DNA from: Alphaproteobacteria bacterium
GTDB taxonomy: Bacteria; Pseudomonadota; Alphaproteobacteria; Rs-D84
NCBI GenBank assembly: GCA_017642585.1
Contig: JAGCOR010000026.1
Span: 7,776 to 71,775 of the forward strand
Length of the DNA stretch: 64,000 nt
Direction of reading: 5' to 3'
Shown: piece by piece, positions 1 to 64,000 of the stretch
How the letters are laid out: every line of letters begins with the position of its first letter
Numbering within the stretch: the stretch's first letter is position 1
Made by a program: the position numbers and the translations under genes
The notes under the pieces: generated by a model
The model's database searches: none
What the model saw: the letters and a program-made list of their open reading frames with translations, nothing else
Told to the model about the DNA's origin: nothing

Positions 1-5
1 AAACA

Positions 6-440
6 TTGGGTGGTTTTGCCCTGGCCCGCGCTGATGCAATTAATACATTTGATATAAATTCTGTATCGGCATCTTTTTGGACCACTTTGTTTTCAACATA
101 TCAAACAAATCAAATTCAAACTGAATCCAGTAATTTATTATCTATAACGAATTCTGCGTTCATAGATTATGAATTTACATATACTCAAATGCCTTTGTTT
201 GTAAAAACTGTATTGGTATGTCAAACCGCCGAAGCGGGTTACAGCATAGATGACGAAGTGTCTGTATTTGGTGTGGGCGATTATTTGAACCCAGGCACAT
301 ACGATTATGTTTCAAATGGACATCTGCATTCCCGAATTTTTGTCGGCGAACAATCGTTTTGGGTATTCCATAAAACAGACGCAACCAAGACAAATATCAC
401 AAATTCAAACTGGAAAATAAAATTCACAGTTTATTATTGA
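6..440 (+). CDS. hypothetical protein, probably the C-terminal part of a gene that starts upstream of the window
   Basis: Open frame from the window edge to a stop at 440; no recognisable motif. Confidence 0.3.
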   Translation: MGGFALARADAINTFDINSVSASFWTTLFSTYQTNQIQTESSNLLSITNSAFIDYEFTYTQMPLFVKTVLVCQTAEAGYSIDDEVSVFGVGDYLNPGTYDYVSNGHLHSRIFVGEQSFWVFHKTDATKTNITNSNWKIKFTVYY

Positions 441-509
441 AACAAATAAAATCATTTGCTATTCTTGGGCGGTAAAAAAGGAATTTTATTTAACAAAAAA
501 GGATAGAAA

Positions 510-1760
510 ATGTATATACTTGCTTTGAACTGTGGTTCTTCATCATTGAAATACCAGGTTTTTGATGCCGACACAAAAAAAGTAATTGTTGGCGGAAATG
601 TTGAAAAAATCGGTTCTCCTGATTCTTTCTTGACCCAAAAATATCCAGACGGTCACAAAGATAAAAAAGTTACTGAAATGAAAAACCACAACGAAGCATT
701 AAATGTTGTTTTGTTTATGTTGCGTGAAGCATCTGTGGACATGAACGAAATCGGCGGTGTTGGACATCGTGTCGTTATGGGCGGTTCCAAATTCGCATCT
801 TCCGTTGAAATCAATGACGAAGTTATGCGTGCAATCGCAGAATGGAAAGATTTGATGCCTTTGCATATTCCTGCATCCCTGATGGGCATCGAAAGTGCAC
901 GTCAAACATTGCCAAATGCTAAACAGGTTGCTGTGTTTGATACTGCGTTCTTGCAAACAATGCCTGAATGTTCATATCGTTATGCAATTCCAGAAGCATG
1001 GTATAAAAACCTGGGGGTTCGCCGTTATGGGTTCCACGGAACATCTCATTTATATGTTTCTAAACGTGCAGCCGCAATGTTGGGCAAACCTGCAGATCAA
1101 TGCAATTTGATTACTATGCATATTGGTTCTGGGGCTTCCGGTGTTGCAATTAAAAATGGTATCGCAGTTGATACCACATTGGGTATGACACCAACCGCTG
1201 GTTTGGTTATGGGAACACGTCCAGGCGATGTTGATGCCGCTGCATTATTTTACGTGATGGAAAAATTGAAATTAACACCTGAACAAATGACAAAACATTT
1301 GAACAAAGATTCAGGTTTAATGGGTATTACAAAATGTTTTGCTGACCGTCGTGATGTCGAAGAAAATCGTGAATCAAACCCAGATTGCCAATTGGCAATC
1401 AATATCGAAACACACAATGTTAAAAAATATTTGGGTGCTTTCGCATTTGAATTGGGTCATGTTGATGCAATCGTATTCACAGCAGGTGTTGGTGAAAATG
1501 ATGCATATTTGCGTGAACAATTCTGTTCAGGGTTGGAAGAATTTGGCATCAAATTGGACAAAGAAGCCAATGCAAATGCTCTGGCCCGCAAAGGTGTTGA
1601 CGAAGCGGTTATCAGCACACCTGATTCAAAAATCAAGATTTTGATGGTTGCTACAAATGAAGAATTGGTTATTGTCGAAGATACTTTGGCAATTATGAAT
1701 GGAACATACGATCCAAATCATTTGAAAATGAATTATTCATTTGCTCAAAAAACCAGATAA
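510..1760 (+). CDS. ackA: acetate kinase
   Basis: N-terminal LALNCGSSSLKYQVF acetate/propionate kinase signature; 416 aa; end-to-end family architecture. Confidence 0.9.
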   Translation: MYILALNCGSSSLKYQVFDADTKKVIVGGNVEKIGSPDSFLTQKYPDGHKDKKVTEMKNHNEALNVVLFMLREASVDMNEIGGVGHRVVMGGSKFASSVEINDEVMRAIAEWKDLMPLHIPASLMGIESARQTLPNAKQVAVFDTAFLQTMPECSYRYAIPEAWYKNLGVRRYGFHGTSHLYVSKRAAAMLGKPADQCNLITMHIGSGASGVAIKNGIAVDTTLGMTPTAGLVMGTRPGDVDAAALFYVMEKLKLTPEQMTKHLNKDSGLMGITKCFADRRDVEENRESNPDCQLAINIETHNVKKYLGAFAFELGHVDAIVFTAGVGENDAYLREQFCSGLEEFGIKLDKEANANALARKGVDEAVISTPDSKIKILMVATNEELVIVEDTLAIMNGTYDPNHLKMNYSFAQKTR

Positions 1761-1781
1761 ATTGCGATTTTTATCGTATAA

Positions 1782-1810
1782 GACCGGCGGGGGTTCCCGT
1801 CGGTTTTTTT
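1782..1810 (+). terminator. rho-independent terminator after ackA
   Basis: GC hairpin ACCGGCGGG...CCGTCGGT followed by a T7 run. Confidence 0.5.
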
Positions 1811-1811
1811 A

Positions 1812-3908
1812 TTGAATAAAATGTATAAAATTTGCTACATTTATAATATGAACAAAGAATTGGCAGATTTTTTTAATACAGACCTACAATTCATCCATGG
1901 TGTGGGACCCGTATTGGCGGCAAAATTCAATGATGTTTTGGGTGGTCGTCGGGTTCTTGATTTTCTGTTACATGTACCCTCTTATGTTCGACCACGCGAT
2001 ATCTTGGATTCCATTATGATGGCACAAAATGGCGATACTGTTACAATTTCCGTAATGGTAAAATCGCATAAATCTGGTGGTGTATTCAAAGGGCGCCGTC
2101 GCCCGACACAAATTATGTGTGTTGATAAATTTGCAGCACCTTTAACTATTCAATTTTTCAATGTTAAATTCTTGGATTATTGGACTGAAAAATTGCCAGT
2201 TGGTCAATGGAGAATTGTCAGTGGTAAAATAGATTTTAATGGTAACAAAGGCGCGGTTATAAATCATCCTGAATTCATAGAATTACCTGAAAACGCATCC
2301 AAGATACCAACGCACCAGGCGATTTATCCATCCGGCGAAGGGTTAACACAAAAAACTTTTTCAAATGTTCGCGACCAGATTTTTAATATATTGCATGAAC
2401 GCGTAATATCTCATATAACAGATGACAGAATGTTGGAATTTTTGGACACTTTGGAACACGTTCATTTTCCAGAAACCAATGAAGATTTGGCACCAAATGG
2501 CAAATACATTCCAAAATTGGCTTATTGTGAATTGTTGGCACATCAAAGTGCGATTGCTATCAACAAACGCGCCAGAATCGAACAAAAAAATAAAAGAGTT
2601 GTTCGTGCGAAGAAACACGATTTGATTGATAAATTCTATGACATTTTGCCTTTTGCTTTGACCAACGCCCAGCAAAGAACTATTGATGAAATATTCGCAG
2701 ATTTTAATAAACCTGCTCCTATGATGAGATTGGTACAAGGTGATGTGGGATCTGGGAAAACTATGGTTGCAATGGCTGCTGCTGTCAAGATGGCTGAAAC
2801 GGGTGCGCAAACTGTATTGCTGGCCCCAACTGACACTTTGGCCCAACAACATTTTGCAAAATTACAACCTATGTGTGATAAATTGGGTTTGGTTTGTGAA
2901 ATATTGACTGGTCGTGACAAAGGTGTGCCACGGCGCGAAAAATTGATTTCATTAAAATCAGGCAGAACAAAAATAGCCGTTGGAACACATGCCTTGTTTT
3001 CAGAAGATGTCGAATACAAAGATTTGGGTTTGGTTATCATTGACGAACAACACAGATTTGGTGTTGTGCAAAGAACCGCCATGTGTGCCAAAGGAAACAA
3101 TCCTGATATGTTGGCGCTGTCTGCGACACCTATTCCACGAACATTATCTATGACGGTTTATGGCGATATGGATATATCTATCATAGATGAAAAACCGGCG
3201 GGTCGTATTCCAATCAAAACAACTAAATTGCCGATTGCACGAACCGATGCTTTGATTGCCAGAATCAGCGCCCAGGTTCAAAATGGGGCAAAGGTTTTCT
3301 GGGTTTGTCCTTTGGTCGAAGAATCTGAAATTTCAGATATGACCGCCGCCCAATCCAGATATGAAGAATTAAAAAAGCATTTTGCTGGCACTGGTTTGTG
3401 TCATGGGCAAATGGATAAAAAGATGCGCGACAAAGTTATGGATGAATTTGCAGATGTAAATTCCAACATGCGCGTTTTGGTTTCCACTACGGTTATAGAG
3501 GTTGGAATTGACGTTCCGTCCGCCACAATTATGGTTATTGAAAATGCAGAAAGATTTGGACTGGCCGCATTGCACCAATTACGCGGTCGTGTTGGTCGTG
3601 GGAACAGTCAATCTTATTGCATATTGTTATACGGAAACAACGTCAGTCCCGACGGATTAAAACGATTGGATGTATTATGCGAAACAGATGACGGGTTCGT
3701 TATCGCTGAACAAGATGCAATGATGCGTGGCGCTGGCGAATTATTGGGCACGCGTCAAAGCGGTTGGATACAATATCATTTTGTTGATTATCGTGAACAC
3801 AGGGATTTATTCAAATTGGCTCAAAATGCTGTTTTGAATAATAATGATGAAATGTGGTCTGCTAATTTAAGACAGATTTTTGATTGTTCGACTGTCGCGG
3901 GGGCATAA
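1812..3908 (+). CDS. recG: ATP-dependent DNA helicase RecG
   Basis: Walker A GDVGSGKT, DEQHRFGV motif and SF2 helicase C-terminal motifs (QLRGRVGRG); start may be an internal Met such as 1848. Confidence 0.9.
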   Translation: MNKMYKICYIYNMNKELADFFNTDLQFIHGVGPVLAAKFNDVLGGRRVLDFLLHVPSYVRPRDILDSIMMAQNGDTVTISVMVKSHKSGGVFKGRRRPTQIMCVDKFAAPLTIQFFNVKFLDYWTEKLPVGQWRIVSGKIDFNGNKGAVINHPEFIELPENASKIPTHQAIYPSGEGLTQKTFSNVRDQIFNILHERVISHITDDRMLEFLDTLEHVHFPETNEDLAPNGKYIPKLAYCELLAHQSAIAINKRARIEQKNKRVVRAKKHDLIDKFYDILPFALTNAQQRTIDEIFADFNKPAPMMRLVQGDVGSGKTMVAMAAAVKMAETGAQTVLLAPTDTLAQQHFAKLQPMCDKLGLVCEILTGRDKGVPRREKLISLKSGRTKIAVGTHALFSEDVEYKDLGLVIIDEQHRFGVVQRTAMCAKGNNPDMLALSATPIPRTLSMTVYGDMDISIIDEKPAGRIPIKTTKLPIARTDALIARISAQVQNGAKVFWVCPLVEESEISDMTAAQSRYEELKKHFAGTGLCHGQMDKKMRDKVMDEFADVNSNMRVLVSTTVIEVGIDVPSATIMVIENAERFGLAALHQLRGRVGRGNSQSYCILLYGNNVSPDGLKRLDVLCETDDGFVIAEQDAMMRGAGELLGTRQSGWIQYHFVDYREHRDLFKLAQNAVLNNNDEMWSANLRQIFDCSTVAGA

Positions 3909-5206
3909 TGAAAAAGATATTATTATTTTTGTTTGCTTGTTTGGTAACTATCAATGCAACCGCGGCGACATTGATAAACGATACAGAAATTGAATCTGGC
4001 ATTGTTAAAATCATAGAACCTGTGGTACGTGCCGCAGACATAGACACATCCAGATTGAAAATATATATTGTTCGTGATGATGATTTTAATGCATTTGTTC
4101 GTGGTGGCGAAGATATTTACATTTATACTGGTTTATTAAAAAAGATTAAAACACCAAATGCTTTGCGCGCCGTTGTTGCACACGAATTGGGGCACACTAT
4201 TGGTGGCCATATGGTTCAAATAGCGGACAGACAGCGCGCTGAAATGATGCGCACCATGCTTATCCAAGCATTGGGGGTTGGTTTAATGGTTGCAGGTGGC
4301 AATCCAACTGCAGGCATGGGTGTTTTGGCAGGATCGGCAGGTATTGCCCAACAATCTATGTTATCTTTCACACGCGACGAAGAACGCATAGCGGACGATT
4401 TCGCAGTTGATTTAATGGTCAAAGCGAACGAAAACCCAAATGGTTTAATTGAAGTTTTTGAACAAATGCGTGAAATGAATGATGCATTTGAAACACGTAT
4501 CAATCCAAATCGTATAAATCACCCGTTAACCAGTGAACGTTTGAATAATGCAAAGAATAAAATCAAAGGGTTATCAAAAACACCTAAGAAATCTAAAAAA
4601 GAAACCGAGACAGAAAACGCAAATTATGATATTCTGCGCGCTAAATTGATTGGGTATTTAGATAACAAACAAAATGTGTTAACTGTTTATCCATATAAAA
4701 ATAAATCAGATGCAGCCATCTATGCACGCGCAATCGCAAATATGCAGGCCGGCAATTTGGATGTTGCAAAAACGGGCACCCAAACATTAATTGGTCGCCA
4801 CCCTGATAATCCCTATTTTTATGAATTATATGGCGATATAGAATTTCAATACGGACATTATGATGACAGCATCATGGCATATGAAAAAAGTTTAACATTA
4901 TCCAATAATGCGCCACAAATCGAAACGGCTTTGGCTTTGGTTTTAAGCGAACGCAACAAACCGGATGATAAATCACGCGCCACAGAATTATGTAAACATG
5001 TTATTTTAATTGACCCCAGCCCATTGGCATATTGGATATTGGCACGCGTAACTGAAAACGGGGAATCAGATTGGGCTATGGCTGAATTCTATAAAATGAA
5101 CGGGGACAATGAAAACGCAAAAAAATATGCTAAATTGGCCCAGAAAAAATCTAAATCAAATTCTCCCGAATATATCAAGGCCGGGGATATATTAAAAAAT
5201 AAATAG
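3908..5206 (+). CDS. M48 family periplasmic metalloprotease with C-terminal TPR region (BepA/YfgC-like)
   Basis: Signal peptide MKKILLFLFACLV; HELGH zinc motif (VVAHELGHTIGGH); C-terminal TPR-like repeats; ATG overlaps the recG stop (taATG). Confidence 0.75.
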   Translation: MKKILLFLFACLVTINATAATLINDTEIESGIVKIIEPVVRAADIDTSRLKIYIVRDDDFNAFVRGGEDIYIYTGLLKKIKTPNALRAVVAHELGHTIGGHMVQIADRQRAEMMRTMLIQALGVGLMVAGGNPTAGMGVLAGSAGIAQQSMLSFTRDEERIADDFAVDLMVKANENPNGLIEVFEQMREMNDAFETRINPNRINHPLTSERLNNAKNKIKGLSKTPKKSKKETETENANYDILRAKLIGYLDNKQNVLTVYPYKNKSDAAIYARAIANMQAGNLDVAKTGTQTLIGRHPDNPYFYELYGDIEFQYGHYDDSIMAYEKSLTLSNNAPQIETALALVLSERNKPDDKSRATELCKHVILIDPSPLAYWILARVTENGESDWAMAEFYKMNGDNENAKKYAKLAQKKSKSNSPEYIKAGDILKNK

Positions 5207-5218
5207 AAAGGACAAATC

Positions 5219-5782
5219 ATGAATATTGTATTTTGCCATGGTGTAATGGGACCAGAAGATAATTGGGAAACCCGTGAATTCAGGGAAATAAAGGGATGGA
5301 AAGATTGGCTGCAATTCCAAGTTGAAAAAGACCATGATGTTTTGATGCAAATACCCCGCTTTCCACATGCGCACGCTTTGTTGATGAAATATGATGAATG
5401 GGAAAAAATCATGGATAAACAAGATATAAACCCATATACAACGTTAATTGGGCATTCTGCAGGTGGTGGATTTATCTTGAAATATATGGCAAAACATCCA
5501 CATTTACATGTAAAACAAATCATTTTGGTTGCGCCATGGGCAGATGCAGAAGATTTTCAACCCTTTGGTTTTTATCAAGATTTTAATTTGGATAACGATA
5601 TAGTCAAACAAACTGATTTTGGGTGTGATTTGCTGATATCTGATGACGATATGCCCCACATATTGACCAGTTTTGACAAGATTATGAAACATATCCCTGG
5701 TATCAGGGTTCATAAATTTTCTGGTCGTGGACATTTCTTGGACTCTGAATTTCCAGAATTATTACAGATGATAAAAATTTAG
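5219..5782 (+). CDS. alpha/beta hydrolase (RBBP9/YdeN-like serine hydrolase)
   Basis: GHSAGG nucleophile elbow; ~190 aa, the size typical of this family. Confidence 0.55.
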   Translation: MNIVFCHGVMGPEDNWETREFREIKGWKDWLQFQVEKDHDVLMQIPRFPHAHALLMKYDEWEKIMDKQDINPYTTLIGHSAGGGFILKYMAKHPHLHVKQIILVAPWADAEDFQPFGFYQDFNLDNDIVKQTDFGCDLLISDDDMPHILTSFDKIMKHIPGIRVHKFSGRGHFLDSEFPELLQMIKI

Positions 5783-5868
5783 ACAAAATGTCAAATTTAT
5801 AAAAAAATTTGTATTTTGTGTGTTTTTTGTTATAATATATACATATAAACATAACAAAAGGAAGAAAT

Positions 5869-6579
5869 ATGTCTATAATAGGAAACGCCATTTTACAGGC
5901 ACAATTAAGAGTCCAAGCGAGACGTTTGAAAAGAGCTAAAGACCGTGGTGACGTAGCTTTGGAAAAGAAATTGGAAGAAAGATACGCCAGACGTAAGCCA
6001 GCTCAAGACGCCTATATTGAATTTCAAAAACGTTTAGAAGATGCTTTGTCAGCACACAGCCGCGACAAAAAGAAAGTTGAAATGGACGGTGACAAAAACA
6101 AAGTTAAACACAAGGCAGGTGTTGAAATCAAAGCGATTCAGTCCTTGGGTTACGCTCTTGCTACACCTTTCAGAAAATTTAAAGAAGATATTAAAAACTA
6201 TAAAAACGATAAAGAACCAGTTGCTGCTATTTGTGACCTTATCAACCAGGCAAAAGAAATCAAAGACGTTACAAATAAATCTACTAAATCCAGAGTTACA
6301 AAAGGTATCAAAGGTGATATCAAAGAAGCACAAAGAATTAAACCAGGACTTTATTTGGTAGAATATGTCGATGAAAACCACAAAGAAGCAACTGCTTTGG
6401 TTCACTATTCAAAAGCTGGTGTTGAAGTTGTTGCAACAGTATATTCTATCATCGGCAGAAAACGTATCAAAGCTGCTGTTAACAACGTCAAAGAACGCAA
6501 TGACAGAATTGAAAAATCCAAAACAAATCCAGACTTGGCAAAAATATACAGGTTCATGGATGGAAAAACGCGAAAATGA
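5869..6579 (+). CDS. hypothetical lysine-rich protein
   Basis: 236 aa ORF, K/E-rich, no known motif; terminator immediately downstream. Confidence 0.4.
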   Translation: MSIIGNAILQAQLRVQARRLKRAKDRGDVALEKKLEERYARRKPAQDAYIEFQKRLEDALSAHSRDKKKVEMDGDKNKVKHKAGVEIKAIQSLGYALATPFRKFKEDIKNYKNDKEPVAAICDLINQAKEIKDVTNKSTKSRVTKGIKGDIKEAQRIKPGLYLVEYVDENHKEATALVHYSKAGVEVVATVYSIIGRKRIKAAVNNVKERNDRIEKSKTNPDLAKIYRFMDGKTRK

Positions 6580-6600
6580 CGTTTAAATATTAAATCTTTG

Positions 6601-6633
6601 CACCCCAATCTAAATGTTTGGGGTGTTTTTTTT
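6601..6633 (+). terminator. rho-independent terminator
   Basis: CACCCCAA...TTGGGGTG hairpin plus T8. Confidence 0.5.
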
Positions 6634-6707
6634 GCACTATGTTTTTATTGACATATTTATTATTTGTGTTATGCTATACGTAACAAGACAAACCAAAAGG
6701 AAATGAT

Positions 6708-7130
6708 ATGGATTTTGTAGAAATTGCTAAACCAGGACACCTTGGATACAGCGAAGATATTATCCAAGAATCTAATACATTATTGAACGAAAATGATGGT
6801 TATATCGTCATAGATGAAGTGAACGATGGTTATATTATATATTCAGAAAAACCAGAGAAAGATGCAAAATCTGTTAAAAAGGGTAAAAAAGCCAAAAGAA
6901 CACCTTTGAAAGAATTGTTCAAATTACAATTGTATATGGAAGGTCTGGGGGATCATGCTGAATATATCATTATGGACAAATTAGCCTATCCTATCGTAGG
7001 AAAAGAAGCAGATAAATTGTTGGTCAGAGTTGAAACTTTGTTGTCTCATCAAAAAGCAAAAGAAAACTTTAAGAAAGTTCAAAACACAAAACAAGCAAAG
7101 ATACAATCAACCAAACTTAGAGCTTGGTAA
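6708..7130 (+). CDS. hypothetical protein
   Basis: 140 aa ORF preceded by AAAGGAAATG Shine-Dalgarno and followed by a terminator. Confidence 0.4.
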   Translation: MDFVEIAKPGHLGYSEDIIQESNTLLNENDGYIVIDEVNDGYIIYSEKPEKDAKSVKKGKKAKRTPLKELFKLQLYMEGLGDHAEYIIMDKLAYPIVGKEADKLLVRVETLLSHQKAKENFKKVQNTKQAKIQSTKLRAW

Positions 7131-7140
7131 TAACAACAAT

Positions 7141-7170
7141 AAAAAAACCGCCAATTCGGCGGTTTTTTAT
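7141..7170. terminator. bidirectional rho-independent terminator between convergent genes
   Basis: AAAAAAACCGCCAATTCGGCGGTTTTTTAT: a perfect hairpin flanked by an A-run and a T-run. Confidence 0.6.
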
Positions 7171-7176
7171 TTGATT

Positions 7177-8976
7177 TTATCCAACCAATTTCTTCCACAA
7201 AGATTTTTTAGCCTGTGGTTTCTTAAATGGTTTACGATGACGTGATGCAGTCGATGTGATGCGTTTTGCCTCAACATGTTGGGCATTTTTCTTTTTCACA
7301 TCGGTTGATGGCTGGAAAGCTTCCAATACATCATCGGTTTTAACGTTTTCCGCTGCAACGCGTTGAATTGAATATTGGTCTATGTTCATCAAACTGTCAT
7401 CACCAACGATAACAATTTCTGTTCCAAATTCTTTTTCCATAGATGCCAATTCAGCACGTTTTTGATTCAACAGATAAATCGCAACATCACTTGGAACCGT
7501 CATAATGATTTTCTGGGCAGGTTTTGCCAACAGTTTTTCCTGTAAATGACGGAACAATATAATGGATGCAGTTTGAATACTTGGAACGACACCTGCCCCC
7601 ATACAGTGTGGACATACGACATACGAAGATTCAATAAAGCTGCTGCGCAATCTTTGACGAGACAACATCAAAACACCAAATGCATTGATTTTTGCAACCT
7701 GGGTTCTGGCGCGGTCGTGTTTCATAACTTCGCGCATTTTTTGTTCCAATTTACGATTATTCTTTTCATCTTCCATATCGATAAAATCAATCGCAACGAT
7801 ACCAGCCAAATCACGCAAACGTAATTGCAAAGCGATTTCTTCTGCCGCTTCCAAATTTGTATTCAATGCGGTTTGTTCGATATCTTTTTCTTTTATCGCA
7901 CGGGATGAATTAACGTCGATTGTAACCATAGCTTCTGTTTGGTTAATAACAATAGAACCACCAGATGGCAAAGTTACATATGGACCATGTAAACCTTCCA
8001 ATTGTTTTTCAATGCCTGCTTTGGTCATCAAAGGTACAGCCGCATCTTTGTATTGCACCAATTGTTTACGTGGTGCGCGACCATACATTTGTTGAAAATA
8101 AGATTTAGCTTCATTGAAAACTTCATCACCTTGGACATACATCACATCGTCTTTATCTGCGATAAAATCACGAACAACACGACGCAATAATGAATCTTCG
8201 GTGTGAATTGTTACAGGCGCAACAGATTCCAAAGTTGTTTTACGAATATCATTCCACAGGGACGTCAAATAATCGTAATCTTTTGTGATTTCTTCCGCTT
8301 TGGCATCCATAGCCGCAGTTCTTAAAACCACTGTCATACCCTTTGGTATTTTCAAAGTGTGCAATATTTCACGCAATCTGGCACGTTCCGCTTTGTCAGA
8401 TATTTTCTTTGAAACACCGTAACTGTTACGTTTTCTGGAATTAGGCATCAACACAGCAAAACGACCCGCCAATGACAAATAAGTTGTCATAGACGCACCC
8501 TTTTGACCGCGTTCTTCTTTGACACCTTGGATTAACAAAATTTGTTTTGGTTTGATAACATCTTGGATTTTGAATTCGTGAGCACGTTTCAAAAATTCTT
8601 TATTATCTTCACCGGCACTGCGATCATCGTATTCTGCGACTTCGTCTTCTTCATCATTCGGATCATCGTCATCATCAACGATATTGGCATGAGCCAATTC
8701 AATCAATTTTTTCTTTTGTTCAGGTGTAACCTGGTAATAATCTGGATGAATTTCAGAAAACGGCAGAAATCCGTTTTTCCCAGTTCCATAATCTACAAAA
8801 GCTGCCTGAAGTGACGGTTCAACACGAATAACCTTGGCCAGATAAATGTTCCCTTTTATCTGCGGTTTTGTTGTTGTTTCTACGTCAAAATCAGACACTC
8901 GGCTTGTGGCGGCGTCCACCACCACCACCCGGGTCTCTTCTGGATGGACCCCATCTACATATATCTTTTTTGACAT
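7177..8976 (-). CDS. rne: ribonuclease E (catalytic half only, with an acidic S1-region insertion)
   Basis: N-terminal MSKKIYVDGVHPEETRVVVVD..FVDYGTGKNGFLPFSE RNase E/G signature; acidic DDDDDPNDEEDE insertion of the kind reported in alphaproteobacterial RNase E (recalled, not verified); 599 aa without the long scaffold tail. Confidence 0.9.
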   Translation of the reverse strand: MSKKIYVDGVHPEETRVVVVDAATSRVSDFDVETTTKPQIKGNIYLAKVIRVEPSLQAAFVDYGTGKNGFLPFSEIHPDYYQVTPEQKKKLIELAHANIVDDDDDPNDEEDEVAEYDDRSAGEDNKEFLKRAHEFKIQDVIKPKQILLIQGVKEERGQKGASMTTYLSLAGRFAVLMPNSRKRNSYGVSKKISDKAERARLREILHTLKIPKGMTVVLRTAAMDAKAEEITKDYDYLTSLWNDIRKTTLESVAPVTIHTEDSLLRRVVRDFIADKDDVMYVQGDEVFNEAKSYFQQMYGRAPRKQLVQYKDAAVPLMTKAGIEKQLEGLHGPYVTLPSGGSIVINQTEAMVTIDVNSSRAIKEKDIEQTALNTNLEAAEEIALQLRLRDLAGIVAIDFIDMEDEKNNRKLEQKMREVMKHDRARTQVAKINAFGVLMLSRQRLRSSFIESSYVVCPHCMGAGVVPSIQTASIILFRHLQEKLLAKPAQKIIMTVPSDVAIYLLNQKRAELASMEKEFGTEIVIVGDDSLMNIDQYSIQRVAAENVKTDDVLEAFQPSTDVKKKNAQHVEAKRITSTASRHRKPFKKPQAKKSLWKKLVG

Positions 8977-9199
8977 TTAATAATCCTTTTACGTTATGGG
9001 TGTACGAAATGGACATGACACGTTCCCATGGGGCATCCACGCCCATGCCAAGGATGCATGCAATGGTAACCAACAGCACGACTCGCATCATAGTAAAAAG
9101 TGATAACACAAACACTATATTACCCCATCTTATACAACTTGTATAAGATAACAGATGCAATATATAAAGGCAAGTTTTTTTATTTTTGGAAAATAAATT

Positions 9200-10192
9200 T
9201 TATTGGGCTGATAATTTTTTCTGTTTGGCTTCTTCTAACCAACGTCTCATTCTGGCACCCAACCAATGTTCGTATATAAAGAACAAGCCACCCAAACCAA
9301 TCAAAGGCAATACATAATAAATAATTCTGTATGCCAATAAAGCACCGAATATGCTGGCTTTATCCACACTGTCCGGCAAAGCGACCATAAACACAGATTC
9401 AAACACACCTATGCCACCTGGGACCTGGCTGAAAGTACCCGCCGCCATAGCGATTACATACAGCCCGATAAACACAACAAAAGGCATATCTATGTATGAA
9501 TGAATACAAAAATACAGAACCAACCCCGCACAAACACCATCTGCAATACCCAAAATAGTTTGAATTAACGCGGTTCCAAATGAAGGTATTTTGAATTTCA
9601 TTGTTGACCCAATATGAATATTTTTATCACAGAACATCACTGTCAATGCATAATAAGCCAACAACATAGATAAACAAACTATGAACAAAGTGTTCAATCC
9701 TAATGAAGCACCCGCAGATTGAGCCAAAACATCACTGGGGACTAAAAAATACCCAACTATCGCGATTGCGGCATACCCAAGGAAGAAAGTAAAGCCAGAA
9801 AAAGTCAACATTTTAATAATATCTGCCGCTGGCACACGCCAACGTGTATATAAACGGTAACGAATTGCCCCACCACTGACCAGGGCATTACCAGCATTAT
9901 TACTGATTGCAAAACCCAACATACCGGCCAACATCCATTTCCACCAAGAAACTTTGCGACCAACATAATCAAGGGCCAAAAAATCATACAAAGACAAAGC
10001 CAGATATCCAGCCAAACAGGCAAAACAAGCAAAAACCAAATTTATAAATGGGATATTCCACAAAGCACGTGCAATATCCATCAAAGAATAATTTCTTAAT
10101 TGCCAATACAGCATTCCTGCAGCCAGCACAAAGAATAAAATCCCAGCAAAACTGACCAGTTTCTTAAATATGCGTTTAGTTCTAACAGACAT
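9200..10192 (-). CDS. lysylphosphatidylglycerol-synthase-TM-like / flippase-like membrane protein (UPF0104)
   Basis: 330 aa polytopic membrane protein; pattern resembles the LPG_synthase_TM family. Confidence 0.5.
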   Translation of the reverse strand: MSVRTKRIFKKLVSFAGILFFVLAAGMLYWQLRNYSLMDIARALWNIPFINLVFACFACLAGYLALSLYDFLALDYVGRKVSWWKWMLAGMLGFAISNNAGNALVSGGAIRYRLYTRWRVPAADIIKMLTFSGFTFFLGYAAIAIVGYFLVPSDVLAQSAGASLGLNTLFIVCLSMLLAYYALTVMFCDKNIHIGSTMKFKIPSFGTALIQTILGIADGVCAGLVLYFCIHSYIDMPFVVFIGLYVIAMAAGTFSQVPGGIGVFESVFMVALPDSVDKASIFGALLAYRIIYYVLPLIGLGGLFFIYEHWLGARMRRWLEEAKQKKLSAQ

Positions 10193-10313
10193 ACCTTTTC
10201 TCTTATGGGGGAAATCATAGCAACATACGAAATAAAAATCAAATCAAATAAATTACTGTTTGGTTTTACACTGTTTTTATGATAAAATATACACAAAACA
10301 AAGGAGAGTTGTA

Positions 10314-11438
10314 ATGCCTAAAGATGTGGAACCCAAAGAAAGTGTTTTTGATATTTTTATCCAGGATATGTTGAACCCGAATATCAGTTCCATTGACGAT
10401 TCAATTTGTGCCAGAATTGCAAAAGATTTCACAGCATTGATTCGTCAAAACCCCGACCCAAAACCATATATTAAAACATGTGCAGAACGGAACCCAGACA
10501 AAGAAAACGTTAAACGTTTATGGCAGCTATATCAAGAATTGGAAAAAAAGCCAGATGCTAAATTCAATGAATTTTTTAATTTCATCAGCCCTTTGTTTGA
10601 AGAATATGTAGACGACGACGAAAGGGGTTGTATTGATATGATTGGAAGTCGTCGCAAACAAAAACTATTCAGTGAAAAAACCCAATTGATGATATGTAAA
10701 ACAATTCTTCGTAAGGGATATTACAGTGGTCGCCCAGAAGAATCCACTATACTTGAAGCGATCGCCCTGAATCCATATTCTTCTACGGAAGATAAAGTAA
10801 TGGCTGCAAAGCGTTTACGTTCACCAGATATCGCACGAAAAGCAATAGAGGCTTTGGAAGCAGAACGGGATGCCGAATTGGCAAAAGATTTCACAAGCGA
10901 ACCCCAGCTTCGTGCAACATGCCGTAAATTTTGGGACTTATATGATGCTTTGAATCGATTGGATCCAGATTATTTTAATGAAGTATCCCCAGGTTTTAAT
11001 ATTGAGAAACTTAGAGATTTTGGATTTGAATACGTAGAACAATTTAAACAATCTTTGGTAGATCGTGCATTAGAAGCAGAACGGTTGGCAAAAGAACAAG
11101 AAAGCAAAGTACAAGCTCAAGATCAACAAATTGAAAAATTAAATGGACAATTAAAGGCAGAAATCAAGGAAAAAGAAGATTACAAAGCAAAATTAGATAC
11201 TGCATTAAAAGAAAAAGCCACATTGGAAAAACAACTGCGCGATGAACAAAACGCACGTACCAGATTGGCAAATCAATTAGATGAAGTCGAAAAGAAGTTA
11301 AGAGCGGAAAAGAACAAAGCAGTAAAATTCAAGGATGCAGCCGCGGCATTGGAAACCGGCTGGGGCAGCAAGAAAGGCATTGAAGCATTCAAGAAAGAAA
11401 TCGCCGAAGCCTACAAAGACGAAACTTATCAAATCTAA
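10314..11438 (+). CDS. hypothetical coiled-coil protein
   Basis: C-terminal 120 aa heptad-rich (EKLNGQLKAEIKEKEDYKAKL...); likely start MPKDVEPKE at 10314 (the ORF track starts at 10260). Confidence 0.45.
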   Translation: MPKDVEPKESVFDIFIQDMLNPNISSIDDSICARIAKDFTALIRQNPDPKPYIKTCAERNPDKENVKRLWQLYQELEKKPDAKFNEFFNFISPLFEEYVDDDERGCIDMIGSRRKQKLFSEKTQLMICKTILRKGYYSGRPEESTILEAIALNPYSSTEDKVMAAKRLRSPDIARKAIEALEAERDAELAKDFTSEPQLRATCRKFWDLYDALNRLDPDYFNEVSPGFNIEKLRDFGFEYVEQFKQSLVDRALEAERLAKEQESKVQAQDQQIEKLNGQLKAEIKEKEDYKAKLDTALKEKATLEKQLRDEQNARTRLANQLDEVEKKLRAEKNKAVKFKDAAAALETGWGSKKGIEAFKKEIAEAYKDETYQI

Positions 11439-11442
11439 AATT

Positions 11443-11474
11443 AAAAATCCCGATTTAATATCGGGATTTTTTTT
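11443..11474. terminator. bidirectional terminator
   Basis: AAAAATCCCGAT TTAATA ATCGGGATTTTTTTT. Confidence 0.6.
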
Positions 11475-13263
11475 ATTTATCTTCCTGCAAGAATCCACCG
11501 CTTTGCATTTGCCATAATTTGTAATACAAACCGCGTTTTCTTAACAGGTTTTTATGTGTACCCTGTTCCACAATAACGCCTTTGTTCATCACAATTATTC
11601 TGTCCATGTTTCTTAAAGTCGATAAACGGTGTGCTATGGCGATGGTCGTTCTGTTTTTGGACAATTTATCAAAAGATTTCTGTATTGCCATTTCTGTTTC
11701 GCTGTCCAGTGCAGATGTCGCTTCGTCCAACACCAAAATTGGTGCATTTTTCAAGAACGCACGCGCAATAGCAATACGTTGTCTTTGTCCACCAGACAAT
11801 TTAATTCCCCGGTCACCAACCAAAGAATCATAGCCTTTCTCGGTTTCCATAATGAATTTGTCGGCCGATGCCTGTTGGGCGGCATGTTTGATTTGTGCCT
11901 TGGTAGCATTGAATTTTCCATAACCTATGTTTTCACCGATTGTTCTGTTGAACATAGTTGGATCCTGGGGGATAAAGGCAATATTATCACGCAAAGAATC
12001 TTGTTTGATATCTTTGATATCTTGCCCGTCAATCAAGATTTCTCCGCGTTGTGGTTCGTAAAAACGCATTAACAAATTAACCAATGTTGTTTTACCCGCA
12101 CCACTGGCCCCAACAATACCAACGCGTTCGCCCGGTTTAATTGACAGAGACAAATCTTTCAATACATAACGTTTTTTATATTTAAAATACAGATTTTGAA
12201 ATTCTATTTGTCCCTGTTTTACAACCAATTTCTTTGCGTTTTCTTTATCTGTGATTTCAATAGGTATAACCAATTCTTTGTATGCTTTGTTACCAGATGC
12301 CAATTTATTTATAATATCTGGGAATCCATTGATTATAGTGGATAACATACCCATAACTGTATAATATACAGACAAAGTATAAACTATATCTGAAACCTGC
12401 ATTTCACCGCGTTCAAATAATACACAGCAAAACAATACTGTTGCACCCAACAAAACGTCCCACAACAATCCAGGTATCACCCAAAACAAACGTGTTATAT
12501 ACAATGAATACATTTGAGTTTTTACCATTTTAGAACGTGGTTCGCGCAATGCTTCTTTTTCTTTGTTTGCACCTGCAAATAATTTCACAATTGAATAGTT
12601 CGACAAACTGTCCACTATTTTTCCATTTAAACTGCTGTTTGCGCCAGATGCAGCTTCGCTTGATGTCTTGACTTTGCCACGCATACCATATGCATATAAT
12701 ACCCTGCAAACCAAAGCAAATATAAACAACAATGCGACATATCTGTTTACATAAAACAGCATATACCCGTTGATAAACACCATTATCATACGGCCCAATG
12801 TATCCCATATTTGTGTAAATGCATCAAATGTGTTTTCGATATAGCCAATCTGGCTGTTGATGGAACCAGACATACGCCCCACCCAGAACCCCATGGTCTG
12901 TTTATGTGCATATGTTGTTAATATTTCTGAAACCTGATTTTTTATTCCCGGCCCAGTATGTGCAGCAAATGTTTGATGCAAACAGGAACTGATTGTCAAA
13001 ACCATATTCAACAAAATAATTATGAATATAGTTGGTAATGCGTGTATAACAAAACTTTCACCATTTGGCACAGATTGTTCAAATAACCCAACCATTGTAC
13101 GTTCGATATATGGCCATATAACCGCACCACCCAATGATAAAAATGCGACAAACATATAACCTGCCAGCATCCAACCATAATTTTTGATGCCGTATTTAAT
13201 ATAAAATTTCAACAAAGATGTCGGCAATTTGCTTATATTGCCCATTTTAACTGATTTAGACAT
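11473..13263 (-). CDS. ABC transporter fused permease/ATPase (MsbA-like exporter)
   Basis: Six TM helices then Walker A GASGAGKTT, the ABC signature LSGGQRQRIAIARAF and Walker B ILVLDEATSALD. Confidence 0.85.
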   Translation of the reverse strand: MSKSVKMGNISKLPTSLLKFYIKYGIKNYGWMLAGYMFVAFLSLGGAVIWPYIERTMVGLFEQSVPNGESFVIHALPTIFIIILLNMVLTISSCLHQTFAAHTGPGIKNQVSEILTTYAHKQTMGFWVGRMSGSINSQIGYIENTFDAFTQIWDTLGRMIMVFINGYMLFYVNRYVALLFIFALVCRVLYAYGMRGKVKTSSEAASGANSSLNGKIVDSLSNYSIVKLFAGANKEKEALREPRSKMVKTQMYSLYITRLFWVIPGLLWDVLLGATVLFCCVLFERGEMQVSDIVYTLSVYYTVMGMLSTIINGFPDIINKLASGNKAYKELVIPIEITDKENAKKLVVKQGQIEFQNLYFKYKKRYVLKDLSLSIKPGERVGIVGASGAGKTTLVNLLMRFYEPQRGEILIDGQDIKDIKQDSLRDNIAFIPQDPTMFNRTIGENIGYGKFNATKAQIKHAAQQASADKFIMETEKGYDSLVGDRGIKLSGGQRQRIAIARAFLKNAPILVLDEATSALDSETEMAIQKSFDKLSKNRTTIAIAHRLSTLRNMDRIIVMNKGVIVEQGTHKNLLRKRGLYYKLWQMQSGGFLQEDK

Positions 13264-13322
13264 GATTATTTTCCCTGTTTACAGGGCCAATCATAACAAC
13301 TTATAATTATTTAAGCAATCTT

Positions 13323-15080
13323 TTATTTAGCGACCACATCATAAAATATTGTCGCAGGTAATGTTCCACCTGTTACATTCGAAGCCATTGGTGTATTATC
13401 GTCTTTGCCGACCCAAATACCCATTACATAATCAGCAGTCGCCCCCACAAACCACGCATCACGATTATCGTTACTGGTGCCTGTTTTTCCACCAAAAACA
13501 TTTTTAGCATATGCGCGTTTCCCGGTTCCTTTGGTAACAACTTCATATAATAATTGTTTCATATATTCGACAGTTTGATGCGACAATATAGTTATTTCAT
13601 CAGACGGATTGCGTTCATACACAACATTTCCTGCGCTGTCTTTTATTTTGTATATAGAATAAGGATGTACAGATTTTCCGTCATTCCATATCACAGAATA
13701 AATTGTTGTTAAATCCAGCAAACTCATTTCAGAAGCGCCCAACACGGTTGAATATTCGCGTCTTAATCTGTTTCCAACGCCCAATCTGGACGCCATATTT
13801 AAAACCGTATCTATTCCGTATTCTTGGGTTAATTTCAAAGGCACAGAATTAACACTTTTTGCAAATGCGGTTGCTAAATTAATTCCGCCATAGTAACGTT
13901 CATTGTAATTTTTTGGGTTATAATCACCGATTGTAACTGGGGAATCATTAACATAAGAATCAGGGGTCATACCATTTTCCAATGCAACTAAATATACCAC
14001 AGGTTTAAATGCAGACCCAGGCTGACGCGGTGATAATACCCTGTTAAATTGACTGATTTGATAATCATCACCCCCGACCATAGATTGTATCGCACCATCA
14101 CGTGCAACTGCGACAATTGCACCCTGATATTCGCCTATTTTGTCAGATAAAGACGCGGCAACTCGTTTTTGTAGATTAGTATCTATGGTGGTATATACAT
14201 ACAAATCTTGGTTTATACTTCCAATTCTGGATTCGACTTCATCCATAACGAAATCGGTCCAATAACGATATATGTTTTTATCCTGTTTTGCAGATACAGC
14301 TTTTAATTCTTTGGTGGCACGACGGGCAGTATCAATATCTATGTAACCCTGTTTCACCATTTCTGTTAACACAATTCTGGCGCGTTTAATATTGCGTTCT
14401 GGGTTCTTTAATGGACTGTAAGAAGTTGGTGCTTTTAACATAGCGGCAATTTGCGCAGATTCCGCCACCGTCATTTTGTTTGCACCATGTCCAAACAATG
14501 CGGTTGATGCAGCATCTATGCCACGCATACCGCCAACCAAAGATATTCTGTTAATATATAAATCCAAAATTTGATTTTTAGTAAATCTGTTTTCCAACCA
14601 TTGAGATAATATCAATTCTTGAATTTTGCGGGACATTTTCTTATCACGGGACAAGAATATATTCTTTGCAGTTTGTTGGGTAATGGTTGAACCGCCCGCT
14701 GCAAAATGCCCGTTAAACGCGTTGACTATCATTGCGCGCATTATGCCACGAACAGAAATCGCCCCATGTTTGTAAAAATTCTTGTCCTCTATGGCTATGA
14801 TTGCCTGCCATACGTGTGACGGCAAAGTTTCAACTGACACAGGGGTTCCCATTATGCGCCCCATAGCGCGAATTTCATTTCCATTTTTATCCAAGAAAAC
14901 AACCGCAGGACTGCGTGTTTCGTGCAATATAGAATCCAGGGACGGCATTTGTAAAAACACAAACAATATGTATAACCCGACACAGGCAACACCCACCAAA
15001 CACACATTTACGCAAAACATTATAAAACGCGATTTGAAAGAGCGCTTTTCTGGCATATCTAAATTTTGTTGATTTCTCAT
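13323..15080 (-). CDS. class A penicillin-binding protein (glycosyltransferase + transpeptidase)
   Basis: GT51 motif EDKNFYKHGAISVRG; transpeptidase SAFKP (SxxK), SxN and KTG (GGKTGTS) motifs; N-terminal TM anchor. Confidence 0.8.
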   Translation of the reverse strand: MRNQQNLDMPEKRSFKSRFIMFCVNVCLVGVACVGLYILFVFLQMPSLDSILHETRSPAVVFLDKNGNEIRAMGRIMGTPVSVETLPSHVWQAIIAIEDKNFYKHGAISVRGIMRAMIVNAFNGHFAAGGSTITQQTAKNIFLSRDKKMSRKIQELILSQWLENRFTKNQILDLYINRISLVGGMRGIDAASTALFGHGANKMTVAESAQIAAMLKAPTSYSPLKNPERNIKRARIVLTEMVKQGYIDIDTARRATKELKAVSAKQDKNIYRYWTDFVMDEVESRIGSINQDLYVYTTIDTNLQKRVAASLSDKIGEYQGAIVAVARDGAIQSMVGGDDYQISQFNRVLSPRQPGSAFKPVVYLVALENGMTPDSYVNDSPVTIGDYNPKNYNERYYGGINLATAFAKSVNSVPLKLTQEYGIDTVLNMASRLGVGNRLRREYSTVLGASEMSLLDLTTIYSVIWNDGKSVHPYSIYKIKDSAGNVVYERNPSDEITILSHQTVEYMKQLLYEVVTKGTGKRAYAKNVFGGKTGTSNDNRDAWFVGATADYVMGIWVGKDDNTPMASNVTGGTLPATIFYDVVAK

Positions 15081-15099
15081 ACAGCCCTCCCCCGTCGCT

Positions 15100-17914
<2,815 letters not shown>

Positions 17915-17974
17915 GATGTCCCCTTCCTTTTGTTACCTGTTATTATAAACAATAAAAAGATTTATTCAAGATGT

Positions 17975-18010
17975 AAAAAAATCCCCACACGACATGGGGA
18001 TTTTTATTTA
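17975..18010. terminator. bidirectional terminator
   Basis: AAAAAAATCCCCACACGACATGGGGATTTTTATTT. Confidence 0.55.
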
Positions 18011-18694
18011 TCTGATTTTGCCAGTTTTCATTATGTTTTCCGGATTAAATGTATTCAACAATACTAACTGCATCGAAGCCGGTAATTGTTTAGTGCTTTT
18101 TATCACATTATTACAGATATTTTCAACTTCCTGGGGATTTTTGAAATATTTCATTTCTGTTTCGATATCTGCTTTGGCTTGGTAAATTAAACTGGTAACC
18201 AATGTCATATAATTTGTTGAATCTATATCTTTATTATGTTTGATATAGTAAGCATAATCATATGAATTTGCCATGTTGTATTTTATTGCTGTTTTTGAAA
18301 CTAAATCAAAAACTTCATCTTCTTGGGTATATCTAAGATTATGTAAAACATTTCCATAGTTTCTGAAATAGAACAAAATACGTTTTTTTAAATCTTCGCT
18401 CATTTGTGGCAAATCATTAAATACCGTGACAATCGTGCTGTGCGGAATATTTTCAGGATTCATTCTGACATAACCTTCAGATGTCATACCGATTGCATTT
18501 CTAATATTTTGTTCAATTGGGTTTGTGTTATGTCTGTCGCGTGGAATACATGGCGCAGCCACAGCCGCATTAAAAGCGGTCTTTTTATGATAAAAAAAGT
18601 CAACAGGATTACCTTTCAATGCAGGCAATGTAAAATACATAGAATAAGATTCTTGTAATGTTTTATTTTGTGAAATTTCTTGATTTTCCGACAT
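18008..18694 (-). CDS. hypothetical protein, member of a local paralog pair
   Basis: Shares a ~170 aa conserved core (YF.LP..YH.K.A...KKR.L.FFR..ANS.DYA..I.H.KD...LI.QAK.DI..EM) with the adjacent gene. Confidence 0.5.
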   Translation of the reverse strand: MSENQEISQNKTLQESYSMYFTLPALKGNPVDFFYHKKTAFNAAVAAPCIPRDRHNTNPIEQNIRNAIGMTSEGYVRMNPENIPHSTIVTVFNDLPQMSEDLKKRILFYFRNYGNVLHNLRYTQEDEVFDLVSKTAIKYNMANSYDYAYYIKHNKDIDSTNYMTLVTSLIYQAKADIETEMKYFKNPQEVENICNNVIKSTKQLPASMQLVLLNTFNPENIMKTGKIR

Positions 18695-18713
18695 TTGTTT
18701 TTACCGCATATAT

Positions 18714-19793
18714 TTATCTTGTTAATTCATTTTCCAATCCAGATGTCAAAGTATCAATACGTTGTTTGCATTTATTCACCTTTCTGCTGAACAAACTGGC
18801 TTTGACCACTTTGGCATATTCACGAATTTCTTTTAATCTGGCAACCCAGGTTATATTTTTATCCGTCAATTCTGTGTTTAAATCTTCAAGACGTTTATTT
18901 TCGCTTTGTAAATTTATCACTGTTTGGCGCATGTTGTCGTAATCTAATACTTTTTGATAGTATTTGTCCAACTTTTTTTGCAATTCTTTGTTTTGTTGTT
19001 CTAATTTTGCTTTTTCCTGGGCCAAATTTTGATTTTGTTGTTTTGTTTTTTCATAATCAGTAATTATATTGCCACAGGCATTAATTTTATTCTGTAATTC
19101 AGTGGCTTCGGCATGTTGAATTTCAATAGTTTTTTCAAAATTACCGATGTAATCGCCACCTTGCATTATCTTATTTGCATCAAATTCTTTGGCCAATATG
19201 TCGTGTGTTTCGCGTGGCAAAGAATAAGTATTGTTAACAACAGCTTCACAAATCAATTGTATTTGTTTTGCATCAGGAGTTGGTTGTGCCATTTCTGCTT
19301 TGATATCCAATTTGGCCTGGGCTATTAAATCATTTATCAAATTCTTTTTGGTTTCAGCATCTTTAACATGTCTGATACGGCATGCATAATCATGGGAATT
19401 AGCCAAATTATTGACAATCGCGATACCAGCGACCAAATTTAATACCTCTTCACCGTCATTATAAACTTTGCTGTTCAAATCGTATGCAAATAATCTAAAG
19501 AAATGCAGAACACGTTTTTTTAATTGAACATCTTGAATTTTGGGTAAATTCATCAAAACCATTTCCATAAATTGCAAACTATATTCGTTACGATAAATCC
19601 ATAATTCGCCACGTTTATCCATTTTCATTGCATGTCTGATTTGCATTTCTAAATCTGATGCGTCATTTGGCAAATAGATAGCAGGTGCCATTTTGAACTT
19701 TGCAACCGCAGATTTTCTGTGGTACACAGCGTCAATATTGTCAGGCATACAAAAATACTTTGCATATAATTGTTCAACAGATTGGTTTTGCAT
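18714..19793 (-). CDS. hypothetical protein, paralog of 18008..18694 with a C-terminal coiled-coil extension
   Basis: N-terminal 170 aa alignable by eye with the neighbouring gene; C-terminal ~150 aa heptad-rich (QNLAQEKAKLEQQNKELQKKLDKYY...). Confidence 0.5.
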   Translation of the reverse strand: MQNQSVEQLYAKYFCMPDNIDAVYHRKSAVAKFKMAPAIYLPNDASDLEMQIRHAMKMDKRGELWIYRNEYSLQFMEMVLMNLPKIQDVQLKKRVLHFFRLFAYDLNSKVYNDGEEVLNLVAGIAIVNNLANSHDYACRIRHVKDAETKKNLINDLIAQAKLDIKAEMAQPTPDAKQIQLICEAVVNNTYSLPRETHDILAKEFDANKIMQGGDYIGNFEKTIEIQHAEATELQNKINACGNIITDYEKTKQQNQNLAQEKAKLEQQNKELQKKLDKYYQKVLDYDNMRQTVINLQSENKRLEDLNTELTDKNITWVARLKEIREYAKVVKASLFSRKVNKCKQRIDTLTSGLENELTR

Positions 19794-19926
19794 TATATCC
19801 CTCTTTTTGTTTTCACACTTATATTATAGACAAATTTTATGTATTGTCAATAGTTTTACAAAAAAATACATTACTTGCAAAAATTTATAAAATATGTATT
19901 CTTGATAAACAACGGGGGAGATTTCA

Positions 19927-20853
19927 TTGATATTAACCATATTATTATTGATTGCCGGTTTTATTCTGCTGGTGCGTGGTGCCGACTATTTTGTTGATGG
20001 GTCGGTTGCTTTGGCACAAAAATTACGAATTCCAGCGATTGTGATTGGTTTGACTGTTGTTGCCATGGGGACCAGCGCGCCCGAAGCAGCAATCAGCATT
20101 ATGTCCGCCATCAAAGATTCTGATGCCATAGTCGTTGGCAATGTAATTGGTTCAAACATAGTAAATATTTTGTTAATTTTGGGCATAACAGTATTGATAT
20201 CAAACCTGCCAATTAAAAAGAATACTATGCTGTATGAAATACCTTTTGTTGGGTTTATAACCTTGTTGTTATGCGGTATGGGGCTGATGTTTGGAAATAT
20301 ATCCAGATTATCTGCATTTGGTTTATTGGGATTATTCGTGTTATTTTTGGGTTATCTGTACATTGTATCTAAATATGAAAAAACGCCAGAAATCGAAGCA
20401 AAACAAATCGGTTCCTTAAAAACAGCATTATATTTAATCGGTGGTTTAACCCTGTTAATAATCGGCAGTGATTTAACCGTTGATTCAGCCATCAAATTGG
20501 CGCGTATTTTCGGTGTCTCAGAACGCATAATCGGCATAACTATCGTTGCATTCGGCACCAGTGTCCCTGAATTAGTAACCTGTATCGTATCCGCAATAAA
20601 AAAACAAACAGACATAGCAGTTGGCAATATTATCGGTTCAAACATATTTAATATTTTGTTTGTATTGGGTATTACGGGGGCTATATCACCAATATTGTTC
20701 AAACCAGAATTCTTGTTTGACGGCGCATTTGCCCTGCTGGCAGTCGCAATGTTGATGCTGTTGGGTTATAAAGATATGATATTAAAACGCTGGGCCGGCA
20801 TATGTTTTCTGGGTATATATGCCATCTATTTAGCATTGGCCTTTACGATATAA
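19927..20853 (+). CDS. Ca2+/Na+ antiporter (CaCA/YrbG family)
   Basis: Two internal repeats each with a GTSAPE-like alpha-repeat motif (GTSAPEAAIS, GTSVPELVTC); 10 TM helices. Confidence 0.85.
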   Translation: MILTILLLIAGFILLVRGADYFVDGSVALAQKLRIPAIVIGLTVVAMGTSAPEAAISIMSAIKDSDAIVVGNVIGSNIVNILLILGITVLISNLPIKKNTMLYEIPFVGFITLLLCGMGLMFGNISRLSAFGLLGLFVLFLGYLYIVSKYEKTPEIEAKQIGSLKTALYLIGGLTLLIIGSDLTVDSAIKLARIFGVSERIIGITIVAFGTSVPELVTCIVSAIKKQTDIAVGNIIGSNIFNILFVLGITGAISPILFKPEFLFDGAFALLAVAMLMLLGYKDMILKRWAGICFLGIYAIYLALAFTI

Positions 20854-20861
20854 CACACCGA

Positions 20862-22145
20862 TCAATATTCCCGTTGAATACCAGATTGTAATTTTTGTTG
20901 TTCGTATTCAGCCAAATCCTGTTCACGATGCGCCACATCATATGCCAACAAATAATAAGTAGAAATTTCATCCGTTATCGCTTGTTCTGTGGCATCATGA
21001 GCCTTTCTTGCTTTATCTTGATAATTTATCCCCATCAATCTTGTTATATCGTATATTTTGTTGTGTATCGCCGAAACACGACTGCCCATATTATATTTAT
21101 CGCCAGTATTAATTAAACTTTCTATTTCTTGTATATCTGATTTTAATCTTGTATGTTGGGTCATTAATTGCCCATCTTTTTTTACATCCTCTAAAATTTC
21201 CGATATAGTATCCAGATATTTTTGTTGCACTGTTTCAAGATTTTTTATTTCTTTGTAATACTTTAAACGCAGGGCTTTCATCCGTATCTTCGCCTTTGGT
21301 AAAAACCTTTTTGTCGCTTGCGTATACAAATCTGGTTTTTGCCGCAATTGTTCGTTTAATATATCACTCAAACGATTTTCAACGGCTTCACCAATAGCGA
21401 AAGAGCTTATTTCTGTTGGATTTTCTGTGTACAGTTTATTTTCAGTAGTATAAAGCTCTTCCCCATATGCTGCTATTTGTGCACCCAACATTCCAAGATC
21501 TGGGTTATTATGATCAACAAAATGCCCATATTCATGACTCAGTGTTTCCATAAAAGATGCAAAACTTCTGAAATGATCGTTAAGCATTACAATATGTTTT
21601 TTATTTTCAAAAAACTTTCCATGTGTTAGTTGGTCGGAATCTTGTTGCAAATACTTACTATGTTTAATAGTAAAACCCTTTAGAAAATTTCTTACAAAAG
21701 CAGCTATTACATGCATATCAAACACAGTTAATTTTGGCTTTTTTTTCAACATAAAACGTTTTGTCAGTTCATCTATAATTTTCCGTCCCAATTTTTCACG
21801 ATCTGATGGCCCCAGAATGTCATAAGCAACCGCATATTGTAATATTTCATCATCAGACGTAACTATATCAGCATACATTTCTGCATATTTGTTCACCACT
21901 TTATCCATAGCATCATCATCCATAGAATCTTGCAATGTTAATATTGCATCTTTGGTTGACATTTTGCCGGCTTTCTTTGCCTTCATCGCAACAGCCAATT
22001 CGGGATTAAATGTAGAAAAATTACCGTTGATATCGTCCAATAAACTTGGATCTTGTTTCACCATTTCTTCAAACTTTGCGAAACTAAGGTTTTTTGGGGC
22101 ATATTTTGTATATATCTCTTTTATTCTATTTTCTTTATCTGCCAT
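20862..22145 (-). CDS. hypothetical protein with an HExxH zinc-metallopeptidase-like motif
   Basis: TLSHEYGHFVD motif in a 427 aa protein with no signal peptide; otherwise no family recognised. Confidence 0.45.
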   Translation of the reverse strand: MADKENRIKEIYTKYAPKNLSFAKFEEMVKQDPSLLDDINGNFSTFNPELAVAMKAKKAGKMSTKDAILTLQDSMDDDAMDKVVNKYAEMYADIVTSDDEILQYAVAYDILGPSDREKLGRKIIDELTKRFMLKKKPKLTVFDMHVIAAFVRNFLKGFTIKHSKYLQQDSDQLTHGKFFENKKHIVMLNDHFRSFASFMETLSHEYGHFVDHNNPDLGMLGAQIAAYGEELYTTENKLYTENPTEISSFAIGEAVENRLSDILNEQLRQKPDLYTQATKRFLPKAKIRMKALRLKYYKEIKNLETVQQKYLDTISEILEDVKKDGQLMTQHTRLKSDIQEIESLINTGDKYNMGSRVSAIHNKIYDITRLMGINYQDKARKAHDATEQAITDEISTYYLLAYDVAHREQDLAEYEQQKLQSGIQREY

Positions 22146-22244
22146 TTTGACCTCTGGAACTTATATCACATGAATAATACCACAAAACAAAGATATAAAC
22201 TATTAAAAAGCAAAAATCGCCACTTTGGGCGATTTTTGAATTTA

Positions 22245-22264
22245 ATGGGGCGGGCGACCAGATT
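22245..22264 (-). repeat. 20-bp direct repeat identical to the 3' end of tRNA-His (att-like remnant)
   Basis: ATGGGGCGGGCGACCAGATT occurs at 22245-22264 and again at 22419-22438 inside the tRNA-His 3' end. Confidence 0.5.
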
Positions 22265-22386
22265 GATTCCGCTTCGCTTCATTCCCCTTGCAAAATTTGC
22301 CTGACGGCAAACCGGTATTATTCTGCCTTTTTGCTACGGGTCGAACGGCTTGTTCGCCAGTTCTCATCTGCCCTTCCAGATAAAAT

Positions 22387-22415
22387 TAACCCCCACCGTT
22401 TTGGTGGGGGTGAAT
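22387..22415 (-). terminator. rho-independent terminator following tRNA-His
   Basis: CCCCCACC GTTTT GGTGGGGG hairpin with a T-run on the minus strand. Confidence 0.5.
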
Positions 22416-22419
22416 TTTA

Positions 22420-22497
22420 TGGGGCGGGCGACCAGATTCGAACTGGCGACATTCGGTACCACAAACCGACGCTCTAACCAACTGAGCTACGCCCGCC
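22420..22497 (-). tRNA. tRNA-His (GTG) with genomically encoded G-1, C73 and CCA
   Basis: Manual fold of the reverse complement: acceptor G-1 + GCGGGCG / CGCCCGC, D arm GCTC-AGTTGGTT-AGAGC, anticodon stem TCGGT/ACCGA with loop TTGTGGT (GTG), T arm GCCAG-TTCGAAT-CTGGT, CCA. Confidence 0.85.
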
Positions 22498-22512
22498 ATA
22501 ACTTTTATTGCT

Positions 22513-22588
22513 TGGTGGAGCTGATCAGACTCGAACTGACGACCCCTTGCATGCCATGCAAGTGCTCTACCAACTGAGCTACAACCCC
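22513..22588 (-). tRNA. tRNA-Ala (GGC)
   Basis: Manual fold: acceptor GGGGTTG/CAGCTCC with the G3-U70 Ala identity pair, anticodon stem CTTGC/GCAAG with loop ATGGCAT (GGC), T loop TTCGAGT, CCA encoded. Confidence 0.85.
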
Positions 22589-22672
22589 ATGCGAAAGGTT
22601 ATTCTATATTTCTTCTTGCAAAAAGTCAAATATTTTTGCTAATCTTTTCTGGAAGATAAAGGAGTGATCATT

Positions 22673-23233
22673 ATGGATTACACAGTTTTAAAGGCCGAAG
22701 TTGAACAAAAAACAGCTCAAACATTAGAAGTTTTACAAAATGAATTCGCTGGATTGCGCACTGGGCGTGCGTCTGTGCATTTATTAGATGGTGTGAAAGT
22801 ACCTGTATATGGTGCCGAAATGCCATTGAATCAGGTTGCGACAGTTTCTACACCTGACACACAAACATTGTCTGTTACCGTGTGGGATGTTGCGAATGCG
22901 CCCGCTGTAGAAAAGGCGATTCGTGATTCTGGTTTGGGATTAAATCCTATGACTGCTGGTGGGGTTATTCGTTTGAATTTGCCACCTTTGACTGAAGAAC
23001 GCAGACGCGAATTAACAAAAGTCGCTGGAAAATATGCCGAAGAAGCAAAAATCTCTATGCGCAATATTCGCCAAGATGCTATGTCAAAAATCAAACGCGC
23101 AGTTACTGACAAAGAAATTTCAGAAGACGATCAACGCAAATACGAAGAAGATTTACAGAAAGTATTTGATGGTCGTGGAAATGAAGTTGATGCGATGGCT
23201 AAACAAAAAGAAGCCGATATCATGTCCGTTTAA
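22673..23233 (+). CDS. frr: ribosome recycling factor
   Basis: 186 aa RRF family length and composition; AAGGAG Shine-Dalgarno 8 nt upstream of the ATG at 22673 (the track start is a GTG at 22664). Confidence 0.9.
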   Translation: MDYTVLKAEVEQKTAQTLEVLQNEFAGLRTGRASVHLLDGVKVPVYGAEMPLNQVATVSTPDTQTLSVTVWDVANAPAVEKAIRDSGLGLNPMTAGGVIRLNLPPLTEERRRELTKVAGKYAEEAKISMRNIRQDAMSKIKRAVTDKEISEDDQRKYEEDLQKVFDGRGNEVDAMAKQKEADIMSV

Positions 23234-23257
23234 TTTTTGCAAACCAGGAATAAGAAT

Positions 23258-24016
23258 ATGTTTAAATTTTTCAAGAAACCAACAGTCGAAACACCAACAG
23301 GAACCAAGATTCCCCAACATATCGCGTTTATTTGTGATGGAAATCGCAGATGGGCCGAAAATCGTGGATTGCCACCGTTAATGGGACACCAGGCGGGAAT
23401 TGCTAATTTCGAAAATCTGGTTGATTGGTTTATCGCACGCGGTGTTTCTACAGTTACTTTCTTTATATTTTCTACTGAAAATTGGGACAGATCCGAAGAA
23501 GAAGTTAATTTCTTGATGGATTTATTCTATTCTGAATTAAGCAAAAATATAAAACATGCTGCCGAAAAAAATCTGCGGTATCGTGTGGTTGGTTCGCGCG
23601 ACAGATTGCCAAAAAAATTAGCTGAATTATGCGATAAATTGGAAGATGAAACCGCAGAAAACACTAACGGCACTGTGGTGTTCGCACTTAATTATGGTGG
23701 ACAAGATGAAATTGTTCGTGCTGTGAATGCGGCGATTGAAAATGGCGAACCTGTGACCAAAGAATCATTTGAAACATTTATGGACACAGGCGATTTATTG
23801 CCTATCGATTTAATGGTTCGCACCAGTAACGAAAACAGAATTTCCAACTTCTTGTTATGGAAATTGGCATACGCAGAATTGTTGTTCATCCCAGAACATT
23901 GGCCAGATTTGGTAAAATCTGAAAAATTATGGCAACATGTTTTGGACGAATACACTAAACGCGACAGACGTTTTGGTGGTGGAAAAAAGAAAAATTATTC
24001 AGGAAAACAAAAATGA
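23258..24016 (+). CDS. uppS: undecaprenyl-diphosphate synthase (isoprenyl transferase)
   Basis: HIAFICDGNRRWA motif; C-terminal ELLFIPEHWPD; conserved frr-uppS-cdsA order. Confidence 0.9.
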   Translation: MFKFFKKPTVETPTGTKIPQHIAFICDGNRRWAENRGLPPLMGHQAGIANFENLVDWFIARGVSTVTFFIFSTENWDRSEEEVNFLMDLFYSELSKNIKHAAEKNLRYRVVGSRDRLPKKLAELCDKLEDETAENTNGTVVFALNYGGQDEIVRAVNAAIENGEPVTKESFETFMDTGDLLPIDLMVRTSNENRISNFLLWKLAYAELLFIPEHWPDLVKSEKLWQHVLDEYTKRDRRFGGGKKKNYSGKQK

Positions 24017-24666
24017 AATTATCTAATACATCTTTACGTGTTGTAACCAGTGTCGCTATGTTGGCGGTGTTGGCTTTGGTCTTTGTTTTGGAAATGTATT
24101 TCCCAAAAATTCACGCGGTTCGTTGGGTCAGCATGTTGATTGTGTTGGGCAGCATTGTCGAAACAATCTTGTGTTTTTGCAAAACAAAGGCGGAAGAATT
24201 TCAAAAACATTCTATGACTTTCGTGTTATTTGTAATGTGGTTAATCTTCGTTTTGTTCAGCGCATATTTTGTTGGATCACGCCCATGGATAATGCTTGGT
24301 CTATTAATGATCATAGTTGGTGCAGATACTGGCGCATGGTTGTGTGGTAAAATATTCGGTGGCGACAAAATGTGGGAAAAAGTTTCCGAACATAAAACAT
24401 GGTCTGGTCAAATTGGTGGTATTGTGTGTGGCACTTTGATGGCTTTGTTATATGGTTGGATTGTTAAAGACGCCAGACCTGAATTAATATTAACAGGAAT
24501 CAGTGTTGCATTGCTGTCGCAATACGGTGATTTAACAACCAGTTTTATTAAACGTCGTTTAGGTATCAAAGATTTCAGCAATTTATTACCGGGGCATGGT
24601 GGAATATTGGACAGATTTGATGGTTGGATTTATGTTCTGCCTGTGTTTTGGTTGATAATAAAGTAA
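24013..24666 (+). CDS. cdsA: phosphatidate cytidylyltransferase (short form)
   Basis: Polytopic membrane protein; C-terminal CDS-like segment (YGDLTTSFIKRRLGIKD, PGHGGILDRFDG); position after uppS. Confidence 0.75.
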   Translation: MKLSNTSLRVVTSVAMLAVLALVFVLEMYFPKIHAVRWVSMLIVLGSIVETILCFCKTKAEEFQKHSMTFVLFVMWLIFVLFSAYFVGSRPWIMLGLLMIIVGADTGAWLCGKIFGGDKMWEKVSEHKTWSGQIGGIVCGTLMALLYGWIVKDARPELILTGISVALLSQYGDLTTSFIKRRLGIKDFSNLLPGHGGILDRFDGWIYVLPVFWLIIK

Positions 24667-24698
24667 TTGAAAAGGGAATCGGGGGAAAGGAAGAAAAC

Positions 24699-25757
24699 AT
24701 GCATACTATATTAACTATCATTGCTTTGCTGATTGTATTGGGTGTTGTAGTATTTGTCCACGAAGGCGGACATTTCTTGGCTGCGCGATGGGCGGGTGTG
24801 CGTGTTGATGCATTTTCTATTGGGTTTGGACCTGCCCTATTAAAATGGACAGATAAATACGGAACAATTTGGAAATTATGTTGTTTGCCTTTGGGTGGAT
24901 ATGTTTCTATCTATGGCCAAGAAGATATGTTCAATCGCAAAAAATATGCCAGATTACCCCGCGAAAAAAAGCAAGGTCATTATCTATCCGTTCCTGCATG
25001 GAAACAATTTATTATCATCGCAGCCGGTGTATTTATGAATTTTATGTTGGCATGGGCAATATATTCTGCTGATTTTATGTTCCGTCCAAAAACCGTTCAA
25101 TTACCCATAATTGGTCAGGTTGTCCGCGACAGTGTTGCATTTAACGCAGGTGTTAAACCGGGCGACACAATCGTCAAAATTGATAAAGCGCACATTACCA
25201 ATTGGGGTGAATTGATTATCGCAAAAGAATTGGCATCTAAACATTCTGCAGATGTCGTGTTATTGCGTGGTAATGATTTTATTCGTGTAAAATTGGAACC
25301 TGCACAAAGATGGGGCCTTGTCGCAGACGGCAGTAAAACTGAATTCCGCAAGAAAGGATTTTTCAGCGCTATCTATTCGGGCCTGCGTGAAACATATTAT
25401 CAATCAAAAACCCTGTTGACTGTGTTGAATCAAATTATAACAGGGGAACGTTCTTCTAAACAACTGGGGTCGTTCATCACAATTGCCCAGGTTTCTGGCC
25501 ATGCATTAGAGGCAGGATTCTTTGTATTCTTGTCCATCATTGCTTTGATTTCTGTTAATTTAGCGGTCATCAATTTGTTGCCTTTGCCAGTGTTAGATGG
25601 TGGCTATTTATTGATATTGTTAATAGAAGCAATTATTCGTAAAAAATTGGGTGGCAAAGCAATGGAAATAACAATATTGTTGGGATGGGTTTTGATAATG
25701 TTATTGTTTGCTTTCACTATGTGGAACGATTTGGCCAGGGTATTTCATTTAGGTTAA
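24699..25757 (+). CDS. rseP: RIP site-2 zinc metalloprotease RseP
   Basis: HEGGHFLAARWAGV HExxH motif in TM1; PDZ region; C-terminal LPVLDGG; GGAAAGGAAG Shine-Dalgarno before the ATG at 24699. Confidence 0.85.
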   Translation: MHTILTIIALLIVLGVVVFVHEGGHFLAARWAGVRVDAFSIGFGPALLKWTDKYGTIWKLCCLPLGGYVSIYGQEDMFNRKKYARLPREKKQGHYLSVPAWKQFIIIAAGVFMNFMLAWAIYSADFMFRPKTVQLPIIGQVVRDSVAFNAGVKPGDTIVKIDKAHITNWGELIIAKELASKHSADVVLLRGNDFIRVKLEPAQRWGLVADGSKTEFRKKGFFSAIYSGLRETYYQSKTLLTVLNQIITGERSSKQLGSFITIAQVSGHALEAGFFVFLSIIALISVNLAVINLLPLPVLDGGYLLILLIEAIIRKKLGGKAMEITILLGWVLIMLLFAFTMWNDLARVFHLG

Positions 25758-25760
25758 CAC

Positions 25761-28043
25761 ATGAAAAGATTTGTTTTTGGTTTTTTGTTTTTATTTTTGA
25801 TTTGCCAAAATGCGAATGCTGTTGTTTTGTCTAAAATAAATGTATCTGGCAACCAACGCATGGATGCTGAATCTATTCGTATTTTATCTGAAGTCAAAGT
25901 TGGCGATAACATAGGGGCTGAAAAAGCAAATGATATTGCAAAAAAATTACAGGCCAGCGGTTATTTTTCCAGTGTTAATGTTCAATTAAACGGTAATGTT
26001 TTGGTTATCAAAGTAACTGAATCCCCACTGGTGAATATGGTAACCGTCGAAGGTAATGATAAAATAGATACCGAAGATTTAAAGAAAGAAATCAAAACCA
26101 AAGAACGCGTATCTTATGATATATCTGTGATTGGTGGCGATGTGCAACGCATGTTGACTTTATATCAACGAAAAGGATTTTTCGGCACTAAAATTAACCC
26201 AAAGAAAATTGAATTAGAAAACAATCGTGTTAATGTCGTTTTTGAAATCAGCGAAGGTCACCCTACATACATCAGCGACATAGATTTTGAAAACAATAAA
26301 AAGTTTTCAGATCGCACTTTGCGTGGCGAAATATTATCACGCGAACATGCGTGGTGGCGTTTTATGACCCAATTTGACGTATATGACGAAGACCGCATAC
26401 AATACGATCAACAAATGTTACATCAATTTTATATGCGCAACGGCTTCTTGGATTTTCGTGTCACAGATGCCAAGGGTGAATTTACCCCGGATCGTGAATA
26501 TTATTCTGTGAAATTCACTGTGGATGAAGGCAACCAATATAAAATCGGCGATATTAAAATTGAAAATCCTTTTAGTGATGTTCCTGAATCTGAATTATAT
26601 GATGCTTTAAAAATATCTAAAAAAGATATTTATAATATTGATAATGTCGAAGCATCTATAAATGCTCTGCGTGGTGTAATTGCAGATCATGGTTATGCAT
26701 TTATAAATGTTGAACCAATTCCAAACAAACATGACGATACACGAATTGTTGATATCAATTTCAAAATTCAAAAAACAAATCGTATTTATATAAATTCTAT
26801 CAACCTGTTGGGCAATGTCAGAACCTTTGACAATGTTATTGAACATCACCTGCCCATGCGCGAAGGCGACCCATTTTCGTTACAAACAATTGAAACTGGC
26901 CGTCAAAATTTGATGCACACACGCTATTTCAAAGACGTTCAAATGGTTCCAACCAGATTGGCAGATGCCAACATGATGAATTTGGATGTCAAAGTTGAAG
27001 AACAACCCACAGGCGAATTATCTGGCGGTTTTGGTTGGTCTTCTATCAATGGCTTTATGGTTGATGCGGGTATAACTGAAAGTAATTTTATGGGACGCGG
27101 TCAAATTGTTCAATTACGTGGATCGATTGCACAATATCAACGTCAAGCGTTATTCAGTTTCACAGAACCTTTCCTGTTTAATCGTGAATTGTCCGGTGGA
27201 TTTGATATATCATATACCCAATATAAATATTCTAAATTGGGTGGTTATGGATACGACCGCGATTCATTTTCTGTATCTGGGCGTTTAGGATGGCGTTTAA
27301 CAGACCATTGGACACAAACATTGCGTTTATCTGCTACGTTCGACCAAAATTATGATTTACAGTTGGGTGGTTGGCAGAAAGCAAACCTGTATGCTTTGGG
27401 GACAAATTTAAGATATTACAATCTGGATACAAATTTCCAACAAAATACACATACCGGTGTTGTAGGTAATATTGGTGTTTCATATACTGGTTTTGGCGGA
27501 ACAAATACATTTATGCGATACAGTGCTGATATTACTGGTATGGTTAAATTCTTGGATGACAGATGGCAATTGCGTTCATCATGGAATTTGGGATATTTAC
27601 AATCTCTGCAAAACGATAATTATATTCCACGTGTTTATCGTTATTTCTTAGGCGGAGAATCTTTGCGTGGATTTGAAGTTGCCGGTATTGGTTCACGAAA
27701 CTGGTATTTTCAAACCTATTCTTTGGGTGGATTATGGAAAGCAAATGGTTCAACCCAGTTGAATTTCCCTGTATTTATCCCTGATGAATATCAGGTCAAA
27801 GGATTCATCTTTGCCGATTATGGTATTTTGGGCAAACCTCCAAAACGCGAATTTGAATACAAAAATCCTTATAATGTAACCAAAGACAACATTATTGATG
27901 AAGATTGGCGTACATCTATCGGTTTTGGTATTTATTGGAACACACCTATGGGACCAATGAATTTCTCGTGGGGATGGCCAATGAAATTAAACAAATATGA
28001 CCAAGAAGAACGTTTTCTGTTGTCATTTGAAACACAGTTTTAA
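25761..28043 (+). CDS. bamA: outer membrane protein assembly factor BamA
   Basis: 760 aa; signal peptide; POTRA repeats then a C-terminal beta-barrel ending ...LLSFETQF; position after rseP. Confidence 0.9.
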   Translation: MKRFVFGFLFLFLICQNANAVVLSKINVSGNQRMDAESIRILSEVKVGDNIGAEKANDIAKKLQASGYFSSVNVQLNGNVLVIKVTESPLVNMVTVEGNDKIDTEDLKKEIKTKERVSYDISVIGGDVQRMLTLYQRKGFFGTKINPKKIELENNRVNVVFEISEGHPTYISDIDFENNKKFSDRTLRGEILSREHAWWRFMTQFDVYDEDRIQYDQQMLHQFYMRNGFLDFRVTDAKGEFTPDREYYSVKFTVDEGNQYKIGDIKIENPFSDVPESELYDALKISKKDIYNIDNVEASINALRGVIADHGYAFINVEPIPNKHDDTRIVDINFKIQKTNRIYINSINLLGNVRTFDNVIEHHLPMREGDPFSLQTIETGRQNLMHTRYFKDVQMVPTRLADANMMNLDVKVEEQPTGELSGGFGWSSINGFMVDAGITESNFMGRGQIVQLRGSIAQYQRQALFSFTEPFLFNRELSGGFDISYTQYKYSKLGGYGYDRDSFSVSGRLGWRLTDHWTQTLRLSATFDQNYDLQLGGWQKANLYALGTNLRYYNLDTNFQQNTHTGVVGNIGVSYTGFGGTNTFMRYSADITGMVKFLDDRWQLRSSWNLGYLQSLQNDNYIPRVYRYFLGGESLRGFEVAGIGSRNWYFQTYSLGGLWKANGSTQLNFPVFIPDEYQVKGFIFADYGILGKPPKREFEYKNPYNVTKDNIIDEDWRTSIGFGIYWNTPMGPMNFSWGWPMKLNKYDQEERFLLSFETQF

Positions 28044-28113
28044 TGATTGTTTTATCTTGACGTAGGGGGCGAATTTTTCTTATACTTTTAACGAAGGAAA
28101 GGAGTTTAAGCAG

Positions 28114-28269
28114 ATGAAAAAGTTTCTTATGATTTGTGCTTTGTTGACTGTGTGTGGCGGTTTGGTTGGATGTGGTCAAATTTATGATGCAGAACCGGTC
28201 AGCATTGGTTATGACAATAACGAATTGAAATTAAGTCCATGTGCTTGTGTTTTGATATACCAAGCGTAA
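28114..28269 (+). CDS. small lipoprotein (VirB7-like candidate), 51 aa; below the ORF-track size cutoff
   Basis: MKKFLMICALLTVCGGLVGCGQ... lipobox LVGC; GGAG Shine-Dalgarno upstream; sits immediately upstream of a VirB8-like gene. Confidence 0.4.
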   Translation: MKKFLMICALLTVCGGLVGCGQIYDAEPVSIGYDNNELKLSPCACVLIYQA

Positions 28270-28295
28270 TTTGGTTTTGACCATGGGGGGATTGA

Positions 28296-28991
28296 TTGGA
28301 TTATCCAAACGATTTTGACACACCAGCTTTCCCAGCGGGCAAAAGTATTGCTTTGACCCGCAGCATTTCTATTTGGATTTCAATTATTTTCTTTTTAATA
28401 GTTTGTGCATGCGGGTTGGTTTTATACACCACACATATGCGTGGAAATTATCCTTTCTTGATATCTGTTGACCCAATCACAAATGAATGGAATGTTGTTA
28501 CATATCCAAACAAAGATGCAAAAAACATTACCCCACAATACCAGGTTATCCAGGAAAAATTGGTCAGTGATTATGTTATGAATTGGTTTACTATATCGAA
28601 AAATCAAAAAATTAATAATCAACGTTGGCAAAGATGTGAACCCGAAGATTGTGATTTGCCTGAACAATTCAGACCAAACAACATAGAATGTTTTTTATTC
28701 TGTAATTCCAGCACTAATCTGTTTGAACAATTTGAAACCAAGGTTACACCAGAATATGTGGCCAGAGTTGATGAACGTGCGGAAGAATGGAATGTAGAAA
28801 TCAAAAACATAATGATAAATTCCGTGGGTGAAAACGGCGGTTTTTGGCAGGTATATTTTGTTGTACATTCAACAATCAATGGGCCTTTTGATGTGTTGGC
28901 TTTCGTGAAAACAGCACGTTCTGTTGATTCTCACACCGCAACACTGGGCTATTATGTGGACGATTTTAACGCATACAGGATGAGCAGATGA
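28296..28991 (+). CDS. type IV secretion system protein VirB8-like
   Basis: N-terminal cytoplasmic part plus one TM, then PFLISVDPITNEWNVV (compare A. tumefaciens VirB8 PYLVVVDKITGEPRIV as recalled), EKLVSDYVMNWF, and C-terminal TLGYYVDDFNAYR (compare NPLGFTVTSYR as recalled); TTG start. Confidence 0.65.
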   Translation: MDYPNDFDTPAFPAGKSIALTRSISIWISIIFFLIVCACGLVLYTTHMRGNYPFLISVDPITNEWNVVTYPNKDAKNITPQYQVIQEKLVSDYVMNWFTISKNQKINNQRWQRCEPEDCDLPEQFRPNNIECFLFCNSSTNLFEQFETKVTPEYVARVDERAEEWNVEIKNIMINSVGENGGFWQVYFVVHSTINGPFDVLAFVKTARSVDSHTATLGYYVDDFNAYRMSR

Positions 28992-29659
28992 ACAAAATAA
29001 AATCTTTTTTCTTGGGGATTTTATTATTGGCTATGACAATTGCCAGTATCGGGGTTGTCACATTGGTTTATCGTGCAAACGAACAAATATCTGTTAAATC
29101 TTATATTTTTCAAATGGGAAATTTTGCCAACGAACGTGTTGGTTTGTTACAAAATATAAATGATATATCTGTGATTGGTTTAAGAAACAGTTTGATTAAA
29201 AAATATGTTTCCGAATATTTCAAAGTTATTCCTGGGGAAAGTGATGTTACAAATCGCCCTGCTTTGCGTCAATTATCAAGTTCTGCGGCATACAGCCAAT
29301 GGGTATCAGGCGAAGCAAAAATAATTGAAGAAATGTCACGAAACAAAATGTTTAGAATGGTTTGGGTTTCAGACGAAGGTATAATACCTATGAATATGCC
29401 TGCTGACCATGATTATGCCCAAGCAATTATATCAGAAGATATATATTACGCAGTTCATTATGAAACAACAACTTGGCGGGAATCTAATTTTATGGCGGTT
29501 GAACCTGAAACAGAACATGGTGTATTATATATCGAAGCACGCTTTAAACCTGGCATCAACAAAAACCAAGATGTAAAAAAATATCTGGAAGCTGGGAAAG
29601 ATCCTGCGGGGTTATTTATGTTTAAAGTAACACACATAGGAAGTAAAGGAATAAAATGA
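28988..29659 (+). CDS. VirB8-like paralog (bitopic, NTF2-like periplasmic domain)
   Basis: Same topology and size as the upstream VirB8; weaker motif conservation (NSLIKKYVSEYFKV). Confidence 0.45.
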   Translation: MNKIKSFFLGILLLAMTIASIGVVTLVYRANEQISVKSYIFQMGNFANERVGLLQNINDISVIGLRNSLIKKYVSEYFKVIPGESDVTNRPALRQLSSSAAYSQWVSGEAKIIEEMSRNKMFRMVWVSDEGIIPMNMPADHDYAQAIISEDIYYAVHYETTTWRESNFMAVEPETEHGVLYIEARFKPGINKNQDVKKYLEAGKDPAGLFMFKVTHIGSKGIK

Positions 29660-30438
29660 TTAAAAAATTATTGATTTTATTATCGTTATGTTCCGCATTT
29701 ATTTGCACATCTGTATCATACGCAGAAGATGATATGGATTTTGATGAATTTGCAGTCGTAGACGACGAAGGCGAAGATATGAACACTGAAAGCGTTTCAC
29801 TAAACGAAGGCGATGGCCCTGTGGATGTGAAACAATTTGATATTGCGGGTATAATGTTGGGTATGGGATATGAAGAAATAAACAATCTGTTTTTTGAAAA
29901 TCCGTCATTGTATGCTCCACGCAGAAAAAACAGTGTGATTTATACGATAAACCAAGATTGGAAATATAATTTAGATTATGAATGTCGGCAAAACAATGTG
30001 TTCTTGCCTGAAAAATTGGAAAAATGTATTTATTCCCTGGCTCGCAATCGTGGTTTGCTGTATGTATCCGAAGTGCATTTGGTTCGTGATTTTACGGGCG
30101 AAACCATTGATGTATATTTTACCAGCAATGCAACAGATAACAAAGTATGGAAAGTCGTTTATAATAATGATGTAGACAAAGTGGATGGTCCATCGGCTGT
30201 GTATGCCAATCAACGCGAAAAAAAGATTTTGTCTTTCTGGCAAAGTGTTGTATCAAAATATGGTTCACCTAATTCTGACCAAGATAAATGGATTTCATCA
30301 GAAAACGCCTATGATCCAATGATGCGTGCATATTATGGACAATTGGTTTTGACAGATAATGGTTTAAATGCAACAGATTCTGCCAAAAACATCCAGGCTG
30401 CACGTGATAAATTCCAGGCAAAACCATATGCGTTCTAA
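29656..30438 (+). CDS. hypothetical secreted acidic protein
   Basis: Signal peptide MIKKLLILLSLCSAFICTSVSYA, acidic N-terminal region; no VirB9 motif recognised. Confidence 0.4.
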   Translation: MIKKLLILLSLCSAFICTSVSYAEDDMDFDEFAVVDDEGEDMNTESVSLNEGDGPVDVKQFDIAGIMLGMGYEEINNLFFENPSLYAPRRKNSVIYTINQDWKYNLDYECRQNNVFLPEKLEKCIYSLARNRGLLYVSEVHLVRDFTGETIDVYFTSNATDNKVWKVVYNNDVDKVDGPSAVYANQREKKILSFWQSVVSKYGSPNSDQDKWISSENAYDPMMRAYYGQLVLTDNGLNATDSAKNIQAARDKFQAKPYAF

Positions 30439-30781
30439 AAAAACATCTTATCAAATTGGTTTATTTTCTGAATTTTTAGCACGCTGGTATTTGCGCTTTC
30501 GTGGATATCATATTTTAAAAAGTCGATATGTTACTGGCAAAAACACTAATCGTGCAGAAATTGATATAATCGCAAAACATAAAAACACTATTGTTTTTAT
30601 CGAAGTAAAATCACGACAAAGTATTTCTGCGGCATGGGATGCGATTACTCCAACCCAATCGGCCAGATTACGTCGTGCCGCAGAAACTTTTCTTATAAAT
30701 TCACATTGGACAGGTGATGCAAGATTTGATGTGATAATTGTTTGCGGTCATAAAATATATTGGTCCAAAAACGCAATTTAA
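30428..30781 (+). CDS. YraN/UPF0102 family endonuclease-like protein
   Basis: MRSKKTSYQIGLFSEFLARWYL...GKNTNRAEIDIIAKHKNTIVFIEVKSR pattern typical of UPF0102; start at the internal ATG 30428. Confidence 0.65.
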   Translation: MRSKKTSYQIGLFSEFLARWYLRFRGYHILKSRYVTGKNTNRAEIDIIAKHKNTIVFIEVKSRQSISAAWDAITPTQSARLRRAAETFLINSHWTGDARFDVIIVCGHKIYWSKNAI

Positions 30782-31038
30782 TTTTTTATAACTGCACTTT
30801 TTATCAATGTGACATCTTCTTTGATACCGTCTATTTTTAATTGTAATTGTCCTATACCCGATTCAAGAATCGTGGTTCTGTTTTCTAATGATGTTATTCG
30901 CTGGTCTTGGCGTTCTAATTCGTTAAGTGAAGAATCTTGACGTGCAACCCAATAAATTGCTCCTGTGATAACAGCAATTAAAAACCAACCATCACGAATA
31001 ATCTCTAAAAAATTACTTATTTTCTGTTGTTTTTGCAT
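30778..31038 (-). CDS. small membrane-anchored coiled-coil protein (phage module, function unknown)
   Basis: One TM helix (WFLIAVITGAIYWVA) then a coiled coil; last gene of the phage-like operon. Confidence 0.35.
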   Translation of the reverse strand: MQKQQKISNFLEIIRDGWFLIAVITGAIYWVARQDSSLNELERQDQRITSLENRTTILESGIGQLQLKIDGIKEDVTLIKSAVIKN

Positions 31039-31040
31039 AT

Positions 31041-31241
31041 TTATGTTGGGTTATTCCCTTTGTTTATTAAATTTTCTATGTAATGAACCAATGCACTTTG
31101 CGCTGCCCACCAACGCAAATCATTGTCAGTTATGTTTTGCCCCACCGTTCGTTCAATGGTCAAAGAACGCAGATGTTTTAAAACACATTGCCCATCAATG
31201 CTGGCAAACGTTCTGGCGTATTGTTTTTCCAATTCAGACAT
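31041..31241 (-). CDS. hypothetical small protein (phage module)
   Basis: 66 aa ORF tightly packed between the portal gene and the next gene. Confidence 0.3.
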   Translation of the reverse strand: MSELEKQYARTFASIDGQCVLKHLRSLTIERTVGQNITDNDLRWWAAQSALVHYIENLINKGNNPT

Positions 31242-31257
31242 AACTATTCCTTCGGTC

Positions 31258-32481
31258 TTATATTAACATTTCTTCGTGTGCCATTTGTGCAATCGGGGCA
31301 ACATATTTTAATTCAGCATCAGAATGCAAAGATATTTGTTCTATCAATCCGCGTCTGGATAATATTTGCAATCCACGTTCACACATAGGCTTTATAAATT
31401 CGTGTAACAGGCGACCATATGTAGCACCTAAAATTCTAACCATATCTGAATTGCGTGCCAATATTTCAGTGGCGGTCATTTCTTTGTCTGATAACAACCC
31501 CAACCTGTCCGCCAATAAAGTGTGTCTGATTCTGTCGCGTAAATCGCGTAATACAATTTGCGAAACATCAAAATCAGCACCACTGGATAATGGGGTTAAA
31601 CCTGAACTGCCCACAGCTTTTGGAATAATTGCCCCCGGTGTTAAATTTATATTGGACAGATTTATAACACCATCATCATCCGCCTGCCATATACCGCTGA
31701 CCGCGATAGTCGCATTTTTTAAAACTAATTCCACAACTTTGTTGGCTGTTTTGATATCTGGCAACGCGCGCAATACTGGTCCACGACCATATGTTTCACC
31801 ACTGACCAAAGACCAACGGAAAATTATATATGGGTTGGTTTCAAATGTTCCACGTGAAACAATATTGTTTTCAAAATCGCCACCTACATCCAACCACGCA
31901 GTAAAATCATTTCCATCTAAACATTGAACCAATTTAATTGGTGTGTCTGGGTTGTTTTTTATAGTTTCCTGTAATTGTTTTGGAAAAACAAAATGCGGAT
32001 ATTTTTCAACAATTTCATTTGCAGGCATAGATGTCGTATGAAATACCATTCCCGGCAACAAAGCGATATTTGTCATAGGAATCGCAGTGAATGAAAATGC
32101 AGAATCTGCACCGATTGGATTTTCTGCCATAAACAAACAAGCAGTTCCCAACACAACCAAATCAATATAGCATTGATGAATTGTCGTATAAAAATTTGAA
32201 TCATTTAAATGTGCACGAAAAACAGATGTTGCATGTTCTGCATCTGGGGATAAATCACTTTCTTTGATAAAATTCACCCACAAAGATTCAGGTGGGGTCA
32301 ACAAAGAATACATAGAAGCAGCCAAATTATCCACTGCATCTGCCGCAGTCGCGTCAAATAAAGTTGCTGATTCTGTATCGTCCATTGGAATTGTGTATCG
32401 CATTGCTGTTTTCCAACGATTTAACCATATTTCGCGTTCATTTAATGCGCGTTTATATAATTGCATAAGATTTTTTTGCAT
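31258..32481 (-). CDS. T7 gp8-like head-to-tail connector (portal) protein
   Basis: RWKTAMRYTIPM...NLAASMYSLLTPPESLW and GETYGRGP align by eye with T7 gp8 (CAQYTIPSL...NLASKLMLALFPMQTW, GESYGRS, as recalled); 407 aa. Confidence 0.7.
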   Translation of the reverse strand: MQKNLMQLYKRALNEREIWLNRWKTAMRYTIPMDDTESATLFDATAADAVDNLAASMYSLLTPPESLWVNFIKESDLSPDAEHATSVFRAHLNDSNFYTTIHQCYIDLVVLGTACLFMAENPIGADSAFSFTAIPMTNIALLPGMVFHTTSMPANEIVEKYPHFVFPKQLQETIKNNPDTPIKLVQCLDGNDFTAWLDVGGDFENNIVSRGTFETNPYIIFRWSLVSGETYGRGPVLRALPDIKTANKVVELVLKNATIAVSGIWQADDDGVINLSNINLTPGAIIPKAVGSSGLTPLSSGADFDVSQIVLRDLRDRIRHTLLADRLGLLSDKEMTATEILARNSDMVRILGATYGRLLHEFIKPMCERGLQILSRRGLIEQISLHSDAELKYVAPIAQMAHEEMLI

Positions 32482-32498
32482 TTAATTTCCTTTTGTTT

Positions 32499-33347
32499 TT
32501 ATATTTTGAAATCTGTGTTTGCATGTATCAGTTTGTTGCCAAACGTCACAGGTCTGATTGTGCCAGGATTCATCATCAAAGCCCCTGCAACCGCATCCAA
32601 ACCGTCATCATGTTCTGTGGAACCAATCGGTGTCCAAGCCAACATTTCTGACAACAACATTGTTTGTTTAATTTTGTTGTGCATAAATAACCTGCCCGTG
32701 TTTAACACAGGTTCTATGGCATTTAAAATTCTGGTTTCTTTCTTGGTGTGATTTGCAATTTGAACTATGTTTATTTGCAGATTATGTTTATCGGCAACAC
32801 GTCGCATTATTTCAGGCAACGCATTACCCAGTCCGTTTATTTCTATCCCCACACGATATATTTTATGTTTTTGCATAAAATCTATAATTTTGTCGCATTG
32901 GGTAGACAAGGGATGTAAATCATCATCGTCTACAACCATATACATAATGTCATGAACAAAAACGGTTTTGTTTTTATCATCCCTGTACACTAATACACAT
33001 ACACTGCCATCTGCCCTGTTGTATCCAGATGACGGATCCCAATACATTGAAACCCCAGTTATACAATGTTGCCCGATTCGACATAATTTTGTATCGAAAT
33101 CATCATCATAAAACTGTAAAGCCCCTGGATCCAAATAAACACGTTCTTCGGGGACATATTCCAACATCATTTGGGCTGAAAAATGTCTGGGGCCGACAAT
33201 TCTTTCCAGTTCATGTATTTTTTCGATTGGAAACATTTCTGGCCATGCTGAATTTCCAGCACTGTCAACAATAGGTATCTTTAATTGTTTATAGCCACTT
33301 AAAAAATGTATTGAATTATTAAAATTTTCGTTTAATCTAAAAGACAT
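32499..33347 (-). CDS. large terminase subunit, C-terminal nuclease fragment (T7 gp19-like)
   Basis: SAWPEMFP, GPRHFSAQMMLEYVP, MYWDPSSGYNRADGSVCVLVY and HDDGLDAVAGAL match recalled T7 gp19 IWPALYP, GKAGFTLQFMLNPNL, VIDPSGRGKDETGYAV and HDDRLDALALGI; possible own start MSFRL at 33347 with a GGAG Shine-Dalgarno (track ORF extends to 33527). Confidence 0.75.
   Translation of the reverse strand: MSFRLNENFNNSIHFLSGYKQLKIPIVDSAGNSAWPEMFPIEKIHELERIVGPRHFSAQMMLEYVPEERVYLDPGALQFYDDDFDTKLCRIGQHCITGVSMYWDPSSGYNRADGSVCVLVYRDDKNKTVFVHDIMYMVVDDDDLHPLSTQCDKIIDFMQKHKIYRVGIEINGLGNALPEIMRRVADKHNLQINIVQIANHTKKETRILNAIEPVLNTGRLFMHNKIKQTMLLSEMLAWTPIGSTEHDDGLDAVAGALMMNPGTIRPVTFGNKLIHANTDFKI
33270..33282. repeat. 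left copy of a 12/13-bp direct repeat AATAG(G)TATCTTT flanking the cassette inside the terminase gene
   Basis: Near-identical copy at 36659-36670; both lie at the homologous break point of the terminase coding sequence. Confidence 0.4.
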
Positions 33348-34896
33348 GAACTTTACTCCAAAAACATTACCAATGAACCTGGAAGCAGAACAAGCAGTTC
33401 TGGCTGCCGTTTTTACCAGCAGTCGTGCACTGGAATTGATATCTGATTTCTTGTTGCCGGAACATTTTTCACACCCTGCGCACCAAGAAATATACAGATA
33501 TGCCATGCGTGTATTTGCAACTGGCAAGATTGTTGATGTAATTTCTGCAAAAAACTATTTAGAACAACAGGGCGCATTGGAAAGTGTTGGTGGACCTGAT
33601 TATTTGACTAAATTAGCATCTGCGGGTGCAACGGTTGTAAATGTTGAACATTATGCCCGTATAGTTTTTGATAATGCCCGCCGTCGTGATTTAATCAATA
33701 TTGGTCAATCTATTGTTGATAACGCATATCAAGAAGATTTGGATGTAACCGTTGATAACCAGGTTGAAACTGCTGAACAGAAATTGTTTAATTTGGCATC
33801 TACTGGTCAATCTGAACAAAATATGGTATCTTTGGCCCAGGCATTAAAAGGTGCTTTGAAAGAAGCAGAATATGCCTATAAAGCCGAAGGCAAATTGTCA
33901 GGTTTAACCACAGGTTTGGATGAACTGGATAAATCTATCAGTGGTTTGCACCATTCCGATTTAATTATTATAGCTGGTCGTCCAGGTATGGGTAAAACCA
34001 CATTGGCTATGAATATTGCGTTTAATGCGGCCAATGCTATATACAACAAACGCGCAAATGATAAATACCAAGGCGCTGTTATATTCTTCAGTTTGGAAAT
34101 GTCCAACGAACAATTGGCGGCACGTGTTTTGTCATCTCAATCAAAAATACCTGCATCCAGAATTCGTGACGGTCATTTAACCGACGAAGATTTTATGACG
34201 ATGTCACAATATTCAGACGCCCTGTCAAAATTACCATTGGTTATTGATGATTCTGCTGATGTGTCTGTACCTATGATAAAAACCCGTGCACGCAGAATTG
34301 CCCGTAAATTCGGCGGGGTTGCATTAATTGTTATCGACTATTTACAGTTGATGAAATTGCCAGGCGGCAAAAGCAACGAAAACCGTGTGCAAGAATTGTC
34401 TGAAATCACCCGCAGTTTGAAAATCTTAGCAAAAGATTTGGATGTTCCTGTGATTACCCTGTCACAGTTATCACGTAGTGTTGAACAACGTGATGATAAA
34501 CGCCCGGTATTGTCAGATTTGCGTGATTCTGGTTCTATTGAACAGGATGCGGATATCGTTATGTTCACTTTCCGTGAAGAATATTATCTGGACGGACACG
34601 CACCAAGCAATAAATTATCCAGTAACGCATCTGAAAATTCTATGCAACATTACCACAATCGTCTTGAACAATCCAGAAACAAGGCGGATGTTATCATTGC
34701 TAAAAACCGTCATGGTAAACCAGAAACTGTGCATTTAAGCTTCTTTGGCGAATATTTCTTGTTCGATAATTTGGCACAATTTAATATGCAACCTGCCCCC
34801 CAGGATATGAACGAACAACCTGTATTTGCGCCAACACCATCACCTGACGAACAAGCGGATTCATCTGTCGGTGATGCACCTGACGACATGCTTTAA
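33346..34896 (+). CDS. dnaB: replicative DNA helicase (DnaB family) with a C-terminal acidic/Pro-rich tail
   Basis: N-terminal LEAEQAVLAAVF..., Walker A GRPGMGKTTLA, Walker B IVIDYLQLM, SRSVEQRDDKRPVLSDLRDSGSIEQDAD; embedded in phage DNA on the strand opposite the structural genes. Confidence 0.85.
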   Translation: MNFTPKTLPMNLEAEQAVLAAVFTSSRALELISDFLLPEHFSHPAHQEIYRYAMRVFATGKIVDVISAKNYLEQQGALESVGGPDYLTKLASAGATVVNVEHYARIVFDNARRRDLINIGQSIVDNAYQEDLDVTVDNQVETAEQKLFNLASTGQSEQNMVSLAQALKGALKEAEYAYKAEGKLSGLTTGLDELDKSISGLHHSDLIIIAGRPGMGKTTLAMNIAFNAANAIYNKRANDKYQGAVIFFSLEMSNEQLAARVLSSQSKIPASRIRDGHLTDEDFMTMSQYSDALSKLPLVIDDSADVSVPMIKTRARRIARKFGGVALIVIDYLQLMKLPGGKSNENRVQELSEITRSLKILAKDLDVPVITLSQLSRSVEQRDDKRPVLSDLRDSGSIEQDADIVMFTFREEYYLDGHAPSNKLSSNASENSMQHYHNRLEQSRNKADVIIAKNRHGKPETVHLSFFGEYFLFDNLAQFNMQPAPQDMNEQPVFAPTPSPDEQADSSVGDAPDDML

Positions 34897-34964
34897 ATTT
34901 ATTTCTTGCCAAACTTATATTTTTTGACTATTATTTTGTCAACACATCTTCAAGGAGGTTTAAT

Positions 34965-35972
34965 ATGGCACAAGAAGAAATCATATTTCCTAATAACATA
35001 CGAAACATACGTGCTGCCAAGGGTATGAAAATGACCGAACTGGCCAGACGTGCCAATTTATCTTTGTCTGCTGTTTCCAAGATTGAAAAAGGCGTCAGAC
35101 GATTAAACCAAAAACAATTATTGAATGTGTGCAGCATATTGGGTTGCAAATTATCTGATATATTTATTCACGAATCAGATACTGTTGCAGATCAATGGCA
35201 AAACGAAATTAAACGCCGTTTGACTGACAATGAAAAAAGCGGTTTGAAAGTTTTCGGTTCTGGTTTGCGTAAAATCCGCCAACGTGCAGAAAAAACTATC
35301 GCAGAAACCGCGAAGGCTGCAAAAATGACATTGTCTGTTTATCATAAAATCGAAGTTGGTCAACGCGAAATTTATGAAAACGAAATTGAAGTTTTGGCAA
35401 AAACTTTTGGTTATACCACCGAACAATTATTTGATGAAATCGCAAATCTGTACAAGGCTGGCGAATTAACAAAACAAATCAACAAAGTTAAAGAACGCGT
35501 AAAATCTGTTTTGGAACCGGGTAATCCTGTATCTGGTTTGGACATCCAAGACGGTTTATATGGCGCACAATTATATGACAATGCCAGAAAAAAATTGGTT
35601 CCTGTGTTTGGAAAACCAAATGGCAAAGAAATTTCTTTGAAAAAATCAGACGAAAATATGATTGTCGCACCAAGTACATTGGAAGGTTTGGTCAGTGTTT
35701 ATGCTGTCGTTCCAAATGCAAAACGTTTGGGTGGTTTTATCCCAGAAACTTCTTATGTATTTGTTGATGCTGATTCAACACCAGAAGTTGGTGATTTGGC
35801 AATGTTCATTGATGCAGATTTTTCAAAAATGACATCTGATGATGTCGCATCTGCACAAATTGCCGTTGTGCGCCAGGATACACATGGTAAAAAATATGGT
35901 CATGTGTCCAATCCAGACGACAAAATCAATTATAAAACTATGCACAAAGTTATTATGATTGTAATGAAATAA
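34965..35972 (+). CDS. XRE-family regulator with two HTH domains and a degenerate CI/LexA-like C-terminal domain
   Basis: Two HTH_3-like segments (MKMTELARRANLSLSAVSKIEKG; KTIAETAKAAKMTLSVYHKIEVG); the C-terminal beta-rich domain lacks the S24 Ser nucleophile. Confidence 0.6.
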   Translation: MAQEEIIFPNNIRNIRAAKGMKMTELARRANLSLSAVSKIEKGVRRLNQKQLLNVCSILGCKLSDIFIHESDTVADQWQNEIKRRLTDNEKSGLKVFGSGLRKIRQRAEKTIAETAKAAKMTLSVYHKIEVGQREIYENEIEVLAKTFGYTTEQLFDEIANLYKAGELTKQINKVKERVKSVLEPGNPVSGLDIQDGLYGAQLYDNARKKLVPVFGKPNGKEISLKKSDENMIVAPSTLEGLVSVYAVVPNAKRLGGFIPETSYVFVDADSTPEVGDLAMFIDADFSKMTSDDVASAQIAVVRQDTHGKKYGHVSNPDDKINYKTMHKVIMIVMK

Positions 35973-35997
35973 CAATGTCAATTTGTAGGGGGGGCAT

Positions 35998-36663
35998 ATG
36001 CAACAACAAACCGCACATACGATTGCACAGCGTTTATTAAACCTTTATCGCCAAGCACATGTTATTAATGGTGGTTGGATGGCTGTTAACCAGGTTTTAT
36101 TGAACGAATCAAACGATCCCCGTGTCATAGAAGAACTTGAAAAATTGCCTACAGGAAAAAGGCTTGCTATGCATATCAGCAATTTAAAGTCTGGCAAAAC
36201 CCCTATGAACACCATTGATAAAGATTTATTGCCATACGGCGGTTTAATCATGGGTCAAGATACAATTATAACTTTAACGCCCGATGAATTAAAAGAGTTA
36301 CAAACCGCACTGGCATCTTTTGAACCAACCACCGAAGGATTAAACAAGATAAAAAAATTATCATGTGTTAAAAAATTCGGTAACGACTGGTTATACAGCA
36401 TCAAATCGGCATTAAACGACCACCCAGAAATAGCATCAAAATGGGCTGATGTTGTTCGTACAGAACGTGCTTATACTATGTGGAACAGTGCGCGCCAATT
36501 GATATCCGAAGATTTAACAGAACGTGACCGTGCCAGAATCCAGGTTGACATGCCAGATTTTGAAACATATTTACCTATGTTTGGCGAACCAGGCAAAGAA
36601 GTGTTGGCAAAACTGCGTACATTTATGTCTTCGGTTGCACCTGCTGTCAAATCTGATAAATAG
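35998..36663 (+). CDS. hypothetical protein (possible helicase-loader or accessory protein, speculative)
   Basis: 221 aa ORF, last gene of the cassette; its stop overlaps the terminase N-fragment stop. Confidence 0.35.
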   Translation: MQQQTAHTIAQRLLNLYRQAHVINGGWMAVNQVLLNESNDPRVIEELEKLPTGKRLAMHISNLKSGKTPMNTIDKDLLPYGGLIMGQDTIITLTPDELKELQTALASFEPTTEGLNKIKKLSCVKKFGNDWLYSIKSALNDHPEIASKWADVVRTERAYTMWNSARQLISEDLTERDRARIQVDMPDFETYLPMFGEPGKEVLAKLRTFMSSVAPAVKSDK

Positions 36664-37285
36664 TATCTTTGGTGTGTGGTGTCCCTATAAAAATCATTGT
36701 TCCGCGCGGGGATAAAATAAAATCTAATTCCCGTAATCTTTCACGAAGATTATTTCTTTTTTGCAAAGTGTTGCATGTATTTGGGACTTCTACGTCATCG
36801 CATATAATTAAATCAGATCTCATACCTGTTATATTTCCAGAAATTCCCTGACATATAACCGAAGGTTCCCTGATTCCTATAGGGCGTTTAATAGTAATTT
36901 TATGTGTTCCCCACTCTTTTTTGACATCAGGCAAAATATCACTGCACCACGGATGGTTTTCCAAAATATTTTTTACATGTGAAACCATACGCGATGACAA
37001 TCCAGATTCTGCTGACAATATCAATATTCTGGTTTCTGGTCGATAATATAATACACACGCTGCGAAAATCCCAACAACAGTTGATTTTCCAGAATGCCTG
37101 AACGCTGTCAATAATCCACGTCGCGGTTCATTATTAAAAACATCCACTAAAAATTCCAGTATCTGTTTATGGTGTTTCGGCGTTTCAAAACCCAAAATTT
37201 TATTCCAAGCATTTAAGAAATCAAAGGCTTCCGTAATCGTCAGATTGTTCATTGTCTGCTGTTTCTGTAACAGAACCATAATCAT
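36647..37285 (-). CDS. large terminase subunit, N-terminal ATPase fragment (T7 gp19-like)
   Basis: LTAFRHSGKSTVVGIFAACVLYYRPETRILILSAE, GISGNITGMRSDLIICDDVEVP and MIFIGTPHTKDTIY match recalled T7 gp19 [47 protein letters not shown] and VIYLGTPQTEMTLY; ends 3 codons after the conserved GTPxT motif. Confidence 0.8.
   Translation of the reverse strand: MIMVLLQKQQTMNNLTITEAFDFLNAWNKILGFETPKHHKQILEFLVDVFNNEPRRGLLTAFRHSGKSTVVGIFAACVLYYRPETRILILSAESGLSSRMVSHVKNILENHPWCSDILPDVKKEWGTHKITIKRPIGIREPSVICQGISGNITGMRSDLIICDDVEVPNTCNTLQKRNNLRERLRELDFILSPRGTMIFIGTPHTKDTIYQI
36659..36670. repeat. right copy of the direct repeat AATAGTATCTTT
   Basis: See 33270..33282. Confidence 0.4.
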
Positions 37286-37769
37286 TTATTAAATTTGGTA
37301 ATGCCTGGTCCAGAACATTAAGCAAATTATTATACAGCCCCAATACAGAACCTCCTGATAATTTGTCTTCTATTAACCCCAGCAAATAATTTATTTGATA
37401 CAATACATTGTTGTGTGTGTTTGCCCATTGACTTAAATCTATATTTATACTTTGAATATCATGCAACGCAGCGATTAAAAAATTAAAATCAGAATTCAAA
37501 TCTTCTGGGTCTATCTTTGCAGTCGGTTGATAATCGATTACTCTGGATAATGATATTTGCCGGAAAATATCTATTTGCGTTCCGTTTGCTGGTGCAGTTG
37601 CAAATACCACCAAACCACCATTAAAATCATTATCAGGGTTCACATCATATTGCGAATCATCTAAAACAACATTGTCTATCGCGACTTTAATATCTGCATT
37701 TTGAAAAAAAGGGAAATTAAAAACAAATTCCGTATCATTGCCATTTCCCGTATATGATATTTTATACAT
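37221..37769 (-). CDS. tail fiber N-terminal (tail-attachment) domain protein, T7 gp17-N-like stub
   Basis: MYKISYTGNGNDTEFVFNFPFF resembles T7 gp17 N-terminus VLTYQLDGSNRDFNIPFEY (recalled); only 182 aa, no receptor-binding region. Confidence 0.55.
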   Translation of the reverse strand: MYKISYTGNGNDTEFVFNFPFFQNADIKVAIDNVVLDDSQYDVNPDNDFNGGLVVFATAPANGTQIDIFRQISLSRVIDYQPTAKIDPEDLNSDFNFLIAALHDIQSINIDLSQWANTHNNVLYQINYLLGLIEDKLSGGSVLGLYNNLLNVLDQALPNLINDYGSVTETADNEQSDDYGSL

Positions 37770-37778
37770 GAATGCCCC

Positions 37779-38126
37779 CTATCCTGCTATTTTATCTATC
37801 TGCGACAGCCACTTTTTCAATAAATTAGGTTTTGTTGTTTTTATCTTTTTTAAATTTTCTATGCTTGTTTTATTTTTTTCATCATATGGTTGTGCAGTTT
37901 CATCACGCAATCTTTTTAATACCGCGTTTTCAGACAAACCATCACCAGCATTGCCAGACGCTCCGTATTTTGCGCGTTGTCCCGCCAATACTTTTTTTAT
38001 TAAATTATTTTTCGCTGTTTCATTTTCAGCCATTTGTTCCAATATTTTTTGACGTTGGTTGCCTGCTTTCTTCTTAGATTCTTGATAATCCAGAATTTGC
38101 GTTACGTCAGATACCAATTGTCCCAT
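37779..38126 (-). CDS. hypothetical lysine-rich protein (phage module)
   Basis: 115 aa ORF between tail tubular B and the fiber stub. Confidence 0.35.
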   Translation of the reverse strand: MGQLVSDVTQILDYQESKKKAGNQRQKILEQMAENETAKNNLIKKVLAGQRAKYGASGNAGDGLSENAVLKRLRDETAQPYDEKNKTSIENLKKIKTTKPNLLKKWLSQIDKIAG

Positions 38127-38144
38127 AAAAAACTCCTTTTGTTT

Positions 38145-39857
38145 TTATATTGAATACCAACCCTCTGTAGTCACAGACAATATTGTCGCGCTTAATTGTT
38201 CACTGCTGGACAAAGTCCACAAAGGTTGAATTGTATCGGCCTGTATACCCAGCAAATTTAATGACAAATCCCCGCTGTAACCAAGGTTATCGTTTGAATA
38301 AACAACATTTGGTATTTCAATTCTGTAATCATTTGCAAATAATGTTTTTGTGTTTATCACACGCACAGATATTTTTCTGGTTCGTATTTTCTTTGGACAA
38401 TGTCCATTTACAACCATAGGCACAGCCGATATTTTATATGAAAAACCATATTGGGTTGCGTCTTTCAAACAAGATGCATCAAATTTTTCAAGATAATGAT
38501 TGCCTTTTCTTTTTACAATAACATAAGTTGAATCATCTAATACACAAACATATTTGAATTCGCCGTCTGTTTTATATGTTCCCCACGCAGAAATATCTGT
38601 ATTTGGATATTTATGTAATACGGCCATATATCCGCTTTGCATAACAACAAACAATTGATGTGTGTTTTGGTTATAAGAAACACTGACCGGATTTTGCATA
38701 AGATGTTTTGCATACAAACATAAATCTGTAGCGTTGTAATTTTCACCCAATGCATCTAAATCTAATTCACGAATATCTTTGCCTGATTCAGAAATGAAAA
38801 CTGTGCTACCTTCTATTTGCTGTGGAGGCAAATATCTTGTCGCAATACTGCCGACAGATGTATGTTGTTTAATATTGACATTTGATGGTGTTAACGGGGA
38901 ATTTGAAATCGACCATTCGCCCACAGATGTCAAAATCTGCAACGAATCACTGCTGACAATTGTACAAATTTGATGGTGTTGTGCAGATAATAAAGCTGCA
39001 TAAATTGCTTCATCATCTAAACCTGTGCCAGAATCAAAATTATGAAAATCAGAAACTTTGGACATCCATATACAATTCGGCAAAGCATGTGTTCCGCCAA
39101 AAACTAATCTGTTTTGATGGAAAGATACACATGATGGCCATCCGCGTCTGTTGTTAAACACAGATTCATACCAATCGTATATTGGACCTTGGGCTAATGT
39201 AAAATTACCATTTGTATAAACAGTAACAGCCGTAGCACTTTGAACGCTGGCAACAACCCATTGTCTGTTGTCCACATATAATCTTTCACCCACAGCATTT
39301 TCAGGCCAAAAATCTGCATTTGTTGTAAATGTAGCGTAATTGGTATCTATGTCGCTGCTGGACATTGTTATAGTGATATTTTTCGAATCTTCAAAACGCG
39401 TAAACGGTATATTTACACTGGCATCTGAATTGGAAGAAAAATTAAAATCAGTAAAACCAAAACCACTGGCTGTTTTTGTAAATATCACAGGTTTATAATC
39501 TGGATGAACAAAAAATATAGAATTAAATCTTTGTGCATATTGTAATTTTGCCAAATCAGCACGTTTCCACGGCGCAATCATTGTCGTTATTTTGGTATCA
39601 TTACAATATATATCCATAGAAATATTGTATATAACCAACAAATATTTTTCTGATTCTGTAATTGGAAACGGCACAATTATTGCATCTTGGTATGTATTAC
39701 CTATGCTTTTTAACCCACTGCGTCTGGTTAAACCGCCTGATTTTAATACATCTGTATTTTCCAACACAGATAACCCGTTTGCATTATTCAATGCGTAAAA
39801 TTCAGAAGACACTTCCCCACAAGCAAATGAATTTTGTGTTTTAATAAAATTACCCAT
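38145..39857 (-). CDS. tail tubular protein B (T7 gp12-like), shortened
   Basis: FHQNRLVFGG...SKVSDFHNF resembles the gp12 FFFRNRLGFLSG...AKYFNFY segment (recalled); sits downstream of a gp11-like gene; 570 aa. Confidence 0.55.
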   Translation of the reverse strand: MGNFIKTQNSFACGEVSSEFYALNNANGLSVLENTDVLKSGGLTRRSGLKSIGNTYQDAIIVPFPITESEKYLLVIYNISMDIYCNDTKITTMIAPWKRADLAKLQYAQRFNSIFFVHPDYKPVIFTKTASGFGFTDFNFSSNSDASVNIPFTRFEDSKNITITMSSSDIDTNYATFTTNADFWPENAVGERLYVDNRQWVVASVQSATAVTVYTNGNFTLAQGPIYDWYESVFNNRRGWPSCVSFHQNRLVFGGTHALPNCIWMSKVSDFHNFDSGTGLDDEAIYAALLSAQHHQICTIVSSDSLQILTSVGEWSISNSPLTPSNVNIKQHTSVGSIATRYLPPQQIEGSTVFISESGKDIRELDLDALGENYNATDLCLYAKHLMQNPVSVSYNQNTHQLFVVMQSGYMAVLHKYPNTDISAWGTYKTDGEFKYVCVLDDSTYVIVKRKGNHYLEKFDASCLKDATQYGFSYKISAVPMVVNGHCPKKIRTRKISVRVINTKTLFANDYRIEIPNVVYSNDNLGYSGDLSLNLLGIQADTIQPLWTLSSSEQLSATILSVTTEGWYSI

Positions 39858-39875
39858 GAAATCACCCCTGAATTA

Positions 39876-40394
39876 TTAAAATCTTGAATTTATCAAAGAA
39901 AAATTATCTATGTTTGATTGATTTAAAATCGTGCTGTCTATGAATTTTGCAGATTGATATTCTGATTCATACAAAATATTCATCATTTTAAAGATATTCA
40001 TATCTCCAATCAAAGGAACACAAAATTCCACAGCCAATTTAGATGCAACCAATGATGCAAAATAGCCCGGAAAATTTTCTGGTTCTGTTTTTACAATCGC
40101 AATAATTTCTATTTTTTCGGCTGCGGCAATTATCTTGTTTCCAACGATTTGACCAGGATGTTTAATTATGCGTAATACATTGGTGGGTATAATAAAATCA
40201 CCATTTGAATCTTTGGTTAATTCTATGTTTTGTAATGCAAAATGCCATGGAAATGTCGACAACAAAGTATCAACAACCGAATCAAATAAACTTCTGGCCA
40301 ATTGAGCAGGTGCAGAATCTTCACGCAAAGATTGAATTGGCTTTTCGCCTAACTTTAACAAAGCCATTGAACATAAATCTATTTTTGTAAACAT
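39876..40394 (-). CDS. tail tubular protein A (T7 gp11-like)
   Basis: IDLCSMALLKLGEKPIQSLRED..AQLARSLFDSVVDTLLSTFPWHF versus recalled T7 gp11 [41 protein letters not shown]; 172 aa. Confidence 0.6.
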   Translation of the reverse strand: MFTKIDLCSMALLKLGEKPIQSLREDSAPAQLARSLFDSVVDTLLSTFPWHFALQNIELTKDSNGDFIIPTNVLRIIKHPGQIVGNKIIAAAEKIEIIAIVKTEPENFPGYFASLVASKLAVEFCVPLIGDMNIFKMMNILYESEYQSAKFIDSTILNQSNIDNFSLINSRF

Positions 40395-40407
40395 ATTTTA
40401 TTCCTAT

Positions 40408-40440
40408 GTAAAAAGGGGCCGTATAAAACGGCCCGGTTAT
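40408..40440 (-). terminator. strong rho-independent terminator downstream of the capsid gene region (T-phi-like position)
   Basis: CCGGGCCGT TTTAT ACGGCCCC TTTTT on the minus strand. Confidence 0.5.
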
Positions 40441-40467
40441 AAAATAATTAACAATTTGATTTGTTTT

Positions 40468-40698
40468 TTAAGACAAAGCAGCAACTGTTATAGCATCAGC
40501 TGTAACACTTAATACTTTGATTGATGTTCCATTTGAACCATTAATTAAAATGATATCGCCTGTATTCATCAAAGATTTTACACTGGCAAAATATCCAGAT
40601 GCAGTTATTGTCGCCAATGTCGCATTTTCTTTATAATGCCACAATGTAAAACCATTTGCGTATGCAATCACAGACAAATTTTTATTTTGAAATGCCAT
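40468..40698 (-). CDS. hypothetical small protein downstream of capsid
   Basis: 76 aa ORF with no motif, tightly packed. Confidence 0.3.
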   Translation of the reverse strand: MAFQNKNLSVIAYANGFTLWHYKENATLATITASGYFASVKSLMNTGDIILINGSNGTSIKVLSVTADAITVAALS

Positions 40699-40734
40699 TT
40701 GATTTTCCTTTTGTTTTATTTAAGTTATGAATGT

Positions 40735-41562
40735 TTAGGCTGCATCATCATCACATTTAATACGAACGATACCTTCTGCATCAATCAACACAGCGCCTTG
40801 GGACATACTGTTGCTGATGAAATGCGCAGCACGTTCGCCATGCCATGTAATATCAGTTTTAACTTCTTGACCACAGGCATGACCAATGCTGGATGCATGA
40901 TAAATGAAACAATCACGATCATCTGTGTTTGCCAAAGGCAAAGAATTGCACAGAATCCAATTGATACCCAACCATCTTCTTGATTCACAACCATCAACCA
41001 AAGGTGTTGAACCACCGACATAATCAGCAGATACAAATTCATTCATACCCATCAATTCATTCCATTGATGAACACCAACGACTGCATATCTGCGACCGTC
41101 ATCTGGAACGTCATTTTCGTTTAATTTTTCAACAGCACTCATAATCAATGCTTTTGTTAAACCTGTTGAATAATCGCCAACATATTGGGTTGCATTGTTC
41201 ATCGCAGCGATGATTAATTCATCTGTTTTACGACCCAATGCATATGCACCGGCTGATGCAACAACACGACGTTCATCAACATTGGTTTTCAATTCATCCA
41301 AAGCATCAATCCAATCGCCTGCGTAATAATCTTGCAAAGTGCATTCCACAGGTGTGTGATTCAAATTCATCACTGGAACAATACCATGACGTGATTTAGT
41401 ACTGGCAATTCCTTTGCCAACTTTTTGGAAAGTTGTTGAAGTTCCAACAACGCCAGATTTACTGCGAATTGTGGAACGCAATTTTGTGCCCATTTGCTGA
41501 TAAGCCAAATGAACATCTGCTTCAAATTGTTTTATAAACACTTGATCTACAGATAAAGACAT
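40735..41562 (-). CDS. major capsid protein (T7 gp10-like)
   Basis: VFIKQFEADVHLAYQQMGTKLRSTIRSKSGVVGTSTTF versus recalled T7 gp10 LFLKVFGGEVLTAFARTSVTTSRHMVRSISSGKSAQF; start MSLSV at 41562 with an AAGGA Shine-Dalgarno (track ORF extends to 41655). Confidence 0.65.
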   Translation of the reverse strand: MSLSVDQVFIKQFEADVHLAYQQMGTKLRSTIRSKSGVVGTSTTFQKVGKGIASTKSRHGIVPVMNLNHTPVECTLQDYYAGDWIDALDELKTNVDERRVVASAGAYALGRKTDELIIAAMNNATQYVGDYSTGLTKALIMSAVEKLNENDVPDDGRRYAVVGVHQWNELMGMNEFVSADYVGGSTPLVDGCESRRWLGINWILCNSLPLANTDDRDCFIYHASSIGHACGQEVKTDITWHGERAAHFISNSMSQGAVLIDAEGIVRIKCDDDAA

Positions 41563-41793
41563 AAAAAATCCTTTTTGTTTTTCTTGTAAAAAATTACGCC
41601 AAAACGGCAACATATTTTGAAAAATGGTTATACGAAAAATCGCGCCATAAAACAAAATTCAAAAGTCAGGGTCCACAAAATGGATTATCCAATAAAAGAT
41701 TCAGTCAGACACAAAATCTGACTGAAAATTTTATCAAAAAACCCCAAAACACTTATGCTTTGGGGTTAAAAATGATACATAATTAATGTATTA

Positions 41794-42114
41794 TTATTTT
41801 TTCTTTGCAACTTTTTTTGCAGGTTTTTTTGCAGCAACTTTTTTTGCAGGAGCTTTTTTAGCAACTGGTTTTTTTGCTACAACTTTTTTTGCAGGAGCTT
41901 TTTTAGCAACTGGTTTTTTTGCAACAACTTTTTTTGCAGGTGCTTTTTTAGCAACTGGTTTTTTTGCTACAACTTTTTTTGCAGGTGCTTTTTTAGCAAC
42001 TGGTTTTTTAACTGCAACTTTTTTTGCAGGTGCTTTTTTTGCTGCTGGTTTTGCAGCTACTTTTTTAGCAGCTGGTTTTGCGCAAGCACATTTTTTCTTA
42101 GAACCAAAGAACAT
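41794..42114 (-). CDS. lysine/alanine-rich histone H1-like repeat protein
   Basis: 106 aa, about 45% Lys, with repeating KKAPAKKVVAKKPVA units; strong AAGGAGA Shine-Dalgarno 6 nt before the ATG. Confidence 0.6.
   Translation of the reverse strand: MFFGSKKKCACAKPAAKKVAAKPAAKKAPAKKVAVKKPVAKKAPAKKVVAKKPVAKKAPAKKVVAKKPVAKKAPAKKVVAKKPVAKKAPAKKVAAKKPAKKVAKKK
41812..42070. repeat. 45-bp tandem repeat, ~4.5 copies (coding; encodes the 15-aa KA repeat)
   Basis: Unit GCAGGAGCTTTTTTAGCAACTGGTTTTTTTGCTACAACTTTTTTT repeated at 41846, 41891, 41936 and 41981 with 1-2 substitutions per copy. Confidence 0.75.
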
Positions 42115-42218
42115 AATTCTCTCCTTTTAAGTTTTTGGATAGAACAAAATTATTTTGTTCATACTTTTATTTTATATGAATTAAATAAAATAGTAAAGAA
42201 TAAAAGTTAAAAATTATG

Positions 42219-42875
42219 TTATGAATATAATTTTTTAAATCCGTTTTCTATTTTTCTTACATACTCCGGATCTTGATCACGCCAATATTTTGGATTCTTC
42301 ATCATGTTGCGTAATTCATCATCAGTTAAATTTTCATCACCACTTTTGTTTGTAAAAACTTCTGGTTCCATTGATTGCATCATCTTGTATATGCCTTGAA
42401 TTCCCTGGGGTGTAGAGCATAGTTCATCAAACGCAGATGCAGGTAAAAACTTTTCACCAAATGCATTTATCTCTTTCAATGCATCATTCATTTTTTGTGT
42501 TGAACCAAAAAAATTTTTTAATTCATTTATTGCATTTGTTTCATTTTGCATTTCAAATAAATTTTTTATCGCAGGTTGTAAAAAATCTTCTGCAATTTGA
42601 TAAATTGTTTCAACTTGTTTTGATGTTAAACCAATTTCATGAAATTTTTCACGCACCGATTCGTCATCAAATAAACTGTTTGTTGGATATTCTGATGCGT
42701 TATCCGGTACACCAATTGCGCGATTAAATTTTTGTTTAGTTGAATCATCACTATCCGCAGATGGTACAGATATCATCGTTCCCATCTTTTTTTCTAATTC
42801 ACAATACGATTTAATCAACGCAGATGTATTTAATTCACCATTTTCATTTAGAAATTTTTCTGGAACCTGTTCCAT
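42219..42875 (-). CDS. capsid scaffolding protein (T7 gp9-like)
   Basis: Acidic; C-terminal ELRNMMKNPKYWRDQDPEYVRKIENG versus recalled T7 gp9 SEMIKAMSDPRYRTDANYRRQVEQKV; position upstream of capsid. Confidence 0.55.
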   Translation of the reverse strand: MEQVPEKFLNENGELNTSALIKSYCELEKKMGTMISVPSADSDDSTKQKFNRAIGVPDNASEYPTNSLFDDESVREKFHEIGLTSKQVETIYQIAEDFLQPAIKNLFEMQNETNAINELKNFFGSTQKMNDALKEINAFGEKFLPASAFDELCSTPQGIQGIYKMMQSMEPEVFTNKSGDENLTDDELRNMMKNPKYWRDQDPEYVRKIENGFKKLYS

Positions 42876-43065
42876 TGTTTTTTCCTTTTGTTGAAGATTC
42901 TTGTTTCAAAAAATAGATACCACCCAACATAAAAATTGTTTGCAACATTGAAAAGATATCTTGTTCCCCAATTAAATAAGCACCTATGGCAGAAATTATT
43001 CCAACACTTGAAACGACATAGGTTTTGCGCCCTTTCAAATATCCGCCATTTATAAATTTGTTCAT
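42844..43065 (-). CDS. small membrane protein (hypothetical)
   Basis: 73 aa ORF with one predicted TM helix; overlaps the scaffold start by 32 nt. Confidence 0.3.
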   Translation of the reverse strand: MNKFINGGYLKGRKTYVVSSVGIISAIGAYLIGEQDIFSMLQTIFMLGGIYFLKQESSTKGKNNGTGSRKISK

Positions 43066-43085
43066 AAAAATTCCTTTTGTGTAAT

Positions 43086-43532
43086 TTATAAATAAAATAA
43101 GATATCATCTATCTCTGCAATATAACCACGTGACATGGCCCATTGTGGCATAACATCTGTGTGATGAAATTTAGTAGCACCAAAAACCAAATCTCGCAAA
43201 GCGCCATTCATCATTTTTTGAACAACGCGTAAACACATTTGAAATTTTTTATCTTTTGCATTTACATTTAATAAATGATTTCGTTTTGAATTATCATTTA
43301 ACACTTCAAAAATATTTGCATCATTCGCAATATCTTCAAAAGATTTATCATATTTTATATGTATGTTATAAATCATAGAAGAAAAAGCTTCGACCAAATG
43401 CAGAGATTGTGCCAAAGTTTCTGCGTAAACAATGCGCGATAGTTTATATAATACAATTTTTGTATTATCCGGATTTTCAATCAAAGTTAATTGCATGTTA
43501 AGACCTGTTTGGGTTATAAAAAAAACGCACAA
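43086..43532 (-). CDS. hypothetical protein (first gene of the phage-like operon)
   Basis: 148 aa ORF with no motif. Confidence 0.35.
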   Translation of the reverse strand: MCVFFITQTGLNMQLTLIENPDNTKIVLYKLSRIVYAETLAQSLHLVEAFSSMIYNIHIKYDKSFEDIANDANIFEVLNDNSKRNHLLNVNAKDKKFQMCLRVVQKMMNGALRDLVFGATKFHHTDVMPQWAMSRGYIAEIDDILFYL

Positions 43533-43645
43533 AAAATGTGCGTCATGGAACCAGAATAAAAAAAATCCGCATCTAAATCGCGGACAGAATCTTTATTCTT
43601 GATGTTCATCATTATATCACAAATCGACTATAAAGTCAAGACCAT

Positions 43646-44326
43646 TTACAAACTGATTTCATCACTGTATGTCAAAATATATTTAGTATCATCGCGTAAT
43701 ACCAACGCACCATCATCATTTAAACCTATCAATTCCATTGGTTTCCCGTGATATGTAATGATTTTATTTATTCGTGTTGCCAATTCCATCCAACGATTTT
43801 TCACAACGCAAAAATCTGCATCATACCATTTATCAATTTTCTTCATCAATACACCAAACACATCTTCCACAGAAGTTTCCACATAATCATTTACTTTTGT
43901 AGTTTGATATTCTTTTACTGTTGGACATGTTTTCACATTTATACCAATTCCTATGATTACAAAATTTTGTGCGTATTCGATTAAAATGCCACTGATTTTT
44001 TTATCATCGACCAAAATATCATTAGGCCATTTGATTTGGGGTTTAATTCCAAAACTGATTAAAGTTTCTGCCACAGCAACAGCCATAGTATAAGATAACT
44101 TTGGATTACGTTCATAAATTTTGAAAATAAAACTGGCATACAGATTCCCAGTGTGCGAAACCCAACTACGTCTGTATCTGCCCCGCCCCATTGTTTGTGC
44201 AGTAGCAACTATCACCGTTTTATTCGTGGCTGTGCCATCTGCAATTAATTGCAACGCATAATTTTGCGTACTGGGTATTTTATCCAAAGAAATCAGTTTA
44301 TATGCGTCCAATTTTATATTTCCCAT
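43646..44326 (-). CDS. birA: biotin--[acetyl-CoA-carboxylase] ligase
   Basis: BPL_LplA_LipB catalytic domain motifs (QTMGRGRYRRSW, GIGINV); 226 aa with no DNA-binding N-domain. Confidence 0.85.
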   Translation of the reverse strand: MGNIKLDAYKLISLDKIPSTQNYALQLIADGTATNKTVIVATAQTMGRGRYRRSWVSHTGNLYASFIFKIYERNPKLSYTMAVAVAETLISFGIKPQIKWPNDILVDDKKISGILIEYAQNFVIIGIGINVKTCPTVKEYQTTKVNDYVETSVEDVFGVLMKKIDKWYDADFCVVKNRWMELATRINKIITYHGKPMELIGLNDDGALVLRDDTKYILTYSDEISL

Positions 44327-44759
44327 TTATGTTTTTTATAAAATCGTGTCCGTATTTTTTTCTTAATTGATAAACAGCAGTTTCCACAGCATGAGTTGTA
44401 ACCCCGGGCATTACCCCCAAAGCATTTTTCAATTCGTTCATTGTAATACCGGGATTTTTATATAATAAGACAACTATTTTATGCTGCAAAGTTGGCAAAA
44501 CAATATCATTATCGCCAAAAACATCTTTGATAATATCTTGGTTATTCAAACAATCCAATATAATCTTCTGTAAATCGACAACAGAAATGGGTGCTTTTAT
44601 GTCGATATCATCCAATACCACATCAGCAATATTTGGATTATCGACAAGAACAGCACCCAAATCAGTCAAAATATGATTCCAACAAATATCAGACGTATAA
44701 ATCTTTATATTTTCCAACATGATTTCACAATACCCCATAAACAGGCTTTGTGCAACCAT
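44298..44759 (-). CDS. putative winged-helix (OmpR/PhoB C-terminal-like) DNA-binding protein
   Basis: C-terminal LLYKNPGITMNELKNALGV...THAVETAVYQLRKKYG resembles Trans_reg_C; no receiver domain. Confidence 0.4.
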   Translation of the reverse strand: MVAQSLFMGYCEIMLENIKIYTSDICWNHILTDLGAVLVDNPNIADVVLDDIDIKAPISVVDLQKIILDCLNNQDIIKDVFGDNDIVLPTLQHKIVVLLYKNPGITMNELKNALGVMPGVTTHAVETAVYQLRKKYGHDFIKNINGKYKIGRI

Positions 44760-44768
44760 TTATTTGAA

Positions 44769-45011
44769 TTATAAAGTGTGGTCCGGTGATGGAATAAATT
44801 TAGTAAAATCTTCCAAAGATGCGCCCGTAGATGCCAAAATCTTAGAAATACTGTTTGTAGACGGCCATCTGGGTTGACCTTCTTTGGACCAACGTTTACT
44901 TCTGTTAAATGTTGTTGGATCTAAACCACTGCATCTGGCAAGGCCAGAACAAGACATATGATGTTCCGTTGCAAATTTTTCTATTGCCTGCCATACATCT
45001 TCATGAGTCAT
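44769..45011 (-). CDS. CI/LexA-type repressor N-terminal HTH domain protein (no peptidase domain)
   Basis: MTHEDVWQAIEKFATEHHMSCSGLARCSGLDPTTFNRSKR...RWPSTNSISKILASTGASLEDF: conserved N-domain of alphaproteobacterial S24-family phage-type repressors. Confidence 0.55.
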   Translation of the reverse strand: MTHEDVWQAIEKFATEHHMSCSGLARCSGLDPTTFNRSKRWSKEGQPRWPSTNSISKILASTGASLEDFTKFIPSPDHTL

Positions 45012-45156
45012 TTTATTTCTCTCCTATATTGGTTTTCCAATTCAACTTTCTAATCATAGTTGATTTTTTGAATAAATTCAACCTGTGTTTATTTGTTTCT
45101 TTTCCTAATACACAACCGGCCATAAAACAACCCAAAAAAATTTTTTGACAAAATAC

Positions 45157-45185
45157 TTGACAAATTGTTTTTTATGTATTACATT
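45157..45185 (+). promoter_or_regulatory. sigma70-like promoter candidate for the sRNA
   Basis: TTGACA (45157-62), 17 bp spacer, TACATT (45180-85). Confidence 0.35.
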
Positions 45186-45191
45186 ACGATT

Positions 45192-45390
45192 CGTCAAAGG
45201 GGAGATTAATTCCATTTGACCAGATGCCAAGCATCTGTCGGGCCCAGAGTTTTCAGACTCCCTCCTACATTCTCTCTCCTCTGGACTTTGGGCCCAAAAC
45301 ATGAAAGTTTAGGATGCACATTTCTTTTTCTCCTTTCCTTCCTTTCAGTGCATCCGAAAAAAATACCGCCAATTTGGCGGTGTTTTTTTA
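45192..45390 (+). ncRNA. candidate small RNA with two CU-rich (anti-Shine-Dalgarno) apical loops and an intrinsic terminator
   Basis: Hairpin CAGATGC-CAA-GCATCTG; stem GGGCCCAGAG/CTCTGG..GGGCCC enclosing CUCCCUCCU; stem GGATGCAC/GTGCATCC enclosing a 28-nt UC-only loop; terminator CCGCCAAATTGGCGG plus T7; no credible ORF. Confidence 0.4.
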
Positions 45391-45402
45391 TAAATTTTCG
45401 AT

Positions 45403-46221
45403 TTACTTTGCAATATGGACATCCATTTGTGGAAATGGGAAATGCAATTTGTTCTTTGGAAATTCTTTGTATATGGTTTCCAAAACCTCTGCACGCACAG
45501 GCCACAAATCTTCATATGTTGTCCAATAACGAATAGTTAATGTAACCGCGCTGTCATCCAACGAAGATAACAAAATCTGGGGTTCTGGATCTTTTAACAC
45601 ACGTTTGTCAGCTTTCAATATCTTCAGGGCCAATTTACGTGCTGCCTCTACATTATCTCCATATGATATAGCGACGGTTAAATCAGTTCTGCGGTTTTCA
45701 CCACGCGACAGATTGGTTATAACACCGTTTGATAACGCACCATTTGGCAAAAATAATACCTGGTTATCAAAAGTATGTAATTCAGTTGTGAATATCATGA
45801 TTTCTTTCACCACACCCATTTTTCCATCAGCTGTTACAATTGTGTCGCCAACACGAAATGGTTTGAACAATAATATAACCATACCGCCCGCCACATTTTG
45901 CAATGTGCCAGACAGCGCCATACCCACAGCCAATGAAGCAGCACCCAAAACCGCAACAATAGATGTCATTTGAACACCCAAAGTGGTCAAAATAATCACG
46001 ACTACAAAAAATTTCAACGTGATATTAAGAAATGATAAAACAAATGATGCCAACGAAGGTTCTACATTATGACGTTTCATTGTATAACGCAAAGAAGCGA
46101 CTATCTTCTTTACAACCCAGAAACCGATAACCCATATGGCAATCACAGCCAATATTTTCATACCGAAATCAGCAACCATATTACCCAAAGTTGTAATCAC
46201 AGAAGTCAATGTTGCGTTCAT
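45403..46221 (-). CDS. mscS: small-conductance mechanosensitive channel (MscS family)
   Basis: Three TM helices then the MscS beta-domain (FRVGDTIV...GMVVKEIMIF.T). Confidence 0.85.
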   Translation of the reverse strand: MNATLTSVITTLGNMVADFGMKILAVIAIWVIGFWVVKKIVASLRYTMKRHNVEPSLASFVLSFLNITLKFFVVVIILTTLGVQMTSIVAVLGAASLAVGMALSGTLQNVAGGMVILLFKPFRVGDTIVTADGKMGVVKEIMIFTTELHTFDNQVLFLPNGALSNGVITNLSRGENRRTDLTVAISYGDNVEAARKLALKILKADKRVLKDPEPQILLSSLDDSAVTLTIRYWTTYEDLWPVRAEVLETIYKEFPKNKLHFPFPQMDVHIAK

Positions 46222-46294
46222 GATATATCCTTTTGTCTTTCACACAGGAATATCTAACAAAAAAATGAATTTTTAATCAAGCAAAAATATAAAA

Positions 46295-47224
46295 TTATTT
46301 TTCAAACACTGAAAATATTTCCCAATGCTGCGAACCCACAAATTGATCCACAGGCATTGCCGTTGTCATTTTATATCCGCCCTGTTCCAATATTTCTTGG
46401 TCACGAATAAAAGTATTTGGATTGCAAGACACATATATAATCTTTTTTACATTTGATTTGGCCAGATTTTTAGATTGTGTCATTGCCCCACTGCGTGGTG
46501 GATCCATTATAACAACATCATATTGATTCAAGTTTTGAACCGTTAATGGCTTTTTAAACAAATCACGTGTTATACCATTACCAACTATGTCAAAACCAGT
46601 TGCATTTGTTGCAAATGTAAAATTCCCAATACCACAGAATAAATCTGCAACACGTTTTGCACCACCAACGTATTTCACGACCAAATCCCGCAAAATTTGC
46701 TCTGTTTCTACACAGGGTTGTAAAAACGCGTTTGGCGGATAATTCACAATTTTATTTTCAAATTTGATTTCAGGTTCTGCATATTTGCGAATTATTTTAT
46801 CGTTCCATATAAATCTGATTATATTGTTTGGTAATTTTTCTACCGCCTTTTTGAATTCCGCATTGCAATACATAACATCACAGTTAACAACAACATCTAT
46901 GCCGTTTTCGCATTTTGTTATCAAAACATTACCAGATGCAGACCAAGGTAATTTCGCAATATTTGGTAAAACAGAATTTATCTCGGGCACCACATTTATA
47001 CAATTTGTTATATCCACTATGTCCTTAGTTTTCGTTTTGAAAAAACCAAAATGTCCATCAACAAAAGCAAATTCAGCCCGTCTGCGTTTACCGTATTCAC
47101 CCCAAATCGCATCACCAGTAAATTTTATTTTTGGCAAAACGGACAATTTTTCATCGCGATATGAACTGGATGTAAAATCATATTTACAGCCACCACAAAT
47201 ATTCAAGAACGGACATGTTTTCAT
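46295..47224 (-). CDS. Fe-S cluster RNA m5U methyltransferase (RlmD/TrmA family)
   Basis: N-terminal CPFLNICGGCKY cysteine cluster; SAM motif DLFCGIGNF; catalytic MDPPRSG. Confidence 0.8.
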   Translation of the reverse strand: MKTCPFLNICGGCKYDFTSSSYRDEKLSVLPKIKFTGDAIWGEYGKRRRAEFAFVDGHFGFFKTKTKDIVDITNCINVVPEINSVLPNIAKLPWSASGNVLITKCENGIDVVVNCDVMYCNAEFKKAVEKLPNNIIRFIWNDKIIRKYAEPEIKFENKIVNYPPNAFLQPCVETEQILRDLVVKYVGGAKRVADLFCGIGNFTFATNATGFDIVGNGITRDLFKKPLTVQNLNQYDVVIMDPPRSGAMTQSKNLAKSNVKKIIYVSCNPNTFIRDQEILEQGGYKMTTAMPVDQFVGSQHWEIFSVFEK

Positions 47225-47295
47225 AATTTACCTCGCCAATATTTTAACACAATTTCTGTCTTGATTCCAAATAGTTTTGAATTTATCATATAAGT

Positions 47296-48114
47296 ATGAC
47301 AAAAGATACAGATAAAAAGATTGCTTTATTCGCCGGTGCATTGTCTCTGCCGTTTTTAACACGTGATGCGTTGCGTAAAAATGGGTGGGATGTGTATGTT
47401 GTTGGTATAAAGAATTTTTACGATCCAAAATTGAATCCAGATTTGGTTATTCGTATTGGTGGTGGCGGTCGTGCTGCCCGCGAATGTAAAAAACGTGGTA
47501 TTCACAAATTGACTTTTGTTGGGGCATTGGGACATTTGACCCCGTCAGACATAAGGCCTGATTTGTGGTCTATTTCTGTATTGTTAAGTGTATTAAAAAA
47601 TCAACGGGGGTATGATTCTATGGCTGTTGCATTTACCAAAGCATTGGAAAAACGCGGATATGAAATTGTCGCCGCGCAGGATTTGGCGCCAGAATTGACA
47701 TTTGAAAAACCGGGTATACAAACAAAAACAAAACCTGCAAAATCTGATATGAAAGACATAGAACGCGCAATCCAGGTATCACATACCATTGGGACGGAAG
47801 ATATTGGTGCATCTGTGGTTGTTGATAAACAAGTTATCGCTGTCGAAGCCGCCGAAGGAACCGCCCGCATGTTGGACAGGGTTGTAGAAATGCGTAAAAA
47901 CCGTAAAAAGATAGGTGGCGTTTTTGCAAAAATGACTAAACCAGGTCAAGATTTAAGAATTGATATTCCTGCGATTGGCGTTGATACGGTCAAAGCGGTT
48001 GTGGCTGCAAAATTACACGGAATCATAGTTAATGCAAAAACATGTTTTGTGATTGATAAACCTGCTGTGATTGCCGCCGCGAACAAGGCAAAAATATTTA
48101 TCCAGGCAATATAA
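47296..48114 (+). CDS. lpxI: UDP-2,3-diacylglucosamine hydrolase LpxI (DUF1009)
   Basis: 272 aa; pattern consistent with the alpha-proteobacterial LpxI family (recalled, not searched). Confidence 0.6.
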   Translation: MTKDTDKKIALFAGALSLPFLTRDALRKNGWDVYVVGIKNFYDPKLNPDLVIRIGGGGRAARECKKRGIHKLTFVGALGHLTPSDIRPDLWSISVLLSVLKNQRGYDSMAVAFTKALEKRGYEIVAAQDLAPELTFEKPGIQTKTKPAKSDMKDIERAIQVSHTIGTEDIGASVVVDKQVIAVEAAEGTARMLDRVVEMRKNRKKIGGVFAKMTKPGQDLRIDIPAIGVDTVKAVVAAKLHGIIVNAKTCFVIDKPAVIAAANKAKIFIQAI

Positions 48115-48123
48115 AAATAAAAT

Positions 48124-48152
48124 AAAAAACCGCCGTTATGGCGGTTTTTTGT
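48124..48152 (+). terminator. rho-independent terminator
   Basis: AAAAAACCGCCGTTATGGCGGTTTTTTGTT. Confidence 0.6.
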
Positions 48153-48164
48153 TATTCGTATTGG

Positions 48165-48497
48165 TTATTTGATAATTTCTTTAATAGTAACTTTGAATAC
48201 TACATCTTTACCTGCCAAATGTGGAACATAATCCACAGGGAAAGTAATGTTTACATCGCGTGTTTCACCAACTTTGGCACCAACCAATTGATCCTCAAAC
48301 CCAGGAACAAACATACCAGAACCCAATTTCAAATCAAAGTTCTGGGCTGTACCGCCTTCAAATTGTTCTTCGCCCAAAAATCCAGCGAAATCAATTTTAA
48401 CTGTATCTCCCAATTGTGCAGTATCCTGCGCATTGCTATCGCATCCCGTTAAAAACACAGCACCACACACGGCCATTGCCCCAAGTAATTTTTTCAT
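48165..48497 (-). CDS. FKBP-type peptidyl-prolyl isomerase lipoprotein
   Basis: Lipobox LTGC; FKBP_C domain (GDTVKIDF...GSGMFVPGFEDQLVGAKVGE). Confidence 0.8.
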   Translation of the reverse strand: MKKLLGAMAVCGAVFLTGCDSNAQDTAQLGDTVKIDFAGFLGEEQFEGGTAQNFDLKLGSGMFVPGFEDQLVGAKVGETRDVNITFPVDYVPHLAGKDVVFKVTIKEIIK

Positions 48498-48511
48498 CTT
48501 ATATCCTTTTG

Positions 48512-49054
48512 TTAATCGTTATAAACACATCTGAAACCATATTCGCGCATTGTTTCGCCTTCGGCTTCAATTCTGTAATCAAAGAAAGTTGTTGGGCGCA
48601 TCACTTCAGCGGATGGTCTGTCATAAACAATCACAATACTTTCTGCGTTACGGCCACAAACCTTTTTCATTTCGTAATCTGCAACTTTTCCTAAAATAGT
48701 TCTGGCATCCGCATCAACATCTGTACCTGCCGCATTTTGCATCAAACGCAAACGCATTTCACGAACACTGGAATCACCCAACAAGATTTCAACACGAACA
48801 ATGGTTCCTTTGTAATCTTGCCATCTAACTTCTTTTCTGGATGTATCCCAATGTTTTGCAATAGCTTCACGTTCCGCCATAGTTTTTGGCTTATACGAAT
48901 CGATTTCTGCAAATTCATTTTTTTCGGTTATATATGCGCTGGTCGTTTCTGTGTATGCTTCGCCGTCATCTTCGTTACTGGCATAGAAAGCGCCATTGTT
49001 GCACCCTGCCAACATCAAAACCAGACCTAACATATAAAAAATTGATTTTTTCAT
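48512..49054 (-). CDS. hypothetical lipoprotein
   Basis: Signal peptide plus LAGC lipobox; 180 aa. Confidence 0.45.
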   Translation of the reverse strand: MKKSIFYMLGLVLMLAGCNNGAFYASNEDDGEAYTETTSAYITEKNEFAEIDSYKPKTMAEREAIAKHWDTSRKEVRWQDYKGTIVRVEILLGDSSVREMRLRLMQNAAGTDVDADARTILGKVADYEMKKVCGRNAESIVIVYDRPSAEVMRPTTFFDYRIEAEGETMREYGFRCVYND

Positions 49055-49101
49055 GGTATTTTCTCTTTTCCTGTTTTTTATATTTTAACAAATAAACTTT
49101 T

Positions 49102-50097
49102 TTGATTCAAGCCACGATTTATGATAAAATAAAAATGATGTCGAATGTAGTATTGGAATCTTTATTAAAACCATTGGAAGAATTTTATTCGCCTTCGTTT
49201 GTCGAAGAAATCGCGATAAATCATGCGGGTGAAGTTTGGATGCGTCTTCATGGCGCCCGTGTTCCGTGGGTTGCATACAGTGCGGACAAACTATCTAAAC
49301 AATATTTGGTTGATTTAATTCATACCGTTGCAAATATTTATGAAAAACCATTTGATCCAATTCATGGCATACCTGTGGTTTATGCTACATTGCCCGGCAA
49401 TCACAGATTTTCGGCGATTGCGGGCCCAAATGTTCAATATGATGAAAATGATGTAACGGGCGGTGTCGCATTAAATATTCGTGGTGGAAACGCCGCAGAA
49501 ACCAGTTTTGAAAACTATCATCTGGAACGCGGTAAAAAATTATTAAAGGTTAAACCACGCGAATCGATTCGCCCTGATGACCCATATGACCGATTGATGT
49601 CCGCCATAAATGACGGCAGTCCTATTTTGATAAGTGGTGCAACTGCAACTGGTAAAACAACATTTTTGAATCATATGCTGACATTGATTGACCAAAACAG
49701 TCGTGTTATCACTGTCGAAGATGCTCGCGAAATTCGTGTTCCACAAAAAAATCGTGTTCATTTTGTATTGTCCAGAACTGAACAATCAAATGATTTTAAC
49801 TATGCCAGATTGCTTGATTTGGTTGTCCGTATGACACCTGACGTTGTCATCGGCGGGGAAATATCTACGGATAATGCATCTGTGCTATGGGAAATGTTGG
49901 GTACAGGACACGACCATTTTTATACTACAATTCACGCGGAATCTGCAGAATCTGCATACGCCGCATTTGCAGACAGAATTTTACACACTCAACCTGCATA
50001 TAACAGAACAGATTTAATCGCGGAAATGAAAAAGAAAATTCACGTTGTTCAATTATCGCGTGATGGTGCTCTGCGTGCTGTTACAGAGGTTGTTTAA
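49102..50097 (+). CDS. VirB11-family secretion ATPase (orphan)
   Basis: Walker A GATATGKTT; Walker B/Asp box VVIGGEISTDNA; His box GTGHDHFYTTIHA; ~330 aa. Confidence 0.7.
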   Translation: MIQATIYDKIKMMSNVVLESLLKPLEEFYSPSFVEEIAINHAGEVWMRLHGARVPWVAYSADKLSKQYLVDLIHTVANIYEKPFDPIHGIPVVYATLPGNHRFSAIAGPNVQYDENDVTGGVALNIRGGNAAETSFENYHLERGKKLLKVKPRESIRPDDPYDRLMSAINDGSPILISGATATGKTTFLNHMLTLIDQNSRVITVEDAREIRVPQKNRVHFVLSRTEQSNDFNYARLLDLVVRMTPDVVIGGEISTDNASVLWEMLGTGHDHFYTTIHAESAESAYAAFADRILHTQPAYNRTDLIAEMKKKIHVVQLSRDGALRAVTEVV

Positions 50098-50114
50098 ACC
50101 CAAGGGCAATAAAA

Positions 50115-50537
50115 ATGTATACAGATATTCAAAAACAATTAGATGACATTGAAACAAAAATGTACGCTAAATTGAAAGCAACAAACTCTATTGATGCGGA
50201 TAAAAATGTCATAAACATTGAACTGTTCAAAATAATCGTTCAAGAATCTATTAATTCAATGAAAAAATTAAATTCCCAGGTTGAACAAGACGGTTTTGTT
50301 CACGACAGATATGGTTTTAATATTTTGCAGGCGCGCATTGATTTCTGGACAGAAAAATATATGACGGGTACATTACCTTTCATACAACCGATGATTAACC
50401 ATGAAGAAGAAATATACAAGAAAGGACGCAGACAACCATTCCCTGTCGCATCAAAAATAAAAAGAAGTGTGACTAAATTGTTCAAACGTTCTAAACCAAC
50501 CCCACCAATTTGCATAGAATCTGACAGACAAAGATAA
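50115..50537 (+). CDS. hypothetical protein co-transcribed with the VirB11-like gene
   Basis: 140 aa ORF 17 nt downstream; followed by the terminator at 50536-50560. Confidence 0.35.
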   Translation: MYTDIQKQLDDIETKMYAKLKATNSIDADKNVINIELFKIIVQESINSMKKLNSQVEQDGFVHDRYGFNILQARIDFWTEKYMTGTLPFIQPMINHEEEIYKKGRRQPFPVASKIKRSVTKLFKRSKPTPPICIESDRQR

Positions 50538-50561
50538 AAAAGCCCAACTGGGCTTTTTTCT

Positions 50562-52799
50562 TTACATAAAACTTTGTGGATTCACATCTATTTTTATACG
50601 AACATTTGGTGGTTGTTTTACTTTGTTCAACCACGCACGAACCACAGGTTGTAAATTCGCCCGCACATCACCAGATATTAAAAATCTCATACGATACCAA
50701 TTTCTGATTTGATATATTTGTGCAGCAATTGGTCCCATTATTTTTCCACCGTTTAATACAGGCGCAACCTTGGCCAATTGGTCGCAATATTTCCTTAAAG
50801 TTTGTTCTTTGTCCGCTTCCACTATAACCGCAATCAGTTGCCCAAACGGTGGCATTTTTGCCATCTTTCGTGATTCCATATCGTTCCACATAAAATCATC
50901 TCGATTGCCCGCACAAATTGCACGAATCACAGGATGTTCAGGTTGATAAGTTTGCAAAAACACATGGCCCGGGAATTCGCCACGACCCGCACGACCTGCC
51001 ACTTGGAATAATTGTTGGAAAGTATGTTCACCGGCACGAAAATCAGTTCCAAACAATCCCATATCTGCATCAATTACACCAACCAAAGTCAAATTTGGAA
51101 AATGATGACCTTTGGCTAAAATTTGTGTTCCTATGATAATATCGATTTCGCCATTTTCCATTTTATTAACCAAACGTTCCAACGCTTCGCGGGACATCAT
51201 AGTATCACTGGAAACCAACGCAGTTCTGGCATTTGGGAATTTTACTGATATTTCTTCTTCTATTTTTTCCAATCCCGCCCCACGCATAGAAACTTCATTT
51301 CCACATTGTGGACATTTGTCGGGCACAGACATCATTTTGCCACACATATGGCATACCATTTTTCCCAGATGTTTATGATAATTTAATCCGATTGAACAAT
51401 CAGGACACTGGGCCACCCAACCACATTTTTTACATTGAATAATTGGGGCAAAACCACGACGATTTATAAACAACATAACCTGTTGTTTTGATTCCAGGGT
51501 ATTACGAATTTCTTCACATAATTTTGGTGATAAATTTCCCGGTATTTCTTTGTCATCTAATTTATAAACTTCGGGGTGTTGTTCACGCATATCTATGGCC
51601 TCTATGCTGGGCAAACTGGCACCACCAAAACGCGAACGTAAACATAATCTGGTATATTTACCCAAAACAACATTATGCAGTGTTTCAAAAGATGGGGTCG
51701 CACTGGCCAATATAATCGGGAAACCCGAAATCTTGGCACGCAACACAGCCATATCACGCGCATGATATAACCCCATGTCTTCTTGTTTATATGACGTATC
51801 ATGCTCTTCATCAACAACTATCAAACCCAAATCTTGCCATGGCAAAAACAGAGCACTGCGTGTTCCAACAACAATTCTTATTTTGCCTGACGCAACCCCA
51901 CGCCAAATATCACGTCTGCGCGCAGCGGTTAAATTGCTGTGCCACACAACAGGTGGCGCACCAAATTTCTGTTTAAATCTGTTTATAAATTGTGCAGTCA
52001 GCGCAATTTCAGGCATCATCAATAACACAGATTTTCCATTATTATATGCACGCAACACAGAATCAAAATAAACCTGGGTTTTACCAGAACCGGTTATTCC
52101 GTCTAATAAAAACACAGAAAATTCGTTTTTGTTAATTGAATCTGCAATAATATCTGCCACAGATTGTTGTTCATCATTTAACACAACTGATTTGGTATCA
52201 AAATAAGAATAATTAAATGCATCATTTGATTTTTCGCGCGTGTCCACAGGCACCAAGAAATTGGATTTAATCATATTTTTTACGACAGCACTGCTGACAT
52301 GTGCAATGTTTTGAATGTCAGCAACGGACATAGATTCATTATCATTAGATTGAAACGCATCACATACCGCCTGGCGTGAATCTGTCATTTTCCCAGTCGC
52401 TTCAAAATTATACGCATACAATTGTTCGACCCGTGGCGGATTAAACGCATCTGGAACATTAATTATCAAACGTAATACCGCCCCCGGCGACATCAATGTC
52501 CATTCAGACATTTTATGTATCCATTTTATATCTGCCTGGGATAAAAGCCCTAAATCACAAACTTCTATGATTGGTTTTATCTTGGATATTTCCAGATTAC
52601 TGTCGCCTGGCCCTATGATTACACCTATATATTGGCGGTTCATAACAGTACACCTGACAAAAGCACCAATATCAGCATCAGACGTCAATTTATAGTCATA
52701 ACCTGTATTTATGACATTAGGAATTAAAACTTTTACAATATCGCCAGATTTAAACATATACATAAAATACTTGTTTTTTTTTATTTTTTCAATAATCAT
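50562..52799 (-). CDS. priA: primosomal protein N' (replication restart helicase)
   Basis: Walker A GITGSGKT, DEEH box, Cys4 zinc-binding region (CKKCGW..CPDC....CHMCG...CPQCG). Confidence 0.9.
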   Translation of the reverse strand: MIIEKIKKNKYFMYMFKSGDIVKVLIPNVINTGYDYKLTSDADIGAFVRCTVMNRQYIGVIIGPGDSNLEISKIKPIIEVCDLGLLSQADIKWIHKMSEWTLMSPGAVLRLIINVPDAFNPPRVEQLYAYNFEATGKMTDSRQAVCDAFQSNDNESMSVADIQNIAHVSSAVVKNMIKSNFLVPVDTREKSNDAFNYSYFDTKSVVLNDEQQSVADIIADSINKNEFSVFLLDGITGSGKTQVYFDSVLRAYNNGKSVLLMMPEIALTAQFINRFKQKFGAPPVVWHSNLTAARRRDIWRGVASGKIRIVVGTRSALFLPWQDLGLIVVDEEHDTSYKQEDMGLYHARDMAVLRAKISGFPIILASATPSFETLHNVVLGKYTRLCLRSRFGGASLPSIEAIDMREQHPEVYKLDDKEIPGNLSPKLCEEIRNTLESKQQVMLFINRRGFAPIIQCKKCGWVAQCPDCSIGLNYHKHLGKMVCHMCGKMMSVPDKCPQCGNEVSMRGAGLEKIEEEISVKFPNARTALVSSDTMMSREALERLVNKMENGEIDIIIGTQILAKGHHFPNLTLVGVIDADMGLFGTDFRAGEHTFQQLFQVAGRAGRGEFPGHVFLQTYQPEHPVIRAICAGNRDDFMWNDMESRKMAKMPPFGQLIAVIVEADKEQTLRKYCDQLAKVAPVLNGGKIMGPIAAQIYQIRNWYRMRFLISGDVRANLQPVVRAWLNKVKQPPNVRIKIDVNPQSFM

Positions 52800-52823
52800 T
52801 TACATATAAACATTGGGTTTCAT

Positions 52824-53543
52824 ATGTGGAAGTTTTTATTTGAATTTTGCGATTTTGTATTTGCCATAATCCCTGTTAAAAAATGGCGAAACTATTTGCG
52901 TGAACGCGTTTTGTTTGATTACAGAAAAAAACTAAACGCCCTGTTACGTAAATACCCGAATTTAAGCAAAAACCACATGCGTTTGGCCAAAGGCGGTGGC
53001 AGTTTAGTTTTCATTTTTAATAACAAATACACTTTTAAAGTTCGCAAATACAAACATGAAACTACCAACTTTGACCGTTTTTATCGTGAAAAGCGCATCA
53101 CAGATGCCCTACGTGATTTTTGCTCTATCCCAATTCCAAACATAGAATTCATAGAATTGGATGGTTTTACTTTCTATAAATCTGATTTTATACCCGGCAA
53201 ATTATTGGTCAGCATACCAACGCACCGCATAAAAAAATATCAAAATCAAATCAGCAAACAATTGGCTGAATTTATATATAAAAAATCTTTTGCAAATCCA
53301 CCTGAATTAAAAGATCTCCGGAACGAAATCCAGGCTGATTTTGCATGGAACCATACCGACATGTGCAGTAATATTTTAATAGATCCAAAAACAATGGTTA
53401 TTACCGGCATAATTGATTGGGAATGGGCAAGATATACCCCATTGGACAAAGAATTTTACGGGCTGGTACGTGTTCGTAAAAAAATGCAAAAAATTGGGCT
53501 GGACCAATCGACAAAAGAATACTATTTGAAATTGGTAAAATAA
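52824..53543 (+). CDS. protein-kinase-like fold phosphotransferase (APH/choline-kinase-like)
   Basis: Brenner motif HTDMCSNIL (HxDxxxxN) and IIDWEWA (DxE) Mg-binding motif; 239 aa. Confidence 0.45.
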   Translation: MWKFLFEFCDFVFAIIPVKKWRNYLRERVLFDYRKKLNALLRKYPNLSKNHMRLAKGGGSLVFIFNNKYTFKVRKYKHETTNFDRFYREKRITDALRDFCSIPIPNIEFIELDGFTFYKSDFIPGKLLVSIPTHRIKKYQNQISKQLAEFIYKKSFANPPELKDLRNEIQADFAWNHTDMCSNILIDPKTMVITGIIDWEWARYTPLDKEFYGLVRVRKKMQKIGLDQSTKEYYLKLVK

Positions 53544-53545
53544 TT

Positions 53546-54448
53546 TTAACTGATTTTATTTGTTACTCTGTCCAAATCTTCTTCGTTTGGGACATGCAAA
53601 ATTTCTAAATCTGGGGCATATTGTGTTTTATACCAAGTCCTTTGACGTTTTGCATATTGATTGGTTTTAACAATCCAATTATCAATCGCCTGTTGTTCTG
53701 TGATTTCACCTCGCAACATCTGGCATAATTGCGACGCACCTATGGCCCGGTCTTCGTTTAGTTTATTTGCCACAATATATTTTGCCTCTGCCAATGCAGA
53801 ACCACGAACCATTTCTGGCACACGTTTTGCAATACGATTCAACAACAATTCGCGTGGTGGCGATATCAGTATTTTATATGCATCTGGTATCAAAGCACCT
53901 TTGCGTGGCAATTTTTGCCATTGTGACAAAGGCGTGCCTGTTTCCAAGAATACCTCCAATGCACGTGCTGTTCTTTGTGGATCTGTTTTTTCAAAATCTT
54001 CTGGTAATAATTCATGCACAGCATCTGGACATTGTGCCACCATTTTGCGTGCTTTCTCTCTGTTTTCAGCACTTATTTCTGGGATTGGTGAAATACCATG
54101 AATTAAAACATTTATGTAATATCCACTGCCCCCTACAAAGACGGGGATTTTACCCATTTCAACAACTTCTTTCACAGCATTGGTCGCCAAATTCAAATAA
54201 TCTGCCACACTGATATGTTCTGACAAAGGCAGAATTGAAAATAATTTATATGGCACACCATCTATCTCATCAAACCCATTTTTAGTGTTTTCAGCAAAAG
54301 GTGATGCAGATATAGTTTCAATATCACGATAAATTTGAACACTGTCGCAATTTATAATCGCACCGTTTATCCGTTTTGCTAATTCGTGCGCAAAATCAGA
54401 TTTTCCTGATGCTGTTGGTCCCGCTATGATTACAGAATTTTTCTTCAT
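53546..54448 (-). CDS. miaA: tRNA dimethylallyltransferase
   Basis: P-loop GPTASGKS then DSVQIYRDIETISASP. Confidence 0.9.
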   Translation of the reverse strand: MKKNSVIIAGPTASGKSDFAHELAKRINGAIINCDSVQIYRDIETISASPFAENTKNGFDEIDGVPYKLFSILPLSEHISVADYLNLATNAVKEVVEMGKIPVFVGGSGYYINVLIHGISPIPEISAENREKARKMVAQCPDAVHELLPEDFEKTDPQRTARALEVFLETGTPLSQWQKLPRKGALIPDAYKILISPPRELLLNRIAKRVPEMVRGSALAEAKYIVANKLNEDRAIGASQLCQMLRGEITEQQAIDNWIVKTNQYAKRQRTWYKTQYAPDLEILHVPNEEDLDRVTNKIS

Positions 54449-54562
54449 GTTTTCATTATAAAACCACCATTTGTTTTTTCAAGCATTCAATAGAAAAAAA
54501 TCAAATTGTTTTTTATACCCGTCTCGTGATATTATATAAGCATAAAATAAGGGAGAATATTT

Positions 54563-55564
54563 ATGAAAAAAATTAGAGTCGCAATTAATGGTTTTGGCCG
54601 CATAGGTCGTTTGGTTTTGCGTGCCGCATTGGAATCTGGACGCAAAGACATTGAATTTGTCGCCGTTAATGATTTGATGCCTGTTGAACAAAACGCATAT
54701 TTATTACAATATGATTCTGTGCATGGCAAATTGCCAATGGATGTAACGACCAAAGACGATTATTTATTGGTTGGCAAACAAAAAATCAAATGTTTGTCTG
54801 AACGTGACCCGTCTAAATTGCCATGGAAAAAATTAAAAATTGATGTGGTTATGGAATGCACAGGAATATTTACCAGTGCCGACAAAGCACGCGTTCATAT
54901 TGATTGTGGCGCAAAACGCGTTTTGGTTTCTGCCCCATCTACTGGTGCAGATAAAACTATCGTATTCGGTGTAAATGAAAAAACTTTGACCAAGAAAGAT
55001 ATTATTGTTTCCAACGCATCTTGCACAACAAATTGTTTGGCACCTGTGTTAAATGTTTTGGATAAAAAATTTGGTATCATTGACGGTTGGATGACCACAG
55101 TTCATGCCTATACTGGCGATCAACAATTATTGGATAAAAATCATAAAGATTTCCGTCGCGCCCGCGCCGCGAATTTATCTATGATTCCAACCAGCACAGG
55201 CGCAGCCAAAGCAATCGGTTTGGTATTACCAAAATTGGCTGGCAAATTGGACGGCATTGCAATACGCGTTCCAACACCAGATGTATCGGTCGTCGAATTG
55301 GTTTTGAATATGAAGAAAAAGGTTAAACCAGAATCTGTAAATACCGCTATGTTCGCAGCCCAATCTGATATTTTGGGATTCACCGATATGCCTGTGGTAT
55401 CTATCGATTTAACCCACGATTCACACAGTTCTATATTTGATGCAACATTAACCAAAGTCGTTGACGGTAATGTATTACATGTTACGGCTTGGTATGACAA
55501 CGAATGGGGATTTTCAAATCGTATGTGTGATACCGCGGTCGCAATGGGAAAATATATTGCATAA
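54563..55564 (+). CDS. gap: glyceraldehyde-3-phosphate dehydrogenase
   Basis: N-terminal INGFGRIGR Rossmann motif; active site SNASCTTNCLAP. Confidence 0.9.
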   Translation: MKKIRVAINGFGRIGRLVLRAALESGRKDIEFVAVNDLMPVEQNAYLLQYDSVHGKLPMDVTTKDDYLLVGKQKIKCLSERDPSKLPWKKLKIDVVMECTGIFTSADKARVHIDCGAKRVLVSAPSTGADKTIVFGVNEKTLTKKDIIVSNASCTTNCLAPVLNVLDKKFGIIDGWMTTVHAYTGDQQLLDKNHKDFRRARAANLSMIPTSTGAAKAIGLVLPKLAGKLDGIAIRVPTPDVSVVELVLNMKKKVKPESVNTAMFAAQSDILGFTDMPVVSIDLTHDSHSSIFDATLTKVVDGNVLHVTAWYDNEWGFSNRMCDTAVAMGKYIA

Positions 55565-55570
55565 AATTTA

Positions 55571-55598
55571 AAACCGCCGATATGGCGGTTTTTTGTTA
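55571..55598. terminator. bidirectional terminator between gap and zapA
   Basis: AAAACCGCCGATATGGCGGTTTTTTGTT. Confidence 0.6.
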
Positions 55599-55874
55599 AG
55601 ACATTTTGTGTTTAATTTCACGAATTCGTGCCAATATTTCATGCAAATCTTCATCTGTGACAGACGGCTGTTGCGTCTTGTTTTGAATTTCATCAATCAA
55701 TACTATGCACAAAGTAGCTAACAATGAAGATTCTTGTAATGGCCCGATTTTATCCAAAATTTGACGCGCACGCATATCAACCATGCGCCCCAGTTCCATT
55801 AAACGCCCTTCCTGGCCGTCTTCACAGCCCATTTGATAAACGCGGTTAACAATAGGTATAGAAACTACACTCAT
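55596..55874 (-). CDS. zapA: cell division protein ZapA-like
   Basis: IPIVNRVYQMGCEDGQEGRLMELGRMVD matches the ZapA consensus (I.GR.Y.L.C..GEE..L). Confidence 0.55.
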   Translation of the reverse strand: MSVVSIPIVNRVYQMGCEDGQEGRLMELGRMVDMRARQILDKIGPLQESSLLATLCIVLIDEIQNKTQQPSVTDEDLHEILARIREIKHKMS

Positions 55875-56119
55875 TTCTTTAACTTCTCTAATATAGAAAC
55901 AGATTTTTCAATCAAACTTTGCGCCATTTTGTTCTTTTCACGCAAACTGTCGACCTGTTTGGTCAAAATAGCCACTTCTAAATCGGTTTGTTTACTGGCA
56001 CATGTGGCATCAGCCCTTAAATGAGTGGCCAAAGCCTCTATGGAATCTAATTCTTGAAAAATTTGTTGTTTTATATCTGCCATATTGGATATATTAAGAC
56101 ATTTTTTATATGCGTTCAA
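55871..56119 (-). CDS. small coiled-coil protein upstream of zapA (ZapB/DUF4164-like, tentative)
   Basis: 82 aa heptad-rich ORF; start overlaps zapA. Confidence 0.35.
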   Translation of the reverse strand: MNAYKKCLNISNMADIKQQIFQELDSIEALATHLRADATCASKQTDLEVAILTKQVDSLREKNKMAQSLIEKSVSILEKLKK

Positions 56120-56168
56120 CCTTAAAATGTGATATAATACAAGTTGTTAAATCGAGGGGTATCTTTTT

Positions 56169-57068
56169 ATGAAAACAAAAATCATATATATTTCGGGCAG
56201 TGAAATTTTTGATATGGCGGATATACGCAGTGCTTTTGAAGAGGTTCGTAGCGCATTAAACCTGGACAAAGATACGGTTTTGTTTGGTGTACCAGTTGAT
56301 GCAGATGATGCAGGACTGGAAGCAACAAAGGACAATGAATTGACATCGGCGATAGCTGAAACCATAGATATAACCGCTGTTCCAGAATCAATCGAACCCA
56401 CGGAAATTCAAGAACCAGAACCTGTTGTTGAAAAAACAATAAAAAAACGCACTTCATCTCGCAAAAAAACAACTGAAGAATCAACAGAAACAAAAGTTGA
56501 AACCGAAACCTCAGAAACGACTGATGAAGCCGTAGAAAAGATTGTTCCTATTTTATCCATACTGTCGGTCAATAACGAAGATTCTGTTGAACCTGCGGAA
56601 CAAGAAACAACTGAAAATATCGAAATCATAGAAGATGTTGTCCAAGAAACAACCGTTACAGAAGAAGAAACCCCAGAAGAATCAGCTGAAGAACAAACAA
56701 ATGAAGAATCTGGATTGGATGAATTATTGTCTTCTATGACACCTTTGGAAGATATTGTTCCAGAACCAGAAGAACACACAGAAGAAGAAATTATAATCGA
56801 TACCGACAATACCAAGGATGAAGAAAATATTGATGAAACCTTGAAACAGTTGGCAACTGAATTTGTTAAAAAACAAGATTCTATGCCATCAACAAAATCA
56901 TCTGGTAACGGCAGATTGGGTAAATTGCGTAAATATTTACCATTTAAACCCCAAACAAAAAAAGAAGATCCAGGATTGGATAATTTGTTTGATTGGGCGG
57001 GTTCCGCTGCAAATGACGAAGATTTTTCTGTTCCCGGATTTTTCACTAATATTGCATCCAAGAAATAA
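56169..57068 (+). CDS. hypothetical highly acidic (E/T-rich) protein
   Basis: 299 aa; central region 35% Glu/Asp; no TM or signal. Confidence 0.4.
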   Translation: MKTKIIYISGSEIFDMADIRSAFEEVRSALNLDKDTVLFGVPVDADDAGLEATKDNELTSAIAETIDITAVPESIEPTEIQEPEPVVEKTIKKRTSSRKKTTEESTETKVETETSETTDEAVEKIVPILSILSVNNEDSVEPAEQETTENIEIIEDVVQETTVTEEETPEESAEEQTNEESGLDELLSSMTPLEDIVPEPEEHTEEEIIIDTDNTKDEENIDETLKQLATEFVKKQDSMPSTKSSGNGRLGKLRKYLPFKPQTKKEDPGLDNLFDWAGSAANDEDFSVPGFFTNIASKK

Positions 57069-57070
57069 AT

Positions 57071-57562
57071 ATGAACCAAATAGATGTTATTAATTTATTA
57101 AAAAATTCCGGGCTGAAAGTATTCGGCATGGACGATAAATACATCTATTTCGAAGATCCAACTTGTATTTTTCCTGCATTTGATTCTGTTTTCAATTTCG
57201 CATGGATTATTCTGTTAACATTTACCGCTATATTATTATTTGGATGGGGCGTGTTATACATAAAAAACGGTGTAAAATTAGATTCTTTGTTTAAAAACAT
57301 TCGTTCTTTGGTTTTAATTTTAACCGTATTCATTTTAGTTAAACCAATTGTAAATGTTATATATGGTGACAATTTGTTTGCAAGATTATGTGAAAAGAAA
57401 CAGGTGGAAATATCGACAGTCCAAGAATTAATGGATCAAAGAAATAAAAAATTTTCTAATTCAGATAATGCATTGATGTATGAAACTTTCAACGTAACAG
57501 ATACAGGCGCATTGATATCTCCTGAAACAGAAGCAGAAATTCGCGAATCTTTGGGAGAATAA
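57071..57562 (+). CDS. hypothetical membrane protein
   Basis: Two TM helices; ATG 3 nt after the upstream stop. Confidence 0.4.
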   Translation: MNQIDVINLLKNSGLKVFGMDDKYIYFEDPTCIFPAFDSVFNFAWIILLTFTAILLFGWGVLYIKNGVKLDSLFKNIRSLVLILTVFILVKPIVNVIYGDNLFARLCEKKQVEISTVQELMDQRNKKFSNSDNALMYETFNVTDTGALISPETEAEIRESLGE

Positions 57563-57564
57563 GA

Positions 57565-58263
57565 TTAATTTTTATTGTTATCCAATAAAAACATATTACG
57601 CGCAGAATAAACAACATCAGCAGATACCAACAAATGATCATATAAATTTATATCTAATTTATCCAAAGCGTTTTGTAATTCTTGGGTAATCTGTATATCT
57701 TGAGATGAAAAAGATGTATATGGTGTTGGATGATTGTGTAACAAAACAACACTGCGCGCATTCAAATCTAACGCACGTTTTACAATTTCGCGGATATACA
57801 CCGCAGCCCAATCTATTGTTCCCTTGCTGTGTGTTTCATCTTGAATCAATTTGAATTGTGCATCTAAATATAAAACATGAAATTCTTCGACAGATTTTCC
57901 GCCAACCACCAATTTGCAATAATTTTCCAGTTTTTCATAATTGTGAAATATAGGCGCGTTATTCAAATAATATTTATAATCTAATTCCATCAATTTATGA
58001 ATCATTTTGAAAAACGTTGCCGCGTTTTCTTTGATACCAGGATTCGTAATTAAATCTTCATAAGATGCAGAAAACAAATTATGTAAATTGCCATACTTTT
58101 TATATAATTGTCGTGATAAAGTCCTGACATCACGTCTGGGTATAGCATAAGTTAACAATAATTCTAAAATTTCATATTCAGCCAACTGTCCATCTAAAAA
58201 CTTTTTGCGCAGACGTGTTCTGTGACCTTGTTGCAAAGATTGTATTTTGTTATCTTTAATCAT
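57565..58263 (-). CDS. radC: RadC-like JAB-domain protein (UPF0758)
   Basis: JAMM motif HNHPTP...S..D; N-terminal HhH-like region. Confidence 0.8.
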   Translation of the reverse strand: MIKDNKIQSLQQGHRTRLRKKFLDGQLAEYEILELLLTYAIPRRDVRTLSRQLYKKYGNLHNLFSASYEDLITNPGIKENAATFFKMIHKLMELDYKYYLNNAPIFHNYEKLENYCKLVVGGKSVEEFHVLYLDAQFKLIQDETHSKGTIDWAAVYIREIVKRALDLNARSVVLLHNHPTPYTSFSSQDIQITQELQNALDKLDINLYDHLLVSADVVYSARNMFLLDNNKN

Positions 58264-59023
58264 GGGTCATTTTTTCTGTGAATATGATTACACCATCTTC
58301 TGTGATTCCCAATGTGTGTTCCCACTGGGCCGACAACCCGCCGTCCACAGTACGTGCAGTCCAACCATCAGGATCGATTTTGCATTCTGGACGACCTGTG
58401 TTTATCATAGGTTCAATTGTAAACACCAACCCCGGAACCATTTTAACTTTGTCCCACATCTTGTCATAAAAATGATAAATTTGTGGATCATCATGCATAA
58501 CTTTGCCAATACCATGTCCAACAAAATCACGTGATATAGAAAAACCATGCGGTTTTACAACAGCTTCTATGGTTTTACCAATTTCGGACAATGGAACACC
58601 CGGTGCACAAATTGATATAGCGGCATTTAACGCATCTTGACATGTTTGAACCAATTCACGTGCTTTGTTTGATACATTACCAATCATAAACATACGCGAT
58701 GCATCGCCATGAAACCCATGATATTCAGCAGTCAAATCAACATTAACTATATCGCCATCTTTCAAAATTACATCATCACTGGGAATACCATGCACAATAA
58801 CATCATTCACCGATGTACAAATACTTTTTGGATATCCCATATACCCCAAATCGGAAGACCGTGCACCATTTTCCTTTAAAAACTGGGCAACCAATCTATC
58901 TATTTCACCGGTTGATATTCCCGCAACAATATGTGGGGTAATAAAATCAAAACAACGCGCGACTAAATCACCAGATACGCGTAATCTTTTAAAATCTTTT
59001 GGGGCATAAACAGATGCTAACAT
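58256..59023 (-). CDS. map: type I methionine aminopeptidase
   Basis: 255 aa; metal-ligand pattern (D..D..H..E..E) in a pita-bread fold sequence; FTIEPMIN motif. Confidence 0.9.
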   Translation of the reverse strand: MLASVYAPKDFKRLRVSGDLVARCFDFITPHIVAGISTGEIDRLVAQFLKENGARSSDLGYMGYPKSICTSVNDVIVHGIPSDDVILKDGDIVNVDLTAEYHGFHGDASRMFMIGNVSNKARELVQTCQDALNAAISICAPGVPLSEIGKTIEAVVKPHGFSISRDFVGHGIGKVMHDDPQIYHFYDKMWDKVKMVPGLVFTIEPMINTGRPECKIDPDGWTARTVDGGLSAQWEHTLGITEDGVIIFTEKMTHD

Positions 59024-59026
59024 TTT

Positions 59027-60013
59027 TTATTTCCTTCGTTTTAATGCCAATTTTGCAGCACGCACAGATAATTTTAACGAAAAATCACGAATTAAAATTT
59101 CTGGCTGATAACCGTTTGTTCTGCATGATTTTTCTAAATCATTTAATTTAGATAAAACATTTGATATCTCATCCGCAGGCCATATTTTCATAGCCATATT
59201 AAATTTATCTTGGACTTTCCAAAACAGTTTTGGTAATTGACCATCAACAACCGCTGTTAATAATCTTGTAAAATGAATATATAACATACGCACCAACATA
59301 TTTGCATCTGCCCCGGCATAAATTAATCGATCCAACGCAACCATAGTTTGATTTATATGCCCCGCAGTTAATGAATACATATAATCATCTGCACTGGATG
59401 CAGATGTATCAGGCAAACATTTTTCAACATCTTCCAAATCTACAACATGTTTATCAGAAACGTATATCGCTATCTTTTGTAAAAAACTGCGTGTAATTCC
59501 ACGATCCCCACCGAAATGAGATAACATATAAGACATAGCATCAGGTGTTATCTGGTTAATTCCAGATTGGGCAGATAATTCCTTGCGAATCAAAGCTTCT
59601 AATGTCTTGGCATCATCTGTATAACATGCCACAGTCGCTATGTCTTTACCGTCTTCAAACAATTTACGCAAAGATCCTGCACGCAAATCGCCAGCAGTTA
59701 CAATGACAGTTGCACACAAAGACGAACTGGATACCAATTCAGATATTATTTTACTGTCCCCGTCGCCTGCCCCCGATATTATTACGGCTTTGCGACCACC
59801 GAACATGGATGGACTGCAACTTTCTGCAAATACAGCATCTTGTTTATCACGTAATTCGTCGGCATCGATTGCTAATAAATTATCTTTTTCAATTTCCAGT
59901 TTTTCAATGGCCTTGTCGCATAATTCATCAACCAACCCAGCGTCAGGTCCATATATTAACACGGCATTAATATTTGCTATCCCAGAATTAAAATCAGATT
60001 CTTTCCACTTCAT
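59027..60013 (-). CDS. holA: DNA polymerase III delta subunit
   Basis: 328 aa; N-terminal LIYGPDAGLV pattern; conserved lptE-holA adjacency. Confidence 0.7.
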   Translation of the reverse strand: MKWKESDFNSGIANINAVLIYGPDAGLVDELCDKAIEKLEIEKDNLLAIDADELRDKQDAVFAESCSPSMFGGRKAVIISGAGDGDSKIISELVSSSSLCATVIVTAGDLRAGSLRKLFEDGKDIATVACYTDDAKTLEALIRKELSAQSGINQITPDAMSYMLSHFGGDRGITRSFLQKIAIYVSDKHVVDLEDVEKCLPDTSASSADDYMYSLTAGHINQTMVALDRLIYAGADANMLVRMLYIHFTRLLTAVVDGQLPKLFWKVQDKFNMAMKIWPADEISNVLSKLNDLEKSCRTNGYQPEILIRDFSLKLSVRAAKLALKRRK

Positions 60014-60018
60014 AATTT

Positions 60019-60486
60019 TTAATCAATCTTGCTTTTTTCTATCTCTGCGATAACACGCGTACTTATTTTTTCAGCCAACACCTGAATCGTATTCATCACA
60101 GCATTATTATAAGATGCATTTGATGCGACCAAATATCTTACAAAAGTATAACTTTCTGCCGCCTTTTCGGTTCCTTTGGCTATTTCTTTATCGCCTTGTT
60201 TCAAAACATAGGACGCACTTAAATTAACTTCTTGCCATGTGGCATCGCCTGTTATCTCGAAAGCCTTGTACTGGGTCACAGGATCTTTTAAATTTACCGT
60301 CAATGTATATTTTGCACCCTGTTCATGTATACCACCAAAATTAGTATTCAATGCATTACGCAATTCTATACCCGTAATACCACTGATTGGGGCAACATAA
60401 ACGTCTGTATCAGTGCCGGAAAAGATCGGTTTGAAGCTGCAAGCTGACACAATTAAAGACATCATTATTAAAAATATTTTTTTCAT
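60019..60486 (-). CDS. lptE: LPS-assembly lipoprotein LptE
   Basis: Lipobox VSAC; 155 aa; position immediately upstream of holA as in most proteobacteria. Confidence 0.65.
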   Translation of the reverse strand: MKKIFLIMMSLIVSACSFKPIFSGTDTDVYVAPISGITGIELRNALNTNFGGIHEQGAKYTLTVNLKDPVTQYKAFEITGDATWQEVNLSASYVLKQGDKEIAKGTEKAAESYTFVRYLVASNASYNNAVMNTIQVLAEKISTRVIAEIEKSKID

Positions 60487-60547
60487 GACATTTCCTGTTG
60501 AACTACATTTTTATATTAGCTATAGTTTTTACGAATCGCAAGGGGGA

Positions 60548-63500
60548 ATGATGAATATTTTTTTATTATTTTTATCTATGTTTTTTATGATTGGATATTA
60601 TATGATTTCCAGTCCCTCACAAAACCTGGGTTATGACGAAGTTCAATATGAACACCAAAACTCTGAAATGCGGTCTTTGGTTGACTGCGTTGTGGCTAAA
60701 CAAAACGCGTTTATCAATAACGCCCCCTTTAATGACGAATGCGTAAAACGCTATAAAATCAACAGCACAGAAGTTTGTACTGATGAAAAATTTGAATTGT
60801 CCAATTGTTCGGTGGACCCCTACTACGATTTCATCATAACAACCAGCTATAAAATAGATCATTCTCAATACAAAGACGCATTTAGAATTATTGATAAAAC
60901 CCGCCAAGATTTTGGAACTTTGGGTTTATTCATAGATCCAAATGTTATTGCGGCTAATTCTATTGGTAAAAAACTGATTCCAGAATCTGTTATAAAAGGT
61001 GCAGAATTAGAAAACGGTCAAATTGCATATATTATCCAAAATTCTGTCCAAGCATTTGACCCCAGCCAGCCAGATCCAGGTGACGATGACGATTGTCGTT
61101 TCACAATATTTGGTAAGGTCTGTGACGATGTTGAAATAGAGGTTTGCACAGGTAACGAAGTATGGGATGAAGATCAGAAAAAATGTGTAGATCAAACAGG
61201 TTTATGTGAAGCTGGTAAAATCTTATTAATAGATGAAAGTGATAATTCTTATTATTGTGTAGATCCTACAAGCAAAATATGTACAGGTAACACAACATTA
61301 CAATATAATCACAAATTAGAGGCATGGGAATGTATCGAAGTTGAAAACTCTGATGATACAGAATGTGATTTGTCTCAATTTTCTTTAAGATTACACTCAA
61401 CTTTGGATTCTGCTGCCCCAACAGCCCGTATCAGAACCATCAATTGTAATAATTGTGAAAAACGCGTGTTGGATGAATCTACTTGCACCATTTATTGCAG
61501 CCCAGACGCCTCAAAACTTAGTTTGGGCGAATGTTATAATGACAGAAATGTGCCTTTGGCAGATTGCAAAGGCGAAAAACGTGGGGTTTATTTTGGATTT
61601 GCCCCTGGCCGTACCCAATATGCAGTTAATACCAGTACCGCGGACGAATCTTCCCAAAACAGTGATATTATTTTAAATGTAGAAAAATTCTTGGACAAAG
61701 ACCATTTACAAGACCGTTTATTCCACTGCTTTGAATGTGCAAATGGTATGAGTGATCGTTTATCTTTTTCTCCATTTTCTGCAATGTGCAAAACCGAAAA
61801 CGACGAAGATGACGATGATATAGTTTGTGCTGATGACGAAATGATCGCTATAGATCAGAAAACTGGAAAATTTTATTGTGAAAAAATCCCAGAAGAACCA
61901 GACGAACCAGATGAACCTGGTGAACCAGACGAACCTGATGACCCACATTCTTATGGCATATCATTAAGCGCATACAGCGGTATAACCACATACCCAACCG
62001 CAGCAACATTTTATGTTACAGAAAACACTTCTAATGGGGAATTGACTGTACAAACCAGCAATCCAAAGATTGCTACTGCTTCCATCAGTGGCAGTATTGT
62101 TACAGTTAAACCTGTGTCCAAAGGTAAGGTTGCTGTCTATATCAGAAGTGCCGCCAGAGGCAGTTACAATGTTGCTGTTGCTACATATAGTTTGCAAATA
62201 AACGGGGCAAATATTGTTGTTAATGCGTCAGATTTAGTATTGGAATATAACGGAAGCGAACAAAGTTGTGCTAATGTACGTGTAAAAAACCCAGCTACAG
62301 GTGCCAAAGTTGGTTATAGTTTAGTAGAAGGAGGCCCATACAGCAGTGCTCCTGTACTGACAGACGCCGCATCTGTTACTGTCTTTTACCAAGTTTCAGC
62401 CGAAAATTATACAGATTTAACAGGTCGTTATCAATGCACATTGACAGGTGGTCAAGAAGGTGGTGTGGTATTAAGTGCTTCCAGCGGAACAATAACATAT
62501 CCAACAACAACTACATCATTCACTGCATCTTGTTTAAGTGGTGGTACATTCTCTATAAAAAATTCGAATCCAGATGTTGCATCTGCCAATGTTGACAAAG
62601 ACACTGTTACTTTGACATATAACAAATCAGGAACTGCTTACATAACAGTGGATTGTCCCGAATATAATGGTTATTTATCTGCCAATGCAACATACACATT
62701 GACCGTCAAACGAGGTGTAATCGAAGCAACAGCCCAGAACAAAACATTAACTTATTCTGGTTCAGCGCAAAGTTGTGCAAATGTGTCCGTCAAATCACCA
62801 GTTGGCGCCAATGTAACATACAGCACTTCACAAAATGGTACATATTCAAACCAAGCACCTACATTGACAAACACAGGCGACATTAATGTATATTATAAAA
62901 TTACCGCCGATAACTACGAAGACAAGACCGGCAGTTATAAATGCATCATGTCAAAAGGTGGAAACAGCACAATAACTTTAAGCGAATACAGCGGGACAAT
63001 CACATATCCTGAAACCACCACTTCATTCACTGCAACATGTAACAGTGGTGGTGATATGACTGTTAAAAGTGATGATAAATCTATCGCAACAGCCACTATC
63101 CACAATGGTACTGTAACCGTAACATATGAATCTGCTGGTGAAACAACAATTCGTGTTATGTGTGATAAAACTAACAATTATGATGAATCAGAGGCAACTT
63201 ATAACATCGTTACCCAAAAAGGTACATTAAAACCAGAAGTAGACGATAAATACTTAACATATTCTGGTTCCGCACAAAGTTGTGCTAATACATTTAATAT
63301 TAAAGACGTATCATCATTCACTGTCAAATATGCTTCCTCATCAAACGGAACATATTCTTCGAGTGCACCTACCCTGACAGATACAGGTTCTATAAGTGTA
63401 TTCTATAAAATAATTGCGGACGATTACGAAGAATTCTTTGGCAACTATAAATGTACTATGGGCACCGGCGGCAATTCTTTGGAATTAAATTCATACAGTG

Positions 63501-64000
63501 GCAACACCGAATTCCCAAATGACAAAACCATTGAAGTAACAAAAAATATCAGCAATGGTACATTAAGTGCAAAAAGCAATAAAACAGGTGTCGCTACCGC
63601 AGTTGTCAAAGGTAGCAAGGTTATTATAACCCCTGTGGCAACAGGTTCTGCAGTAATTACTGTTACCAGTGCCGCCACATCTAATTATGCTGCCGCATCT
63701 GTAGAATATCAATTGACAGTAACCAAAGGCACAATCAGTGCTTCTATATCCAGTCCATCGAAACCATTTGATACAAAACCTTTAACATGTAATGGTGTAT
63801 CAAGTGTCAAACCAGATGGTGCTACTGTAAAATATAAAACGTCACAAAATGGCAGTTATTCATCAACTGTTCCAACTGTTACAAATGTTTCAGACAGCAA
63901 GACTATTTATTATCAAATTACAGCGGATAATTATGAAACAAAAGAAGGTGTGTTCTCTTGCTCTATAACCAGTGCTGGTGAATCTGTTATCGGCTTCAGT
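60548..64000 (+). CDS. giant secreted/surface protein with an N-terminal signal anchor, a Cys-rich region, an acidic EPDEPDEPGEPDEPDDP linker and at least four ~170-aa tandem Ig-like (Big_2-type) repeat units; runs off the window end
   Basis: Continuous open frame of 1151 codons with no stop (manually translated; absent from the ORF track only because there is no stop); GGGGGA Shine-Dalgarno before the ATG; repeat signature TYSGSAQSCANVSVK...GTYS..APTLT.TG...VYYKI.ADNYE...G.Y.C alternating with TITYP.TTTSFTA.C.SGG...V....IATA...G.VTVTYE. Confidence 0.6.
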   Translation, partial: MMNIFLLFLSMFFMIGYYMISSPSQNLGYDEVQYEHQNSEMRSLVDCVVAKQNAFINNAPFNDECVKRYKINSTEVCTDEKFELSNCSVDPYYDFIITTSYKIDHSQYKDAFRIIDKTRQDFGTLGLFIDPNVIAANSIGKKLIPESVIKGAELENGQIAYIIQNSVQAFDPSQPDPGDDDDCRFTIFGKVCDDVEIEVCTGNEVWDEDQKKCVDQTGLCEAGKILLIDESDNSYYCVDPTSKICTGNTTLQYNHKLEAWECIEVENSDDTECDLSQFSLRLHSTLDSAAPTARIRTINCNNCEKRVLDESTCTIYCSPDASKLSLGECYNDRNVPLADCKGEKRGVYFGFAPGRTQYAVNTSTADESSQNSDIILNVEKFLDKDHLQDRLFHCFECANGMSDRLSFSPFSAMCKTENDEDDDDIVCADDEMIAIDQKTGKFYCEKIPEEPDEPDEPGEPDEPDDPHSYGISLSAYSGITTYPTAATFYVTENTSNGELTVQTSNPKIATASISGSIVTVKPVSKGKVAVYIRSAARGSYNVAVATYSLQINGANIVVNASDLVLEYNGSEQSCANVRVKNPATGAKVGYSLVEGGPYSSAPVLTDAASVTVFYQVSAENYTDLTGRYQCTLTGGQEGGVVLSASSGTITYPTTTTSFTASCLSGGTFSIKNSNPDVASANVDKDTVTLTYNKSGTAYITVDCPEYNGYLSANATYTLTVKRGVIEATAQNKTLTYSGSAQSCANVSVKSPVGANVTYSTSQNGTYSNQAPTLTNTGDINVYYKITADNYEDKTGSYKCIMSKGGNSTITLSEYSGTITYPETTTSFTATCNSGGDMTVKSDDKSIATATIHNGTVTVTYESAGETTIRVMCDKTNNYDESEATYNIVTQKGTLKPEVDDKYLTYSGSAQSCANTFNIKDVSSFTVKYASSSNGTYSSSAPTLTDTGSISVFYKIIADDYEEFFGNYKCTMGTGGNSLELNSYSGNTEFPNDKTIEVTKNISNGTLSAKSNKTGVATAVVKGSKVIITPVATGSAVITVTSAATSNYAAASVEYQLTVTKGTISASISSPSKPFDTKPLTCNGVSSVKPDGATVKYKTSQNGSYSSTVPTVTNVSDSKTIYYQITADNYETKEGVFSCSITSAGESVIGFS

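Follow-up and report, generated by a model that had tools for sequence, protein, structure and literature searches.

A lysine/alanine repeat gene flanked by scaffold and capsid genes in a T7-like cluster of Candidatus Enterousia-like Alphaproteobacteria

The open reading frame (ORF) for a lysine/alanine/proline/valine repeat protein (hereafter the KA gene and KA protein; Table 1) is a genuine gene. It was analysed within a 64,000-nucleotide stretch of DNA (the window), which comes from the chromosome of a Candidatus Enterousia-like alphaproteobacterium (order Rs-D84), one of a group whose genomes are smaller than ~1 Mb. Judged by its sequence signals, the gene forms an autonomous cassette with a sigma-70-type promoter, a 5' stem-loop, a strong Shine-Dalgarno sequence (SD) and an intrinsic terminator. 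The cassette is flanked by the scaffold gene and the capsid gene of a T7-like particle-gene cluster that is fixed in the chromosome. The KA protein belongs, by its sequence, with the bacterial H1/Hc2-like repeat polycations; what is new is its context. Our leading reading, a tentative one, is a cellular role in which the protein would condense DNA in association with the nucleoid, its gene behaving as a moron.

Repeat structure and composition of the KA protein

An earlier, sequence-only reading of this DNA had described a Lys/Ala repeat protein of 106 aa here, and this observation is confirmed; the ORF lies on the minus strand, starts with ATG and contains the tandem repeats. The protein opens with MFFGSKKKCACAK, continues in (KKAPAKKVVAKKPVA)n-type repeats and ends in KKK; it is made up of about 19 xxxKK pentapeptides. 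Its 106 residues include 42 Lys, 30 Ala, 15 Val and 12 Pro, and Asp and Glu are both absent. The sequence-only reading had counted about 4.5 near-perfect 45-bp repeats: the repeat is real, at 94% identity, but the copy number is slightly higher (5.1 by Tandem Repeats Finder, TRF). This higher-order repeat is enclosed by an array with a 15-nt base unit (Table 1).

The H1-like nature proposed for the protein agrees with its histone H1/Hc2-like composition and with a match to the Pfam HC2 family (PF07382; 54.1 bits, gathering score 40) that is driven by composition. The NCBIfam model for Hc2/HctB (NF038052) gave 37.6 (cut-off 135), and that for the Burkholderiales/Bordetella H1-like proteins (NF038053) gave 44.7 bits, below its equivalog cut-off of 80. 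Besides HC2/extensin-type low complexity, Pfam returned nothing for the KA protein, neither a winged-helix nor an HU fold, and a PHROGs search assigned it to no family. AlphaFold2, run on the single KA sequence, produced no secondary structure (pLDDT 59.6, pTM 0.12), and the protein is predicted to be an intrinsically disordered polycation of ~11 kDa.

Over the orthologs described below, the composition is 38% K, 30% A, 13% V and 11% P, and successive KK pairs lie five residues apart in 1007 of ~1170 intervals, as in a pentamer array of the Hc2 type. Just 8-12 non-repeat residues precede the array, which leaves no structured N-terminal domain of the AlgP/PhaF type. The N-terminus itself is short and hydrophobic and is kept among orthologs as M-[F/A]-F-x-[F/S]-[K/L]-K. 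Cysteine is present at least once in 67 of 72 orthologs and exactly twice in 54 of them, the pairs being spaced CxC, CxxC or CxxxC; it lies within the first 15 residues in 36 orthologs, within the last 15 in 31, and at both ends in none.

Table 1. Coordinates of the KA cassette and of its surroundings in the window
Feature	Position	Strand	Details
KA CDS	41794..42114	-	ATG start; 106 aa, 10.96 kDa, pI ~11.1
45-nt higher-order repeat	41822-42052	-	Tandem Repeats Finder: 5.1 copies, 94% matches, score 385
15-nt (5-aa, xxxKK) base array	41811-42079	-	Tandem Repeats Finder: 18.3 copies; encloses the 45-nt repeat
Putative sigma-70-type KA promoter	42169..42197	-	Consensus scan; near-consensus
5' palindrome GAACAAAATAATTTTGTTC	42142..42160	-	Folds as a stem-loop, close to the 5' terminus of the KA mRNA or right at it; -5.6 kcal/mol, z -3.5
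Shine-Dalgarno sequence AAGGAGAG of the KA gene	42119..42126	-	4 nt upstream of the ATG
Predicted intrinsic terminator T1 of the KA gene	41734..41767	-	12-bp G+C-rich stem 41767-41740 and U run
Hairpin H2, UUCAGUCAGAU-loop-GUCUGACUGAA	41700..41726	-	Followed by a U-rich tract; -16.7 kcal/mol, z -5.9
Rest of the structured capsid leader	41563..41699	-	H3, H4, variable hairpin with T run, SD AAAAGGA
Scaffolding protein gene, T7-type	42219..42875	-	218 aa; PF05396, E=5.7e-9; net charge -13; immediately upstream of KA
Major capsid protein gene	40735..41562	-	275 aa; PF19821, E=8e-73; phrog_3437; net charge -10
Whole domesticated T7-like cluster	31258..43532	-	Hydrolase through portal; three genes on the opposite strand

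Conservation of the gene and turnover of its repeats

Orthologs were surveyed by a capsid-based scan with one genome per species, which gave 80 loci, nearly all of them labelled Candidatus Enterousia or uncultured Alphaproteobacteria and originating from rumen, horse, deer, sheep and human gut. Loci were taken as informative when the contig carried DNA upstream of the capsid gene and the capsid was of the Enterousia type (at least 74% identity); four other loci, lacking upstream DNA at a contig end, were left out. In 75/75 informative loci the gene next to the scaffold gene on its downstream side is a K/A/P/V-rich ORF of equal orientation, a count that takes in two ORFs cut by a contig end (complete orthologs, n=72). 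The distance from the scaffold stop to KA is 92-126 nt across loci, and that from KA to the capsid ATG is 209-306 nt, with the exception of one divergent locus (L082). Seven independent metagenome contigs, all sharing the gene order of the window, encode a KA protein identical to that of the window. Because of this identity, and because orthologs are intact in 75 species-level loci, the ORF is not an assembly artefact, and the frame interruption or repeat-induced assembly error against which the sequence-only reading had cautioned can be set aside.

All 72 complete orthologs differ from one another. Stops interrupt their two other sense frames in 72/72 and 70/72 cases, respectively, and an antisense ATG-initiated ORF is present in only 23 of the 72, none of these with an SD. 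In the window, an antisense ORF of equal length (41786-42130, plus strand) lies opposite the KA gene and is open only because the KA repeats contain neither Leu nor Ser. The base unit is 15 nt in every ortholog and the best-scoring TRF period varies by species (15, 27, 30, 42, 45, 57, 60, 75, 87, 90, 105, 135 and 174 nt), each of these periods being a multiple of 3. The frame is thus kept through continual turnover of the array, and selection therefore acts on the protein and not on the DNA repeat.

Variation in repeat number had been anticipated, and it was seen both between species, where orthologs range from 52 to 191 aa (median 101; 75 species-level loci), and between strains. One species representative (L008) has a capsid protein identical to that of the window (dS 0.058), and its KA gene is set apart by in-frame indels of +12 and -15 nt and by ~10 substitutions. 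A metagenome scan with the first 36 nt of the KA gene retrieved 25 complete copies representing 20 alleles of 72-111 aa, in which strains and close species are mixed. A "15-aa allele" (L177) was rejected, L177 being a chimeric 1-kb contig.

Promoter, hairpins and terminators of the cassette

The putative KA promoter has the -35 hexamer TTTACT (42197-42192), a 17-nt spacer and the -10 element TATAAAAT (42176-42169; core TAAAAT), and CTTTACTA-N-TATAAAAT is kept at no less than 80% in 63 distinct KA upstream regions from other species. The arms of the palindrome near the mRNA 5' end (AAGAACAAAA-loop-TTTGTTCT) are conserved in all species, with a GAAC..GTTC spacing of 11-13, and at the most divergent locus, L082, the palindrome is replaced by AAGATCAT..ATGATCT, that is, by compensatory changes. 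A repressor operator or LexA-like box was considered for this element and rejected in view of the spacing and of the changes in L082; because its half-site spacing varies, it is taken as an RNA or DNA hairpin and not as a protein operator, and at the mRNA 5' end it would have a stabilising effect. All remaining GAAC..GTTC palindromes of the window lie inside ORFs. The strong Shine-Dalgarno sequence claimed for the gene was found again (AAGGAGAG, 4 nt before the ATG); it is one of only seven AAGGAG-N4-9-ATG sites in the 64-kb window, and GGAG is present in 72/72 complete orthologs. The KA gene is probably highly expressed.

Downstream of the gene, T1 (predicted fold -16.6 kcal/mol, z -4.3) keeps its position between species and its stem sequence changes freely (CCCCAAAG../CCCGC../GGGGCCGG..). 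The downstream elements were aligned over 71-74 species. H2, in contrast to T1, is conserved in sequence, and nine of its 11 pairs have compensatory double changes (71 species); its sequence occurs once in the window and is absent from the leader of the hydrolase gene, and H2 may be a second terminator or a regulatory or processing hairpin. H3 (41690-41669) and H4 (41647-41625) likewise show covariation (alignment and RNAalifold, 71 species), and a variable hairpin with a T run (41609-41597), just ahead of the capsid SD, is present in most species. Rfam gave no match at threshold for the leader, and two tRNAs only for the whole window. A sigma-70 promoter of the capsid gene's own, downstream of T1, was looked for and rejected: no -35/-10 is conserved there, and what is conserved shows the covariation of RNA stems.

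Downstream of birA, a conserved, strong TTGACT...TGATATTAT promoter is followed by two hairpin+T7 terminators and then by the hydrolase gene. This layout of promoter, terminators and genes is like that of the KA-capsid operon, which suggests control by terminator read-through (antitermination). Under such control, we infer, expression of the structural genes would depend on read-through, and the KA ORF would constitute the promoter-proximal, pre-terminator segment of the capsid operon.

The surrounding T7-like gene cluster

The flanks of the KA gene proved to be the scaffold (PF05396) and capsid (PF19821) genes, as the sequence-only reading had it, the capsid start being the ATG at about 41562, which aligns with phage homologs. 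The cluster to which they belong begins on the minus strand with genes for a cell-wall hydrolase and a 73-aa membrane protein, continues with scaffold, KA, capsid, a 76-aa protein (p76), tail tubular proteins A and B, a 115-aa protein (p115), a tail-fibre N-domain (182 aa) and the N-terminal half of TerL, and is then occupied on the opposite strand by genes for a 221-aa protein (p221), a double-HTH protein (HTH335) and the replicative helicase dnaB; the C-terminal half of TerL and the portal gene, again on the minus strand, complete it. A T7-like head-tail set is recognised in the scaffold (PF05396), capsid, portal (PF12236), tail tubular proteins A/B, fibre (PF03906) and T7 RNaseH-like TerL. 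The two TerL halves are split cleanly after ...TIYQ and jointly cover the intact homolog in a phage-like module (L087), with both Walker A and Walker B in the N-terminal half. The fibre gene consists of the N-domain alone, and a fibre fragment is found in only 33 of 70 loci. The dnaB gene encodes the alphaproteobacterial replicative helicase (NF006606: 592 bits, cut-off 540); in all loci that extend to this point (64/64) it separates the two TerL halves, in antisense orientation to them.

The cluster is located between birA and yraN, near the host genes frr-uppS-cdsA-rseP-bamA, and birA adjoins the hydrolase gene in 58 of 61 loci. It has no integrase, polymerase or primase; of the T7 gene set it lacks the internal core proteins as well as both the RNA and the DNA polymerase, and a prohead protease gene is absent too. 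With the window as reference, the median dN/dS is 0.083 for the capsid gene (n=71 species) and 0.241 for the scaffold gene (n=65), at a neighbour-gene dS of 0.55-1.9. The sequence-only reading had spoken of an "element" in the sense of a phage or mobile unit. The cluster is not a mobile phage: it is an old, fixed set of particle genes, vertically inherited, under purifying selection and embedded among host core genes.

In all features visible in its sequence the cluster looks like a gene transfer agent (GTA), with chromosomally fixed phage-derived genes, no genes for replication or integration, vertical inheritance and purifying selection. We know of no H1-like gene in the head module of any known GTA. 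Phage-derived head, tail, terminase and lysis genes, vertical transmission under purifying selection and the lack of replication and integration genes are likewise features of the GTAs of the RcGTA type and of FpGTA (PMC12946183). Unlike the RcGTA type, the cluster has a T7-like and not an HK97-siphovirus ancestry, a split terminase and the host dnaB gene inside it. A podovirus-like GTA-like element of Faecalibacterium (FpGTA) was recently reported as the first of that morphology (PMC12946183), and in the literature searched no published description of the Enterousia T7-like cluster was found.

Related phages and the origin of the KA gene

The KA gene is absent from the outgroup modules L086, L087 and L089 and from phage Hodr. 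In L087 and L089 (62-63% capsid identity), the nearest phage-like relatives, the scaffold and capsid genes abut with nothing between them; the sequence-only reading had called the slot empty in T7, and in these relatives it is empty too. The module of L086 (68% capsid identity) is scattered and rearranged, with host genes after the scaffold gene, and in Pelagibacter phage Hodr (41%) a different gene, of 191 aa, occupies the slot. An IMG/VR scan with capsid alignment gave 80 loci, in which a KA ORF was present in none of ~65 related viral contigs at 45-73% capsid identity and only in Enterousia-type fragments (at least 81%). The slot upstream of the capsid gene is empty in these related phages or holds varied accessory genes (for example GNAT-like, 150-159 aa; 84-89 aa; 183 aa). 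At the Enterousia locus L082, KA and capsid are separated by a GNAT-like gene and a gene for a membrane protein, with KA still adjoining the scaffold gene. Since the scaffold-capsid junction is varied or empty in the relatives, this lineage of phages uses it as a cargo slot. In Enterousia the cargo that became fixed is the KA cassette, which, as far as can be seen from these comparisons, is not part of the phage heritage. Like prophage morons, it has its own promoter and terminator (as read from the sequence), stands between conserved structural genes in a place of variable cargo and is absent from related phages; unlike them, it sits in a fixed chromosomal cluster and is conserved throughout the genus instead of sporadically.

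A homology search with the KA protein covered 5.8 billion proteins, with at most 8000 candidates considered, and is limited by the low-complexity composition of the query. Among the matches listed were KA arrays fused to HU (P0004), SWIB (P0012) and HTH (P0002) domains, and also small proteins from other taxa that consist of a KA array alone, one of which is encoded beside mnmA in a host context. None of the matches listed revealed a traceable homologous family or source of the KA gene, the matches being compositional only. They therefore give no support to an origin from a captured host gene, and the suggestion that KA is a host nucleoid protein acquired by the element found no detectable homologous source. 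One KA-only protein of another taxon (L170) has many stops under table 11 and probably uses another genetic code. By composition only, KA arrays elsewhere appear tied to nucleic-acid binding.

Comparison with known repeat polycations

Hc2 is built of lysine-rich pentamers, and the number and mosaic of its DNA repeats vary between strains (PMC2848022). Hc2 (HctB; PF07382, NF038052) and KA have in common the Lys/Ala pentamer arrays, the variable intragenic repeats and the lack of a globular domain. Hc2, however, is longer (165-237 aa), richer in R/T/S, expressed late in a developmental cycle and encoded at a non-phage locus, whereas KA has an N-terminal motif of its own and a terminal Cys pair. 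The similarity is compositional, and common descent cannot be claimed. The C-terminal KPAA arrays of AlgP and PhaF in Pseudomonas and the Burkholderiales/Bordetella H1-like proteins (NF038053) are, like KA, disordered K/A/P polycations that bind polyanions: the AlgP array associates with polyphosphate granules (PMC9239181) and the PhaF array binds RNA (PMC12818456). In contrast to KA, these proteins have a structured N-terminal domain or are longer, and have no phage context. The C-terminal tails of linker histone H1 and of actinobacterial HU (HupB) share with KA the (A/P/V)xKK-type repeats that neutralise the charge of DNA, the database match P0004 being an HU with a KA-like tail; H1 and HupB contain a winged-helix or HU fold, whereas KA is tail throughout.

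Proposed function and alternative readings

A nucleoid-associated, DNA-condensing role of the KA protein in the cell is the function to which we incline most, short of confidence. The lysine pentamer array would bind a polyanion, most probably DNA, electrostatically and independently of sequence, and the ensuing neutralisation of charge would condense the DNA, as described for arrays of this kind in Hc2, AlgP and the H1 tails. Synthesis of the protein would be independent of particle production, and its gene would be co-transcribed with the capsid operon only upon read-through of the downstream terminators. DNA binding, expression level, cellular site and the antitermination-type control are here all inferred. 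The cellular role is favoured because the cassette combines a strong promoter of its own and a 5' hairpin with an SD of the best type in the region and with a terminator by which it is insulated from the capsid gene, because the scaffold-capsid slot is a moron slot, because relatives in the capsid lineage do without such a protein, and because KA-only and KA-tailed proteins elsewhere are cellular. The autonomy of the cassette and its absence from ~65 related phage contigs also make us lean against an obligatory role in the virion. Several observations sit less easily with a nucleoid protein. The head-module position, beside an acidic scaffold (-13) and an acidic capsid (-10), suits a particle-internal protein too; no separate conserved capsid promoter was seen, so that the capsid operon may begin with KA as its first cistron, the two being co-expressed; and the conserved hydrophobic N-terminus and the terminal Cys pair hint at a specific partner, for which a simple nucleoid protein would have no need.

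These same features would fit a particle-internal DNA-condensing or counter-ion protein that is loaded into the procapsid, for example by way of a hydrophobic N-terminal tag or by binding to the acidic scaffold, and that stays with the packaged DNA. We consider this possible and rather doubtful. In 75/75 informative loci the gene does have the scaffold gene on one side and the capsid gene on the other, all three oriented alike, and in L082 it stays with the scaffold gene despite the two genes inserted before the capsid gene. The charges are complementary (KA +42, scaffold -13, capsid -10), the N-terminal motif M-[FA]-F-x-[FS]-[KL]-K is conserved and 54/72 orthologs carry the terminal Cys pair. 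Co-transcription is conceivable in that no conserved capsid promoter follows the terminator, and particles are presumably made, the cluster being under purifying selection. However, the gene is missing from ~65 related phage contigs, from L087, L089 and Hodr, and this capsid type therefore packages DNA without KA; the rearranged outgroup L086 also has no KA near its scaffold and capsid genes. Furthermore, at least one and usually two to three terminator-like hairpins separate KA from the capsid gene, neither a prohead protease nor other loading machinery is present, and the repeat number varies freely (52-191 aa). Precedents exist in T4 IPI-III and adenovirus VII/mu, small basic proteins encoded with head genes that enter the procapsid and remain with the DNA, but the internal proteins of T4 depend on a prohead protease and on a capsid-targeting sequence that can be cleaved off, and they are not repeat arrays. 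In its more specific form, in which KA is a protamine/H1-like component travelling with the DNA in T7-like GTA particles of Candidatus Enterousia, the proposal seems to us unlikely; loading would in that case depend on the N-terminal tag, the terminal Cys pair and electrostatic binding to the scaffold.

We give considerably less credence to an action of KA on RNA or another polyanion, be it as an N-like or RNA-chaperone antiterminator, a PhaF-like translation activator or an AlgP-like organiser of polyphosphate. Such a role would account for the promoter-proximal position of KA ahead of terminators and three covarying conserved hairpins that precede the capsid gene, and for the hydrolase operon with the same layout, which suggests antitermination control. 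Lambda N, a basic, disordered protein of ~107 aa encoded promoter-proximally, is comparable to KA in size, charge, disorder and position. KPAA-type arrays bind RNA in PhaF (PMC12818456) and polyphosphate granules in AlgP (PMC9239181), an observation that also weighs against the nucleoid reading. A low-complexity array that expands and contracts freely is nevertheless unlike the specific antiterminators, and H2 is unique in the window and missing from the hydrolase leader. That the ORF yields no functional protein at all (a spurious ORF in a DNA repeat, an assembly artefact or a decaying remnant) is essentially excluded: its low complexity, the antisense ORF of equal length and the "15-aa allele" on metagenome contig L177 might be read in this way, but L177 is chimeric, the antisense ORF has neither a conserved start nor an SD, the KA frame is intact in 75/75 species despite the neighbour dS of 0.55-1.9 and repeat turnover in multiples of 3, SD, ATG, promoter and terminator are conserved, and seven independent assemblies contain the identical protein.

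Conclusions

Lys/Ala-repeat "bacterial H1" proteins are known; a cassette for one that is conserved genus-wide inside a phage-derived particle cluster is not. If the KA protein is a nucleoid protein, as we tentatively prefer, it would be a clear case of a moron turned into a fixed component of cellular chromatin, in genomes of less than 1 Mb. If it is packaged instead, the notion that the capsids of tailed phages need no dedicated basic protein to condense DNA would have to be revised, and the protein would offer a handle on how a T7-like GTA deals with host DNA; packaged in GTA particles, it would be the first case of a histone-like protein packaged in a particle derived from a tailed phage, and would belong to a podovirus-type GTA, not described before, that has a split terminase and resides in a gut alphaproteobacterium of reduced genome size. 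Either way, the locus points to a domesticated T7-like particle system, so far undescribed, in Alphaproteobacteria of the ruminant, equine and human gut.

Gene arrangement and transcriptional signals of the T7-like cluster

A complete-looking T7-like head/tail/terminase/lysis gene set was located on the chromosome of this reduced-genome gut alphaproteobacterium and at the homologous loci (L008-L085; coordinates in the table). Gene order in the cluster was syntenic across approximately 75 species, purifying selection was evident (capsid dN/dS of 0.083), and no replication or integration genes were found within the cluster. The large terminase gene was divided into two halves, separated by three opposite-strand genes that included the host replicative helicase gene dnaB, and this arrangement was present in all of the species loci long enough to show it (64/64). 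At the most divergent locus, L082, the halves adjoin, yet remain two ORFs. The tail-fibre gene of the window lacked the receptor-binding part, and 37 of the 70 species loci had no such gene; if hosts are recognised at all, this would have to happen in another way.

Features of the T7-like cluster and its surroundings (window coordinates)
Feature	Position	Strand	Description
T7-like cluster	31258-43532		hydrolase to portal
Large terminase, region	32499-37285		two halves; clean break after ...TIYQ
Terminase nuclease half	32499-33347
dnaB	33346-34896		between terminase halves
Terminase ATPase half	36647-37279
Tail-fibre gene	37221-37769	-	T7-type N-terminal (tail-attachment) domain alone, 182 aa
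Capsid leader	41563-41793	-	KA stop to capsid ATG; ~230 nt, conserved and structured
Hairpin H2	41700-41726	-	within capsid leader
KA gene	41794-42114	-	lysine/alanine-repeat protein
Promoter and two terminators upstream of hydrolase	43524-43639	-	near-consensus TTGACT-17-TATAAT with TG; hydrolase is first cluster gene
GAACA-N-TGTTC palindrome	44947-44966		inside ORF
GAACA-N-TGTTC palindrome	50283-50301		inside ORF
9/18-nt tandem repeat	61889-61945		CCAGAAGAACCTGATGAA; close to window end

The near-consensus promoter 5' of the hydrolase gene was kept across species, and two hairpin+T7 terminators lie between it and the gene. The order, promoter first and terminators after, is like that of lambda PR'-tR' and suggests that the cluster is controlled by read-through. 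The capsid leader, which had no match in Rfam, contained three hairpins downstream of the KA terminator with compensatory changes among 71 species, the strongest covariation being that of H2 (9 of 11 pairs), and it may act as an antitermination, processing or attenuation element. Two further GAACA-N-TGTTC palindromes are similar to the palindrome that lies 5' of the KA coding sequence; the window has five such palindromes in all, versus 1.1 expected by chance.

KA proteins and the position upstream of the capsid gene

A cysteine pair (CxC, CxxC or CxxxC) was present in 54 of the 72 KA orthologs (the window and L008-L085) in proteins otherwise made of K/A/P/V; it was N-terminal in one clade, C-terminal in others and at both ends in none, and might be a site of metal- or disulfide-mediated dimerisation. 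Varied small accessory genes occurred directly 5' of the capsid gene in phages with related capsids (L103-L169, relatives from IMG/VR; L082, 8952-9671; L088, 5461-6036), a GNAT-like protein of approximately 152 aa being a frequent occupant. This position is a recurrent cargo slot in that phage lineage. A small KA-only protein was also encoded on a 2508-nt contig from another taxon (L170; GCA_964500275.1), which shows that KA-type mini-polycations recur across unrelated reduced-genome lineages; the genes called next to it have numerous stops when translated with table 11, which suggests an alternative genetic code for this organism. Elsewhere in the window, the CCAGAAGAACCTGATGAA repeat would translate as acidic/proline units of the P-E-E-P-D-E type, and its product may be a TonB/TolA-like linker.

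For the T7-like cluster, a candidate gene transfer agent of the podovirus type, no earlier description was found in the literature searched.

Follow-up and report, generated by a model that had tools for sequence, protein, structure and literature searches.

The gap between a short HTH gene and mscS in the window, by which we mean the whole stretch of 64,000 nucleotides that was analysed, is strongly supported by sequence comparison as the site of a stand-alone sRNA gene of about 200 nt. Judged from its homologues, this sRNA is a member of a previously undescribed family, vertically inherited across the order Rs-D84 (Ca. Enterousia and relatives). The gap is 391 bp long and extends from the HTH ORF of 80 amino acids (44769-45011, minus strand) to mscS (45403-46221, minus strand). 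The following features were located within it:

45145..45150, plus strand: second TTGACA(AA) box, UP-like, 12 nt ahead of the -35 box and with an A/T tract before it
45157..45185, plus strand: sigma70-type promoter, TTGACA, 17-nt spacer, TACATT (promoter scan)
45186..45389, plus strand: sRNA gene, covered over its full length by the family covariance model R1
45193..45220, plus strand: P1 (GUCA.../...UGAC), which folds, with the conserved 5' tail CGAUUC ahead of it
45221..45237, plus strand: P2 (CAGAUGC-CAA-GCAUCUG), which folds and is optional
45240..45295, plus strand: P3, bearing loop 1, 17 pairs, 94.5% paired
45258..45282, plus strand: loop 1, CUCCCUCCUACAUUCUCUCUCCUCU, the complement of AGGAGAGAGAAUG plus AGGAGGGAG
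45312..45355, plus strand: P4, bearing loop 2, 8 pairs, 97.6% paired
45321..45346, plus strand: loop 2, UUUCUUUUUCUCCUUUCCUUCCUUUC, a pure pyrimidine run of 26 nt that includes CUCCUUUC
45357..45389, both strands: intrinsic terminator, ACCGCC-AAUUU-GGCGGU followed by U7 (terminator scan)

In a search with cmsearch, the gene scored 174 bits (E = 1e-46) over positions 1-186 of model R1. No other strong R1 match occurred in the window, and the gene is present there in a single copy. The initial annotation had proposed an sRNA of about 200 nt with its own promoter and terminator, and this proposal was borne out by five covarying helices together with a conserved promoter and terminator. The sigma70 promoter which it had named, TTGACA-17-TACATT, was indeed present on the plus strand, with the -35 box at 45157-45162 and the -10 box at 45180-45185; we infer that transcription starts at about 45190-45193. 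Among 91 distinct homologous upstream regions, the -35 box was a perfect TTGACA in 90, while the spacer measured 16 or 17 nt and the -10 box read TATATT or TACATT. The block AAAAATTTTTTGACAAAATACTTGACAAA, situated upstream of the -35 box, was kept across the sRNA family. Similar blocks were also noticed ahead of other strong promoters in relatives (L009, L013). At the other end of the gene, the predicted canonical terminator with a T7 tract was present, although its letters are ACCGCCAATTTGGCGGTG and not CCGCCAAATTGGCGG as given earlier. The terminator is bidirectional, as the scan recovered it on both strands, and thus it also ends mscS on the minus strand. Both the own promoter and the Rho-independent terminator were kept in homologues.

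The family was collected by scanning metagenomes with one exact 20-mer from loop 1, which gave at least 120 stretches; among the matches listed, 108 loci bear a full copy with both loops. The copies originated from rumen, gut, termite and sludge samples. In alignment A2, produced with MAFFT, 89.5% of the cells were paired, compared with 31-53% when the partners were slid, and 36 of the 45 pairs changed on both sides, a result which none of 500 shuffles matched. The corresponding values for alignment A3, which was fitted to the model, were 94.7% and 29-51%, with compensatory changes in 40 of 43 pairs. G.U cells outnumbered A.C cells in the stems by about four to one (267 vs 67), and this excess identifies the plus strand as the strand of the RNA. 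With more than 100 homologous loci showing conservation and covariation, the feature is placed beyond chance. Whether the region is kept in relatives had been named in the initial annotation as a check, and the sRNA is kept.

Folding of the RNA at about 45186-45389 gave a minimum free energy of -74.7 kcal/mol against -43.7 +/- 4.4 for shuffles (z = -7.0), and none of 200 shuffles folded as stably. Three hairpins had been claimed, but five were found, namely P1, P2, P3 with loop 1, P4 with loop 2, and the terminator. For P1, helices 1 and 2 of A3 were 97% and 87% paired, and all seven pairs showed changes on both sides. P2 (helix 3) was 92.5% paired with four of four pairs covarying, and was missing in 25-26 of 69 homologues, i.e., about a third. 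Compensatory changes were observed in 14 of the 17 pairs of P3 and in all eight pairs of P4. These two hairpins were recovered by RNAalifold unaided from the MAFFT alignment, with 15 of 20 pairs covarying. The terminator helix (helix 6 of A3) was 94.5% paired, and its seven pairs all covaried.

The loop sequences are frozen while the stems of the same hairpins, P3 and P4, vary. Loop 1 was identical in all 70 aligned family members. This invariance arises partly by selection, since the family was gathered with the exact 20-mer and the collecting scan itself thus required 20 of the bases in the loop. Loop 1 was also identical in three copies found via the HTH protein, which are free of this bias. 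The core of loop 2, UCUCCUUUCCUUCC, was nearly invariant, with 57-70 of 70 sequences agreeing per column. Mean unpaired probabilities were 0.89 for loop 1 and 1.00 for loop 2. Loop 2 is the sole pyrimidine run of at least 15 nt in the window, and at 26 nt it is longer than any run of purines or pyrimidines in 200 shuffles, whose longest runs reached 25 nt at most and 16.4 nt on average. The two loops had been described earlier as long and purely CU. They are long, CU-rich and situated where they had been placed, and the description as purely CU holds for loop 2 but not for loop 1, which contains ...CCU-ACA-UUC... and thereby two A.

No known family claims the region by the Rfam check that had been suggested for it. 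At the gathering score only two tRNAs were found in the window and no family over the sRNA, and when hits on 44900-45500 were admitted up to E = 10, those obtained were below threshold and driven by the terminator. The best of these, GcvB (RF00022), was rejected, since it stayed at 25.9 bits and its gathering score is 42; its alignment involved mainly the terminator and a U/C-rich stretch. There was no Rfam match on L117 or L055, no match in the deposited phage genomes of INPHARED, and the loop sequences were not found in the literature text searched. A match of L004 to the family model concerned a similar terminator only.

The RNA shares the design of several known sRNAs without belonging to any of their families. 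Alpha-r14 and the cuckoo RNAs carry ultraconserved anti-SD motifs in unpaired regions between variable stems (PMC10746234; PMC8034643). The likeness to NfeR1, alpha-r14 and cuckoo RNAs noted in the initial annotation holds for the design but not for membership. Like the cuckoo RNAs (CcsR1-4 of Rhodobacter; alpha-r14/NfeR1 of Rhizobiales), the present RNA is alphaproteobacterial, consists of several hairpins, and exposes C/U-rich motifs in unpaired loops, with several seeds per molecule and diverging stems. Occlusion of ribosome-binding sites has been proposed in both cases, and an own sigma70-type promoter is shared with NfeR1. In contrast, the cuckoo motif CCUCCUCCC is absent from the 204-nt RNA, whose loops, CUCCCUCCUACAUUCUCUCUCCUCU and UUUCUUUUUCUCCUUUCCUUCC, carry CUCCCUCCU and CUCCUUUCC in its place. 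The loops are 25-28 nt long and frozen as a whole, as opposed to motifs of about 9 nt, and the Rfam models for cuckoo, CcsR and alpha-r14 gave no match even at E <= 10. Unlike in the CIN1 context of the cuckoo RNAs, there is no DUF1127 neighbour, the partner being a Cro/CI-type HTH gene, and the host belongs to the genome-reduced, uncultured order Rs-D84.

RepG of Helicobacter has a C/U-rich terminator loop, and RsaE/RoxS of Firmicutes have C-rich loops; in both cases the single-stranded loop binds SD or leader regions that are rich in G. The placement of the loop in a terminator hairpin is seen also in the short loop 1 sRNAs on L117 and L174, but the loops here are much longer than in RepG or RsaE/RoxS, and there is no similarity to these RNAs in sequence or by covariance model. 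The pairs gcvA/gcvB and oxyR/oxyS are composed of a regulator gene and a divergent sRNA gene. The same arrangement occurs here, with a conserved palindrome between the promoters, though the regulator is an 80-aa Cro/CI-type HTH protein and not of the LysR type, and its regulation of the sRNA is putative. IhtA of Chlamydia blocks translation of hctA, the gene for the histone-like protein HctA, by pairing at the start region (PMC4355289; PMC3469542). A likeness to IhtA lies in the possible wiring only, as the most consistent predicted target is a histone H1-like (HC2-like) gene; there is no homology, the lineages are unrelated, and the interaction in our case is a prediction. Brt RNAs are located upstream of trp on the same strand, occur in 2-34 copies per genome, and are reportedly restricted to Bartonella (PMC5387305). 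They resemble the present RNA in being lineage-specific, highly structured alphaproteobacterial RNAs of about 200 nt accompanied by a short HTH gene. Brt/Trp, suggested by the low G+C content and the HTH neighbour, was nevertheless rejected as an identification, since the host is Rs-D84 and the RNA here, unlike Brt by its description, is divergent from the HTH gene and single copy in the window.

Upstream of the sRNA gene, towards and including the HTH gene, three features were recorded:

44769..45011, minus strand: 80-aa Cro/CI-type HTH gene (Pfam HTH_26, E = 3.6e-4), the divergent partner, with the translation-initiation region (TIR) AUAGGAGAGAAAUAAAAUG
45053..45081, minus strand: promoter-like site, TTGAAT, 17-nt spacer, TATGAT (promoter scan)
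45100..45111, no strand assigned: TTTTCCTAATAC, a degenerate copy of the palindrome TTTCCTAGGAAA, candidate operator

Going by gene order among relatives, the conserved partner of the sRNA is the HTH gene, and mscS is a lineage-specific insertion. The HTH protein has 413 homologues, the best 120 of them at 70-91% identity. Of the 96 copies with sufficient sequence upstream, about 77 had the HTH gene in divergent orientation, its start codon lying 209-323 nt from loop 1. It was not found beside L103, L112, L114, L122, L141 and most of the termite-gut copies, so the partner is not obligatory. Conversely, no sRNA was detected by nhmmer or by the covariance model at the HTH homologue loci L036-L041 and L045-L048, hence the pair is not universal. 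Blocks that match the place of the promoter-like site at 45053..45081 are conserved in the intergenic alignment, and the site is presumably the promoter of the HTH gene. In relatives, the palindrome TTTCCTAGGAAA is located between the two divergent promoters, and among 45 intergenic regions of a non-redundant set, at least 80% keep TTTCCTA..A. The HTH protein probably binds this palindrome as its operator. On the other side of the sRNA, the genes vary among copies and include mscS, trmA-like, lpxI-like and others; the HTH_26 protein, mscS, a trmA-like gene and birA were all seen as neighbours. A link between the sRNA and mscS was rejected, since in 18 other Enterousia-like MAGs the mscS homologues stand among other genes and have no sRNA beside them. 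At L031, mscS is internally deleted while the sRNA is kept at 97% identity.

The best explanation of the locus, which we hold with a little more confidence than doubt, is a stand-alone sRNA gene with loops that pair to TIRs. The sRNA would act in trans, and its CU-rich loops would occlude the SD and start-codon regions of mRNAs. Both loops would serve as seeds for purine-rich translation-initiation regions. Loop 1 is exactly complementary to an ideal SD with spacer and AUG, AGGAGAGAGAAUG, and to a second SD, AGGAGGGAG; loop 2 has CUCCUUUC and related repeats, which resemble the anti-SD end of 16S rRNA. Binding of the loops would hide the SD and the start codon from 30S and thereby reduce translation of mRNAs with long sites of the GGAGAGA type. 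The sequences of the loops fit such an anti-SD action, and two conserved genes nearby have TIRs complementary to loop 1. The histone H1-like gene and the divergent HTH gene would be the best conserved candidate targets, and binding of the HTH protein at TTTCCTAGGAAA between the promoters would make a feedback pair of regulator and sRNA. The former candidate is located as follows:

41794..42114, minus strand: Lys/Ala-rich histone H1-like (HC2-like) gene, candidate target, with the TIR AAAAGGAGAGAAUUAUG complementary to loop 1

Orthologues of the HC2-like gene match Pfam HC2. At no fewer than 12 loci the TIR reads AGGAGAGA-N-GAAUG, for which 13 bp with loop 1 over SD and AUG were predicted at -19.3 kcal/mol; N, the only variable base there, is bulged. 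In the group to which the window belongs, the predicted pairing of the HC2-like TIR with loop 1 was -14.6 kcal/mol. Predicted pairing of loop 1 with HTH TIRs averaged -12.6 kcal/mol, ranging from -4.7 to -18.7, compared with -6.5 kcal/mol for other genes (Mann-Whitney p = 2e-10). With up to one mismatch, 13-mers of loop 1 had complementary sites at 14 places in 1.19 Mb beyond the sRNA gene itself, and seven of these fell on an HTH TIR. These values are to be read with the reservation that the target predictions mostly pick any strong SD and that complementarity tracks SD strength; in the window itself, the HTH and HC2-like candidates reach only -13 to -15 kcal/mol. Apart from SD regions, no complement of the loops of 13 nt or longer was found outside sRNA genes in the 1.19 Mb. 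The best match in the window was the TIR of RseP (peptidase M50), which pairs with loop 2 at -23.2 kcal/mol and is the sole purine run of at least 15 nt in the window. RseP was rejected as a target, since this pairing was not conserved (-8 to -16 kcal/mol in four other species). As a separate observation, all 25 of 25 bases of loop 1 are frozen across the order, which is more than pairing with variable SDs demands.

This last point speaks for a different explanation, which we consider unlikely. The pyrimidine loops would here, as high-affinity sites, titrate a protein that binds single-stranded CU-rich RNA, such as ribosomal protein S1, Rho with its YC-rich rut-like ligand, a cold-shock protein, or a lineage-specific factor. 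CsrB/RsmZ and CrcZ provide the precedent for the logic of protein-titrating RNAs. Loop 1 over its whole length and loop 2 in its core are frozen, and pairing with variable SDs would not need such freezing; base-pairing seeds can, however, be equally invariant, as in the CCUCCUCCC motif of alpha-r14, and an exact sequence is unnecessary for binding by Rho or S1. The 1.19 Mb of lineage sequence yielded no extended complementary RNA, the 22-nt loop recurs within unrelated hairpins of short phage and other sRNAs, as for a portable binding module, and the very strong, conserved promoter suggests abundance. On the other hand, nothing in the analysis points to any of the candidate proteins, and the ACAU in loop 1, antisense of SD and AUG, would have to be a coincidence.

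The remaining explanations deny the RNA a role in trans, move it to the other strand, or dispense with it. It is very improbable that it acts in cis as a leader or attenuator of a neighbouring gene, be it as a Brt-like riboswitch or terminator of the HTH gene, as a leader of the downstream lpxI-like gene, or as part of the 3' UTR of mscS. The termite-gut copies do lie directly upstream of the lpxI-like gene on the same strand, but the genes 3' of the RNA differ among copies, and in most copies, as in the window, the genes on either side run opposite to it. Transcription of the RNA is served by a consensus promoter of its own and a strong terminator; the latter is common to the sRNA and mscS, yet mscS shows no synteny in other species and is deleted internally in L031. 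The Bartonella Brt RNAs of about 200 nt, which adjoin short HTH genes (PMC5387305), also speak for this possibility. We give hardly any credence to a function of the minus strand, where GGA-rich loops (GGAAGGAAAGGAG, AGGAGGGAG) could form a sponge of the CsrA/RsmA type or a 5' UTR of the HTH gene. The reverse complement lies upstream of the HTH gene on its strand and exposes at least five GGA motifs in hairpin loops, but its fold is worse (z = -3.4 over the gap vs -7.0), the G.U pairs, 267 against 67 A.C, turn into mismatches there, and the conserved promoter and T-tract of the family are on the plus strand. Since the minus-strand hairpins are situated between the mscS terminator and the HTH promoter, they would be untranscribed except by read-through. 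A CsrA sponge of the CsrB/RsmZ type was rejected, as its GGA motifs are on the strand disfavoured by the ratio of G.U to A.C and by the promoter orientation. Practically no weight falls on the possibility that the gap holds a DNA-level feature, such as a repeat or a phage attachment site, or a short ORF, e.g., that of 71 aa at 45314-45529, in place of an RNA gene. Loop 1 occurs on viral contigs, but in phages it lacks the host 3' arm expected of an att core, and in the window the feature is single copy. An AUG in one arm of P4 opens an ORF through loop 2, whereas the compensatory changes keep RNA pairs, G.U included. The small ORF was itself rejected, because the AUG is not conserved (U-A changed to C-G in five sequences) and indels in loop 2 shift the frame.

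Loop 1 was found on viral contigs as well as in the host loci. Unrelated hairpins in short sRNA genes, of phages and others, carry the same 22-nt sequence, and in phages the inverted repeats on either side of it are different ones, with promoters of their own. In the short loop 1 sRNAs on L117 and L174, the loop is placed in the terminator hairpin. We put forward only tentatively that loop 1 is a portable module of 22-25 nt with a single fixed partner in Rs-D84, and that phages of these bacteria copied the module to hijack the same control point. Conceivable as the fixed partner are the SD-AUG region of the histone H1-like nucleoid gene, a specific protein, or a ribosomal site. In the host, the module would be retained within an essential sRNA that is highly expressed, and the phage copies, carried in their own short sRNAs and in a gapR-like 3' region, would amount to seed mimicry of a host riboregulator.

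Members of Rs-D84 (Ca. Enterousia) are uncultured gut and rumen bacteria with genomes under 1 Mb and a coding density of about 90% (PMC12306168). A 390-bp gap with an almost frozen RNA in genomes of this size and density makes a core function likely. If loop 1 is a module copied by phages, viruses would mimic the seed of a host sRNA in bacteria with genomes below 1 Mb, and the reuse of loop 1 by phages offers a testable case of such copying. Should the loops instead titrate a protein, the family would represent a new class of pyrimidine-rich protein sponge. With pairing to TIRs, which we prefer, the alphaproteobacterial design of frozen anti-SD loops on drifting stems would be extended to loops that are far longer and take in the start codon as well. 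The two invariant loops and the consensus promoter provide a sequence-defined handle on post-transcriptional control in Rs-D84.

The following features were placed in and around the 391-bp non-coding gap from the 80-aa ORF to mscS.

44769-45011, minus strand: 80-aa ORF, Cro/C1-type HTH, weak match (HTH_26, E = 3.6e-4)
45100-45111: degenerate palindrome TTTTCCTAATAC, the window's counterpart of the family palindrome TTTCCTAGGAAA
45157-45185, plus strand: sRNA promoter TTGACA, 17-nt spacer, TACATT (promoter scan)
45258-45282, plus strand: loop 1, apical loop of hairpin P3
45321-45346, plus strand: loop 2, apical loop of hairpin P4
45357-45389, plus and minus strands: terminator of 15 pairs, reading as a terminator on both strands (terminator scan)
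45403-46221, minus strand: mscS, matching MS_channel domains

The scan confirmed the sigma70-like promoter of the initial annotation, and both CU-rich apical loops were present and predicted open (unpaired probability 0.89 for loop 1 and 1.00 for loop 2). Other parts of that description were amended. Not three but five hairpins are predicted: P1 to P4 plus the terminator. Purely CU holds for loop 2, the only pyrimidine run of at least 15 nt in the whole 64 kb, but not for loop 1, which contains ACA. The terminator is there, but its actual sequence is CCGCCAATTTGGCGG and not the one quoted. The minimum free energy of the 213-nt stretch from the -10 box to the T-tract was -74.7 kcal/mol, against -43.7 +/- 4.4 for shuffles (z = -7.0); the minus strand of the gap folds worse (z = -3.4). 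Similar bidirectional terminators (A-tract-ACCGCC-loop-GGCGGT-T-tract) occur in the window at 7135-7172, 45353-45390, 48117-48154 and 55561-55598, and terminators of this type gave weak spurious RNA-model matches, e.g., L004:1356-1487. A 28-nt direct repeat (96% identical; 22237-22264 and 22411-22438) was also seen near the tRNAs at 22423-22496 and 22516-22588 (minus strand); one copy overlaps a tRNA gene end, and the repeat may represent a piece of a tRNA or the scar of an integration event.

Rfam 15 at gathering score returned two tRNAs only for the whole window and nothing on the sRNA gap. In permissive mode the best match on the gap was GcvB (25.9 bits vs. a threshold of 42), with ylbH and AaHKsRNA82 lower, so no known RNA family claims the gap; these sub-threshold matches lean on the terminator. 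Alpha-r14, cuckoo and other anti-SD families had no Rfam match on the gap even at E <= 10, and the loop sequences were not found in the literature searched.

Exact matching to 20 bases of loop 1 gave at least 120 stretches in metagenome contigs and six in viral contigs. Together with loci fetched earlier, these held at least 108 complete copies (with loop 2 and terminator), which after trimming gave 95 distinct sequences, 148-246 nt long. Among the matches listed, copies originated from rumen, human and animal gut, termite gut and one activated-sludge sample. Three IMG/VR contigs classed as viral (L169, L172 and L173) carry the full host-type sRNA and HTH gene locus; they represent either host DNA wrongly binned as viral or sequence flanking a prophage.

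With 66 non-redundant members aligned by MAFFT, RNAalifold recovered P3 and P4 unaided, with double changes in 15 of 20 pairs. The five-hairpin structure paired 89.5% of cells in this alignment vs. 31-53% when the 3' partners were slid by 1-3 columns; both sides change in 36 of its 45 pairs, and none of 500 shuffles reached any of five measures. The family covariance model, R1, matched the window once, at 45186-45389 (174 bits, E = 1e-46). With 70 members aligned by R1, 94.7% of cells were paired and compensatory changes were found in 40 of 43 pairs, figures to be read as coming from an alignment biased toward the model. The core of loop 2, UCUCCUUUCCUUCC, was nearly identical across these 70 sequences, and loop 1 was identical in all of them, an invariance partly imposed by the search pattern and confirmed without bias at three loci reached through the HTH protein.

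Of 91 distinct upstream regions, 90 have TTGACA as the -35 box; spacers measure 16 or 17 nt, and -10 boxes are TATATT or TACATT. A second TTGACAAA follows an A/T tract and is located 12 nt upstream. Promoters near-identical in style (A/T tract, TTATCAAAATAC-TTGACA, 16-17 nt spacer, TATTAT or TATATT) precede small ACP-like ORFs directly after a tRNA at L009:4459-4512 and L013:5747-5791 (minus strand). The style suggests a strong-promoter form typical of the lineage. Stem cells comprised 267 G.U vs. 67 A.C, and this excess, the weaker minus-strand fold and the conserved plus-strand promoter argue for an independent plus-strand unit. The proposed stand-alone sRNA of ~200 nt is likewise strongly supported by the conserved promoter and terminator and the covarying stems. 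A small ORF through loop 2 would start at an AUG within the 5' arm of P4; it was rejected because the U-A pair of this AUG is changed to C-G in five members and single-base indels in loop 2 break the frame.

Identical copies of the mscS protein were found on rumen and gut metagenome contigs, while its 62-80% relatives came from MAGs labelled Candidatus Enterousia or Alphaproteobacteria (rumen, horse, yak). Enterousia is a member of the uncultured order Rs-D84, all members of which are genome-reduced, mostly <1 Mbp (PMC12306168). In other Enterousia-like MAGs the neighbours of mscS differ, and no similar intergenic sequence was found there. In a horse-faeces MAG (L031), where 3001-3156 is the counterpart of window 45403-46221, mscS is internally deleted with residues 1-19 and 238-272 remaining, and despite the deletion the gap with the sRNA is 97% identical to the window. 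Homologues of the 80-aa HTH protein numbered 413, and the best 120 of them share 70-91% identity. At the loci of P0004 (89%), P0032 (79%) and P0101 (79%) the RNA lies upstream of the HTH gene on the opposite strand, with both loops unchanged and stems differing through compensatory changes; the loci of P0069, P0088 and P0081 are without it. Conservation of the gap in related genomes, which the initial annotation had left to be checked, is borne out by L031 and the three former loci. Upstream of P0081, a structured gap of 350-420 nt is present although the sRNA is absent (L045:1654-2000 and L046:1578-2000, minus strand); a CU-rich stretch, UUUUUCUACCUUCCC, precedes the terminator at its end, and another sRNA may occupy this position.

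Upstream sequence was long enough for 96 copies to be judged; in about 77 of these the HTH gene is divergent and has its start codon at a distance of 209-323 nt from loop 1. Judged from these neighbourhoods, the conserved partner of the sRNA is the HTH gene, not mscS, and the presence of mscS beside the sRNA is a local insertion, a recent one since mscS lies elsewhere in other Enterousia species. At five Enterousia-type loci without the HTH gene, the RNA is still adjacent to the genes that follow in that operon (a 145-152-aa protein and birA), and in termite-gut copies it is directly upstream of an lpxI-like gene, which in the window lies just past mscS and trmA. From these arrangements the locus is old and vertically inherited. 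When 45 non-redundant regions between HTH gene and sRNA were aligned, conserved blocks fitted the HTH promoter, and the palindrome TTTCCTAGGAAA proved conserved between the two divergent promoters. The HTH protein, whose closest solved relative is 3b7h (prophage Cro/CI-like, E = 0.0095), might bind there, which is our guess.

A few of the 20-mer matches fall outside the sRNA family, with the same ~22-nt loop 1 on unrelated stems.

L171:7895-7940, plus strand: loop 1 hairpin, phage contig
L055:1015-1060, minus strand: loop 1 hairpin, phage contig
L174:11591-11728, minus strand: loop 1 hairpin, viral contig
L117:471-574, plus strand: loop 1 hairpin, metagenome contig
L116:713-849, minus strand: loop 1 hairpin, low-G+C phage-like contig
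L170:4101-4151 and 4448-4497, minus strand: two loop 1 hairpins, low-G+C phage-like contig

Three of these hairpins are on viral contigs. The L171 and L055 hairpins are downstream of a GapR-like gene (Pfam E = 9e-25), whose module also includes Sipho_Gp157 and a Rad52-like protein. L174 and L117 each have a consensus promoter (TTGACA-17-TATAAT and TTGACT-17-TATATT, respectively) followed directly by an ~85-nt RNA whose terminator hairpin contains loop 1. Several of the non-family hairpins resemble short sRNA genes, with a TTGACA-16/17-TATAAT promoter and a T-tract. L116 and L170 are related, and L116 additionally has a loop 2-like UCUCCUUUCCUUUU loop. Deposited phage genomes gave no match, and a looser scan of viral contigs nothing further. 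The hairpins appear to be copies of the host sRNA seed loop carried by phages or other foreign DNA. Proteins of the GapR type are characteristic of Alphaproteobacteria and the phages that infect them, and Rs-D84 would fit as candidate host of the GapR-carrying contigs.

Read backwards, loop 1 gives AGAGGAGAGAGAAUGUAGGAGGGAG, in which an SD is separated by 5 nt from AUG and a second SD follows. Loop 2 includes CUCCUUUC and CCUUCC repeats, which resemble the anti-SD end of 16S rRNA as generally known. Duplex energies for the translation-initiation regions (TIRs) of 73 ORFs in the window averaged -9.5 kcal/mol, with the HTH gene ranking seventh. Among 972 non-redundant TIRs from family loci, those of HTH genes had a mean of -12.6 kcal/mol with loop 1 vs. 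-6.5 for the rest (p = 2e-10), a pairing that varies between loci. Thirteen-mers complementary to loop 1, one mismatch allowed, occurred at 14 sites outside the sRNA genes in 1.19 Mb, seven of them HTH TIRs. Two further sites in the window were considered.

41794-42114, minus strand: histone H1-like (HC2-like) Lys/Ala-rich gene, candidate target by recurrent TIR complementarity, ~3 kb from the sRNA
24681-24697, plus strand: start of RseP (peptidase M50), 17-nt purine run GGGGGAAAGGAAGAAAA, the only purine run of at least 15 nt in the window

The HC2-like TIR reads AGGAGAGA-N-GAAUG in at least 12 distinct loci and is predicted to form 13 bp with loop 1 over SD and AUG, the sole variable base being bulged (-19.3 kcal/mol); members of the subgroup that includes the window have AAGGAGAGAAUUAUG there (predicted -14.6 kcal/mol). 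The gene is made of 15-nt periodic repeats (window 41777-42091), its 5' UTR, CUAUCCAAAAA...AAGGAGAGA, is kept in many loci, and the 218-aa product of the adjoining gene has a putative automatic Pfam match to 'Phage_T7_Capsid'. The RseP purine run gave the strongest site in the window with loop 2 (-23.2 kcal/mol), but was rejected as a target, its complementarity not being conserved in four other species.

The initial annotation had likened the sRNA to cuckoo/CcsR and NfeR1/alpha-r14 RNAs. The design agrees with theirs (PMC10746234, PMC8034643): frozen C/U-rich loops, drifting stems and several seeds per RNA in an alphaproteobacterial host. Membership does not, as the motif CCUCCUCCC is absent, no covariance model matches and there is no DUF1127 neighbour. 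The loops are also three times longer and cover the start codon too, loop 1 being invariant and the core of loop 2 nearly so. Brt/Trp of Bartonella (PMC5387305) has in common only a ~200-nt RNA paired with a short HTH gene. A possible parallel to the predicted histone-like target is IhtA/hctA of Chlamydia (PMC4355289, PMC3469542). The mechanism that seems to fit best is TIR occlusion, in which the loops would cover the initiation regions of mRNAs; its main rival is that the sRNA serves as a protein decoy. On comparative grounds, the sRNA gene is real and strongly conserved and its family is new, and the RNA most probably works like an anti-SD sRNA.

What the first reader, a model, noticed from the sequence alone, without database searches (positions are those of the whole stretch)
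60548..64000. More than 1,150-codon open frame missing from the ORF track: giant Ig-like-repeat surface protein running off the window
From the ATG at 60548 the frame stays open to the window end. It encodes a signal anchor, a Cys-rich ~350-aa head with CxxC pairs, an acidic EPDEPD linker, then at least four diverged ~510-bp tandem units, each containing two Big_2-like beta-sandwich signatures. This is the design of an adhesin or invasin, probably much longer than the part seen. The repeats are diverged at DNA level (not assembly-collapsed copies), suggesting an old, maintained array.
Basis: seen in the sequence. Interest (0 to 1): 0.55.

Follow-up and report, generated by a model that had tools for sequence, protein, structure and literature searches.

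The report
Giant variable-length Ig-repeat fibre protein
The open frame is real: it is the first 30% of a 3,848-residue protein from an uncultured ruminant-gut alphaproteobacterium, in which a stalk of 39 antibody-like domains, whose number differs between strains, separates two cysteine-rich end pieces of unknown function. This is an ordinary kind of bacterial surface fibre, with unusual ends and no recognisable way through the outer membrane.

Summary
The frame from 60548 has no stop to the window end (chance about 3e-35). I rebuilt the whole gene from a metagenome contig that is 100% identical over the part the window holds. The protein is 3,848 aa and has five parts:
- an uncharged N-terminal hydrophobic helix;
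- an orphan 24-Cys head;
- an acidic EPDEPD linker;
- (A-B)x19 plus one B, which makes 39 Ig-like domains;
- a 72-aa, 6-Cys tail.

A is a diverged Big_2/intimin-type Ig domain. B is a distant MBG-type Ig domain, not a second Big_2. A one-unit AlphaFold model has pLDDT 95 and matches tandem Ig pairs from S-layer and adhesin proteins.

The A-B module is common: 24,107 proteins match the unit profile. The head and tail have no relatives outside this species group.

The same locus, between lptE-holA and a lysozyme gene, carries 19.5, 9.5 or 0 units in related strains. The four window units are old and have orthologues. The extra units lie further along the gene and are recent internal duplications.

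No RTX, autotransporter, intimin-barrel, T9SS or pilin signature is present. With 94 cysteines, Sec export is far more likely than type I secretion.

Best reading: a variable-length, disulfide-stabilised surface fibre, adhesin-like and periscope-like. Its anchoring and its route across the outer membrane are unknown. It is a new variant of a known kind, of moderate interest.

The parts
60498..60526 (+). Promoter-like site TTGAAC-17 nt-TATAGT. It is a weak consensus match (9 of 12), and the sequence is kept in strain L026.
   Evidence: The number of such sites in the region is no higher than in shuffled sequence, so this is only consistent with a promoter and does not prove one.
60540..60547 (+). 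Shine-Dalgarno sequence AAGGGGGA, just upstream of the tandem ATG ATG.
   Evidence: It is conserved in L026.
60548..60553 (+). Two adjacent start codons, at 60548 and 60551. The second is the better candidate: it has the better spacing to the Shine-Dalgarno sequence, it is the only ATG left in L036, and the gene call on L001 uses it.
60548..60613 (+). N-terminal uncharged hydrophobic helix, MMNIFLLFLSMFFMIGYYMISS. It is either a signal anchor or an atypical signal peptide. It has no Lys/Arg, no lipobox Cys and no prepilin G-F-x-x-x-E motif.
   Evidence: it is the only strongly hydrophobic segment in the first 3,312 aa, apart from one borderline 19-residue window inside a repeat unit that does not look like a transmembrane helix; compared with L026 and L036, codons 1-25 show 3-4 synonymous and 0-1 nonsynonymous changes, while codons 26-50 show 3 synonymous and 4-5 nonsynonymous.
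60614..61888 (+). Orphan acidic head with 24 Cys (aa 23-447), ending in ...KTGKFYCEKIP. It contains two CxxC motifs and several C-x-x-G...C hairpin-like motifs.
   Evidence: Cys map. No family or solved-structure match. The only homologue is the orthologue P0220, at about 82% identity. dN/dS is 0.21 and all Cys are conserved. The AlphaFold model is unusable, with pLDDT 35.
61889..61954 (+). Acidic, proline-rich linker EEPDEPDEPGEPDEPDDPHSY, encoded by a 9/18-bp microrepeat.
   Evidence: 11 of 22 residues are Asp or Glu, and none is basic.
61955..62461 (+). Unit 1: A domain 61955-62209, B domain 62210-62461.
   Evidence: The orthologous unit in L036 is 82% identical.
62462..62968 (+). Unit 2: A domain 62462-62716, B domain 62717-62968. 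This is the unit that was modelled.
   Evidence: pLDDT 95.2; two all-beta domains; matches to tandem Ig-like pairs. The L036 orthologue is 78% identical.
62969..63475 (+). Unit 3: A domain 62969-63223, B domain 63224-63475.
   Evidence: This unit gives the best Pfam Big_2 score of any window unit: 19.7 bits, E 8e-4, below the 22.8 cut-off. The L036 orthologue is 88% identical.
63476..63985 (+). Unit 4: A domain 63476-63730, B domain 63731-63985.
   Evidence: The L036 orthologue is 82% identical.
63986..64000 (+). First 5 codons of unit 5. Beyond the window the gene continues for another 2,697 codons: units 5-19, a final B domain, and a 72-aa tail with 6 Cys.
   Evidence: (full gene assembled from L001 and L028, which come from one contig that is 100% identical to the window over 3,450 nt).
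60019..60486 (-). Context only: the divergently transcribed neighbour, a 155-aa lipoprotein (MKKIFLIMMSLIVSAC...) placed upstream of holA as lptE is in proteobacteria. Together with BamA and LpxI it marks the organism as having an outer membrane.
   Evidence: The lptE identity is an inference from position and the lipobox, because no family model matched.

Best explanation
This is the 5' third of a native chromosomal gene of an uncultured ruminant-gut alphaproteobacterium. The gene encodes a fibre protein of about 420 kDa that sits outside the cytoplasm.

**Shown.**
- The architecture is: N-terminal hydrophobic helix, 24-Cys head, acidic Pro-rich linker, (Big_2-like A / MBG-like B)x19 plus one B (39 Ig-like beta-sandwich domains), and a 72-aa tail with 6 Cys.
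- The number of A-B units differs between related strains at the same locus: 19.5, 9.5 or 0.
- The strain with 9.5 units keeps the orthologues of units 1-5, 12, 15, 18, 19 and 20. The window strain's extra units are internal duplications.
- The head is under purifying selection but evolves fast.

**Inferred.**
- The protein is exported by Sec through its N-terminal helix and is oxidised in the periplasm. The Cys pairs inside domains, and the Cys-rich ends, would form disulfides.
- The Ig array forms a semi-rigid stalk roughly 130-150 nm long, assuming 3.3-4 nm per Ig domain as in other bacterial Ig-repeat fibres. The stalk holds one Cys-rich end piece far from the other.
- Recombination between similar units changes the stalk length, as in periscope-type surface proteins.
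- One Cys-rich end is then the ligand-binding or interaction module, and the other sits next to the anchor.

The most likely role is adhesion or spacing at the cell surface in the gut. The ligand, which end is anchored, and the route across the outer membrane are not known.
For: **A real, native, intact gene.**
- No stop in 1,151 codons.
- The full 3,848-aa frame is present in two independent assemblies that are 99.97% identical.
- GC and GC3 match the housekeeping genes.
- Head dN/dS is 0.21.

**Ig-like stalk.**
- The unit model has pLDDT 95.2.
- The A half matches the intimin Ig domains of the PDB at E 2.7e-6.
- Relatives' A domains pass the Pfam Big_2 threshold.
- 17 of 38 B domains from relatives hit MBG_3.

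**Location outside the cytoplasm.**
- The only clear hydrophobic segment is the N-terminal helix.
- The protein has 94 Cys in even-numbered sets. The Cys pair in B is invariant, and the Cys pair in A is present or absent as a pair.
- The organism has an outer membrane: BamA, LpxI and an lptE-like lipoprotein.

**Length variation.**
-.
- Units beyond the window are up to 96% identical in DNA.

**Class context.**
- 24,107 proteins carry the module, in signal-peptide, lipoprotein-like and prepilin-anchored giant proteins.
- The definitions of fibrillar adhesins and periscope proteins come from PMC8286594 and PMC8201768.
Against: - No adhesive domain is recognisable, and the head and tail match nothing.
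- No known outer-membrane anchor or secretion signal is present. A 130-150 nm fibre tethered only to the inner membrane would still have to cross the outer membrane, and a disulfide-rich passenger fits type V secretion poorly.
- The N-terminus has no positive charge, which is atypical for a Sec signal.
- Most units are far below the 80% identity used to define periscope repeats.
- All length variants come from short-read metagenome assemblies, which break or may mis-join inside such arrays.
- There is no expression or localisation data.
Confidence: 0.6

Rival explanations
1. It is a type I-secreted giant RTX-type adhesin of the LapA/SiiE kind. Such a protein is exported in one step from the cytoplasm through a C-terminal signal and is held in TolC by an N-terminal plug.
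For: It is a giant Ig-repeat protein in a proteobacterium. An ABC exporter of the MsbA type lies in the window at 11473-13263.
Against: - The complete C-terminus is a 72-aa Cys-rich tail with no RTX nonapeptides, and no HemolysinCabind hit is on record.
- The N-terminus is a hydrophobic helix, not a retention module.
- The 94 Cys arranged in disulfide-like pairs fit a periplasmic folding step, which type I substrates skip.
- No type I secretion genes flank the gene on either side.
Confidence: 0.03
2. It is an intimin/invasin-type inverse autotransporter, or a classical autotransporter. An outer-membrane beta-barrel in the same polypeptide would export the Ig array.
For: The A domains are related to the intimin Ig domains. 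A faint Ig_Eae hit is on record.
Against: - No IAT_beta, LysM or Autotransporter family hit appears anywhere in the 3,848 aa.
- The head is acidic with 24 Cys, unlike barrel domains.
- The C-terminus is a small Cys-rich tail.
- Many disulfide-forming Cys pairs in the passenger are unfavourable for type V export (established knowledge).
Confidence: 0.05
3. It is displayed like a pilin. The N-terminal helix would act like the alpha-1 helix of a type IV (pseudo)pilin, so that the fibre rides on or is pushed out by a pilus or type II secretion machine, as seems likely for relatives with true prepilin N-termini.
For: - At least 14 of the 150 best relatives, and L007/L020, start with G-F/I-T-L-I-E/A prepilin motifs followed by the same (AB)n arrays.
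- The window helix is about 21 residues long with Gly at 15-16 and Pro at 22-23, and it is unusually conserved.
Against: - There is no leader peptide, no Gly(-1)/Phe(+1) and no Glu5.
- No pilus or type II secretion genes are in the window.
- The only T2SSE-family ATPase is VirB11-like.
- The helix-breaker spacing may be coincidence.
Confidence: 0.07
4. It is not exposed on the surface. It is an inner-membrane-anchored envelope protein, acting as a spacer or scaffold, that stays in the periplasm.
For: The only anchor-like element is the N-terminal helix, and no outer-membrane export feature is seen.
Against: - 39 Ig domains would extend 130-150 nm, several times the width of a periplasm.
- Strain-level length variation from 0 to 19.5 units and fast evolution of the head are typical of exposed proteins under diversifying pressure.
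- Relatives of the module are overwhelmingly secreted or surface-type proteins.
Confidence: 0.1
5. It is an assembly artefact or a decaying pseudogene and not a functional gene.
For: - Contigs habitually break inside the array.
- L005 has a frameshift.
- L026 has two in-frame stops.
Against: - The window is identical to two contigs over 3,450 nt.
- The whole 11.5-kb frame is intact in two samples and in a 9.5-unit version in a third lineage.
- There is purifying selection, and Cys pairs are conserved across all units.
Confidence: 0.02

Closest known systems
Fibrillar adhesins, as surveyed by Monzon et al. 2021 (PMC8286594); examples are intimin, SiiE and the Leptospira Lig proteins
   Same: It is a long single polypeptide with a stalk of tandem Ig-like domains, including a Big_2-type domain. 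It has non-repeat modules at its ends and is host-associated. That survey found no recognisable anchor in about half of its cases.
   Different: - No known adhesive domain.
- No known anchor (LPXTG, YadA, autotransporter, LapG/RTX or T9SS).
- Cys-rich orphan modules at both ends.
- The stalk alternates two different Ig families.
- The host has an outer membrane, and no export route is apparent.
Periscope proteins (Whelan et al. 2021, PMC8201768); examples are SasG, Rib, Sgo_0707 and CdrA
   Same: The stalk changes length between closely related strains through gain and loss of whole repeat units (19.5, 9.5 or 0). Some units are near-identical in DNA (96%), which would allow recombination within the gene. 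End modules would be projected to different distances.
   Different: - Most units are only 47-60% identical in DNA, far below the 80% or more used to find periscope proteins.
- The proximal units are old and conserved one-to-one between lineages.
- There is no C-terminal wall anchor.
- Variation is seen between lineages 8-9% apart in DNA, not yet within a strain.
Intimin/invasin Ig domains and Pfam Big_2 (PF02368)
   Same: The A half aligns with intimin domain D2 at profile level (E 2.7e-6). A domains of relatives pass the Big_2 threshold.
   Different: The window's own A domains fall below Pfam's cut-off, and there is no inverse-autotransporter barrel or C-type-lectin tip. The similarity is at domain level only.
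MBG-type Ig-like domains (Pfam MBG PF17883 and MBG_3 PF18887)
   Same: The B half shares the ...Y-D/N/S-G...P-T-x-T-x-x-G-x-Y-x-V-Y-Y...N-Y...G signature. 17 of 38 B domains from relatives hit MBG_3 and 9 hit MBG.
   Different: All hits are below or near threshold, and the window's own B domains do not hit at all. The alphaproteobacterial B domains add an invariant Cys pair.
Giant (AB)n proteins with prepilin-type N-termini in Bacilli and Clostridia MAGs (P0071, P0077, L020)
   Same: They have the same alternating A-B array, 37-42% identical over hundreds of residues, and a single N-terminal hydrophobic helix as the only membrane element.
   Different: They carry a true G-F-T-L-I-E prepilin motif (Pfam N_methyl, TIGR02532), which the window protein lacks. 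They have no Cys-rich head or tail, and the organisms named in the records are Bacilli or Clostridia.

Membership tests
Fibrillar adhesin (Monzon et al. 2021) | A stalk of multiple tandemly repeated folded domains | tested here: met
   There are 39 Ig-like domains, (AB)x19 plus one B. The unit model has pLDDT 95 and Foldseek matches to tandem Ig pairs.
Fibrillar adhesin (Monzon et al. 2021) | At least one known adhesive domain | tested here: not met
   The head and tail give no Pfam, NCBIfam or PDB match. The head model is unusable.
Fibrillar adhesin (Monzon et al. 2021) | Attachment to the cell surface through a known anchor | tested here: not met
   No LPXTG, autotransporter, YadA, RTX/LapG, T9SS C-terminal domain, LysM or SLH is found. 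The only candidate is an N-terminal hydrophobic helix. Real surface exposure cannot be tested here.
Periscope proteins (Whelan et al. 2021) | Variation in repeat number between strains | tested here: met
   The orthologous locus carries 19.5 units (window strain and L032), 9.5 units (L036) or 0 units (L026), and L003 has a one-unit gap. All of these are short-read assemblies.
Periscope proteins (Whelan et al. 2021) | Long tandem repeats (over 50 aa) with at least 80% identity | tested here: inconclusive
   Units 13 and 14 are 98% identical in protein and 96% in DNA, and units 7 and 8 are 80% identical in protein. The four window units are only 30-49% identical in protein.
Periscope proteins (Whelan et al. 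2021) | An N-terminal functional domain projected from a C-terminal wall anchor | tested here: not met
   The C-terminus is a 72-aa Cys-rich tail with no anchor motif.
Pfam Big_2 (PF02368) | A score above Pfam's gathering threshold of 22.8 bits | tested here: not met
   The 1,151-aa protein gives no hit. The best single unit scores 19.7 bits. Homology at superfamily level is supported by the PDB intimin match at E 2.7e-6 and by relatives that pass the threshold.
Pfam MBG / MBG_3 | A score above the gathering threshold on the B half | tested here: not met
   The window's B halves give no MBG hit. In the set of 38 B domains, 17 hit MBG_3 (best E 5e-5) and 9 hit MBG. The relationship is distant.
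Inverse autotransporter (intimin/invasin) | An N-terminal outer-membrane beta-barrel (IAT_beta), with or without LysM | tested here: not met
   No such hit is found. The head is acidic with 24 Cys.
Classical autotransporter / two-partner secretion | A C-terminal beta-barrel, or an N-terminal TPS domain | tested here: not met
   The complete sequence was inspected. No Pfam hit is on record for the full product.
Type I-secreted RTX adhesin (LapA/SiiE type) | C-terminal RTX repeats and secretion signal, no Sec signal, and adjacent or dedicated type I secretion genes | tested here: not met
   
Type IV (pseudo)pilin-like proteins | A prepilin leader with G(-1), F/M(+1) and E(+5) (Pfam N_methyl, TIGR02532) | tested here: not met
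   The motif is absent from MMNIFLLFLSMFF..., and no N_methyl hit is found. It is present in the relatives P0002 and P0077.

The most novel reading that the evidence does not exclude
This outer-membrane-bearing alphaproteobacterium may display a disulfide-rich Ig fibre of about 420 kDa by a route or anchor that has not been described. The candidate anchor is an uncleaved, uncharged, strongly conserved N-terminal helix, possibly working like a leaderless pilin helix, as the prepilin-headed relatives suggest. The fibre would also have to cross the outer membrane without any type I, II, V or IX secretion signature. The orphan Cys-rich head and tail would then be a new pair of binding or docking modules, and the variable array would tune the distance between them.
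Probability: 0.12. Interest if true: 0.75.

Novelty: new variant of a known kind. Interest (0 to 1): 0.42.

Why it matters
Giant repeat proteins are usually broken or lost in metagenome-assembled genomes. In the deposited MAG this gene seems to be split over two contigs, so the surface biology of uncultured gut Alphaproteobacteria is largely unseen.

This case gives three things:
- a complete 39-domain architecture;
- a natural series of stalk lengths (0, 9.5 and 19.5 units) at one locus;
- two conserved Cys-rich end modules that no database recognises.

It also shows that an alternating Big_2-like/MBG-like two-domain unit is a very common building block (more than 24,000 proteins across gut phyla) that current domain libraries largely miss in diverged copies.

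If the anchoring and export route turns out to be new, that would bear on how bacteria with an outer membrane put very large folded fibres on their surface.

Tried and rejected
1. **Word-indexed homology searches.** They gave only 2 and 5 hits, which wrongly suggested that the repeat was rare. The exhaustive profile search found 24,107.
2. **Genome-collection scan with the N-terminal 1,151 aa.** It found nothing. The scan with distal units found only paralogue-like relatives. L021 (SIG48) is not an orthologue: its neighbourhood differs and its Cys-rich modules are unrelated to the head.
3. **Metagenome scan for the C-terminus.** It found only distant relatives. I finally reached the C-terminus through the short allele L026: its downstream lysozyme led, through that protein's cluster, to L028.
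5. **Head structure.** The first job failed. The second gave pLDDT 35 and was not used for fold search.
7. **Faint Pfam entries on record.** The PapD-like and DUF3017 hits are noise inside the repeats.
8. **The nearby T2SSE-family ATPase.** I considered it as a type II secretion or pilus partner, but it is VirB11-like.
9. **Visual resemblance between the head and relatives' Cys-rich regions.** The head's C-x-x-G...C motifs looked like the Cys-rich C-termini of P0177, P0185 and P0211, but the similarity was not significant.
10. **My first hand reading of an in-frame stop at 60524-60526.** It was wrong. The frame is open back to 60398, with an ATG at 60485.
11. **'Array inserted into an ancestral small protein'.** I considered this reading, but L026 groups with the array-bearing L036 in its tail and 3' flank (96.7% against 92.8%), so a deletion in L026 is more likely.

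Full report
**1. The observation**

Translating 60548-64000 gives 1,151 codons with no stop. From the window's base composition (36.9% G+C; 0.067 stops expected per codon) the chance of that is 3e-35. The other five frames carry 49-104 stops.

The ORF list did not show the frame because it leaves out ORFs that run off the end of the source.

It runs back to a stop at 60398-60400, and the first in-frame ATG is at 60485, overlapping the start codon of the divergent gene. My first hand reading of a stop at 60524 was wrong.

The start at 60548 or 60551 is still favoured, for four reasons:
- a Shine-Dalgarno AAGGGGGA sits at 60540-60547;
- a promoter-like TTGAAC-17-TATAGT sits at 60498-60526, although the region has no more such sites than shuffled sequence;
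- the gene call on an identical contig starts at MNIF;
- strain L036 has AAG ATG, so only the second ATG survives there.

**2. What the window part contains**
- aa 1-21: an uncharged hydrophobic helix.
- To about aa 447: an acidic head with 24 Cys, including two CxxC motifs.
- A 22-aa linker, EEPDEPDEPGEPDEPDDPHSY, encoded by the only tandem repeat that TRF sees (61889-61945).
- From 61955: units of 169-170 aa.

The four window units are 30-49% identical in protein and 47-57% in DNA.

**3. Source organism and context**

Exact-sequence look-ups place the neighbouring proteins in an NCBI MAG named 'Alphaproteobacteria bacterium' (MBO70536xx-MBO70537xx, J6W27_ locus tags). They also occur in ENA, Logan and JGI contigs. 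Several ENA records carry the prefix XIEF21, which from my own knowledge, not a tool result, I take to be a ruminant-gut data set.

The organism has an outer membrane: BamA at 25761-28043, LpxI at 47296-48114, and a lipoprotein next to holA in the position of lptE.

The gene's G+C and GC3 match the housekeeping genes, so it is native.

**4. The whole gene**

The adjacent 155-aa gene led to contig L001 (scaffold_680, 33,994 bp). This contig is 100% identical to the window over 3,450 nt, and its gene call for this locus is 3,848 aa.

The 3' end could not be reached from the window side. I reached it indirectly in four steps:
- a head-only search found P0220;
- its contig L026 showed a lysozyme gene downstream;
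- the cluster of that lysozyme contains the copy that lies on scaffold_680;
- looking that copy up returned L028, which holds the 3' end.

L001 and L028 overlap exactly and give 11,547 nt, which is 3,848 aa. HMM scans give the architecture ABAB...AB-B, that is 19 A and 20 B domains, followed by a 72-aa tail with 6 Cys, '...KDNSSTIGCAEPTADCCLENGG...AYCEQEIVVK'. The total is 94 Cys and about 423 kDa.

**5. What the units are**

*Sequence searches.*
- Pfam finds nothing in the 1,151 aa, even at E up to 1.
- On single units, Big_2 reaches at best 19.7 bits against a cut-off of 22.8.
- A domains of relatives pass the Big_2 threshold.
- For the B half, 17 of 38 domains collected from relatives hit MBG_3 and 9 hit MBG. 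There is also a weak match to the PKD domain of collagenase in the PDB. The window's own B copies hit nothing.

So each unit is two Ig-like sandwiches from two different families, not two Big_2 domains.

*Cysteines.* The B half has an invariant Cys pair. The A half has a Cys pair that is either present or absent as a pair. This is the pattern expected of disulfides within a domain.

**6. How common the module is**

The word-indexed searches suggested that the repeat was rare. The exhaustive HMMER search refuted that: 24,107 proteins match at E up to 1e-3 and 1,785 at E up to 1e-30.

Among the best 150, arrays are A-only (39), B-only (45), mixed (45) or alternating (AB)n (21).

Their N-termini fall into three groups:
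- ordinary signal peptides or lipoprotein-like signals;
- true prepilin motifs, in at least 14;
- an alphaproteobacterial type, '...AAGY-x-C...YTSCNAGYY'.

The nearest relatives are only 37-44% identical. The genome scan names MAGs of Clostridia, Bacilli, Lachnospiraceae and one other alphaproteobacterium (SIG48, L021).

L021 is not an orthologue. Its neighbourhood is different, and its ephrin-receptor-like Cys modules are unrelated to the head.

**7. The head and the tail**

The head matches no Pfam, NCBIfam or PDB entry and none of the 152 relatives tested (the 150 best plus P0001 and P0002). Its single-sequence model is unusable, with pLDDT 35.

The only homologue in 5.8 billion proteins is the orthologue P0220, at about 82% identity. 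All Cys are conserved.

Head dN/dS against L026 is 0.21, compared with 0.023 for holA. The head's dN is 18 times higher than that of holA.

Within the first 25 codons, which encode the helix, there are 3-4 synonymous and 0-1 nonsynonymous changes. The next 25 codons have 3 synonymous and 4-5 nonsynonymous changes. This hints at constraint on the helix, but the numbers are small.

**8. Length polymorphism at one locus**

The flanks are the same in all strains: lptE-holA-map-radC on one side, and lysozyme plus an MFS transporter on the other.

| Allele | Source | Array | Relation to the window strain |
|---|---|---|---|
| Window strain | scaffold_680 (L001 + L028) | 19.5 units | identical over 3,450 nt |
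| L032 | 100-kb contig | 19.5 units | 99.97% identical over 3,321 aa |
| L036 | 108-kb contig | (AB)x9 plus B | head 82.5% identical |
| L026 | 5.9-kb contig | none | head about 82% identical |

- **L036.** It has the same head, linker and tail. Its ten units match window-strain units 1-5, 12, 15, 18, 19 and 20 one-to-one at 78-92%, the same level as the head.
- **The extra units.** The ten extra units of the window strain (6-11, 13-14, 16-17) are the ones most similar to each other, with 72-96% DNA identity. They are therefore internal duplications.
- **L026.** It goes straight from '...FYCEKIP' to 'NDSSTTGCAEPTADCC...YYCEQAIVVK', followed by a terminator hairpin. Two in-frame stops lie just before the junction.
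- **Direction of the change in L026.** Its tail and 3' flank are closer to L036 (96.7%) than to the window strain (92.8%). The array-less allele is therefore more likely a derived deletion, possibly now decaying, than the ancestral form.
- **Other variation.** L003 lacks about one unit relative to the window strain.
- **Caveat.** All of these are short-read assemblies. Most other contigs end inside the array. In the NCBI MAG the two flanks have distant accession numbers, so the gene is evidently split there.

**9. Mechanism**

*Shown:* the architecture, the folds of the units, the Cys pattern, the length variation, purifying selection, and the absence of known secretion or anchor signatures.

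*Inferred:*
- Export is by Sec through the N-terminal helix.
- Disulfides form in the periplasm. This argues against one-step type I secretion and fits type V secretion poorly.
- The stalk is about 130-150 nm long, from 39 domains at 3.3-4 nm each (a figure taken from general knowledge of bacterial Ig-repeat fibres).
- The stalk separates the two Cys-rich modules, and its length is reset by recombination between similar units.

This is how fibrillar adhesins (PMC8286594) and periscope proteins (PMC8201768) work. Membership of either class is incomplete, however: there is no known adhesive domain, no known anchor, and most repeats are below the identity used to define periscope proteins.

Which end is distal, what the protein binds, and how it passes the outer membrane remain open.

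No secretion genes flank the gene. The one T2SSE-family ATPase in the window is VirB11-like.

**10. Verdict**

It is wrong or unsupported on 'two Big_2 per unit', on type I or autotransporter export, and on 'invasin'.

The finding is a new variant of a known kind. It is a well-resolved example from an uncultured lineage, with orphan end modules and an unexplained export problem. It is of moderate interest overall, and would be of higher interest if the anchoring or export route proves to be new.

Noticed in passing
window 31258-42875: A block of podovirus (T7-like) structural genes lies on the minus strand: portal at 31258-32481, capsid at 40735-41655 and scaffold at 42219-42875. The T7-type large terminase is split over two overlapping ORFs (36647-37285 and 37221-37769). 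A DnaB-like helicase (33346-34896) and a double-HTH regulator (34965-35972) sit inside the block on the plus strand. The capsid is 60% identical to a human-faecal phage fragment (MT838907) and 40% to Pelagibacter phage EXVC031P. This is possibly a decaying prophage. tRNA-His and tRNA-Ala lie at 22420-22588.
   Followed up: partly
window 49102-50097: A lone VirB11-like (type IV secretion or conjugation) ATPase of 331 aa has no other recognisable type IV secretion genes next to it. Its neighbours are unannotated small ORFs and priA. In strain L015 the corresponding region carries an EcoRI-type methylase and a GmrSD/HNH gene instead, so this looks like a variable island.
   Followed up: no
P0071, P0077, P0104, P0129, P0143 and others; L007/L020 (Bacilli MAG Tb.RUG.4) 9185-12262: Many relatives are giant (AB)n Ig-array proteins that begin with a true prepilin cleavage/methylation motif (G-F/I-T-L-I-E; TIGR02532 and ComG-like hits). 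This suggests a class of very large 'pilin-headed' fibre proteins in gut Firmicutes. I did not find a family model that describes them.
   Followed up: partly
L021 7445-13309 (Alphaproteobacteria MAG SIG48); P0078, P0099, P0139, P0215: A second alphaproteobacterial family of giant A/B-domain proteins has three shared features: a signal peptide ending '...AAGY-x-C', ephrin-receptor-like CxxCxxGYY modules, and a conserved C-terminal tail of about 70 aa ('CGR-LH-G...LRS-K-T-PSL...YGN...TY..D') of unknown role, perhaps an anchor or sorting signal. The window protein has none of these.
   Followed up: partly
L026 3330-3365 (orthologous short allele); L005 about nt 3315 of the gene: The array-less allele has two in-frame stops, each a single G-to-T difference from the long alleles (TAA for GAA and TGA for GGA), just upstream of the deletion junction. 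Contig L005 has a frameshift that splits the gene at about codon 1138. These are either real decay or assembly and sequencing errors.
   Followed up: partly
window 60484-60487 and the lptE N-terminus in L015-L017, L026 and L036: The lptE-like gene and the giant gene have start codons that overlap in a CATG palindrome, if the upstream ATG at 60485 is used. The lptE-like gene is called as 155 aa in some strains and as 147-148 aa in others, so the shared 61-bp control region varies between strains.
   Followed up: no
method (searches compared): For this low-complexity, Thr/Ser-rich repeat, the word-indexed protein search returned 2-5 hits where an exhaustive HMMER search returned 24,107. 'No homologues' from the indexed search would have been badly misleading. 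The window's own species also never appeared among the hits for the repeat region.
   Followed up: yes
window 56169-57562 and 52824-53543: Three conserved ORFs of 299, 163 and 239 aa lie between radC, zapA, gap and miaA. They have no family match, or only weak APH-like similarity.
   Followed up: no
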